This document shows, one piece after another, positions 1 to 32,000 of a DNA stretch of 32,000 bases. The stretch's first letter is position 1. Every line of letters begins with the position of its first letter. This DNA is from Candidatus Scalindua sp. (GTDB lineage Bacteria; Planctomycetota; Brocadiia; Brocadiales; Scalinduaceae), in contig JALDRA010000001.1 of NCBI GenBank assembly GCA_031316235.1, forward strand, positions 3,930,001-3,962,000, in the 5' to 3' direction. The notes beneath the pieces are model-generated. The model searched no databases and had not been told where the DNA came from. It worked only from the letters and a program-made list of their open reading frames with translations. Both the position numbers and the translations under genes were made by a program.

Positions 1-615
1 TGAAGTATGTATCCTTCCGCTTGTCTCTGTGTCAGGTACTCTTTGTACACGGTGAGTACCACTTTCATAACAAAGTTTCTGGTAAACTGAGTCGCCCTCG
101 ATAGAGAGCGTTACTTCCTTAAAACCTCCTATCTCTGTCGGGCTGCAATCAAGTATTTCTGTTTTCCATTTCTGTTTTTCAGCATATTTCGTATACATCC
201 TGAAGAGATCCGCAGCAAAGAGTGCGGCCTCATCGCCTCCAGTGCCTGCACGTATTTCCATTATAACGTTCTTGTCAGACTCAGCACTTTCAGTAACAAA
301 CTGATTCTTGATTTCTTCAAAGAGTTCCTTCTCTTTTTTCTCAAGACTACGAAATTCTTCCTTGGCAAGATCGTATAAATCTCTATCTCCGTTATTCTCA
401 GACAGTATGGTCTCTGCCTCTTCTTTCTGTCTTAACGTCTGGTCAAATTGTTGATATTTGCCGGCAAACTTTGCAAGCCTGCCATGTTCCTTCACATAAG
501 AGGTATACCTGACATTGTCTGAAATAACTTCAGGGCTTGATAAGAGTTTTTCAAGTTTGTTATATCGATCAAACCTCTCCTGAAACTTCTTTAACAATTT
601 CTCATGAATCTGCAT
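1..615 (-). CDS. prfA: Peptide chain release factor 1, N-terminal 205 codons; the gene continues beyond the window start
   Basis: The reverse frame is open from ATG (complement of 613-615) to position 1. Translation [25 protein letters not shown]...[26 protein letters not shown]...[22 protein letters not shown] carries RF1 hallmarks. It is absent from the ORF track only because no stop lies in the window. It starts 17 nt downstream of the rpmE stop. Confidence 0.9.
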
Positions 616-632
616 TTCTTATCTTCGCCTTA

Positions 633-890
633 TTATCTGGCACCGGAGCCCTCTCCTCTGTCTTTGCTTTCAACAGTATTTTCCGATTTATCGGGCCAAT
701 TAAATCTTTGTTTAAATCTTTCAACCCTTCCGGCCGTATCGACAAATTTCTGTTTACCAGTATAAAATGGATGGCATTTCGAACAAACCTCTATAGAAAT
801 TCTGCTTTTTGCAGATCTTGTTTCAAAGGTTTCGCCACACCCACAAGTAACAACAGTATTAACATATTCCGGATGTATTCCCTGTTTCAT
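633..890 (-). CDS. rpmE: 50S ribosomal protein L31
   Basis: 85 aa, MKQGIHPEY...[13 protein letters not shown]...[14 protein letters not shown], the classic zinc-ribbon L31. GGAGAG lies 8 nt upstream of the ATG. Confidence 0.93.
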
Positions 891-1078
891 TGTCTAAACT
901 CTCCGATTTTCTTAAAGATAAAAAATTTATTTAAAAATCTTATAACCTTAAATGGTTATGATACATATAAGTTCCAGAAACTACCTCGATTTTATCAGAG
1001 TGTATTCTTTACTGCAATAAAAAACAGAAATATTATAATGTCCGCAAATAGTATTCATCAGTAATTCAGGATAAATGT

Positions 1079-1107
1079 TTGACACTCTTGCTTTATCATG
1101 GTATTCT
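1079..1107 (+). promoter_or_regulatory. Candidate sigma70-type promoter for the O-methyltransferase-hldE operon
   Basis: TTGACA (1079-1084), a 17-nt spacer, then TATTCT (1102-1107) preceded by TGg (extended -10). It lies ~228 nt upstream of ATG 1335. Confidence 0.35.
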
Positions 1108-1334
1108 TTTTAGACTTACAGAAAACAGGACCTGGCTAATTCTCCCCACCAGCTCAGCAGGAACTGTACCCATTTGTGCAGTTCATGAAAATTGCGAACA
1201 CCTATTAAAATAATTAAACACAAACAAACACTATACGATCTGCAGACAGCAGCCTGAAAGACTCTTCGGACACTAAAAAATGTATGCAGTTGCAGGATGC
1301 GTAATCTCAACTCCTTTCACTGACTGTTTTCGTT

Positions 1335-2354
1335 ATGAAGAACCAAAGCAACCAAATTATTGAAAGCTATCGGAACAATTTGCTTGAGATTGGTTATTCC
1401 TTCTTTAAACCGAGGGTATTAATAACAGCAACCAAACTTGATCTATTTAACACGATTGGAGAGACACACATCACCGTTCGTGAAATTGCATCCCGATTAG
1501 ACCTCGATCGGGATGCGACAGAAACCTTTTTAAATGCGATGGTTAGTTTAGGCTTCCTTGGTAAAGATAAAAATTCATATTTTAATACAGAAGAGGGAAA
1601 AGAGGTATTTATCAAGGGTAAAGAGGGGTACATCGGGGATATCATTATTCTGCAGGATATGATGTGGAACAGCTGGAGTAAGCTGGAGGAATCAATAATT
1701 ACCGGAAAACCGACACGGAGACCGGATATGTTTCAGGAGAAGAGAGAAGAAACCAGAAACTTTATCAGGGCCATGCACAATACGGCCATGGCAAATGCGC
1801 CCTTCTTGTCGAAAAACATTAATTTTCCGGGTTACAAGACCCTGATTGACGTAGGTGGCGGACCCGGTACTTATTCTGTCTATTTCTGTATTGAAAATCC
1901 AGAACTTGAGTCAACCATTTTAGATTTACCCGGTACGCTGGAAATCACAAAAGAATTAATTTCTCTTGCCGATGTATCAGATCGGATTACGTTGATGGAA
2001 GGTGATTTTCATGAAAAAATTGACGGGAATTATGATGCTGCCTTCCTCGCAAATATCATTCATTGTCTCGGAGAGGAGGAGAACTCTGCATTAATAAAGA
2101 GAGTTTACCATGCACTCAACGATGGTGGGATGATAGTGATTCAGGATTTTATCTTAGACGATGAGAAAACATCCCCGCCTTTCCCTGCATTGTTTTCACT
2201 CAACATGCTATTGTTCACAGAGAACGGTAAATCATACTCATTTAACGAGATTGAAAACTGGCTTGAAGAAGCCGGGTTTAGAAATCTTGAGAGAATCCGG
2301 ATACCATTACCGAGATCCATATCTGTCTTGATAGGAAAGAAAGAGATTGTCTAA
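1335..2354 (+). CDS. Class I SAM-dependent O-methyltransferase (COMT / Methyltransf_2-like, with N-terminal winged-helix dimerisation domain)
   Basis: 339 aa. SAM motif I LIDVGGGPGTYSVYF, followed by acidic LDLP and GDFH motifs in the usual spacing. The N-terminal ~100 aa look like a helix-turn-helix. Confidence 0.8.
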   Translation: MKNQSNQIIESYRNNLLEIGYSFFKPRVLITATKLDLFNTIGETHITVREIASRLDLDRDATETFLNAMVSLGFLGKDKNSYFNTEEGKEVFIKGKEGYIGDIIILQDMMWNSWSKLEESIITGKPTRRPDMFQEKREETRNFIRAMHNTAMANAPFLSKNINFPGYKTLIDVGGGPGTYSVYFCIENPELESTILDLPGTLEITKELISLADVSDRITLMEGDFHEKIDGNYDAAFLANIIHCLGEEENSALIKRVYHALNDGGMIVIQDFILDDEKTSPPFPALFSLNMLLFTENGKSYSFNEIENWLEEAGFRNLERIRIPLPRSISVLIGKKEIV

Positions 2355-3834
2355 AAACCTCGTACACCTCTTGTCAACCATTGGCAGACCATCCGTTCTT
2401 CTCATTGGAGACTTTATGATCGACAAGTATGTTTGGGGAGAAGTCAAGCGGATATCTCAGGAAGCCCCGATACCGGTCATTAATGTTGCGTCTGAGGAGT
2501 TTCGGCCCGGAGGGGCTGGAAGTGTGGCGAATAACCTTGTACACCTGGGAGCACGTGTTTATTGTTGTGGGGTTGTTGGTGACGATATTGAAGGAAAGCA
2601 GTTAATAAAAAATTTAACAGACCTGGAAACTGATACAGGAGGAATGGTAGAGGATGATACAAGACGGACGACCGTGAAGGTCCGGATGATGGGACATCTC
2701 CAGTCTGCAGGAAGAGCTATTCAGCAGCTTTTGCGGATAGATTATGAAAACACACATGTGATAAAGAAAACTATAGAAGAAACCCTTATCCGGAAAATCA
2801 GGCTTAAGGCACATGACTATGATGTCATATTGATATCAGATATGAATAAAGGTGTGATGTCCAAAGGAATTATCGAAACTGTCATCAGTTTAGGAAAAGA
2901 GAAAAAAATACCCGTGATTGTTGATCCAAGACTGGGAGAAGATTATAGCATTTATAAAGGTGCAACTGCCATAACCCCAAACCGATTTGAAACAGAACTG
3001 TCAACAGGTATAAAGATTACGGACAGTAGCAGTTTAAAGGCAGCCGGAAAGAAATTAGTAGAAACATTACTTTTAGAGTACGCTGTTATAACGGTAGACA
3101 AGGACGGAATGTTCCTATACAGTAAAGAGGGGAAATATACCCTTGTTCCAACAATACCGAAGGATGTTCACGATGTCAGTGGTGCTGGAGACATGGTCTT
3201 GAGTGTTCTGGGATTTATTGTCGGTGCAGGGAATACCTTTGAGGATGCCGCAATGATTGCGAATGTCGCTGCAGGCATTGAAGTGGGAAAAATTGGTGCA
3301 CTCCCTATCTCGAAAAGTGAAATACTGAGTGCACTTATGGGAGGTGTAAATCCTCTCTATTCCAAGATTAAAGTCCTTGATGAGCTGGAGGAAACATTAA
3401 GACAATACCGGGAAAAAGGTAAGAAGATCGTCTTTACAAACGGATGTTTCGATATTCTCCACGTTGGGCATGTTGAGTATCTCAAGTTTTCGAGGTGTCA
3501 GGGAGACATCTTAATTGTAGGCTTAAACACAGACAGATCAGTAAGAGAACAAAAGGGACCTAAAAGGCCTTTTGTTCCCGAAGAGGAAAGAGCAAGATTA
3601 GTTTCTGCACTGGAAGATGTAAGTTATGTTGTATTTTTCGATGAGCTGACTCCCGGAAAACTCATACAGAGAATAAAACCTGATATCCTCGTAAAGGGAG
3701 AAGACTGGCGGGAGAAAGGGGTTGTCGGGCAGGAGTTTGTAGAATCTTATGGCGGGAAAGTCCTCCTTGCACCCCTTGTAGAAGGTGTTTCAACAACGAA
3801 TGTTGTCTCAAAGATATTGGAAAGAAACAGCTAG
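2347..3834 (+). CDS. hldE: Bifunctional D-beta-D-heptose 7-phosphate kinase / D-beta-D-heptose 1-phosphate adenylyltransferase
   Basis: 495 aa. N-terminal PfkB-type ribokinase-like domain (VLLIGDFMIDKYVWGEVKRISQEAPIPV; GAGDMV). C-terminal cytidylyltransferase domain (FTNGCFDILHVGHVEYL). The TTG start overlaps the upstream stop by 8 nt. Confidence 0.9.
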   Translation: MSKNLVHLLSTIGRPSVLLIGDFMIDKYVWGEVKRISQEAPIPVINVASEEFRPGGAGSVANNLVHLGARVYCCGVVGDDIEGKQLIKNLTDLETDTGGMVEDDTRRTTVKVRMMGHLQSAGRAIQQLLRIDYENTHVIKKTIEETLIRKIRLKAHDYDVILISDMNKGVMSKGIIETVISLGKEKKIPVIVDPRLGEDYSIYKGATAITPNRFETELSTGIKITDSSSLKAAGKKLVETLLLEYAVITVDKDGMFLYSKEGKYTLVPTIPKDVHDVSGAGDMVLSVLGFIVGAGNTFEDAAMIANVAAGIEVGKIGALPISKSEILSALMGGVNPLYSKIKVLDELEETLRQYREKGKKIVFTNGCFDILHVGHVEYLKFSRCQGDILIVGLNTDRSVREQKGPKRPFVPEEERARLVSALEDVSYVVFFDELTPGKLIQRIKPDILVKGEDWREKGVVGQEFVESYGGKVLLAPLVEGVSTTNVVSKILERNS

Positions 3835-3966
3835 ACTCTGGGTGGATCATACTGAGCAATCTGGTTAATCAGTTTTTGTAAACAAAATCAGAGATCAGGG
3901 GCCATTCGAAAATGAATAATGGTTTCATGCAACAGTATAAGCTGCTGTGCCAAGACTTGAGGGCAT

Positions 3967-4284
3967 TTACGTTGTCTCTCCCTTCACCCAGGACAGATAG
4001 TTTTCTGAACCTTCAATTATCGGCATAGCTATTATTTCTGGTACCAGATAACTATGGAGTTCCTTGACTCTTACCTCAATCTGTGAGAATAGTTCTCTTT
4101 TTGTTTTTAAGACCATCAAGGCCTCTTCACCGTCGCACAGCTCCCCTTGCCAGCTATAGATTGAATGCACCGATGGTATGATATTTGAGCATGCCACCAG
4201 CTTTTCTTCAACCAATGTGCGTCCAAGTTTCTTCGCTTCATCTAGAGAACTTGTCGTAATAAAAATTACTATGCAATGTGACAT
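3967..4284 (-). CDS. cutA: Divalent-cation tolerance protein CutA
   Basis: 105 aa. The typical CutA1 pattern is present: VIFITTSS..EAKKLGRTLVEEKLVACSNI.P.V.SIYSWQGE...E.LMVLKT, and ...HSY.VPEIIA.PI..G...YL.WV. Confidence 0.85.
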   Translation of the reverse strand: MSHCIVIFITTSSLDEAKKLGRTLVEEKLVACSNIIPSVHSIYSWQGELCDGEEALMVLKTKRELFSQIEVRVKELHSYLVPEIIAMPIIEGSENYLSWVKGETT

Positions 4285-4575
4285 ATTTACCCCTTACCAA
4301 AACCATTCTGAATAATTATGGCTCAATTAAAAATAGTACAAAAAAATAAAAATAATTACCTGTAATAGTAACGAAAAGATGGTTCCCTGTTTCTGTAATG
4401 GAGACAACACGGGTTCACGCCTCTATATCTCGAATCCGCTGGCTTCTCTACGCCAGACTGTTTCAAATGTCAAACCTTGAAAGCTTATTATATATAAAAT
4501 AGACCATTCATGCCAATATGAATTTGCTGGCTGAATTCAGCCCTGATCAGAAGCGAAAACGAAAGGAATGAGAAC

Positions 4576-5730
4576 ATGAAAGAGATATCAAATGAATTAG
4601 AGGAAATGAGAAAATCTGATCTCTACCGGGAGATGAAGGTCATAGAAGGAGAACAGGGACCTTACGTAAAGATTGAAAATCAGGAGTACCTATCCTTCTG
4701 TTCAAATAATTACCTTGGTCTTGCAAATCATCCTTTTGTAAAAAAAGCGGCTATTGATGCAGTAAAACAATATGGATGGGGAACCGGAGCATCGAGATTG
4801 ATTTCCGGAAATATGGAGCTACACGAAAAACTTGAATGCGAAATATCGAGGTTGAAAAACAAGAGATCTTCCCTGGTTTTTCCAACAGGTTACATGGCAA
4901 ACGTAGGTACCATCTGTGCACTAGTCGGAAAAGAAGACATCGTAATCTGTGATAAACTAAATCATGCAAGCATTATTGATGGTTGCCGTTTATCGGGTGC
5001 AGCCTTGAGAGTTTATCCGCATTGCGATGTAATAAAACTTGAAAAAATACTCAGAAATTCGACACAGTATAGACGTAAATTAATTGTTACAGATTCCGTC
5101 TTCAGCATGGATGGAGATCTGGCACCACTCCCGGATATAGTTACCATTGCCGATAATCACCATGCAAAGGTCATGGTTGATGAAGCACACGGTACGGGCA
5201 TATTCGGTAAAAATGGTGCTGGAGTTATTGAACACTTTGGCCTGGAAAATGATATTAGTATCGTAATGGGCACTTTAAGCAAGGCAATAGGCAGTCTGGG
5301 GGGATTTGTCTCCGGGGACATTGATTTAATACATTATCTCAGGAATAAGGCAAGAACTTTTATCTACACAACTTCACTTCCCCCTGCAGTCTGTGCTGCA
5401 TCGATTGCAGGAATTACCATAATCAGAAATGATCACTCCCTCCGTCATGCACTCTGGAATAATATCCATTACTTAAAAGAGAGGCTGGCATCACTTGACC
5501 TTAAAATTGTACCGTCAGAAAGTCCGATAATTCCAATCCTGATAGGAAATACCAAAAAGACTTTAGACACTGCAAAATTTTTATTTGACAGAGGGATATT
5601 AATCCCCGCCATCCGTCCCCCTACTGTCCCGGAAAAATCAAGCAGACTCAGGATAACGGTTATGTCATCACATACCAGAGATGATCTGGAAAAATTACTT
5701 GACATTTTACAAGATATTCAATATCTCTAA
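4576..5730 (+). CDS. bioF: 8-amino-7-oxononanoate synthase (alpha-oxoamine synthase family PLP enzyme)
   Basis: 384 aa. FCSNNYLGLANHP, GTGASRLISGN (BioF-like rather than the Kbl pattern), NHASIIDGCRLS, DEAHGTG, and the PLP-lysine context GTLSKAIG. Confidence 0.8.
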   Translation: MKEISNELEEMRKSDLYREMKVIEGEQGPYVKIENQEYLSFCSNNYLGLANHPFVKKAAIDAVKQYGWGTGASRLISGNMELHEKLECEISRLKNKRSSLVFPTGYMANVGTICALVGKEDIVICDKLNHASIIDGCRLSGAALRVYPHCDVIKLEKILRNSTQYRRKLIVTDSVFSMDGDLAPLPDIVTIADNHHAKVMVDEAHGTGIFGKNGAGVIEHFGLENDISIVMGTLSKAIGSLGGFVSGDIDLIHYLRNKARTFIYTTSLPPAVCAASIAGITIIRNDHSLRHALWNNIHYLKERLASLDLKIVPSESPIIPILIGNTKKTLDTAKFLFDRGILIPAIRPPTVPEKSSRLRITVMSSHTRDDLEKLLDILQDIQYL

Positions 5731-5848
5731 TACATACTCCAGTCATGTATCGTAAGATTCTATCACATAATACCTTCAAATCATTTGCATTTTCTGGGAA
5801 CGGTTAGATTGACAACAAAGGCACATCTGTTCAGAAGCGTTAATGCTG

Positions 5849-5876
5849 TTGACACTGATATGTTACGTAGTATAAT
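5849..5876 (+). promoter_or_regulatory. Near-consensus sigma70-type promoter upstream of the secretion/pilus platform operon
   Basis: TTGACA (5849-5854), a 16-nt spacer, then TATAAT (5871-5876). It lies ~228 nt upstream of ATG 6104. Confidence 0.45.
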
Positions 5877-6103
5877 TAAACCATTCACATTACATAGTTT
5901 GTGCTTGAGCAGAAAGCCTGTGGTTGAACCAAAGCAGTCCTCATGCAAGATACTTAATGTTTTTGCAGCCGAAACGTGCGGATGTTCCTGAAGACTACGG
6001 AAATATTACCGCAATGCGGCAGATGGACAGTTTTCGTTCAACTACTGGTTGGCGCGTGTATTCAACCTGATATCTCTACCGAACTTGCTGCACTCTGATA
6101 AAA

Positions 6104-7366
6104 ATGTTTTTTCCAAAAAGTGTTGGTTTATCTATTCATGAGAATGATCTGGCCATTTCGAAGGTGTCGCAGAAGTTTTTCAGCTGCACACTTGAAAGTA
6201 TGGTAGTAAAGGATTTTTTTTTAAAAGAGACACTCGATCTTAAACCGCTTATCGACGCTGAAGGATTTCAGGGAAAAGAAATCATTTTGTCTTGGCCACG
6301 GGAAAGGACAATTGTACGGGAGCTTGAGTTACCCGGGTCGAGCATAAAGGAACTGAAAGACTCAATCTCATACCAACTCGACAGCTTTATCCTTTATCCT
6401 GAAAGTGATGTGTATTACGACGTCTATCCTTCCATTTCGATCGAACAGGGAGAAAAGGCTTTTGTCTTTGCCATTAAGAGAGAAGAGCTGGATGAACTTA
6501 TGGTAAAGCTTGATTCCTTAAGCATCAAGCCGAGCCGGATTGTTATTTCATCTCTGGCTTTCATACCATTTATCAATGCTGGCAAGGTAATTATTCTGAA
6601 CAAACGTCCAGGCTTTACAACATTCAATTGTTATGAAGGACAAACCCTCGTGAAATCATCACTGGTCAGAAACAGTGATGATCTGGCGGAAGGTGTTCAT
6701 GAAATCAAGCCGGATAAAATCATTTTACTGGACTTTGATGAAAATGATGATCTTGGTTTTGATCATGCCGGGATAACGTTAGAATACTTGGAAAAGAGTA
6801 AAGAATCATTGGGCGCGGCACTCAATGGAGTGTCAGAGTATTTAGATGAATTTGACGCCTTGAAGTTGAGTAAGAAAAAAATTATCTCAAAATTCCTGCT
6901 CACCGGTTTACTTATCCTGTCAATTGTTTCTTTTGCATTTATCATCCCAGGTATCATAAAGCATAAAAAGGGCAAGGCTATCGATAAAATCAATACACAA
7001 TTAATGGCATTACAACCTGAAGTATCAAAAGTAAGCGAAATAAAGGAAGAGATTGAGGCAATCCTTGAAAAAATAGAAAAAATAAACACCATTACCAATA
7101 TTACCAGCCGAAGAATTGATCTACTTGCCGAACTTACCAAAGTTTTACCCGATGATGCGTGGATAAAATATTTATCAATGGAGGATAATTATTTTGAAAT
7201 AGAAGGGAGTGGATTGTCAGGTACAAGCGTATTAACGTTACTGGAGAAATCACCTATGTTCAGTCAGGTAAAATTTACCTCTTCAGTTACAAAGGGACGT
7301 GATGGGAAGGAAAATTTCAAGGTAAAGGTTAACATAAAAAATGATGAAAAGCCAGCTCTTCAATAA
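6104..7366 (+). CDS. GspL-like / fused PilM-PilN-like inner-membrane assembly-platform protein
   Basis: 420 aa. It has a ~260-aa cytoplasmic N-domain, one TM (LLTGLLILSIVSFAFIIPGII) and a coiled coil (QLMALQPEVSKVSEIKEEIEAILEKIEKIN). A PilN/GspL-type periplasmic domain follows (LLAELTKVLPDDAWIKYLSMEDNYFEIEGSGLSGTSVLTLLEKSPMFSQVKF). It overlaps the next ORF by 26 nt. Confidence 0.65.
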   Translation: MFFPKSVGLSIHENDLAISKVSQKFFSCTLESMVVKDFFLKETLDLKPLIDAEGFQGKEIILSWPRERTIVRELELPGSSIKELKDSISYQLDSFILYPESDVYYDVYPSISIEQGEKAFVFAIKREELDELMVKLDSLSIKPSRIVISSLAFIPFINAGKVIILNKRPGFTTFNCYEGQTLVKSSLVRNSDDLAEGVHEIKPDKIILLDFDENDDLGFDHAGITLEYLEKSKESLGAALNGVSEYLDEFDALKLSKKKIISKFLLTGLLILSIVSFAFIIPGIIKHKKGKAIDKINTQLMALQPEVSKVSEIKEEIEAILEKIEKINTITNITSRRIDLLAELTKVLPDDAWIKYLSMEDNYFEIEGSGLSGTSVLTLLEKSPMFSQVKFTSSVTKGRDGKENFKVKVNIKNDEKPALQ

Positions 7367-7940
7367 GCTTAACAAAAGAACAATCATTTTTTCAGGTATT
7401 GCCATACTTATATTACTGGTCATATTACTCGATTTACTCTTCTTCAGCCCCTTATTTCACTCTATCCGTGAATTGGATGACAAATTATCGATGAAGAGTG
7501 AATTAATAGCGAAATACCGTTCAAATATTCGGAACAGGAAATTATATGAGAAGACGCTGGATGAATTAAGCTCTTCCTATAGTTCTCTTGAAAAATTTTT
7601 CTTTCTTTGTAAAACCGAGGATTTAGCTCAGGCGAACTTGCAGGAATTTATTAAGAGCGTTGCCAGAAAAAACGGAATTATTGTTTCTAGAAGTTCTTCC
7701 AAGCAGGGTAAGTTGATTACGGAAAACCCCTTTTTAATGCTTATTCATGCAAAAGTTGAGATCAATGATGTAGACAAGATGTCAAAGATCCAATCATTCT
7801 TGTATAATATTGAATATGAAAACGAAAAACTTATTTTCGTTGATGATCTTAAACTGAGAAGCTCCGGTTTTGATATCTCAAGAGGAATATCTGCAACAAT
7901 AACACTTTCTACAATTGCAAAGCTGGACACGAAGACATAA
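7341..7940 (+). CDS. GspM/PilO-like bitopic platform protein
   Basis: 199 aa. N-terminal TM (IIFSGIAILILLVILLDLLFF), a coiled coil and a C-terminal alpha/beta domain. The call rests on architecture and position between the L-like and F genes; there is no diagnostic motif. Confidence 0.5.
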   Translation: MMKSQLFNKLNKRTIIFSGIAILILLVILLDLLFFSPLFHSIRELDDKLSMKSELIAKYRSNIRNRKLYEKTLDELSSSYSSLEKFFFLCKTEDLAQANLQEFIKSVARKNGIIVSRSSSKQGKLITENPFLMLIHAKVEINDVDKMSKIQSFLYNIEYENEKLIFVDDLKLRSSGFDISRGISATITLSTIAKLDTKT

Positions 7941-7975
7941 AAAGGACGGTTTTTCACTGTAGCACCGGACGCAAC

Positions 7976-8656
7976 ATGACAAAAACAGAAAACGTGGTTA
8001 GAAACCAGAAAAACTCAAAGACACAAATCCCTTTAAGCTCTTTTTATGGTTTGCAATATTCTTTGTACTCACTTAATCTCGTTCTTTTCTGTGTAGTTAT
8101 ATTATTAAGTATTTTAAGTGTTGCAATATATTTCTTTTCTGCAGAAAAGAAAATTCCCGTATCACTTTCAAAAACAGATATTCCGGAAATGGCTCATTAT
8201 ATTGAAAATGCTAAGCTGGTTGGTATGATGTCGGATACAGATAAAAATGATACCGGGTATTTTGATATTGTTTCTTCCAGGAATATCTTTTCTCCTGCAA
8301 GGAAAGAGTGGGTGACAAAACCCAAAGTTCCGAAAAATCTTCCAACTGCAAAGAAAATAATCGAAAGAAAAAAAGAACCACCTAAACCACCCAGAAAGAT
8401 TATCCTATACGGAATTATCATGGCGGGTGACGTGAAAAAGGCCATGATAAATAACCCTCAGGTAGGTGTGAGAAATAAAAAAACCATCTATGTTGAAGAG
8501 GGAGAAGATATCGAGGGCTATAAGGTAAAGAGCATAGAAAAAGACAAGATAATATTGGACTGGCAAGGGAATGAAATGATTTTAAAACTGTATACAGGTT
8601 CAGAAGAAGGAAATAATTCACAGGAAAACAGTGGCCCAGAATCTGGTCCGAGATAG
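7976..8656 (+). CDS. GspC/PilP-like bitopic protein
   Basis: 226 aa. TM (LNLVLFCVVILLSILSVAIYFF) and a K/P-rich linker (KKEPPKPPRK). The C-terminal beta domain ILYGIIMAGDVKKAMINNP...YVEEGEDIEGYKVKSIEKDKIILDWQGNEMILKL resembles GspC-HR/PilP. Confidence 0.4.
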   Translation: MTKTENVVRNQKNSKTQIPLSSFYGLQYSLYSLNLVLFCVVILLSILSVAIYFFSAEKKIPVSLSKTDIPEMAHYIENAKLVGMMSDTDKNDTGYFDIVSSRNIFSPARKEWVTKPKVPKNLPTAKKIIERKKEPPKPPRKIILYGIIMAGDVKKAMINNPQVGVRNKKTIYVEEGEDIEGYKVKSIEKDKIILDWQGNEMILKLYTGSEEGNNSQENSGPESGPR

Positions 8657-8674
8657 TGTTTGAAAAGATAAAAC

Positions 8675-9877
8675 ATGAATACATTCAAATATCGAATTCT
8701 GACACGAGGAAGTGCCGTAGTCGAAGGGAAAAAAACGGTCGCAAACAAAGCAGAACTTATAGCCTTTCTGAAGAAATCGGGATACATAGTATTAAATGTG
8801 CAGGAAGTTGCAAAATCAAGGAAGAGTAATTTCTTCTCTGATCGCGCCATAAAAAAGTCAACTGTGTTTTTTACGCAAGAGCTTGGTGTACTTCTTGACA
8901 GTGGAATCCCCTTAGACAGGAGCATGAAAATATTATCTGATGCTCAGGAAAACAGGAATTTCAGGGATATGATCTTAGAAATTCTTGGAGGGTTGAAGAG
9001 CGGTCAATCTCTGGCAGAGTCACTCAATACATTTCCCAATATCTTCTCGACTGTTTATGTAAACATGGTACTGGCTGGTGAAGAAAGCGGTGTTTTACCA
9101 AAAGTATTGAAACGTTTAGGTACCTTTATGGAAAGGGCACAAAAGATACGATCAGAAATAACTTCTTCGCTCATGTATCCTGTTTTCCTGATTTTTGCAG
9201 GAGTATTATCGGTGGCGGCCTTAATGTTACTGGTAATACCCAAATTTTCCACTATTTTTGCTGAAGTCGGTATCGCGTTGCCCCTTTCTACACAGCTTTT
9301 AATCAATATGAGCGATATCGGAATAAAATTCGGATGGTTAATTATTCTTTTTTTCATTGGCTTGTATTTTCTCTATCAACGGCTGAGGAAAAAAAGGTCT
9401 ATCCAGGAGGCTATTGATAAAAAAAAACTCAAGATCCCGATACTCGGAGGTATATTCTGGAGAAGCGATATATCGCGCTTCTCAAGGACATTAGGTACTC
9501 TCCTTGAAAATGGGGTACCTTTGTTAAAATCTATTGACATTGCAGAAGCTGTACTGAGTAATTCATACCTGGGAAGTATTATAGAACATATAAAGCCCGA
9601 TATAAAGGCGGGGAAAGGCTTAATCGTTCCATTAGGACCAAAGTCATTTTTTCCCGGAATAGCATACCATTTACTTACAGTTGGAGAGGAGACCGGAACC
9701 CTTGATGAGATGTTGATCCGGGTTTCAGATACACTGGATAACGATGTGGAACAAAGGATTAAAAGGTTAATCTCCCTTGCAGAACCTGCACTGATACTTT
9801 TTATGGGATGTGCTATAGGGGCAATTGTCATATCAATGCTGAGTGCAATCTTCAGCATTAACGAGGTCTCTTTTTAA
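8675..9877 (+). CDS. Type II secretion / type IV pilus platform protein, GspF/PilC family
   Basis: 400 aa with the duplicated T2SSF signature (FFTQELGVLLDSGIPLDRSMKIL and FSRTLGTLLENGVPLLKSIDIA). It has three hydrophobic segments; the C-terminus is LAEPALILFMGCAIGAIVISMLSAIFSIN. Confidence 0.9.
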   Translation: MNTFKYRILTRGSAVVEGKKTVANKAELIAFLKKSGYIVLNVQEVAKSRKSNFFSDRAIKKSTVFFTQELGVLLDSGIPLDRSMKILSDAQENRNFRDMILEILGGLKSGQSLAESLNTFPNIFSTVYVNMVLAGEESGVLPKVLKRLGTFMERAQKIRSEITSSLMYPVFLIFAGVLSVAALMLLVIPKFSTIFAEVGIALPLSTQLLINMSDIGIKFGWLIILFFIGLYFLYQRLRKKRSIQEAIDKKKLKIPILGGIFWRSDISRFSRTLGTLLENGVPLLKSIDIAEAVLSNSYLGSIIEHIKPDIKAGKGLIVPLGPKSFFPGIAYHLLTVGEETGTLDEMLIRVSDTLDNDVEQRIKRLISLAEPALILFMGCAIGAIVISMLSAIFSINEVSF

Positions 9878-9924
9878 CATGAATTCCGAACACCGACGAT
9901 GAAAGATCTCATTTGCATATCTCA

Positions 9925-11010
9925 TTACTCGCGGTCTTCATAATTAGCCTCAATCCACTTGCGATACTCACCACTTCTTACCGATTGTACCCAATCCATA
10001 TTTTCTAGATACCAATCCACTGTAATGTTTATCGCATCTTCAAATCTGAGTTTTGGACTCCATCCCAATTCCTTTTGTATTTTTGCCGCATCAATGGCAT
10101 AGCGACGGTCATGTCCTGGACGGTCACTGACAAACTGGATTAACCGTCGACTTGTCTCCTTACCAGAACGTCCCAGGCGTTTGTCCAGAAGATCACAGAG
10201 AAGATAAACTATATCAATGTTTTGACGCTCAGAGTTGCCTCCTATATTATAAGTATTTCCCGGGACCCCCCCCTCAATTACCCTGAGAACAGCCTCGCAA
10301 TGATCTGTGACAAAAAGCCAATCACGAATGTTTTTTCCATCACCATAAACGGGCAACCGTTTTCGTTCAATGATATTTAAAATCATAAGTGGCATGAGTT
10401 TCTCTGGAAATTGAAAAGGACCATAATTATTAGAGCAATTAGTAATAATAGCGGGGAAATTGTATGTATGAAAAAATGCCTTTACGAAATGGTCTGAGGC
10501 TGCCTTGGAAGCAGAATAAGGACTCGATGGATTGTATTGTGTATCTTCTGTAAAGTAGCCTCGAGGACCAAGACTTCCATACACCTCATCAGTAGATATA
10601 TGGAGAAAACGAAAATCATCAGGCCTGTTTCTGGCTTCCCAGGATTTAAGGCTCTCCCCGAGAAGAGTAAAGGTGCCGAGAACATTTGTCTCTAAAAAAA
10701 TCTTTGGCCCGAGTATTGATCTATCAACATGGGATTCCGCGGCAAAATGAACAACACTGTCGAACTTATTTTGAGAAAACAGTTCTGCAAGGATGGTTGG
10801 ATCCCTAACGTCTCCAAGGACAAAACGAAGCCTTTCAACTGACTCCGCTTTAAGATCCTGGAAATTGTGCGGATTACCGGCATACGTAAGTGAATCCAGG
10901 TTTACTATGTACCAATCAGGTTTAACATGTAATGTATGTCGAATAAAGTTTGTACCAATAAAACCCGAACCTCCGGTTACGAGTATCCTTTTTTGTTTAT
11001 CCATCCCCAT
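9925..11010 (-). CDS. rfbB: dTDP-glucose 4,6-dehydratase
   Basis: 361 aa extended SDR. N-terminal TGGSGFIGTNF and catalytic YSASKAASD. It resembles RmlB end to end (HISTDEVYG, NCSNNYGPFQFPEKLMP). Confidence 0.92.
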   Translation of the reverse strand: MGMDKQKRILVTGGSGFIGTNFIRHTLHVKPDWYIVNLDSLTYAGNPHNFQDLKAESVERLRFVLGDVRDPTILAELFSQNKFDSVVHFAAESHVDRSILGPKIFLETNVLGTFTLLGESLKSWEARNRPDDFRFLHISTDEVYGSLGPRGYFTEDTQYNPSSPYSASKAASDHFVKAFFHTYNFPAIITNCSNNYGPFQFPEKLMPLMILNIIERKRLPVYGDGKNIRDWLFVTDHCEAVLRVIEGGVPGNTYNIGGNSERQNIDIVYLLCDLLDKRLGRSGKETSRRLIQFVSDRPGHDRRYAIDAAKIQKELGWSPKLRFEDAINITVDWYLENMDWVQSVRSGEYRKWIEANYEDRE

Positions 11011-11149
11011 AATAAGATGCAGTGAAGTGTACTGTCTATATAATTAAGTTAAAAAAATTAAACCTGGAAAGTTCACAATTGCAGAAAGTCTTTCGCCTGC
11101 ATGAAGATAACATATCTGACAACTCAATTCAAAAAACAAATTCCGGGCA

Positions 11150-11264
11150 GTATACTAAAACCGATTTGGTTTTCGGCTTTTCTGAAAACCAAATCTTGGT
11201 TGCTGGTATACTCGCTCAGTTTTTTCTCGGATTTTATCCGAAATCCAGTATGAAATGAGTATAC
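11150..11264 (+). repeat. Copy 1 of a ~115-nt structured intergenic repeat (two hairpins, GTATAC-type boxes at start, middle and end)
   Basis: GTATACTAAAACCGATTTGGTTTTCGGCTTTTCTGAAAACCAAATCTTGGTTGCTGGTATACTCGCTCAGTTTTTTCTCGGATTTTATCCGAAATCCAGTATGAAATGAGTATAC. It aligns with 29773-29890 (reverse complement) and 25292-25460. Confidence 0.8.
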
Positions 11265-11509
11265 AACATGATCGAGTCCTTCATCAATATTGCACACGGG
11301 GCACTGCTGCATTCTGAATTTGCCCTTCATTGTCAGGAAAGAGGTTATGTGAACATCTTGAACAGAGCCAATTGTCACGACTCAATGTCCTCAATTTTAT
11401 CTATTCTCATGCTGTTCCTGCCTACACCTGCGAATCAGCGGTTTAGACCTGCCTAAAGGACAGCAGGAGTGATTTCGAAGGGCCCTGAACCATTGAATCG
11501 TTAAAAAAA

Positions 11510-12619
11510 CTATCTACTTTCCGCATAAAACGATCTGATAACTCTGCACACATCAAGGATCTGGTTTCGATGTAACTCTGGATAAAGCGGTAGCGACAAT
11601 ATTTCAGACATAACCCTGTTTGTAACAGGAAGATCTTCACCATGATAGTTGAGAAATTTATATGCCGTCTGTTTGAAAATCGGTCTGGGGTAATGAATAG
11701 CAGTTTCGATACCCTTATCATCCAAATATTTCTTGAGCTTATTCCTTGCCTTACAGCGTATAACAAAAAGATGCCACACTCCAATGCAGGTATTATCAGA
11801 ATCAGGTGGTAAATTAATAGGTAAATCCTGAAGTTCTTTCAGATAAATCTTTGCCAGGGCCGTTCGTTTCTTGTTCCACAAATGCAACTTCGGTAGACCC
11901 CAATTCAAAATTGCAGCCTGTATCTCATCTAAACGGCTGTTCACCCCTTCTCTACAGTTTTCATATTTGGAAACCTCACCATAATTTCGCAACTGCCTGA
12001 TAGTTTCCGCCAGCCTCTTATTCTTAGTGACAACTGCCCCGGCATCACCGAATGCACCCAGGTTCTTAGTTGGATAAAAACTAAAGCAGCCAATGTCCCC
12101 TATTGTTCCGACATACTGATTCTTAAATGATGCACCTTGTGCCTGGGCTGCATCTTCCACAACTTTTAATGAATGTTTTTTCGCTATCTTCTGTATTTTA
12201 TCCATAGGAGATGGATAACCAAATAAATGAACAGGTAAAATAACCTTCGTTTTCTCTGTAATTCTTTGCTCTATTAATTCTGGATTCATATTGAGGCTCT
12301 GTTCATCAACATCTACAAACACAACCATAGCCCCTGTCATTCTGATTGCACTGATGGTGGGAGTCGCTGTATTTGCAACCGTAATAACTTCGTCTCCTGT
12401 TCCAACTCCCAGCGCTTTTAAAGCCAGAAATATAGCATCAGTTCCGGAATTGACGCCAACAGCGTATTTAGATCCAAGATGCAGCGCTAATTTTTTTTCA
12501 AACTTCTCCAACTCCTGGCCTAATACAAACCAGCCCCGTTTGAGGACTCCTTCAATTGCTTTATCTATTTCTTTTTGATAGAGAAAATATCTTTCCTTTA
12601 AATTCAGAAAACGTATCAT
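11510..12619 (-). CDS. DegT/DnrJ/EryC1/StrS-family PLP aminotransferase (dTDP-keto-6-deoxyhexose transaminase, FdtB/QdtB-like)
   Basis: 369 aa. [14 protein letters not shown], and [15 protein letters not shown] with the PLP lysine. Its start codon shares one base with the upstream stop (TAATG). Confidence 0.88.
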
Positions 12620-13041
12620 TATTTTGCATATTCTAAAAATTGTTTATAATTCCTGATATAATCATCCTCATCAAAGAAATCGCTCGCCACAACCAGGATG
12701 ACGCAGTCTCTGGAGAATTTAGACATTGTATGCCACAACATCGGCCCCAATCTAATACCGTAATACGGACTATCCAAGGTAATATTTTGTCTGGTTATAC
12801 CATCATCCAGAGACAACCGGAAAGTCCCGCTGACACAAAAAATATATTGATCCAGCTGTTTGTGGGCATGTTTTCCTCTAACGGCTTTGGGATTGGACAG
12901 ATTAGTGATATAATATATCCTCTTTGGTTCGAAGGGTATGTTTTTTTTGACTTCTCCTATCACCAATATACCATCTGGAAAATCGTCAACAAACTGCAAT
13001 TTAATAATCCCGGAATTTTTTACTTTAATTTTTTTTACCAT
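12619..13041 (-). CDS. WxcM/FdtA-like cupin, dTDP-4-keto-6-deoxyglucose 3,4-ketoisomerase
   Basis: 140 aa. [18 protein letters not shown] and [19 protein letters not shown] are typical of sugar 3,4-ketoisomerases. It appears translationally coupled to the aminotransferase. Confidence 0.8.
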
Positions 13042-14015
13042 ATAAATCCCTTCATTGAACTATCCTCTGTACATTGTGTTCTGCCGTGATATTCACCCTC
13101 ATACTCCCTCAGCTGCTGCACCATATATTACATGTTTAATTAGAAACGACTGTTGAATAAAAGGATAGAAAAGTTCCCTCTTTATCGAGATTTCCAGTGG
13201 CTGGACCAGAATGGATACAGATCAAGATGATAATTATTCAGTCCATGAATGACAGGGCCCTGATGTGTTGCCGGCAATCAACGTTGGAGCAGGGCAGCTA
13301 ATCAGTTACGAGAAGGCACCAATTAATACCAATACTAGCATCTTCACTGACCATTTTATAGATATAATTTAAAGAATTCAAGCGATGTAACCATTCCATC
13401 ATCAGTACAAACAACAGAAATCTCCTGTATCATATTTTATTACGTGTTCAAAACTCCCAGCGGAAACATCCAGTACCTGCTGAAGTCGAATTCTCCCAAT
13501 GCTTTTGCCGAGACTTCGAGTCATGATTATATTCTGGTATTAACTTCATCGAACTTTCCACCTCGCATTTCATTAGACCGTCAGATAGCGGGTAAACAGC
13601 TGCAAGGTGAACTTCAAAACACATTTTCCTGGTACAGTACTTTGGATTTCAATTCTCTTAATCGCAGGTAATCCTGAACTATAGAGTATTTAACCTCTCG
13701 ATTCAGGAGGGCATTGTACCATAAAAAATTTCCTGATTCAATTAAACCCAACTGTCTGACACGGTAACGTCAACTGAGAGAAGAACGTATGGTTTAAAAG
13801 GATACATGAGTGTGTTGCCAGATGTTACCGGAGAAGGTTCTGACTTCGTGGTACAAACTCAATCCTGCCAGATAAAGATAGGATTATTATCTGCATATCG
13901 TGAGGGAGGTGTAAACTTCTCAGGAAGGATTCTTTAACAAAATCGTCTAAAGAATATGATAACTATGACGAAAATACCAGCATAACATCGAGTTTTAATC
14001 AAACAATTCTTAAAA

Positions 14016-14104
14016 CCTGAAAAAGGCAAACCGCTAGAAATAGTGGGACGCAAAATCATTGGCCTAAATCCTGTATATCAGGACATGGTTGCAATGCTGC
14101 CAGG
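14016..14104 (+). promoter_or_regulatory. c-di-GMP-I (GEMM-I) riboswitch aptamer
   Basis: CCUGAAAAAGGCAAACCGCUAGAAAUAGUGGGACGCAAAAUCAUUGGCCUAAAUCCUGUAUAUCAGGACAUGGUUGCAAUGCUGCCAGG. The blocks GGCAAACC, a GAAA tetraloop on the 6-bp stem CCGCUA/UAGUGG, UGGGACGCAAA and GGCCUAAA...CAUGG (tetraloop-receptor-like) are collinear with the V. cholerae Vc2 aptamer as I recall it. The apical stem is UCCUG/CAGGA and P1 is CCUG/CAGG. Confidence 0.75.
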
Positions 14105-14110
14105 CAGATA

Positions 14111-14159
14111 CAGTACCTTTATGGCCTGTGTAATGCATGGCGTTTATAAGGAGGTACTG
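14111..14159 (+). promoter_or_regulatory. Shine-Dalgarno-sequestering helix (putative expression platform of the riboswitch)
   Basis: CAGUACCUU (14111-14119) is complementary to AAGGAGGUACUG (14148-14159). The latter contains AAGGAGG, 9 nt upstream of ATG 14164. Confidence 0.5.
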
Positions 14160-14163
14160 AATA

Positions 14164-16434
14164 ATGACAACAAATTATATTTCCCCACGATTTGGAAGAA
14201 CAACCTTTTTTTGTTTTTCTCCTTCAAACTCCATATCCATTTTAATAGTAAACATTATAATTCTTTTATATGCATCAAACGTATACTCAGCTCAATCTCC
14301 CAGCATGATAAGTCCGGTGTCAGATTCAACATTAACATCAGCCACTGTTACCTTTCAATGGAACCAGGGCACGGGAGTCAGCAAGTACTGGCTGGGAGTA
14401 GGTACAAGCTTTACGTCAGTAAATACCCCGCCATATGGAGACATATACGGATCAACAACAGGGAAAAATACAACGCAGCAGGTATCAGGAATCCCCATAA
14501 ATGGGAATCCGCTGCATGTAAGATTATGGTATAAGATTGATACTACCTGGTTCTTTAAAGACTATATGTACCAAACGAAGGTTCAGAGCACGCCCTCTCT
14601 GCTAAATCCAACACCAGGCTCGTCATTAACGACATCGTCTGTTACCTTTCAATGGAGCTCTGGCAGTGGAGTGAATATGTATTATCTGGGAATAGGAACA
14701 AGCCAGGCGTCAATCCAAAATTCTCCATGGGGAGATATTTATGCACAATACACAAATACGGGTACAACAGCAACGGTATCAGGAATGCCGTTGGATGGGA
14801 GTACGGTGTATGTAAGATTGTGGTATAAGATTAATACTGCCTGGTTCTTTAAAGATTATACTTTTTTATCATCGGCAAAAAATAATTCTCCTGTATTAAA
14901 TCCAATTGGAAATAAATACATTAATGTGGAACAACCATTGCACTTCAGTGTCTCTGCTAATGATCCTGATGGAGACACATTGAACTATACAGCAAGCAAT
15001 CTCCCTCTTGGTGTAAGCTTTAATGAGAGTACATGTGCCTTCTCATGGATACCAGCGTTTAATCAAGCGGGGACATACTCAAATGTAACATTTCATGTGA
15101 GCGATGGTAAAGATACCGTCTCAGAAAGTATTACAATAACTGTAGCCAATGTAAATCGTGCACCAGTGCTTGATTCAATTGCAGACATTACGGTAAACGA
15201 AGGTGATACCGTTACACTGAATCCAACTGCCACTGATCCGGACGGAGATCCCCTGGCATTTACCTGTTCCGGGTGGATGAATTCAAACAGCTATACTACA
15301 TCCTATGATGATGCAGGTGTTCATACGGTGGCAGTAACGGTCAGTGATGGCTCTCTGGCAGATTCTCAGGATGTTACCATAAAAGTCATAAACGTTAATC
15401 GTGCACCAGTGCTTGATCCAATTGCAAACATTGTGGTAAGTGAAGGTGTTACCATATCCTTTAATCCAACTGCCACTGATCCGGACGGAGATCCAGTGAC
15501 ATTTACCTGTTCCGGATGGATGAGTTCAAACAGCTATACTACATCCTATGATGATGCAGGTGTTCATACGGTCACGGTTACTGCCAGCGATGGTTCATCA
15601 GCCGATTCTCAAGACGTTACTATAACTGTCATAAATGCTAATCGTGCACCGGTGCTAGATCCGATAGCAGACATTACGGTAAATGCAGGTGATACCGTCA
15701 CACTGAACCCTGCCGCCACTGATTCGGATGGAGACACTCTTACATTTACCTGTTCCGGATGGATGAGTTCAAACAGCTATACTACATCCTATGATGATGC
15801 AGGTGTTCATACGGTGACAGTAACGGTCAGTGATGGATCATTGACAGATTCTCAGGATGTTACCATAACAGTAAATGAAGGTACCGCTCAAGTACAATTC
15901 GAATGGGAGCCTAATACGGAGAATGATCTTGCTGGTTATAAGATATACTATGGTAATTCAACGGGGAGTTATGATTCCAGTGTTGATGTTGGTAATCAAA
16001 CTCGCTATACAATTTCTGGTCTTGTAAGTGATGAAATCTATTACTTTGCTGCAACTGCATACGATTATTCAGGTAATGAAAGCCCTTACTCTGAGGAGCT
16101 GATAAGTGGTAATCCGGTAGTAACGGTCGGGATTACAAGCCCGACACCGGGCTCAACATTAAACACACCGACTGTTCCCTTTCAATGGAGCCCCGGAACG
16201 GGAGTTACCGCCTACTGGCTGGGAGTAGGTACAAGCAGTACATCAGTAAGCACTACGCCATATGGAGACATCTATGGGTCAACAACTGGAACAAAAACAA
16301 CGCAACAGGTAACAGGAATTCCCATAAACGGGTACCCCGTGTATGTAAGGTTATGGTGGAAGATAAGTAATGGAGCCTGGACCTATACAGACTATACGTA
16401 TCAAACCCAGGGTAGTGCTAATCAGGTGTACTAA
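14164..16434 (+). CDS. Secreted / cell-surface repeat protein (unrecognised FQW-YWLGVGTS domain x3, cadherin-like Ig modules x4, FN3)
   Basis: 756 aa with a strong SD and a signal/anchor (ILIVNIIILLYASNVYSA). Domain order: two ~100-aa FQW..G.GV..YWLG.GTS...YVRLW.KI domains, then 1+3 He_PIG/dystroglycan-cadherin-like modules with DPDGD motifs. An FN3 follows (FEWEPNTENDLAGYKIYYG...YYFAATAYDYSGNESPYS), then one more FQW domain. Confidence 0.85.
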   Translation: MTTNYISPRFGRTTFFCFSPSNSISILIVNIIILLYASNVYSAQSPSMISPVSDSTLTSATVTFQWNQGTGVSKYWLGVGTSFTSVNTPPYGDIYGSTTGKNTTQQVSGIPINGNPLHVRLWYKIDTTWFFKDYMYQTKVQSTPSLLNPTPGSSLTTSSVTFQWSSGSGVNMYYLGIGTSQASIQNSPWGDIYAQYTNTGTTATVSGMPLDGSTVYVRLWYKINTAWFFKDYTFLSSAKNNSPVLNPIGNKYINVEQPLHFSVSANDPDGDTLNYTASNLPLGVSFNESTCAFSWIPAFNQAGTYSNVTFHVSDGKDTVSESITITVANVNRAPVLDSIADITVNEGDTVTLNPTATDPDGDPLAFTCSGWMNSNSYTTSYDDAGVHTVAVTVSDGSLADSQDVTIKVINVNRAPVLDPIANIVVSEGVTISFNPTATDPDGDPVTFTCSGWMSSNSYTTSYDDAGVHTVTVTASDGSSADSQDVTITVINANRAPVLDPIADITVNAGDTVTLNPAATDSDGDTLTFTCSGWMSSNSYTTSYDDAGVHTVTVTVSDGSLTDSQDVTITVNEGTAQVQFEWEPNTENDLAGYKIYYGNSTGSYDSSVDVGNQTRYTISGLVSDEIYYFAATAYDYSGNESPYSEELISGNPVVTVGITSPTPGSTLNTPTVPFQWSPGTGVTAYWLGVGTSSTSVSTTPYGDIYGSTTGTKTTQQVTGIPINGYPVYVRLWWKISNGAWTYTDYTYQTQGSANQVY
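15154..15882 (+). repeat. 3 x 243-bp in-frame tandem repeat (81-aa cadherin-like modules)
   Basis: AATCGTGCACC(A/G)GTGCT(T/A)GAT recurs at 15154, 15397 and 15640. The units are highly similar throughout. Confidence 0.9.
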
Positions 16435-16635
16435 TCTCTCTGCACTTTAAAATTCACGTGCATGAGTGTCTTTTTCGAATGCAGTCCTCCTGTAGCCGAG
16501 CAGTTACCACTTGACCAGAAATGATTATTCCAATAAGGCTTCTGCTTCAAATGTCTGAATTTCAGAAAAATAGAATTAAGGTGCCCATTTCCTCTGGCAT
16601 CGTTCGTTCAGTCGTCAGAAAAAGACCAGTTACAT

Positions 16636-19600
16636 TCAGTTGAAGGTGCGCTGATAGAATTTAAAGTTTGATCCCGGTGCCTTCTCCGCATAAAACATCA
16701 CTACGTTCCCGTTATAGAGGAGGAGCTTCGGCTGCCCAAAATGAGTCTGGTCCACATTGGTATATGTAGCATTCGATACGTGCATCCTGCTGGTCCATGT
16801 GTTGGCTGATTTATTATAGTACCAGTATGATGCCAGGTACTCTTCAGGGTCTTGCATATTTCCAAAGGGGTGGTTCGCGGAAGTCATCCAGACATCCCCA
16901 TTGGGTGCTACCAGTATGTCGGTGTTCGCTTCCCAATATTCGTACAGCTGCCAGACTTTCTGCAGCACATTCGGCTGCGTACTCTTGAAGTACCCGACTC
17001 CTTTGGGAGTCGGCGCCGCTTCAAAGATGGCCAGGTGAAGGGCTGAGTCACTGCCGATTGCACCTGACATGGCAAAGTCACCAACATATACATTGGGAAA
17101 AATGTCTTGAGCTGGGTTCCAGGTACCGTCTTTGCTCCTGATACGACGTTCAATTGCATTATTACTGTTAGAACTCGCATAACTTACATATAAAAAATGG
17201 GCATCCCCTTGCGAACTTATCTCTATCGTTCCGTTACCCGCCCCGAGGCTGCCGAAACCTGCCTTCCAGGACACGGGTGCTTCAAAGTTTGCCTGACCTG
17301 CGATCTTTCTTCGGTACAGAATACGGCTCTCCGCTTTCCAATCTGTATTTTGCCAATCGGTAGGGTATGACCACACAATCACATGAACGTTATCATTGCC
17401 GTCCACGGCTACCGCTGGCCCTGTGTCCTGGAAATTTGCGGTATCGTTTACCAGCACAGGGGTACTCCATGTCCCACTGGAATTTGAACGATACCAGCTG
17501 GCTGAACCGTTACTGGTCGAATAGACCAGATGCAATTTGTTAGCACTGTCAACCGCAAGGGAAAACTTTTTGTTTGTATTCAGGTGGCTGGCAAGCTGCG
17601 GGCTGCTCCACGTTGTTCCTCCATTGGTGGATTTGGAAAGATATAGTTTGTTATCCTGATTATAGACAAAATAAAGAGCAGTGGTAGTCGCCACAGCCTG
17701 AAAGGCAACATTATTGCTTACCTGGATGCTCCCGACCTGCATGATGCCGCTGGTGCCCGTATTGACAGTAACAGTCACCGTTGCCACATTAGAGGTAGCT
17801 CCCAGATTGTCATTCACCGTATAGGTAAAGGAGTCCTGTCCGGTAAATCCCGTGGCAGGTGTATAATCAACGGTACCATCAGCTTTTAGTGCCGCCGTGC
17901 CATTGGCTGGTGCCGATATTACGGCCACCGTGGCAGGGTCAATCGTACCGTCTGAATCGGTATCATTTGCTGTTACATTAATATTTACCAGGGTATCCAC
18001 TGTCGTTGCTGCAGTGTCGTTATTGGCAACAGGCGCCTGATTGCCGCCTCCCTGAGTCTGATACGTATAGTCTGTAAAGGTCCAGGCTTCAGTACCGATC
18101 TTCCACCATAATCTAACATACACCGTGTTCCCGTTTATGGGGATTCCAGTTACCTGTTGCGTTGTATTTGTCCCAGTTGTTGCGCCAAATATGTCCCCCC
18201 ATGGTGGTGTGCTTACTGATGTAAAGCTTGTACCTACTCCCAGCCAGTAGGAGGTAACACCGGCACCCGCGCTCCATTGAAAGGGAACCGTTGATACCGT
18301 TAAGGTCGAACCCGGTGCCGGACTTGTCATCGCAGGCGTACCTCCCGGATTGACTGTAACCGTCACGGTTGCCACGTTGGAGGTAGCTCCCAGATTGTCA
18401 TTCACTGTATAGGTAAAGGAGTCTTGTCCGGTAAATCCCGTGGCAGGTGTATAATCAACGGTACCGTCAGCTTTTAGTGCTGCCGTGCCATTGGCTGGCG
18501 CACTTATTACAGCGACAGTGGCAGGGTTAATCGTGCCGTCTGAATCGGTATCATTTGCTGTCACGTTAATATTTACCAGGGTATCCACTGTCGTTGCTGC
18601 AGTGTCGTTATTGGCTACAGGAGATAAATTCCCAGCATTGACCGTAACCGTCACGGTTGCCACGTTGGAGGTTGTCCCCAGATTGTCATTCACCGTATAG
18701 GTAAAGGAGTCCTGTCCGGTAAATCCCGTGGCAGGTGTATAATCAACGGTACCATCAGCTTTTAGTGCTGCCGTGCCATTGGCTGGTGCCGATATTATGG
18801 CCACCGTGGCAGGGTCAATCGTACCGTCTGAATCGGTATCATTTGCTGTTACATTAATATTTACCAGGGTATCCACTGTCGTTGTTGCAGTGTCGTTATT
18901 GGCAACAGGCGCCTGATTACCGCCTCCCTGAGTCTGATACGTATAGTCTGTAAAGGTCCAGACTTCAGTGCCGATCTTCCACCATAATCTAACATACACC
19001 GTGTTCCCGTTTATGGGGATTCCGGTTACCTGTTGCGTTGTATTTGTCCCAGTTGTTGCGCCAAATATGTCCCCCCATGGTGGTGTGCTTACTGATGTAA
19101 AGCTTGTACCTACTCCCAGCCAGTAGGAGGTAACACCGGCACCCGTGCTCCATTGAAAGGGAACCGTTGATACCGTTAAGGTCGAACCCGGTGCCGGACT
19201 TGTCATCGCAGGCGTACCTCCCGGATTGACCGTAACCGTCACGGTTGCCACGTTGGAGGTAGCTCCCAGATTGTCATTCACCGTATAGGTAAAGGAGTCC
19301 TGTCCGGTAAATCCCGTGGCAGGTGTATAATCAACGGTACCGTCAGCTTTTAGTGCTGCCGCGCCATTGGCTGGTGCACTTATTACAGCGACAGTGGCAG
19401 GGTAAATCGTGCCGTCTGAATCGGTATCATTTGCTGTCACGTTAATATTTACCAGGGTATCCACTGTCGTTGCTGCAGTGTCGTTATTGGCAACAGGCGC
19501 CTGATTGCCGCCTCCCTGTGTCTGGTACGTATAGTCGCTATAAGTCCACGCTCCAGTACCGATCTTCCACCATAATCTAACATACACCGGATTCCCGTTT

Positions 19601-21648
19601 ATGGGAATTCCGGTTACCTGTTGCGTTGTTCTTTTCAGTGTTGACGCGCCATATATGTCTCCATATGGTGGAGTATTTACTGATGTAAAGCTTGTACCTG
19701 CTCCCAGCCAATATACGCTAACTCCGGTACCAGTGCTCCATTGAAAGGTAACTGTTGATGTCGTTAAGGTTGAACCGGGTACTGGACTTGTCATCACAGG
19801 CGTACCTCCCGGGTTGACAGTTATCGTTACCGTTGACACGTTAGAGCTTGTTCCGCAGGCATCCGCAACCGTATAGGTAAAGCTATCCTGACCTGAAAAT
19901 CCTGTGACAGGTGTATAATCGACGGTCCCATCGGCCCTGGACACTGCCGTACCATTGCCGGGTACATCTGCAACCGTTACCGTGGCAGGGTTAATCGTAC
20001 CATCTATATCGTAATCATTGGCAATCACATTAATAGTAACAAGGGTGCCTTTCTGTGTCGCTGCGGAATCTACAATGGCTGCTGGAGGCGTGTTGGGCGG
20101 TGCATTCATAATGACGCTATTCATCACATCAAAAATATTTGTATTATCAAGATAGGCACCGCGGTATGTGTCAGTTTCCGTTGCATAGGTCGCAAACAGT
20201 CCTGCGCCAACACCACGTACAAAAAGTGGCACCAGACTGTTTGAATGATCACCCCTATTCCATACCCAGTATACTGTTTCTCCTGTATCAATACTGTTGT
20301 TACTATTGGAGTCTTTCCAGCTTGCACGGAGTCCCCCTGTGCCGGCAACAATCTTTTCCAATGCAAGTGTGGTGTCGCTGATATCAGGAAATCGGCCGAG
20401 AGGGTCATTCTGATCGTAACGCGGATCTGAAGTGTCCGTTATAAAATTACGGCTGGGAGTGAGATAGCCGGTTTCATGGTCGCTTGTGACAATAACCAGT
20501 GTGTTGTTCCAGCTGCTATCATTCGTTTCATCTTCCACCCAGTCAATGACAGCCTGTACCGCTGCATCAAAATCTCTCTTTTCTCCTATCATATCATCCA
20601 TCATATTAGCATGTGCTGCCCAATCAACAGCCCCTCCCTCAATCATAAGAACAAAACCGTTTGAATTACGACCCAGGACGGTCAAGGCAGCATTGGTGCT
20701 ATCTACAAGTGTCGGATTTTCGAGGTTCGGGTTGGTTGTAACGGTTCCGGCAAAGCCGGAATCGTCGGCAGTGTGATAGATATGATCAAACAACCCTGCC
20801 AGTCTGGTTACTCCGGGATTATTGGCTGCGGCTGACAAGGCATCGCCGCCATCTACTCCCGTTGTACGCTCCACGAGGGTATAACTGTTATCATTTATCA
20901 GCTTATCCCTGATAGCAGAATTAACGTATCCACTTCTTCTGTCTCCGATGAGAACATCAACCGTTGGAAGTGTTGACCCATGCCCGCCCACATACAACGG
21001 GTCCAGAGGTGGCGTACAGGTAGTACAGGTAGAATTCGGGTTTCCGAAAAGTCCTTCATCCGCAATAGCATAGCCATTACCACGATCGTTATTGTGAGAT
21101 GTCCAGGCACCGGGTGTTGCGTGTGAAACAGGCACAGTGGTAATAGCGCCAACTGCCATATTCAATGTTTTTGCTATCTCTCCAATACTCAATAAACGGT
21201 CAGCATCATCCGCTGTGACACTGATATTCTTTTTTGCTGTCTTTGTACCAGAGTAAAGCGCGCTTGCTGCCGCAGCACTGTCAGTTATATTCTTGGCACT
21301 GTCTGATATCACGTAACTGAAACTGTTCCAGCAGCTTGTTGTGTTATAACTACCTCCGGAATGGAAAGTTGAGACAAAGTAATTCAGCCATTCAGGAGCA
21401 GACTGGTAATAGGGGGTAACACCCGTATATTTATTCGTGGCTTCATTATGTTTTATCCCGTTTCCGTCTGCAATCATCAAAATGATATACTTGGCACTGG
21501 ATGAACATTGACCATATACGTTCTTATGCAATATAAAGGGGACAAAAAACATAAGAAAGAAAATCAGGAATAGATGTGAGGGGAAAGACAAAAGGTTTCT
21601 CTTCTGTTTTGTCTCTTTGTTAATGTCAACCAGGCTATGATTCGTCAT
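16636..21648 (-). CDS. Giant signal-anchored surface protein: alkaline phosphatase domain + cadherin-like/VCBS-type Ig repeats + FQW-YWLGVGTS domains + BNR/sialidase-like beta-propeller
   Basis: 1670 aa with an N-terminal anchor (LFLIFFLMFFVPFIL). PhoA-family motifs: MIADGNG, TDSAAAASALYSGTKT (D-S nucleophile), EGGAVDWAAHAN and TSDHETGY. Five ~95-aa modules follow (VNINVTANDTDSDGTI...DGTVDYTPATGFTGQDSFTYTV), interleaved with three FQW domains. The C-terminal ~365 aa carry Asp-box-like STNGGTTWS. Confidence 0.88.
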   Translation of the reverse strand: MTNHSLVDINKETKQKRNLLSFPSHLFLIFFLMFFVPFILHKNVYGQCSSSAKYIILMIADGNGIKHNEATNKYTGVTPYYQSAPEWLNYFVSTFHSGGSYNTTSCWNSFSYVISDSAKNITDSAAAASALYSGTKTAKKNISVTADDADRLLSIGEIAKTLNMAVGAITTVPVSHATPGAWTSHNNDRGNGYAIADEGLFGNPNSTCTTCTPPLDPLYVGGHGSTLPTVDVLIGDRRSGYVNSAIRDKLINDNSYTLVERTTGVDGGDALSAAANNPGVTRLAGLFDHIYHTADDSGFAGTVTTNPNLENPTLVDSTNAALTVLGRNSNGFVLMIEGGAVDWAAHANMMDDMIGEKRDFDAAVQAVIDWVEDETNDSSWNNTLVIVTSDHETGYLTPSRNFITDTSDPRYDQNDPLGRFPDISDTTLALEKIVAGTGGLRASWKDSNSNNSIDTGETVYWVWNRGDHSNSLVPLFVRGVGAGLFATYATETDTYRGAYLDNTNIFDVMNSVIMNAPPNTPPAAIVDSAATQKGTLVTINVIANDYDIDGTINPATVTVADVPGNGTAVSRADGTVDYTPVTGFSGQDSFTYTVADACGTSSNVSTVTITVNPGGTPVMTSPVPGSTLTTSTVTFQWSTGTGVSVYWLGAGTSFTSVNTPPYGDIYGASTLKRTTQQVTGIPINGNPVYVRLWWKIGTGAWTYSDYTYQTQGGGNQAPVANNDTAATTVDTLVNINVTANDTDSDGTIYPATVAVISAPANGAAALKADGTVDYTPATGFTGQDSFTYTVNDNLGATSNVATVTVTVNPGGTPAMTSPAPGSTLTVSTVPFQWSTGAGVTSYWLGVGTSFTSVSTPPWGDIFGATTGTNTTQQVTGIPINGNTVYVRLWWKIGTEVWTFTDYTYQTQGGGNQAPVANNDTATTTVDTLVNINVTANDTDSDGTIDPATVAIISAPANGTAALKADGTVDYTPATGFTGQDSFTYTVNDNLGTTSNVATVTVTVNAGNLSPVANNDTAATTVDTLVNINVTANDTDSDGTINPATVAVISAPANGTAALKADGTVDYTPATGFTGQDSFTYTVNDNLGATSNVATVTVTVNPGGTPAMTSPAPGSTLTVSTVPFQWSAGAGVTSYWLGVGTSFTSVSTPPWGDIFGATTGTNTTQQVTGIPINGNTVYVRLWWKIGTEAWTFTDYTYQTQGGGNQAPVANNDTAATTVDTLVNINVTANDTDSDGTIDPATVAVISAPANGTAALKADGTVDYTPATGFTGQDSFTYTVNDNLGATSNVATVTVTVNTGTSGIMQVGSIQVSNNVAFQAVATTTALYFVYNQDNKLYLSKSTNGGTTWSSPQLASHLNTNKKFSLAVDSANKLHLVYSTSNGSASWYRSNSSGTWSTPVLVNDTANFQDTGPAVAVDGNDNVHVIVWSYPTDWQNTDWKAESRILYRRKIAGQANFEAPVSWKAGFGSLGAGNGTIEISSQGDAHFLYVSYASSNSNNAIERRIRSKDGTWNPAQDIFPNVYVGDFAMSGAIGSDSALHLAIFEAAPTPKGVGYFKSTQPNVLQKVWQLYEYWEANTDILVAPNGDVWMTSANHPFGNMQDPEEYLASYWYYNKSANTWTSRMHVSNATYTNVDQTHFGQPKLLLYNGNVVMFYAEKAPGSNFKFYQRTFN
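17761..19490 (-). repeat. 2 x 876-bp in-frame tandem segmental duplication inside the giant gene (roughly 98% identical by eye)
   Basis: The marker CCGCCTCCCTGAGTCTGATACG occurs at 18044 and 18920 (offset 876 = 292 codons). ATTGAC(A/C)GTAAC occurs at 17761 and 18637. I counted about 11 differences in ~580 aligned bases. Older, more diverged copies extend to ~20090. Confidence 0.9.
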
Positions 21649-21704
21649 GAGTTTGTGTCCTTTTAATAAATGAAGGAATGAAGGTTATAGTTGTATGCGG
21701 GATG

Positions 21705-22493
21705 TTATTGCGCACCTTTAATTTCATAGATCTGTAATTGTGGATTGCAATAGAAATCATTACTGTTGATATCATCATTTAAGACCTCGATACTCAGAAC
21801 GTTTCTCCCCTTATGCATCTCTTCTTCCCAGGCGCTGATATCGAAACTCTCAACAAGTTTAGCTGAGTTTTCAATAATTTTAATCCCGTTAAGAAAAACA
21901 CGGAACGCAGAATCAGTATTCAACTTTAAAAAGATTTTCTCTATTTTATTAACATCATTGACAGCAAAATCACGTCGCACAAATAATTTCTTATAGTTGC
22001 CTTGCATGGCAGCGAGATCAGTCTTGATATTAGGATTTTCTCCGATCTTACTATATCCAAAACCGCTTTTCCCTCTTTTCCACTTACTATCATCAAAATC
22101 AATACGGTTCCAGTTGTCCGGAGGATTTTTTACACCTTCGAAGTACCTCCATTCGGTTGTAAAACCAACATCTATCACCTTTTTGCCAATGGCAAGTGTC
22201 GGAAATTCAATTCCAGGATTGATACGGTTTTTTTTAACATCGATAATTGCTAACGGTAAAGTAACAACTGGAGGATTTATAATAGTCGGAGCATCTAAGT
22301 TGACACTATCTGGTGATGATTGTTCACTCTTTAATGGTTCCGCTTGTATACTGTGTAAAGATATTCCCAAGGCACAGAGTATCAGGATAAACGTAAGGAA
22401 AAAGCTAAAATTAACTTGAAAGGGACCATTTGAACCTGTGAGGCTTCTCAATCTATTTGTTGGATTAACAACATTCATTTTTATCGACTCCAA
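21705..22493 (-). CDS. Signal-anchored protein with C-terminal galactose-binding-like (jelly-roll) domain
   Basis: 262 aa (TTG start; an alternative ATG lies at 22478). TM is FSFFLTFILILCALGISL. EWRYFEGVKNPPDNWNRIDFDDSKWKRGKSGFGYS...LFVRRDFAV...LKLNTDSAFRVFLNGIKI resembles the W.Y....P..W....FDDS.W..G...FGY module seen on many surface proteins. It ends 56 nt upstream of the giant gene, so co-transcription is likely. Confidence 0.6.
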   Translation of the reverse strand: MESIKMNVVNPTNRLRSLTGSNGPFQVNFSFFLTFILILCALGISLHSIQAEPLKSEQSSPDSVNLDAPTIINPPVVTLPLAIIDVKKNRINPGIEFPTLAIGKKVIDVGFTTEWRYFEGVKNPPDNWNRIDFDDSKWKRGKSGFGYSKIGENPNIKTDLAAMQGNYKKLFVRRDFAVNDVNKIEKIFLKLNTDSAFRVFLNGIKIIENSAKLVESFDISAWEEEMHKGRNVLSIEVLNDDINSNDFYCNPQLQIYEIKGAQ

Positions 22494-22960
22494 AAAAGTA
22501 GCGTAAAGACATTAATAGACACTGAATTAACTATGGAGCAAGAGATTTATACGGCCTTTCACTCTCATGGGAAAAAATGTTACCAAAAACAGTAGCGCAA
22601 GCTAGATGCCGAAAATAAGCAAAGACCCTATCTCACCAATATCAAGAAACTTAAGAATTCTCTTTATACTTCATACACACCTTATAAAGAACTTCCTTGC
22701 AGGAAATATTCTACAATAGTATACATGCCAGAAGCCTGATCTTTTCTACAGGTGCCTCTAACCACACTTTTCAAACCTGTAAGATATTTCATACATTCAT
22801 TAACAAGTGTTTGAACGAAAGCTACCCATCTACTGCGTTGCTGCAATAATGACGTAATCCTCACGTACTTGAGTACGATCCGGTTACAGAGTTATTTCGC
22901 GCCTTGTACCTTGGCAGTTAATAGTTCACGCACGAATTACTTACTATTCCACAGCTATGC

Positions 22961-23015
22961 AAAAAAAAAACCTTACTGCTGAAGATATTTCTATAAATCC
23001 CCCTCGGCAGTAAGG
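22961..23015 (-). terminator. Intrinsic terminator (expression platform of riboswitch 2)
   Basis: Minus-strand RNA CCUUACUGC (23015-23007) pairs with GCAGUAAGG (22979-22971), followed by U10 (22970-22961). The 5' arm overlaps the 3' strands of the aptamer helices. Confidence 0.65.
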
Positions 23016-23100
23016 CTCTCGTCTCATGCAGTTTCCTTCGACCCTTTGCTTTGCGCCACCTTATCTCTAAGGTGCTGCCGTACTTATAGATATATACTTC
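23005..23100 (-). promoter_or_regulatory. c-di-GMP-I-like (GEMM-I) riboswitch aptamer, second and more divergent copy
   Basis: Minus strand: GAAGUAUAUAUCUAUAAGUACGGCAGCACCUUAGAGAUAAGGUGGCGCAAAGCAAAGGGUCGAAGGAAACUGCAUGAGACGAGAGCCUUACUGCCG. GGCA, then a 7-bp stem CACCUUA/UAAGGUG with GNRA loop GAGA, then GCGCAAAGC is collinear with copy 1. P1 is CGGCAG/CUGCCG and the P3 candidate is AGGGUC/GAC(GAGAG)CCU. Confidence 0.55.
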
Positions 23101-23111
23101 AGCTCTATAGC

Positions 23112-23140
23112 ATTATAGACTGGTTTTGAAAAAAAATAAA
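23112..23140 (-). promoter_or_regulatory. Candidate promoter for the riboswitch-2 transcript
   Basis: Perfect TATAAT (complement of 23112-23117) with an AT-rich, weak -35 (TTTATT) 17 nt upstream. The predicted start at ~23105 falls right at the 5' end of the outer helix. Confidence 0.4.
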
Positions 23141-23476
23141 GTAACTTACTTTCTACTAAATCAAGAGTGTCTTGTCAAGCAAATAATGGTATTTAGTCAA
23201 TGCAAAATAGAAATGAGAGGTTTTGCCAAACCCATCCACCTCAAAAGCTATTACTATACATACGTCGCTTCTTGGAGACTCAAACAATATGGTACTTGCA
23301 GTCCAATACGGTATGTGATAAACTTTTTTTGATCTCTGTCTCCTTCTGTTTTATCGTACAAATTTTCAAGCATTCCACAATGCAATATACAGGAGGAGGT
23401 TATCTTTATAAATACGTAAGCATAGCATTTGCCGTTCTCCCCGGCAACGCCGGGGGGGAGTAACTTGGGAATTATT

Positions 23477-23530
23477 TGATATAATGCCCAGCTCTGCCTG
23501 GGTCAGGCTTACGGTTTCTCTGTAAGCCTG
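23477..23530 (+). promoter_or_regulatory. Extended -10 promoter candidate followed by two leader hairpins
   Basis: TGATATAAT (23477-23485). Hairpins follow: CCCAG/CTGGG (23487-23502) and CAGGCTTAC-9 nt-GTAAGCCTG (23504-23530). The region lies ~210 nt upstream of the VOC gene. Confidence 0.3.
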
Positions 23531-23700
23531 CTGTTCCAGTACGTTTCAAATTCTTCTCAACACTGTTTGATTGACAGAATCCTGCCAAGAGATGACTCGA
23601 TTTTGTAAAGTATGAAAATTTTATTGGGAAACTTTTGCTTCTGAGGCAATGTGTGGTTAATTCGGGAATATTGCGTCAATTTGAGAGGAATCATTAGAAT

Positions 23701-24063
23701 ATGGGACTTACTCTTCATATAAGAAATACAAATACAATTCTCTATTGTGAGAATTGGCAGCGGACCATGGAATTTTATCGTGATAAATTAAAACTACCCA
23801 TTAGCTATGAATCAGACTGGTTTGTTGAATTTAAGTTGACGGATACTGCTCATGTGAGTATTGCAAACGAGAGCAGGGCGACAATTAAGAGTGGCAAAGG
23901 TGCAGGTATAACGCTTACGTTCCAGGTTGAAGATATCAATAAAACATGGCAATACATGCATGACAACGGCATTTTCCCGGACCCAATCAGGGACAAATGG
24001 GGATCGTCGGTCTTTTATTTCCGTGATCCGGAGGGGCATCGAATAGAGGTCTGGTCTAAATAA
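23701..24063 (+). CDS. VOC-family protein (glyoxalase / bleomycin-resistance / dioxygenase fold)
   Basis: 120 aa. The N-terminal beta-alpha-beta3 pattern is present, and the C-terminal FYFRDPEGHRIEVWS is typical of the family. Confidence 0.85.
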   Translation: MGLTLHIRNTNTILYCENWQRTMEFYRDKLKLPISYESDWFVEFKLTDTAHVSIANESRATIKSGKGAGITLTFQVEDINKTWQYMHDNGIFPDPIRDKWGSSVFYFRDPEGHRIEVWSK

Positions 24064-24071
24064 ACGAGACC

Positions 24072-24112
24072 AAAGAGAGAGCGAAGAGCCGGGATCTACC
24101 CTCCTCTCTCTT
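24072..24112. terminator. Possible bidirectional hairpin between convergent genes
   Basis: AAGAGAGAG (24073-24081) pairs with CTCTCTCTT (24104-24112) across a 22-nt loop. There is no clean T-tract, so this is weak. Confidence 0.25.
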
Positions 24113-24166
24113 AGCATATTTAACAGATATCATAAAGAGGACGTCTCCTGAACAGTATTCTGGTTT

Positions 24167-24634
24167 TCAGACCGCACCCTTCCCGCCGTTTTCTTCTTCT
24201 CCGCCATCAGCACTCTCATCCTCTCCTGTTTCTCTATTTTTTCGTTTCATCTTTCGAACTTCTTTCTCTTTTTGTCGTGCAATTTTCTTAGATTCTCGTT
24301 CTGCTTTCCGGGCCTGTTTTTCATTCTTCCGAATCTCCCTGGCTGCTCTACCCTCAGCTTTACGAGCTTCTTTCTCCTTTTTTCGTTCAGCCTTCCCGAT
24401 TTCACGTTCGCCTTTGCGGGCTTCCCTTTCACTTTCTCGTGTATACTTTTTTTCCTCACGGGATTCCTCACGTAATTCCTTTCTGTATCCTCTTTCATCT
24501 TCTCGCTCAGCTTTATGTTTTTCTACCCATTCTGGTTTGCCGGCCCATTCAGGCTTCCCTGCAATTGCATAGTTTGCAGTGGGTAAAATAGCAAAGAAAC
24601 AAATTATCATCATCACGCCTATTTTTACTTTCAT
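24167..24634 (-). CDS. Secreted, hyper-charged K/E/R-rich low-complexity protein
   Basis: 155 aa with a convincing signal peptide (MKVKIGVMMIICFFAILPTANYAIAG) and a GKPEWAGKPEW duplication. About 110 aa of E/R/K repeats follow (EREARKGEREIGKAERKKEKEARKAEGRAAREIRKNEKQARKAERESKK), then an acidic G/E tail. Confidence 0.55.
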   Translation of the reverse strand: MKVKIGVMMIICFFAILPTANYAIAGKPEWAGKPEWVEKHKAEREDERGYRKELREESREEKKYTRESEREARKGEREIGKAERKKEKEARKAEGRAAREIRKNEKQARKAERESKKIARQKEKEVRKMKRKNRETGEDESADGGEEENGGKGAV

Positions 24635-24752
24635 TACCTTGTAAACTCCAAATAATCGTTGTTTTGAAAATAGAATCTTAACACAATTTATATCATGTAA
24701 TTCTCGGTACTATTTGAGAAAAGTTTGGGTGAATTTGTCAGGGGCAAGTTCA

Positions 24753-25031
24753 CTAACGTACCCTCCGCACACCTGTCGTTGTGTTAGATGGCCGGTTGCT
24801 CTCAGTGATTACAGGCACTCGTAATAGATCAAGCTTTGGATTGGGACAGGCCCCGCTCTCCTTCGTGACGACCCAAGCAGTAAATCACCGGGTCAGGTAG
24901 GAGCCCTTGCCATTTTTAAACGGCATCGGTGGCTCCAGAGGCGTCGTATGGATTTCTGACTTACAGGCAAAGGTGGATGTATCGTGCCCCTTACATTTAT
25001 CCAGATCGATTAACCAACCTGATTGTAACAT
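24753..25031 (-). pseudogene. Decayed relic of an NrfC/DmsB/ActB-type 4Fe-4S ferredoxin-domain gene (N-terminal ~90 codons)
   Basis: A 93-codon frame with one in-frame TGA (24885-24887): MLQSGWLIDLDKCKGHDTSTFACKSEIHTTPLE...FTAWVVTKESGACPNPKLDLLRVPVITE. It is collinear with W.MVIDL.KCIGC..C..ACK.EN and C.NP.C...CP, but most cluster cysteines are replaced. It coincides with a locally GC-rich patch. Confidence 0.35.
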
Positions 25032-25291
25032 TTTTGTCTCTTCCTGATTTGTGAAACCAGAAAACAGTACTCTTTAAAATGATATTTCTTCGAATGGTAT
25101 ATTCTTCAGCAGTTTAAGGTACTATATGAGCATTTATTTCTTTACAATTCTGAGTGAAAATAGTAGATTACGTACTTTATTCTGTAAGAAGATTGATTGA
25201 CCAATCACATTACAGAAATGCACCCACCTTTATGATGTCTGATTAGTTATCATTCATACTGGTAAAAAACAATTTACTCAATTCAATAAGT

Positions 25292-25460
25292 GTATAGATT
25301 AAAACCGATTTGATTTTAGATTTTTCTAAAAACCAGAGCCCGGTTAATGGTATCCCCGGACCAGGCGCCGAGGACTTTCCCCGGACAAAAAACGCCGAGG
25401 ACTTGTACTCGCTCCTTTTTTCTCGGATTTTGTCCGAAAACAGTTGTAAGATGAGTATAC
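25292..25460 (+). repeat. Copy 3 of the structured repeat, carrying a ~55-nt GC-rich insertion
   Basis: GTATAGATTAAAACCGATTTGATTTTAGATTTTTCTAAAAACCAGAGCCCGG...[insert]...ACTTGTACTCGCTCCTTTTTTCTCGGATTTTGTCCGAAAACAGTTGTAAGATGAGTATAC. It ends 7 nt before ATG 25468. Confidence 0.75.
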
Positions 25461-25467
25461 ACAAAGA

Positions 25468-27261
25468 ATGCAGAATACCTTTAATGTAATTGTAGCTACA
25501 GATTGTGGCAGCACGACAACCAAGGCAATACTTATAGAAAAGAAGGGAAATGAGTACAGGCAGACCTTCAGGGGTGAAGCTCCGACAACGGTTGAGTCGC
25601 CATTTGAAGATGTGACCAGGGGAGTTCTCAACTCGTTTGCAGAACTTGAAGAGCTGTCTGGCCGTAAGTTGCTCGACGGAGAGAAAATTATCATGCCGGC
25701 AAATGACCTTACCGGTGTTGACATGTACATCTCTACCAGCAGCGCGGGCGGGGGACTTCAGATGATGGTTGCAGGCGCAGTCAAGACGATGACGGCCCAG
25801 AGCGCTCAGATGGCGGCACTGGGTGCCGGTGCAATCGTGATGGACGTTATAGCGTCTAATGATAAACGTCTGCCTCATGAGAAGATTGAAAGAATACGGT
25901 ATCTTCGACCGGATATGATACTGCTCGCGGGCGGGACGGATGGCGGGACAGTTACCCACGTTGTAGAACTGGCTGAATATATCGCTGCTGCCAATCCTAA
26001 ACCGAGGCTTGGTACAACATTTCAGCTACCCGTTATTTATGCTGGCAATAAAGAGGCGAGGGACAGGATCAGGGAGGTTTTGGGGAGTAAGACGGCATTG
26101 AGGATAACGGAAAATCTGCGTCCGCAACTTGAAAGAGAAAATCTCAATCCTGCAAGAAAAGAGATCCAAAGCCTCTTCCTGGAGCATGTAATGGCTCATG
26201 CTCCAGGTTATGACAAATTGATGTCCTGGACAAGTGCCCCCATAATGCCGACACCCGCCGCAGTGGGTGCAATAATTAAGGCAATTGCCAAAAAGGACGC
26301 TATTAATGTTGTTGGCGTTGATATCGGCGGGGCGACAACAGATGTGTTTTCAGTATTTGATGGTATTTTCAATAGAACGGTAAGCGCAAATTATGGTATG
26401 AGTTACAGTATATCAAATGTGGTTGCGGAAACTGGTATTGAAAATATCATGAAGTGGCTCTCTTTTGAAGTGGACGAAGCAGACGTTCAAAACAGGATTA
26501 AGAACAAGATGATTCGTCCTACCACGATACCGCAGTTATTGGAAGATCTCAAGATAGAGCATGCTTTAGCACGTGAGGCGCTAAAATTAGCCTTTGAACA
26601 GCACAAGTCCCTTGCAGTGACTTTAAGAGGCGTACAGAGAGGGAGGGACATATCCGAGACATTTAAGCAGACTGAGGACCAGGAAACTCTCATTGATATG
26701 AATAAGCTCGACCTCATCGTAGGCAGCGGTGGTGTCTTGTCACATGCCCCGAGAAGGTCTCAGGCAATGATGATGATGATTGATGCATTCCAGCCTCAGG
26801 GGGTCACGATGCTTGCCGTAGACAGTATTTTCATGATGCCTCACCTTGGAGTACTTTCCACAATAAATGAGCAGGCGGCAACTGAGGTTTTTGAGAAAGA
26901 CTGCCTGGTATATCTCGGCCATTGTGTCTCGCTGACAAACGCGGGGAAACAGGGTAGTAAATGTCTCGAATACCGAATTGTCTTTCAGGATAAACAGGAA
27001 AAAAAAGAAACACTTCTCTACGGTGAACTCAGATGTATTGATTTGCCTGTGGGTGAAGAGGCTGAAATCGAACTGACGCCTGCCAGGCAGTTCGATCTGG
27101 GAAGAGGTAAAGGACAGAAGGTTACAGGAAAAGTTACTGGCGGTGTCGTTGGTCTTATTATCGATACGAGAGGGAGGCCGCTTTCGATTCCGGGTGATAA
27201 AGAGTTGCAGAAAGAGAAAATTTCAAAGTGGAGCAAGGCGTTTCAAGCCTATCCTGATTAA
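25468..27261 (+). CDS. MutL/GlmL-family ASKHA (actin-fold) ATPase, orphan (no B12 mutase partner in window)
   Basis: 597 aa. Phosphate-1 motif VATDCGSTTTKAILI, second-lobe motif VGVDIGGATTDVFSV and adenosine motif LIVGSGGVLSHAP. An extra ~130-aa C-terminal domain is present. Confidence 0.8.
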   Translation: MQNTFNVIVATDCGSTTTKAILIEKKGNEYRQTFRGEAPTTVESPFEDVTRGVLNSFAELEELSGRKLLDGEKIIMPANDLTGVDMYISTSSAGGGLQMMVAGAVKTMTAQSAQMAALGAGAIVMDVIASNDKRLPHEKIERIRYLRPDMILLAGGTDGGTVTHVVELAEYIAAANPKPRLGTTFQLPVIYAGNKEARDRIREVLGSKTALRITENLRPQLERENLNPARKEIQSLFLEHVMAHAPGYDKLMSWTSAPIMPTPAAVGAIIKAIAKKDAINVVGVDIGGATTDVFSVFDGIFNRTVSANYGMSYSISNVVAETGIENIMKWLSFEVDEADVQNRIKNKMIRPTTIPQLLEDLKIEHALAREALKLAFEQHKSLAVTLRGVQRGRDISETFKQTEDQETLIDMNKLDLIVGSGGVLSHAPRRSQAMMMMIDAFQPQGVTMLAVDSIFMMPHLGVLSTINEQAATEVFEKDCLVYLGHCVSLTNAGKQGSKCLEYRIVFQDKQEKKETLLYGELRCIDLPVGEEAEIELTPARQFDLGRGKGQKVTGKVTGGVVGLIIDTRGRPLSIPGDKELQKEKISKWSKAFQAYPD

Positions 27262-27306
27262 GGCAGTGACCAAATTAATTTACCGTATCTGAACTGATTA
27301 AAAATT

Positions 27307-28455
27307 ATGACACATGCTTATACTCCCGGCTTAAAGTTGTCCGAGAAAATGGTAATCAGAAAAAAACGCTTCCTGCCTCTTCCCGGTGATGTAACTGTGG
27401 CAAAAGGTGACATGGTGAAGTGTGAGGATATTGTTGCGAAAACAACCCTGCCTGGAAAAGTTCATTCTCTGAATGTGGTAAACCGTCTTGGTATTTTACC
27501 AAAAGACATACACAGTTTTATGCTGAAGGGAGTGGGAGAAGATGTGCAGAAAGACGAGCCGATAGCAGAGACGAAGCCGATTTTTAAGTTTTTTAAGTCT
27601 GTCTGTTTTTCTCCCATCACGGGTAAAATAGAAAGTGTTTCTGACATTACCGGTCAGGTACTATTGAGACGACCACCTCTTCCGGTACAGGTAAGTGCAT
27701 TTGTTGACGGTAAGGTTGTAGAAGTTTTTGAACAGGAAGGTGTGGTAATTGCAACAACAGCAACGTTTATTCAAGGAATTTTTGGTATAGGAGGTGAAAC
27801 CACCGGTGAATTAGCGATTGTTGCAAAATCAGCCCAGGACATTATAAAAACTTCTGATTTGCAGAAGGAACACGAGGGGAAGATCATTGTTGCTGGTTCT
27901 CTCATACAGTATGATGTGATACAAAAATCGTTGGATATCGGTATAAAAGGTATTATCGTTGGTGGTGTTAAGGTTAATGATGTAAATCAGTTGCTCGGTT
28001 ATGATCTGGGGGTTGCAATCACAGGCTCTGAAGATATAAATATTACCCTTATCGTTACGGAAGGTTTTGGACAAATTGATATGGCACAAAAGACATTCGA
28101 AGTCTTACAATCGCGAGCTGGTTCTCTGGCATCAATAAGTGGTGCAACCCAGATACGTGCCGGTGTTGTCAGACCGGAAATAATTATACCATTTAAAGAA
28201 AAAGATGGAACTTCAGGGCTTGAATCACCATCAGGTGCTCCTGCCCAGGAAGAGACTGTCGGGATTAAAACCGGAGACCCTGTCCGTATTACGAGAACAC
28301 CGTATTTTGGAAAGATCGGCAATGTCAGGGATCTCCCGAGTGAATTAAGAAAGATAGAGACAGAAGCTGTTGTTCGGGTCATAGAAGTTGAATTTCCTGA
28401 TGGTCAGTCTGTTGTCATACCACGATCGAATGTAGAGGCGATAGAGGGCGGATAA
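27307..28455 (+). CDS. Soluble protein of unknown function: barrel-sandwich (lipoyl-like) halves + alpha/beta core + KOW/SH3-like C-terminus
   Basis: 382 aa with no TM. PGDVTVAKGDMVKCEDIVAKT and SPITGKIESVSD form the barrel-sandwich halves. The C-terminal region reads GDPVRITRTPYFGKIGNV...VRVIEVEFPDGQSVVIPRSNVEAI. It starts 45 nt after the ATPase gene. Confidence 0.7.
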   Translation: MTHAYTPGLKLSEKMVIRKKRFLPLPGDVTVAKGDMVKCEDIVAKTTLPGKVHSLNVVNRLGILPKDIHSFMLKGVGEDVQKDEPIAETKPIFKFFKSVCFSPITGKIESVSDITGQVLLRRPPLPVQVSAFVDGKVVEVFEQEGVVIATTATFIQGIFGIGGETTGELAIVAKSAQDIIKTSDLQKEHEGKIIVAGSLIQYDVIQKSLDIGIKGIIVGGVKVNDVNQLLGYDLGVAITGSEDINITLIVTEGFGQIDMAQKTFEVLQSRAGSLASISGATQIRAGVVRPEIIIPFKEKDGTSGLESPSGAPAQEETVGIKTGDPVRITRTPYFGKIGNVRDLPSELRKIETEAVVRVIEVEFPDGQSVVIPRSNVEAIEGG

Positions 28456-28492
28456 AAAGTGAGATGAGTTCCTTCAGATTAAGAGTATAAAA

Positions 28493-29713
28493 ATGTACAA
28501 AATTTTTTCTACAGTAATTTCTATCATATTGGTTTTCTCGTACGCCGGTCAAATCTCTGGAGCTGATCAGAAGATCATTATCTCCCCGACAGATTTCGAG
28601 GCCTTTGATACCCCTTCTGACGATGGGACAAGTGTATCACTCAGATGGCCATCCAGCCCCAGTGAATCACCAGATGCGGAATATGTTGTGTACGTGTCAG
28701 AGAACAGAAATGGACCGTTTGTTACAGAGGTATTGAGAATAAATTCTCAAACCATGTATGAAGACAACTCTCACTCTCAATTTCATTATGTCGAGGTCAA
28801 TCCAGGAAAGATCTTAAGCAGGAAGGGAGAGCGGAAAAACAACAGAAAGGAGAAGGAGGAACATTTCTTCAAGCTTGTCCTTATGTCAGGCAGCAGTACG
28901 GTTGAAACGAAAAATATCGCGTCTGCTTTTTCAAGGGGTGATTGGTTTGATTGGAAAAAGCTCAATAATTTTGTGTTAATGATCTCTTTTGTAGTACTCG
29001 TACTATTTTTTCTTAACCACGCTAAAAAGAGCCCTAACCTCTTCATCAGAAAGATAAACGGTCTTGATGCTATTGATGAGGCGCTGGGAAGAGCAACGGA
29101 AATGGGAAAGCCTGCACTCTTTGTTCACGGTCTGAACGGTATGGGAAGTATTTCCACCATCGCTGCAGTAAATATTCTTGGAAGAATTGCATACAGGATT
29201 GCCGAATATGATACAACACTCAAGGTTTCCAATATCGATCCGATTGTGATGTCTGTCAGTCAGGAGGTCGTCAAGGAGTCATACCTTGAAGCAGGAAGAC
29301 CTGATGCATACGTTCAAGACAACATATTTCTGGCTGCTTCTGAACAATTCCCCTATGTTGCGGCGGTGAGTGGGATAATGGTACGCGAGAAACCTGCGAC
29401 AAATTTTTTCATGGGTTATTTCTATGCAGAATCTCTTATTCTTACAGAAACTGGTGCAAATACAGGAGCTATTCAGATTGCGGCTACAGATTCATATACC
29501 CAACTTCCCTTTTTTATCACAACCTGTGATTATACCCTCATTGGAGAAGAGCTCTATGCGGCCAGTGCATATTTGTCTCGAGAGCCTTTGCTTCTGGGCA
29601 GTTTACGTGCACAGGATGTCGGGAAGGGAGTCTTGATTGCAGCTCTCGTCATAGGAACAATACTTGTTACTTGCGGCATTGGGTTTGTACGTTATCTTTT
29701 TATGGCAGGATAA
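28493..29713 (+). CDS. Membrane protein of unknown function (signal peptide, small beta domain, TM, ~200-aa domain, C-terminal TM)
   Basis: 406 aa. Signal peptide ILVFSYAGQISGA, first TM FVLMISFVVLVLFFL, C-terminal TM GVLIAALVIGTILVTCGIGFV. It starts 37 nt after the previous gene. Confidence 0.7.
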   Translation: MYKIFSTVISIILVFSYAGQISGADQKIIISPTDFEAFDTPSDDGTSVSLRWPSSPSESPDAEYVVYVSENRNGPFVTEVLRINSQTMYEDNSHSQFHYVEVNPGKILSRKGERKNNRKEKEEHFFKLVLMSGSSTVETKNIASAFSRGDWFDWKKLNNFVLMISFVVLVLFFLNHAKKSPNLFIRKINGLDAIDEALGRATEMGKPALFVHGLNGMGSISTIAAVNILGRIAYRIAEYDTTLKVSNIDPIVMSVSQEVVKESYLEAGRPDAYVQDNIFLAASEQFPYVAAVSGIMVREKPATNFFMGYFYAESLILTETGANTGAIQIAATDSYTQLPFFITTCDYTLIGEELYAASAYLSREPLLLGSLRAQDVGKGVLIAALVIGTILVTCGIGFVRYLFMAG

Positions 29714-29772
29714 GAAGACTGACCGGGTAATACCATATGAACCTAAAGCCCCTACTTGAAAATTTGTAGTTT

Positions 29773-29890
29773 CTATACTCACCTTATAATGGTTTTTCGG
29801 ATAAAATCCGAGAGAAAACGGAGCAAGTATGACTGTAACCAAGCTTTGGTTTTTAGAAAAATCTAAAACCAAAGCTTGGTTGCAGTATAT
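29773..29890 (-). repeat. Copy 2 of the structured repeat (inverted relative to copies 1 and 3)
   Basis: Reverse complement: ATATACTGCAACCAAGCTTTGGTTTTAGATTTTTCTAAAAACCAAAGCTTGGTTACAGTCATACTTGCTCCGTTTTCTCTCGGATTTTATCCGAAAAACCATTATAAGGTGAGTATAG. It contains a near-perfect ~19-bp hairpin. Confidence 0.8.
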
Positions 29891-30009
29891 CTTAAAAAAT
29901 AGATGAGAACCGGATATATTTCAGAACTGCCGGTAATTCCCGAATGGGTAGATTGGTTGTGAGAGTTGTATACTTTCAGCCAGGTGTAAAGAGAGGAGCA
30001 ACAGAGTAG

Positions 30010-30663
30010 ATGAATTTTTTCAAGAGAACTGTCCCCTTATTCATTGCATTCACTATGGGGGTAATGATGGCTTTTCAATACTATGTTCCGCATGAGATGT
30101 CACAGTCCCTGTTAAAGATTGTTTCACGGTGGGGTATTACAATAGGAGGTTTTGCCGTTTTTTTAGGCGCTTACAGCCTCTTCCATCTTCACCTGACGAA
30201 AATCAAGCGAAAACTCTCCGGTTGGGGATATAGCATATTTGTTTTTTTTGGTGCCGGAATTACCATAATTTTTGGCCTCTATAATGGTGGAGAGTTCTTC
30301 TGGAATGACAAGCAGGAAGGAACCATGTTTGAATGGATATACTTCAACGTACAGGTTCCTGCCGGTGCAACCATGTTTTCTATCTTGGCATTTTTTATGG
30401 CATCAGCCGCATACAGGACATTCAAGGCCAGGACGAATGAGGCTACTATTCTCCTCATTGCTGCCATCATAGTAATGCTTGGCCGTGTACCGATAGGTAC
30501 AATGATTTCGCAATACATCCCTGTTGCAGCGGACTGGATCATGTCTGTTCCTAACATGGCGGCAAAAAGAGGCATATTAATCGGTGTATCAATTGGAGCT
30601 ATTGCAACATCGTTAAAGATAATTTTTGGTATTGAAAGGGCATACCTTGGAGGTGGAGATTGA
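30010..30663 (+). CDS. Polytopic membrane protein, unknown function
   Basis: 217 aa with about six hydrophobic segments. AGAGGAG lies 12 nt upstream of the ATG. Confidence 0.7.
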   Translation: MNFFKRTVPLFIAFTMGVMMAFQYYVPHEMSQSLLKIVSRWGITIGGFAVFLGAYSLFHLHLTKIKRKLSGWGYSIFVFFGAGITIIFGLYNGGEFFWNDKQEGTMFEWIYFNVQVPAGATMFSILAFFMASAAYRTFKARTNEATILLIAAIIVMLGRVPIGTMISQYIPVAADWIMSVPNMAAKRGILIGVSIGAIATSLKIIFGIERAYLGGGD

Positions 30664-31472
30664 TAGAAAGGTTGATCAATATTGACAGACGCTTGATCTT
30701 TGTGCTTGTTGCAATGGCGGTAACCATCCCTCTTCTTGCCAGATTTAATTTGCCTGTGCGTACTACGAAAGAGGTGGAGAACATCTATAATAAAATCAAT
30801 TCTCTCCCGAAGAATTCACACATCCTTATTGCCTTTGATTATGACCCTGCATCAAAGGAGGAACTCCAACCAATGGCTGAGGCATTACTCCATCACTGTT
30901 ACCGCAACGATATCAAGGTGGTTGGCATGACACTGAATCCAGGTGGTACCGGTCTGGCGGTAAGAGCCATTGAGGATATTGGAAAAGAGTATGGTAAAAC
31001 AAAAGGTGCCGACTTTGTCTTTCTCGGGTATAAGACAGGGGTTGAGCTGGTTATGATAAATATGGGTGAAAATATCTTTTCAGCCTTTCCGCAGGACTTT
31101 CATGGTAATGCGACAATTGATTTACCGGTACTCAATGGTGTTGATTCTCTGGAGGATTTCGATTATGTTGTCGACCTGGCATCTGGTTCAAGCATCGAGG
31201 CATGGATTGCATTTGGAAAAGAGAAATATGGATTTGATTTTGGTGCAGGATGTACGGCCGTAATAGGACCTGACATGTATCCTTTCATGCAGTCTGAGCA
31301 GCTGAATGGATTGATGAGTGGTTTAAAGGGTGCTGCCGAGTATGAAACACTCATTGAACGGGAATCATCTGCTGTTGCCGGGATGTCTCCTCAGAGTGTA
31401 GTTCATGTGCTTGTCGTCCTGTTCGTACTATTTGGAAATGCTATGTACTTTCTGAGCAGAAAGAAGAGATAA
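30660..31472 (+). CDS. Bitopic membrane protein with ~210-aa soluble domain, unknown function
   Basis: 270 aa. The TTG start overlaps the previous stop (TTGA). The N-terminal TM is LIFVLVAMAVTIPLL and the C-terminal TM is VVHVLVVLFVLFGNAMYFL. Confidence 0.65.
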   Translation: MIERLINIDRRLIFVLVAMAVTIPLLARFNLPVRTTKEVENIYNKINSLPKNSHILIAFDYDPASKEELQPMAEALLHHCYRNDIKVVGMTLNPGGTGLAVRAIEDIGKEYGKTKGADFVFLGYKTGVELVMINMGENIFSAFPQDFHGNATIDLPVLNGVDSLEDFDYVVDLASGSSIEAWIAFGKEKYGFDFGAGCTAVIGPDMYPFMQSEQLNGLMSGLKGAAEYETLIERESSAVAGMSPQSVVHVLVVLFVLFGNAMYFLSRKKR

Positions 31473-32000
31473 ATGATCAAAAGAAACAGAGACCTGTACA
31501 TTCTATTATCAATCCTCATACTGTTCTTTATTGTAAACATCATTTACCTCTCTTTTGGCTGGCTTGATCTATGGGGTAATGGGGCAGGCATAATTACGGG
31601 TGCAGCATTTACGCTTGCCATGTATAGTTTTCTCTATAAAGACAACCCCGTATTTAAAATTGCCGAAAACCTGTTTGTGGGAGTTGCCATGGGATATTGG
31701 ATTATAATCACCTGGTTTAATATCCTCAAACCGGATGTCTTTGAAACCTTGATCGTTCCGATCTTTAAAGATACGGGAAATCCTCCTCAATTTGGTGTTC
31801 TCTTTCCAACACTTCTTGGCATATTCATGCTCTTACGGTTTTCTAAGAAGCTGGCATGGCTCAGCAGATGGTCATTTGCATTTATTGTCGGCCTCGGAGC
31901 AGGAATCACCATTCCTAACTTTATTCATGCGTTTATCTTGAAACAGCTCACGTTTGATTCCTTAATTAGCACAAGTATTCCCGCCAGTATGAACAATTTC
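31473..32000 (+). CDS. Polytopic membrane protein, unknown function (5' part; open to window end)
   Basis: The ATG abuts the previous stop (TAAATG). I read 176 codons without a stop: MIKRNRDLYILLSILILFFIVNIIYLSFGW...FAFIVGLGAGITIPNFIHAF. It is absent from the ORF track because no stop lies in the window. Confidence 0.65.
   Translation, partial: MIKRNRDLYILLSILILFFIVNIIYLSFGWLDLWGNGAGIITGAAFTLAMYSFLYKDNPVFKIAENLFVGVAMGYWIIITWFNILKPDVFETLIVPIFKDTGNPPQFGVLFPTLLGIFMLLRFSKKLAWLSRWSFAFIVGLGAGITIPNFIHAFILKQLTFDSLISTSIPASMNNF

Follow-up and report, generated by a model that had tools for sequence, protein, structure and literature searches.

An atypical c-di-GMP-I riboswitch of the anammox terminator-coupled subfamily, in which extra base-pairing may hold the switch mostly on

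The riboswitch Bc2 of Bacillus thuringiensis, in the 5' UTR of the collagen adhesion protein gene cap, is an experimentally shown ON switch (PMC4933901). Bc1 of B. thuringiensis has a class I aptamer that binds its ligand, but its long expression platform masks the response; it carries two tandem terminators and stays OFF (PMC11218506). Vc2 of Vibrio cholerae (PDB 3IRW) is reported as an OFF switch in a preprint (bioRxiv 10.1101/617340), and the roles of its residues G20, A47 and C92 and of its C44-G83 pair have been described (PMC4744006).

The element that we compare with these systems lies on the minus strand of the window, by which we mean the whole 32,000-nucleotide stretch of DNA that was analysed; its features are collected in Table 1. 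A further group, the Geobacter GEMM-Ib riboswitches of Kellenberger et al. 2015 and Nelson et al. 2015, is said to respond to 3'3'-cGAMP, to act as ON switches through terminator platforms and to be numerous in each genome, upstream of genes for extracellular or surface proteins; its selectivity for cGAMP reportedly (Kellenberger and Nelson, both 2015) needs an A at the position of Vc2 G20. The c-di-GMP-I class is already well known and is very common in anammox bacteria, and a literature search found no paper describing c-di-GMP riboswitches of anammox bacteria. A protein of the hydrazine synthase alpha type (PF18582, 82.9 bits) is encoded in the source genome. With this protein and the Scalindua relatives of the operon's phosphatase gene, named below, the host, a marine bacterium of the Scalinduaceae, is placed among anammox planctomycetes of the Scalindua type.

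Table 1. Features of the riboswitch, its leader and the operon that follows (window coordinates).
Feature	Position	Strand	Basis
Weak -35 element TTTATT (3/6 match)	23135-23140	-	direct reading
Candidate -10 hexamer TATAAT	23112-23117	-	direct reading; promoter inferred from position only
5' leader strand of the long helix, GCUGAAG-U-AUAU-A-UCUAUAAGU	23082-23103	-	pairs with 22978-22998
c-di-GMP-I (GEMM-I) aptamer	23003-23089	-	RF01051 score; invariant columns of the 32-sequence alignment
Terminator 5' arm GCCUUACUGC, the P3 3' strand plus a pocket C	23007-23016	-	folding, alignment
Terminator apical part AUUUAUAGAAAUAUCUUCAGC, partner of the 5' leader	22978-22998	-	folding, duplex energy
Terminator 3' arm GCAGUAAGG (22979-22971), then U10 tract (22970-22961)	22961-22979	-	sequence, fold
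MITE-like dispersed repeat, ~127 bp	22806-22932	-	BLAST copies; 28 nt after the U-tract
Unique leader remainder, 327 nt	22479-22805	-	Rfam, folding, promoter and terminator scans
First gene, 257 aa from ATG 22478 (262 aa from TTG 22493)	21705-22478	-	ORF
Second gene, 1670 aa: alkaline phosphatase domain, Big_9/cadherin-like tandem repeats, weak BNR match	16636-21648	-	domain search

The covariance model RF01051 (c-di-GMP-I, GEMM-I) matches 23089-23003 over its full length (1-87) and scores 42.3 bits, the gathering threshold being 35 (E = 3.2e-5 in the window and 1e-6 in the whole genome), which bears out the c-di-GMP-I-like riboswitch that a sequence-only reading had proposed on this strand. 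An Rfam search for other RNA families in 22300-23300 returned nothing credible. That the match is fortuitous and the RNA an ordinary terminator hairpin is hardly credible: the score stands only 7 bits over the threshold, but the genome-wide E-value, the invariant columns, the compensatory changes in P2 and an identical terminator arm, all set out below, tie this copy to dozens of homologues. Judged by its sequence, the element is a genuine c-di-GMP-I riboswitch of the terminator-coupled subfamily found in anammox bacteria, and the same reading of its base-pairing makes it an atypical copy in which additional pairing may keep the switch on most of the time.

The hexamer TATAAT claimed for the minus strand is present, at 23117-23112, and transcription is inferred to start near 23105 (about 23104-23106). 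The hexamer alone is not significant, with 39 copies in the window against 26 expected, and no consistent signal of a promoter at a fixed distance was found upstream of the relatives' riboswitches.

The genome contains 14 matches to RF01051, 13 of them above threshold, and its copies follow two designs. The first, with three copies including one at 14015-14104 in the window, has a GAAA loop, a receptor and a CCUG/CAGG P1, followed by a Shine-Dalgarno region. The second, to which the 23089-23003 copy belongs, has about nine copies that end in AGCCUUACUGCCGA(A/G) and continue into a hairpin with the 3' arm (G)CAGUAAGG(C) and a U-tract. Elsewhere in the genome, copies lie in front of genes for secreted proteases, for a sigma-54 activator and for a GGDEF-EAL regulator. 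At E <= 0.001, three Brocadia genomes have 56, 44 and 45 matches to RF01051, and two genomes of the same genus as ours have 32 and 13. Both this likeness to GEMM-Ib, namely many copies ahead of extracellular or surface proteins, and the shared GEMM-I fold with a terminator platform are apparent here.

The pattern that defines the terminator-coupled subfamily, in which the 3' strand AGCCUUACUGCC serves as the 5' arm of the terminator as well and a 3' arm GCAGUAAGG is followed by a U-tract, is matched exactly at 22971-23016. We searched for the subfamily with the pattern GCCTTACTRCC-N15-45-CAGTAAGG, which occurs twice in the source genome, 9-10 times in each of two same-genus genomes and 8-46 times per genome in the genus Brocadia (at least 20 times in 13 of the 16 genomes); 50 of the 91 genomes of the order have at least one copy, and a control with the reversed pattern gave no matches. 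In a scan of 185,579 species genomes, the 80 matches listed come only from Candidatus Brocadia, Jettenia, Kuenenia, Scalindua, Brocadiaceae and unclassified Planctomycetota/Planctomycetia MAGs. A metagenome scan with a P2-core pattern gave nine matches, all of them in unrelated coding sequences. The 23089-23003 copy thus shares with the anammox subfamily its 3' strand, its 3' arm, its U-tract and its invariant core, and it differs from Bc2 in phylum, belonging as it does to an anammox member of the Planctomycetota.

The aptamer structure is supported by covariation. In an alignment of 32 members, from which the variable distal P3 was removed, we examined the family structure comprising P1, the junction pairs, P2 and the base of P3. 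The partners pair in 89.3% of alignment cells, compared with 28-47% when they are slid by 1-3 columns, and 12 pairs change on both sides, compared with 4.4 +/- 1.2 in shuffles (0 of 500 shuffles reach 12). All six P2 pairs of the family alignment show compensatory changes, and two of the P2 double changes come from the 23089-23003 copy itself, which has A-U for C-G and U-A for G-C.

Every column that is invariant across the 32-sequence alignment is kept in the 23089-23003 copy, including the equivalents of Vc2 G20, C44, A47, G83 and C92 and the putative equivalent of A18. The equivalents of the ligand-contact residues are G 23079 for G20, A 23052 for A47 and CC 23007-23006 for C92/C93 (columns 17, 44, 74 and 75), and the interhelical C44-G83 pair is preserved as a C at model position 35 and a G at model position 74 (columns 41 and 65). 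The P2 hairpin, CACCUUA-GAGA-UAAGGUG at 23074-23057 on the minus strand, has a stem of 6-7 bp, closed by the G-C/C-G junction pairs, in which all model pairs are canonical; the GNRA loop and the one extra base pair claimed earlier are both there, and P2, capped by GAGA, is one pair longer than in the family. To this extent the element resembles Vc2, which also has a GNRA tetraloop on P2. It differs from Vc2 in apparently lacking the pair formed by the GAAA tetraloop and its 11-nt receptor, since its loop is GAGA and its distal P3 is a 17-nt loop without a recognisable tetraloop receptor, where three of the four distal model pairs are non-canonical.

The contact residues also bear on the identity of the ligand. 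A ligand other than c-di-GMP, whether a different cyclic dinucleotide or something else, as may be the case for GEMM-Ib (3'3'-cGAMP) or for c-di-GMP-I-GGC, would fit the unusual substitutions in the core, and the best clan member listed in E-value mode is indeed RF03167 (c-di-GMP-I-GGC). Its 37.8 bits, though, are well short of that model's gathering score, 59, and the base that distinguishes RF03167 (CGCGAA, against CGCAAA in c-di-GMP-I) is A both here and in Brocadia genome L020, while the equivalent of G20 is G in 32 of 32 aligned members. We regard another ligand as very improbable. The c-di-GMP-I-GGC variant was rejected as an assignment on its score and because the element reads CGCAAA, and a GEMM-Ib riboswitch was rejected because 23079 is G and not A; the invariant G at this position, where GEMM-Ib has A, predicts c-di-GMP.

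The rest of the aptamer departs from the family in several ways. The base of P3 forms with two mismatches, C.A and G.G, of which the C.A at the first P3 position is also found in two relatives. Where the family P1 has CG/CG as its top pairs (columns 10-76 and 11-75), this copy has U.G and A.C. The part of P1 adjacent to the pocket is not conserved, a further difference from Vc2; in place of P1 there is a long helix, offset by an internal loop. The loop is GAGA where the family has GYRA, and the junction reads GGCAGC where the family has GGCAAA. Three bases of this copy, C at column 16, G at column 21 and C at column 22, are found in no other of the 32 sequences, and all three form Watson-Crick pairs with invariant partners (G76, C71 and G39). 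The changes A-to-C at column 16 and A-to-G at column 21 convert the junction helix GGCA/UGCC into CGGCAG/CUGCCG, extending it from 4 to 6 bp, and the substitution at column 22 lengthens P2 by its one pair. The sequence-only reading had taken CGGCAG/CUGCCG as the helix that closes the aptamer; the complementarity holds, but the helix is no plain closing stem, as these are pocket nucleotides in the c-di-GMP-I fold. The helix pairs the neighbours of G20 and C92 with each other and so competes with the ligand-competent state. The score of 42.3 bits is the lowest among the genome's intact terminator-coupled copies with the same arm sequence.

The terminator spans 23016-22961 on the minus strand and has a 9-bp stem, CCUUACUGC (23015-23007) with GCAGUAAGG (22979-22971). 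The minimum free energy fold of 23105-22955 is the terminator, at -47.6 kcal/mol (z = -4.3), a value that none of 200 shuffles equalled; a simple terminator scan missed this hairpin because of its 27-nt loop. The terminator arm is conserved in 26 aligned relatives, and the terminator alignment has an invariant 10-bp outer stem and an inner stem that is kept through G-C/G-U swaps and a few double changes. Read from the sequence, the family aptamer would itself be the antiterminator, the terminator 5' arm being made of the 3' strands of P3 and P1 (AGCCUUACUGCC-GAAGAUG). Such an overlap of the terminator 5' arm with the aptamer's 3' strands had been claimed for this copy; it is present, and it is common to the 31 aligned relatives. 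Because GCCUUACUGC belongs to both, aptamer and terminator are mutually exclusive.

A second feature sets the 23089-23003 copy apart from its subfamily, namely a unique helix between the leader and the terminator loop. Some 22 nt at the start of the predicted transcript form 17 bp, in three blocks (CUGAAG/CUUCAG, AUAU/AUAU and UCUAUAA/UUAUAGA), with the terminator's apical part and the first two bases of its 3' arm. The duplex energy is -21.0 kcal/mol, compared with -7.0 +/- 2.4 for shuffles of the loop segment, none of which is as good (0 of 2000). The pairing of the 5' leader with the terminator loop was already part of the sequence-only reading, and these figures give it firm ground.

The layout resembles that of Bc2, with a class I aptamer followed by an intrinsic terminator, a bound aptamer that serves as the antiterminator (predicted in our case) and a surface or adhesion protein downstream; by analogy with Bc2, an ON-type architecture, in which expression would go up at high c-di-GMP, is well supported. 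The energetics of this copy are another matter. We compared, without ligand, the best fold that contains the terminator with the best fold that does not, using nearest-neighbour energies, which omit tertiary contacts, the energy of the ligand and co-transcriptional kinetics. At 136 nt, when the terminator stem is complete, the best terminator fold has -38.9 kcal/mol and the leader-helix fold -44.8 kcal/mol. The difference of terminator minus non-terminator fold is +8.0 kcal/mol in the 23089-23003 copy, while the same calculation favours the terminator in 31 of 31 relatives, by 3.5-11.4 kcal/mol (mean 7.6, sd 1.9). With 10-30 nt of upstream sequence added, the values are -2.8 to -11.6 kcal/mol for the relatives and +4.0 to +8.0 kcal/mol for this copy. 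The non-terminator fold is favoured by ~6-8 kcal/mol because the P1 top pairs are lost, because of the unique substitutions and because of the 17-bp leader helix. In the fold model the default of this copy is clearly shifted to read-through, the reverse of the thermodynamic default of its subfamily and a difference from Bc2, which strongly represses by default.

Since the non-terminator fold is already favoured without ligand, dependence on c-di-GMP is uncertain. The earlier claim that ligand binding permits read-through is therefore upheld as regards the ON-type layout, but it is not secure for this copy, whose unliganded balance is the opposite of that in the 31 relatives. We lean, by a little, towards ligand-dependent ON switching in the operon leader. 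A ligand response could arise if the local apical terminator hairpin formed first and zipped down whenever the aptamer was unliganded; high basal expression is to be expected, with a response to c-di-GMP that is at most modest and determined kinetically.

The same energetics raise the possibility, which we hold to be doubtful though well worth weighing, that the element is a former riboswitch now locked on, the leader helix and the zipped CGGCAG/CUGCCG acting as a constitutive antiterminator and the operon being transcribed whatever the signal. There is precedent in Bc1, whose genuine aptamer yields little regulatory output, with the difference that the one terminator here is predicted to be out-competed, so that the RNA would stay ON. 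The fold balance of +8.0 kcal/mol against -7.6 +/- 1.9 kcal/mol in the relatives, which holds when 10-30 nt are added, speaks for such a relic, as do the substitutions at columns 16 and 21 that extend the junction helix, the loss of the P1 top pairs, an aptamer score that is low for the genome (42 bits, compared with 53-64 for good copies) and the fact that same-genus cassettes work without a riboswitch. The ligand-contact positions and the interhelical pair, on the other hand, are all intact, the P2 changes are compensatory, and neither the terminator stem nor the U10 tract has a flaw, as would not be expected if termination no longer mattered; the energies, moreover, ignore tertiary structure, ligand and kinetics, and the apical hairpin may precede the long-range helix. 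Put in terms of evolution, a riboswitch would have been caught in the act of turning into a constitutive antiterminator, through a new 17-bp helix and two substitutions that zip the pocket, with the aptamer core and the terminator still intact; we offer this as a tentative idea and think it unlikely to be correct.

The distance between the riboswitch and the operon is unusual as well. From the U-tract it is 467 nt to the TTG at 22493, as had been noted as a caveat, and 482 nt to the better start, the ATG at 22478, which has a GGAG at 22488-22491, 9 nt upstream. The caveat stands as to the distance, and the gap is partly explained by the insertion of a MITE-like repeat. The consensus of this repeat has the terminal inverted repeat GTGGTTGAACGAAAAC, of which the left one is degenerate in the 22806-22932 copy; there are ~95 BLAST matches in the genome, on both strands, many copies in the same-genus genomes G001 and G002, and none elsewhere. 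The unique remainder of the leader, 22479-22805, has no Rfam match, and its folding is not unusual (z = 0.21). A leader peptide or small ORF in the spacer was considered and rejected, the ORFs there being short and without support. In Bc2, by comparison, the terminator adjoins the ORF, and here 482 nt and a mobile repeat lie between.

Such a spacer invites the suggestion that the riboswitch is decoupled from the operon, which would have its own promoter in or beyond the 482 nt, with the RNA mostly ending at the terminator and having no role for the operon or yielding a short RNA only. The spacer is about ten times the length of that in the Brocadia homologues described below, the mobile repeat lies 28 nt past the U-tract, and the spacer could hold a promoter of its own; one cassette homologue in G002 has a ~500-nt leader with the same repeat family and without a riboswitch. 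Against this, a simple scan of the minus strand of 22479-22960 found no sigma-70-like promoter and no terminator, the spacer contains no ORF of note, and nothing intervenes between riboswitch and operon, which share one strand. We judge an orphan riboswitch improbable.

The first gene of the operon encodes a protein of 262 aa with an N-terminal hydrophobic segment that looks, by eye, like a signal anchor. It gave no match in Pfam, NCBIfam or PDB sequence searches, and its N-terminal part has no match in 60 relatives. The conserved C-terminal 162 residues yield an AlphaFold model with pLDDT 86, a jelly roll whose top Foldseek matches are GH2 enzymes, in their N-terminal sugar-binding domain (E ~3e-7, TM ~0.6); on this model the protein probably lacks a catalytic domain and serves as a lectin-like module. 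The second gene, whose nearest named relatives are in Candidatus Scalindua sp. SCAELEC01 and a Scalinduaceae MAG, had been taken for an adhesin gene. That description has to be replaced, as the 1670-aa product is an alkaline phosphatase fused to Big_9/cadherin-like repeats, with the small lectin-like protein before it.

The small jelly-roll protein and the giant phosphatase-repeat protein form a cassette that is conserved in the order. The aptamer-terminator module recurs directly in front of homologues of this cassette in the Brocadia genomes L019 and L020, where the U-tract is 35-45 nt from the ATG, and its recurrence in this position speaks for a real regulatory link between riboswitch and cassette. 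The closest orthologues are the two cassettes of the same-genus genome G002, with phosphatase domains 77-78% identical. No match to a c-di-GMP family was found, even at E <= 0.5, at the cassettes of G002 (two), G001 and G039 or at the paralogous cassette in the source genome, and BLASTN of the leader against the riboswitch-less cassettes gave only MITE and coding similarity.

Ligand-dependent ON switching would proceed as follows. Transcription would start near the position given above, and the aptamer would fold first. Its 3' strand GCCUUACUGC, as the sequence shows, doubles as the terminator 5' arm, so that the two cannot coexist. As long as the aptamer stayed shut, RNA polymerase would read through; c-di-GMP would hold it shut, with help from the 17-bp leader helix, and the polymerase would cross the 482-nt MITE-bearing leader into the two-gene operon. 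Otherwise the full terminator hairpin would form, and transcription would stop at 22961-22970.

Control of aggregation and of extracellular-matrix production is ascribed to c-di-GMP, and anammox bacteria grow as aggregates. Our findings extend a very large riboswitch regulon by a giant surface protein, in which an alkaline phosphatase domain is joined to cadherin-like repeats, and by its lectin-like partner; counted by RF01051 matches, the regulon has 14 members in the source genome, and Brocadia genomes have 44-56. As a riboswitch the copy is ordinary and of a known class, and its one point of wider interest is a fold balance opposite to that of 31 relatives, which makes it a simple natural test case for the way in which the energetics of an expression platform determine basal level and dynamic range in transcriptional riboswitches. 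If the conversion into an antiterminator were true, it would be a natural example of a lineage that withdraws a single set of genes from a large c-di-GMP regulon while keeping the RNA.

A great, order-wide expansion of the terminator-coupled c-di-GMP-I module, an aptamer joined to a near-identical terminator (AGCCUUACUGCCGAAGAUGUUU..AUCUUUGCAGUAAGGCUUUU), is evident in anammox bacteria. RF01051 matches number 44-56 in each of three ~4-Mb Brocadia genomes. The listed matches of the exact aptamer-terminator module all lie in records titled anammox bacteria or unclassified Planctomycetota; our literature search found no paper on this expansion. The window's two riboswitches are of different designs, both of which are present in the genome: the one at 23003-23089 is terminator-coupled and belongs to a set of about nine copies, whereas the one at 14015-14104, with three copies, combines a GAAA loop and a receptor aptamer with a Shine-Dalgarno region downstream.

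In two degenerate riboswitch copies, identical to each other, the P3 3' strand is mutated (AGUUUUUCUGCC) and the terminator is missing; their 5' flank is shared with the intact copy at C1:3242356 (C1 being the window's own contig), and a 92-aa fragment behind one of them has exactly the sequence of a stretch of the sigma-54 activator downstream of the riboswitch at C1:3262635. These copies look like chimeric segmental duplications.

Features within and outside the window (G000, the window's own genome; L numbers, loci of relatives in the order)
Feature	Location	Strand	Remarks
Degenerate riboswitch copies (two, identical)	G000:C1:819247-819353 and C1:2663628-2663734		37.1 bits each; outside window
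MITE-like dispersed repeat, ~127 bp	window 22806-22932	minus	consensus terminal inverted repeat GTGGTTGAACGAAAAC
c-di-GMP-I aptamer-terminator module, example copies	L085-L114 and L136-L215
Terminator-coupled c-di-GMP riboswitch	G000:C1:314097-314194		64 bits; outside window; ahead of response-regulator/GGDEF/EAL protein
Small-protein/alkaline-phosphatase cassette	window 21705-22478 + 16636-21648; L016-L027
Alkaline phosphatase fragments (four, adjacent)	G000:C1:3785946-3787486		~165 kb upstream of window

The spacer between the terminator-coupled riboswitch and the downstream operon carries a MITE-like repeat with ~95 BLAST matches in its own genome, in equal numbers on both strands. The repeat is common in the two genomes from the same genus, and searches of other relatives did not find it. 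In one of these two genomes, the homologous cassette also has a copy upstream (L017 2648-2750). The cassette itself is kept across Scalinduaceae and Brocadiaceae, with several copies per genome. In every case the gene for the small signal-anchored protein, which has a GH2-N-like sugar-binding jelly-roll, lies directly ahead of the gene for an alkaline phosphatase with long repeat arrays fused to it. Four fragments elsewhere on the contig share 77-99% identity with the alkaline phosphatase domain at the N-terminus of the 1670-aa protein in the window. The fragments differ in frame, and one contains a TAG stop; together they look like a recent broken duplicate.

Further riboswitch copies in the genome sit ahead of genes for a reprolysin-like metalloprotease, a subtilase/proprotein-convertase protein and a sigma-54 activator. 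Because another copy precedes a response-regulator/GGDEF/EAL protein, the arrangement suggests c-di-GMP feedback onto its own turnover enzymes.

Follow-up and report, generated by a model that had tools for sequence, protein, structure and literature searches.

A MutL-family ATPase gene without a B12 mutase is clustered with genes for DUF6754 and other membrane proteins in Candidatus Scalindua and in several other bacterial lineages

Introduction

B12-enzyme reactivases and Hsp70s share the same fold and perform mechanical work on a partner protein, and the characterised relatives of the ATPase described here are soluble accessory proteins or enzymes. In the Rnf and Na+-NQR complexes, a subunit bearing a barrel-sandwich domain forms the soluble part of a polytopic membrane complex. 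To our knowledge, no membrane transporter or envelope machine is driven by an ASKHA motor of the MutL/hydantoinase branch, and a literature search for such an ASKHA-powered membrane machine found none; nor do we know of a member of this branch that polymerises or acts as a scaffold.

Here we analyse a cluster of six genes at the end of a 32-kb stretch of the Candidatus Scalindua genome (hereafter the window), which an initial annotation had read as a six-gene operon encoding a membrane machine. A literature search found no papers on this cluster.

Results

Layout of the locus

An ORF check of the window revealed six ORFs between 25468 and 32000, all in the same direction (Table 1) and separated, from g1 to g6, by 45, 37, 296, -4 and 0 nt; the coordinates and spacings initially annotated were exact. 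The -4 nt junction of g4 and g5 is a TTGA overlap, in which the TTG start codon of g5, with a GGAGG 5 nt upstream, overlaps the g4 stop, and at the g5/g6 junction (TAAATG) the ATG of g6 directly abuts the g5 stop. These two junctions argue for tight coupling of the g4-g5-g6 genes in the window and thus favour the reading of a single complex. The sequence past 32000 was inspected on contig L001, which matches the window identically across a 2157-nt overlap. On this contig the complete g6 lies at 1630-2367, with its stop 210 nt past the window end, and is followed by convergent genes and no mutase gene.

Table 1. Features of the cluster, in window coordinates.
Feature	Position	Strand	Description
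g1	25468..27261	+	597 aa; cytoplasmic ASKHA ATPase, MutL/GlmL family (residues 8-479), with C-terminal extension (480-597)
g2	27307..28455	+	382 aa; soluble partner: barrel-sandwich-hybrid, alpha/beta, KOW/SH3-like tail
g3	28493..29713	+	406 aa; DUF6754 membrane protein, signal peptide, FN3-like ectodomain
g3-g4 spacer	29714..30009		296 nt; inserted palindromic repeat element
g4	30010..30663	+	217 aa; polytopic membrane protein, ~6 TM
g5	30660..31472	+	270 aa; TM at N-terminus, soluble domain of ~210 aa, TM at C-terminus
g6	31473..32000, cut by window end	+	176 of 245 aa in window; polytopic, ~7-8 TM

The spacer between g3 and g4 contains a repeat element (~29765-29900) that carries inverted repeats I1 and I2 and an internal palindrome, I3; a second copy, which could be aligned with the first, lies inverted just upstream of g1 (~25290-25460). 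A 24-mer of the repeat occurs twice in the window versus 0 expected occurrences, and the spacer RNA has a folding energy of -88.4 kcal/mol (z = -5.8). The g3-g4 gap in other Scalindua measures 27 to 113 nt, and among the other fetched loci a 22-mer of the repeat was present only in L001, whose sequence overlaps the window. The 296-nt gap is caused by a lineage-specific insertion of the palindromic repeat, and this structured insertion may split transcription in this genome.

g1 is a MutL-family ATPase outside the B12-accessory subfamilies

g1 matched the Pfam family MutL (PF13941) over residues 8-479 with E = 1.2e-131 (440 bits, cut-off 27), and its remaining ~120 aa form a C-terminal extension outside this match. 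It carries the nucleotide motifs ATDCGSTTTKA (residues 10-20), DIGGATTD (285-292) and GSGGVLSHAP (419-428), and the phosphate-1, phosphate-2 and adenosine motifs were invariant or nearly so in alignments of 48 and 31 homologues. Judged from its sequence, g1 is a bona fide ASKHA protein of the MutL family with intact predicted nucleotide-binding motifs, and the initial assignment to this type stands on both the 440-bit match and the motifs kept in 48 homologues. Secondary Pfam matches were to Hydantoinase_A (23.5 bits, cut-off 22.9) and Hydant_A_N, while MreB-like_C matched weakly (E = 0.012; 16.7 bits, cut-off 27.8). The Pfam search reported no DDR, EutA or HSP70 family matches, and a sequence search found no related solved structure.

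Its place within Pfam MutL, together with the public annotation of one homologue fused to g2 as "glutamate mutase L", would fit g1 being a conventional GlmL/MutL reactivase whose B12-dependent mutase, for glutamate or ornithine, has its genes at another place in the genome. However, g1 scored below the cut-offs of the GlmL equivalog NF040745 of NCBIfam (244.8 versus 475 bits), the Or-4 equivalog NF040744 (223.4 versus 600) and the subfamily model TIGR01319 (180 versus 204.05), and its C-terminal extension likewise speaks against this identity. Furthermore, Pfam searches found no mutase or B12-binding ORF among the ORFs of the window or the downstream genes, the window contained no copy of a B12-binding motif that was present in only 3 of 168 related loci, and the conserved neighbours of g1 were g0 (a small upstream gene described below), g2 and g3-g6 rather than glmS/glmE. 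The B12-accessory identity of g1 is already largely refuted, and we regard such a reactivase as extremely improbable; the ATPase is, as first described, an orphan.

g2 is a barrel-sandwich/KOW protein that is sometimes fused to g1

In g2, barrel-sandwich-hybrid beta domains (residues ~10-171) are followed by a small alpha/beta domain (~190-295), from which a disordered linker leads to a KOW/SH3-like tail (~320-380). The protein was modelled with confidence by AlphaFold2 (pLDDT 90.7, pTM 0.76). Foldseek searches with this model gave domain-level matches only, to SPT5 KOW, NusG, uL24 and PetP. The tail aligned with SPT5 KOW at TM 0.79-0.80 (rmsd 1.4-1.7 A, 58 columns), and the middle domain gave weak PA-domain-like matches. 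The barrel-sandwich and KOW content that had been read from the sequence alone is thus confirmed by model and fold search. RnfC_N matched the window protein weakly (14.8 bits, cut-off 25.6); its homologues gave stronger RnfC_N, Biotin_lipoyl and KOW matches, with Pfam KOW reaching 23.1 bits (cut-off 22.3) in the homologue P0240, and precomputed Pfam assignments place RnfC_N in many of them and NQRA in one. The UniRef label on g2 homologues is "KOW domain-containing protein". Invariant Gly/Thr/Arg-rich motifs (TEGFG and GATQIRAG-RPE) are located in the alpha/beta domain; no enzyme family was matched by sequence or by fold, and the sequence holds no Cys-cluster motifs. The family is large, comprising 2322 clusters at 50% identity (E <= 1e-3), and g2 is encoded in more than 577 species genomes.

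Single-protein fusions of g1 and g2 were found in two lineages and in separate protein clusters (P0151/P0392 and P0211), one with 12 members on several contigs and the other from Candidatus Ozemobacteraceae. The fusion with readable context (P0392) stands where g1 and g2 stand in the canonical order, with a g0-like gene on one side and a DUF6754 gene plus three further genes on the other. These fusions add evidence for the initial proposal that g1 and g2 are a soluble pair.

Four membrane proteins accompany the soluble pair

g3 matched DUF6754 (PF20539) over residues 149-399 with E = 3e-119 (397.3 bits, cut-off 27); a literature search found no papers that mention this domain. The protein starts with a signal peptide, followed by an FN3-like beta-sandwich ectodomain (~30-150), a TM segment (157-175), the DUF6754 domain and a second TM segment (380-398). 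A profile of g3 matched FN3-like N-terminal domains weakly (E = 0.0045), and in the structural model the beta-sandwich had a pLDDT of ~70-83 and the DUF6754 part was of low confidence (pLDDT 48.6). Within the membrane block, conservation is highest in the DUF6754 domain, of ~200 aa with ~48 invariant columns across phyla, which presumably lies on the cytoplasmic side. A suggested distant paralogy between the soluble domains of g3 and g5 found no support in profile-profile comparison (hhalign probability 0.2%).

g4 always follows g3 in related loci; its TM count was derived from hydropathy, and its best-conserved stretch is TM4 together with the next, Arg-rich loop (R136, R139, R141). g5 has a conserved N-terminal D-R-R motif, with R10 and R11 invariant in a short N-terminal tail, and by the positive-inside rule its soluble domain is probably periplasmic. 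It has a TM segment at both ends, so the earlier description as a bitopic protein does not hold. There was no Pfam match in any of 32 g4, 33 g5 and 26 g6 members (91 in total), no Pfam or NCBIfam family, ABC ATPase or recognised permease family was assigned to g4-g6, and no PDB sequence relatives were found for them. g4 and g6 are not paralogues of each other and did not match the Rnf-Nqr membrane family; their TM segments contain no conserved acidic residues, and thus give no hint of ion coupling. Altogether, none of g3-g6 falls into a characterised transporter or respiratory family, in agreement with the first reading, and these four proteins are confirmed as partners of the soluble pair at the level of their genes.

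The gene set recurs across phyla as two separable blocks

The order g1 to g6 recurs in Planctomycetota, Nitrospirota, Eisenbacteria, Latescibacterota and Dormiibacterota. Of the 51 genome loci with sufficient flank in a g2-based search, 25 show this order and six more retain all six genes after inversions or block swaps; a reverse search of metagenomes based on g3 found g0-g1-g2-g3-g4-g5-g6 in 14 of 20 loci with enough flank, so that conservation across phyla emerged from both directions. Rearranged loci keep both blocks adjacent (L019, L024, L026, L043, L068, L071, L076), which points to functional coupling rather than inherited order. The same gene set is shared by dozens of loci in several phyla, and the arrangement lies far outside what chance would produce. 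The initial annotation had named three findings that would refute it, namely a mutase downstream, a known family among the membrane proteins and a lack of conserved gene order; we looked for all three and found none. No plasmid matches were found for g2 and g3.

The "six-gene operon" of the initial annotation holds as a recurring gene set and is incomplete as a unit: in other phyla the canonical cluster includes one or two additional genes upstream of g1 that are missing here, among them the small gene g0, present in most relatives and missing in this Scalindua. Seven or eight genes in two blocks, g0-g1-g2 and g3-g6, normally make up the conserved unit. Brocadia has kept both blocks, at separate loci, and this retention counts in favour of a single complex. 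In 13 of 51 loci, from Poribacteria, WOR-3 and Stahlbacteria, g2 had none of its five partners within 8 kb; 7 of the 51 showed g1-g2 alone, and g3-g6 occurred without g1-g2 in 3-4 of the 20 loci of the g3-based search. g0 was found with either block (L090 and L133), which ties the two together. Recurrent neighbours in related loci were g0, g2-g6 and a Memo-like gene. In Zixibacteria and Ignavibacteriales the cluster adjoins tolQRAB-pal-cpoB, and an extra signal-peptide/TM protein is inserted between g1 and g2; as only related FCB lineages show the Tol-Pal adjacency, it may represent inherited synteny. In this Scalindua lineage the cluster is closely followed by two bactofilin genes, and FloA adjoins the Brocadia g3-g6 block.

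The separability of the two blocks counts against a single complex, and could instead mean that they encode linked, physically separate modules of a shared pathway: g1 and g2 would form a soluble ATP-dependent enzyme comparable to hydantoinase, oxoprolinase or acetone carboxylase, or else a soluble chaperone, and g3-g6 a transporter that supplies or removes its substrate. The Hydantoinase_A and Hydant_A_N matches of g1 agree with this, as do the separate blocks of Brocadia and the solitary g2 genes; the invariant motifs of g2 could form an active or ligand-binding site, and g4 and g6 are polytopic like transporter subunits. However, there is no Hydantoinase_B-type partner, g2 lacks an enzyme-family match, g3-g6 match no transporter family, and the presumably cytoplasmic DUF6754 domain is more suggestive of a docking or catalytic partner than of a permease. 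The co-occurrence of g0 with either block likewise argues against two physically separate modules, and we consider this explanation rather unlikely.

Discussion

We propose that the cluster encodes the central components of an uncharacterised inner-membrane complex, chromosomal and widespread, that works on the cell envelope and is ATP-driven or ATP-switched, a reading whose chances we judge to be evenly balanced. Of the "membrane machine" first suggested, the shared neighbourhood has been confirmed, and the physical complex is what we infer from genomic context. In this model, g1 and g2 would work as a unit that docks on a four-subunit inner-membrane assembly composed of g3, with its periplasmic FN3-like domain and a DUF6754 domain predicted in the cytoplasm, the ~6-TM protein g4, the TM-domain-TM protein g5 and the ~7-8-TM protein g6. 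ATP binding and hydrolysis by g1 would drive or gate conformational changes of the membrane assembly, which might be passed on to the periplasmic domains or serve to carry a substrate through the membrane. The signal peptide and FN3-like ectodomain of g3, the Tol-Pal adjacency and the inserted signal-peptide/TM protein would fit an envelope-related role. The soluble nature of the characterised g1 relatives, and the fact that we know of no membrane machine with a motor of this branch, speak against the model.

Alternatively, g1 could be a non-motor scaffold or nucleotide switch like PilM, FtsA, MreB or GspL that organises a membrane platform linked to cell shape or division. It would then bind a conserved cytoplasmic N-terminal peptide, such as the D-R-R motif of g5 with its invariant arginines, and the combination of an ASKHA protein with small membrane proteins bearing periplasmic domains is analogous to PilM-PilN-PilO. 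The weak MreB-like_C match and the neighbouring bactofilin, FloA and Tol-Pal genes could be read in the same way, but that match is far under its cut-off, each of these neighbours is limited to one lineage, and the fully conserved predicted catalytic motifs suit an active ATPase better than a scaffold. We therefore think such a scaffold improbable.

Returning to the proposed ATP-dependent complex, it could, somewhat more tentatively, represent a new class of envelope or membrane machine with a MutL-clade ASKHA motor (rather than an ABC, AAA+, P-type or rotary one), a barrel-sandwich/KOW adaptor and a four-subunit inner-membrane complex drawn from protein families without known relatives, housekeeping-like and widespread in nitrite-oxidising Nitrospira, anammox bacteria and many uncultivated FCB/PVC phyla. 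Should the six gene products assemble into a single complex, this would constitute an undescribed form of energy coupling at bacterial membranes, in which a membrane assembly is powered by an Hsp70/actin-fold ATPase; such a complex would furthermore give a role to mutase-less MutL-family proteins, now mis-annotated as "glutamate mutase L", and a context to DUF6754 and four families without a Pfam entry. The carriers, including Nitrospira, anammox Brocadiales, Poribacteria, Zixibacteria and WOR-3, are environmentally important and hard to study, and a conserved envelope function may be relevant to envelope construction or maintenance in these diderm lineages. The proposal is testable: some carriers, among them Nitrospira and anammox enrichments, are amenable to growth for proteomics, and expression of the soluble pair and of the DUF6754 domain should be feasible.

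Comparison with known systems

Among described proteins, GlmL/MutL and Or-4 (PF13941, TIGR01319, NF040745, NF040744) resemble g1 in Pfam family, ASKHA motifs and affinity to the hydantoinase branch. In contrast to them, g1 falls below three curated cut-offs, carries the extension of ~120 aa, has no glmS/glmE or oraS/oraE nearby, and is partnered by membrane proteins and by g2, to which it is sometimes fused. DdrA, EutA and Hsp70/DnaK offer a working analogy, in which an ATPase of the same superfamily is coupled to conformational work on another protein, whereas the presumed client of g1 would be a membrane assembly.

PilM-PilN-PilO, GspL-GspM, FtsA and MreB-RodZ are alike in that the gene for an actin-fold cytoplasmic protein stands beside genes for small membrane proteins; there is, however, no homology, g1 coming from the hydantoinase/MutL branch. 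Membership of the PilM/PilN/PilO, FtsA or MreB families was rejected, since no PilN, PilO or PilM family matched g1-g6 in Pfam and the sole match, MreB-like_C, was under its cut-off. The window does contain a separate PilN-domain gene (6104-7366) and a PilC-like gene (8675-9877), away from the cluster.

Like NqrA and RnfC of the Na+-NQR and Rnf complexes, g2 has an N-terminal barrel-sandwich-hybrid followed by an alpha/beta domain, but it lies under the RnfC_N cut-off, lacks FMN or Fe-S motifs and an SLBB domain, and ends in a KOW tail instead. An Rnf or Na+-NQR complex was rejected on this RnfC_N score and on the lack of Pfam matches among the g4, g5 and g6 members, and an ABC/MacB-type or characterised transporter on the lack of Pfam or NCBIfam families and PDB sequence relatives for g4-g6. 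An anti-phage defence system was likewise rejected, as PADLOC defence-system models matched none of the six proteins. Finally, g3 is a full-length member of DUF6754 (PF20539), a family without a described function; no prior description of its genomic surroundings was found, and its constant partners, a MutL-like ATPase, g2 and three membrane proteins, are documented here.

Organization of the g1–g6 cluster and of the sequence that follows it

Direct re-reading of the sequence placed the six co-directional genes, here called g1 to g6, exactly where the initial annotation had put them (Table), with the gaps it had reported (45, 37, 296, -4 and 0 nt), the TTGA overlap of g4 and g5 and the TAAATG junction of g5 and g6. 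A GGAGG lies five bases upstream of the TTGA overlap. The products of g2 and g3 match MRK01_16555 and MRK01_16560 of Candidatus Scalindua sp., an anammox planctomycete, at 100% identity. Scans for promoters and terminators gave background-level signals. An exact look-up of g5 retrieved L001, a contig of 4.8 kb whose overlap with the window is identical throughout (2157 of 2157 bases) and on which g6 can be read to its end. Three convergent genes come after g6 there, two for bactofilins and one for a 322-aa protein (weak ArgZ-like match), and thus no mutase lies past position 32000. The two bactofilins and the 322-aa gene, whose weak match is to the ArgZ-like_C Rossmann domain, are arranged alike in the closest relative (L084); one of the two bactofilins has a Cys-rich, zinc-ribbon-like N-terminal region.

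Table. Positions of the cluster genes, of other features of the window and of example loci from relatives
Feature	Position	Strand	Remark
g1, MutL/GlmL-type ATPase	25468-27261	+	597 aa
g2, barrel-sandwich/KOW protein	27307-28455	+	382 aa
g3, DUF6754 membrane protein	28493-29713	+	406 aa
g4, membrane protein	30010-30663	+	217 aa
g5, membrane protein	30660-31472	+	270 aa, TTG start
g6, membrane protein	31473 to window end	+	176 of 245 aa inside window
Bactofilin genes, beyond window end	L001:3587-4144 and L001:4224-4748	-	converge on cluster end
Repeat element, copy 1	25290-25460	+	upstream of g1; ~130-170 nt
Repeat element, copy 2 (inverted)	29765-29900	-	inside g3-g4 spacer
c-di-GMP-I riboswitch aptamer (RF01051)	14015-14104	+	68 bits
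c-di-GMP-I riboswitch aptamer (RF01051)	23003-23089	-	42 bits
Big_9/PKD/fn3 surface-type protein	14164-16434		756 aa
Alkaline-phosphatase/cadherin/Big_9 protein	16636-21648		1670 aa
ORF	21705-22493		262 aa
Type IV pilus or type II secretion-like gene set	6104-9877	+	separate from g1-g6
Lys/Glu/Arg-rich ORF	24167-24634	-	155 aa
g0 examples	L002:285-611, L016:5700-6071, L165:8642-8971		
gm1 examples	L019:4948-5403, L081:1126-1569		
Memo-like gene, example	L016:12797-14047		same strand as g6
Tol-Pal-adjacent loci	L168:7331-16248; also L027, L062, L068, L070, L072, L076, L102, L106, L119		
Lone-g2 loci	L057:9064-11629, L063:9131-11549		WOR-3, Stahlbacteria

The gene order is conserved across phyla

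Clustered at 50% identity, the g2 family has 2322 clusters (E <= 1e-3) among 1.84 billion representatives, of which 416 also pass E <= 1e-30. When one genome per GTDB species was scanned for a sequence pattern, at least 577 species encoded g2. By the labels of the MAG records, the best 80 g2 loci include Brocadiales (Scalindua, Brocadia, Anammoxibacter), other Planctomycetota, Phycisphaerae, many Nitrospirota (Nitrospira among them), Poribacteria, Zixibacteria, Eisenbacteria, Latescibacterota, WOR-3, Stahlbacteria, Ignavibacteriales, one Bdellovibrionales MAG and single MAGs labelled Dormiibacterota, Synergistia and Thermodesulfobacteriota. The cluster is strongly conserved: of the 51 loci from the g2 search with enough flanking DNA, 25 carried g1-g2-g3-g4-g5-g6 on one strand, and in six all six genes were present after block swaps or inversions; seven had g1-g2 only, and 13 (Poribacteria, WOR-3, Stahlbacteria) had g2 alone. 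At the lone g2 loci of WOR-3 and Stahlbacteria, the genes that follow encode a protein that is PorV-like or unassigned, acetyl-CoA carboxylase carboxyltransferase alpha (accA) and a DUF4388/PATAN-domain protein.

When metagenome contigs were searched in reverse, starting from g3, g3-g4-g5-g6 came out together almost always. These genes were preceded by g0-g1-g2, g0 being a further small gene, in 14 of the 20 g3 loci that had 4.5 kb or more on each side. Moreover, g1 and g2 are fused in single proteins of 995-1003 aa, which form two separate clusters, each found on several contigs; the readable context, from one cluster, places the fusion between a g0-like gene and a DUF6754 gene with genes of 232, 293 and 311 aa. 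The membrane block is duplicated in Zixibacteria. Because adjacency survives rearrangement, the genes can fuse and the association is recovered from both search directions, these comparisons make a functional linkage of the g1-g2 and g3-g6 blocks very likely. The two blocks are nonetheless separable, and in Brocadia they lie at different loci. This separability, together with a kinship of g1 with hydantoinase (its secondary Pfam matches fall in the hydantoinase branch), favors a soluble ATP-dependent enzyme or chaperone that shares a pathway with a separate transporter, a reading that we consider unlikely, if the most serious of the alternatives.

g1 is a MutL-family ATPase set apart from B12-mutase accessory proteins

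The assignment of g1 to the MutL/GlmL-type ASKHA ATPases held up: it is a full-length member of the family, residues 8-479 match PF13941 (Pfam, E = 1.2e-131), and homologues from many phyla retain unchanged its phosphate-1 (ATDCGSTTTKA), phosphate-2 (DIGGATTD) and adenosine (GSGGVLSHAP) motifs. About 120 additional C-terminal residues lie outside the Pfam match, and profile comparison supported no relationship of this extension to g2, g3 or g5. A solved-structure relative of g1 was not detectable by sequence. Although g1 is a member of Pfam MutL, it scored below the curated NCBIfam cut-offs for the accessory protein of coenzyme-B12 glutamate mutase (GlmL, 245 vs 475 bits) and for a relative from ornithine fermentation (Or-4, 223 vs 600 bits), and below that for the TIGR01319 subfamily (180 vs 204 bits). 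Its genomic context also departs from that of a B12-mutase accessory protein, since the window holds no mutase gene, as first reported, and no B12-binding gene, and a B12-binding motif occurred in just 3 of 168 related loci. That g1 is a true B12-mutase accessory protein is therefore essentially excluded. A role of g1 as a PilM/FtsA-like scaffold or switch is a further alternative, and we judge it improbable.

g2 combines barrel-sandwich hybrids with a KOW-like tail

No Pfam family matched g2 above threshold, and RnfC_N, Biotin_lipoyl and KOW matches are present in its homologues. An AlphaFold2 model built with 47 diverse homologues was confident (pLDDT 90.7) and showed a beta-rich N-terminal half of barrel-sandwich hybrids, a small beta-alpha-beta domain (residues ~190-295) and, after a disordered linker, a barrel of five strands. 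Foldseek returned no whole-chain match to this model; the tail superimposed on KOW domains (SPT5 KOW, TM 0.8), and the middle domain had weak PA-domain-like matches at most. The barrel halves and KOW-like tail originally read from the sequence are thus both present in the model. We also considered a lipoyl or biotinyl carrier role and rejected it as the main reading; it is unlikely because the hairpin positions of such carriers lack a conserved Lys in this family, and the neighboring gcvP (Eisenbacteria) and lipA (some Nitrospira) are lineage-specific.

The membrane proteins g3–g6

The topologies of g3-g6 are predicted from hydropathy and the positive-inside rule only. In g3, a signal peptide is followed by a beta-sandwich, a TM segment (157-175), a DUF6754 domain (Pfam, 3e-119) and a second TM segment (380-398). 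The beta-sandwich, modeled at pLDDT ~70-83, has a profile that weakly matches FN3-like N-terminal domains (E = 0.0045). About 48 columns of the DUF6754 domain are invariant across phyla, and we infer from the signal peptide that this domain is cytoplasmic. The AlphaFold2 model of the whole protein, from 28 homologues of at least 60% identity, reached a pLDDT of 48.6, and its DUF6754 part was too poor for use. By hydropathy, g4 has about six TM segments, g6 about seven to eight, and g5 a soluble domain of ~210 aa between two TM segments; g5 ends in a strongly basic C-terminus (SRKKR), which points to a periplasmic location of the soluble domain.

Comparisons of g4, g5 and g6 with Pfam (91 family members), NCBIfam, PADLOC models and PDB sequences gave no match, so that the membrane proteins fall in no characterized transporter or respiratory family, g3 being assigned to DUF6754. 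Across g1-g6, NCBIfam and PADLOC, with Pfam run on all members of the g4-g6 alignments, added nothing beyond MutL and DUF6754; no PADLOC defence-system model matched any of the six. Profile searches for solved-structure relatives of all six families yielded the KOW-level and weak FN3-level matches alone. The suspected paralogy of the g3 and g5 soluble domains was not borne out (hhalign probability 0.2%), and at the level of sequence profiles we reject paralogy for g3/g5 and g4/g6 alike (0.1-0.6% for every pair).

Two further cluster genes in relatives and a repeat element in the window

The six genes of the initial annotation are confirmed, and relatives carry two more conserved genes that are missing here. 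In most relatives g0, a gene of ~110-140 aa (consensus ...VPAILFLES.KPLNFLGSQ...), lies directly upstream of g1; its protein matched in 61 of 160 scanned loci, and at times it accompanies g3-g6 without g1-g2 (L090, L133). It is often preceded by gm1 (~150 aa), whose product combines two TM segments with a beta domain that looks PH-like. No Pfam family covers g0 or gm1, and profile comparison supported no relationship of either to g3 or g5. Searches of six-frame translations by tblastn and HMM found neither gene in the window or in L084; other Scalindua (L002, L003) carry g0.

The fold of the g3-g4 spacer is a long hairpin (-88.4 kcal/mol, z = -5.8). The spacer holds one of two copies of a repeat element, this copy containing a near-perfect 22-bp palindrome; the other copy occupies the region upstream of g1, where g0 lies in most relatives. 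No other fetched locus has the element, which may be MITE-like or REP-like, and this includes L084, which is 83% identical. Because the spacer holds this repeat copy and the g3-g4 gap of other Scalindua measures 27 to 113 nt only, the 296-nt gap is a recent insertion and not a feature of the system.

Elsewhere in the window, the riboswitch aptamer at 14015-14104 lies upstream of the 756-aa surface-type protein gene and that at 23003-23089 upstream of the 262-aa ORF and the 1670-aa gene, inside which GC rises to ~0.50; these positions upstream of large adhesin-like protein genes suggest c-di-GMP control. In the type IV pilus or type II secretion-like set, a 420-aa product ends in a PilN domain and may be a PilM-PilN fusion; two unassigned ORFs and a gene for a PilC/T2SSF protein are also present. 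The 155-aa ORF has a signal-peptide-like N-terminus, then an extreme Lys/Glu/Arg-rich low-complexity region, and no Pfam family; a 141-aa ORF occupies the corresponding position in L084.

Lineage-specific neighbors

In 32 of 160 loci, mostly Nitrospirota, a Memo-like gene (PF01875) directly follows g6; it lies 14-84 nt downstream on the same strand, and its product has an N-terminal extension of ~120 aa. In Zixibacteria and Ignavibacteriales a complete tolQ-tolR-tolA-tolB-pal-cpoB cluster directly follows g2, and an extra 257-aa protein with a signal peptide and a C-terminal TM segment separates g1 from g2. Other neighbors are the two bactofilins of this Scalindua lineage, FloA in Brocadia, and cdsA and yegS next to the fused g1-g2 version. 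CdsA and YegS were seen in no other locus, and lipid-synthesis genes were rejected as recurrent neighbors. Among all neighbors, the cell envelope or membrane is the sole recurring theme. Plasmid copies of g2 or g3 were not found.

A candidate membrane machine and its comparison with known systems

Our best reading, to which we give about even weight, is that g1-g6 form a single inner-membrane complex. The fusion shows g1 and g2 to be a single functional unit, which would dock on the cytoplasmic face of the membrane assembly; candidate docking sites are the highly conserved DUF6754 domain and, in g5, the invariant D-R-R tail at the N-terminus. ATP binding and hydrolysis by g1 would then drive a conformational change in g3-g6 that may move a substrate, or may be passed to the periplasmic FN3-like and g5 domains.

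As judged from sequence and profile comparison, no described family includes g2, g4, g5, g6 or g0, and DUF6754 is a family without described function. Some homologues are publicly named 'hypothetical protein' or 'KOW domain-containing protein'. Two other names look like mis-annotations (P0091, P0402): 'tRNA-dihydrouridine synthase' for a g2 homologue of Candidatus Scalindua japonica, and 'glutamate mutase L' for the g1-g2 fusion of Candidatus Ozemobacteraceae. Our literature search returned no mention of DUF6754 or PF13941 and no description of the cluster, and nothing relevant for GlmL-type names or for ASKHA with Planctomycetes or Nitrospira. The newly described bacterial actin FcmB was considered as a relative and rejected, being ParM-derived and unrelated.

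The cluster encodes a putative machine defined by comparative genomics; we know of no characterized membrane system with g1's ATPase clade or with subunits of the g3-g6 type. ASKHA reactivases (DdrA, EutA and presumably GlmL) and Hsp70 use this fold for work on a partner protein; they provide a working analogy for g1, not a family to which it belongs.
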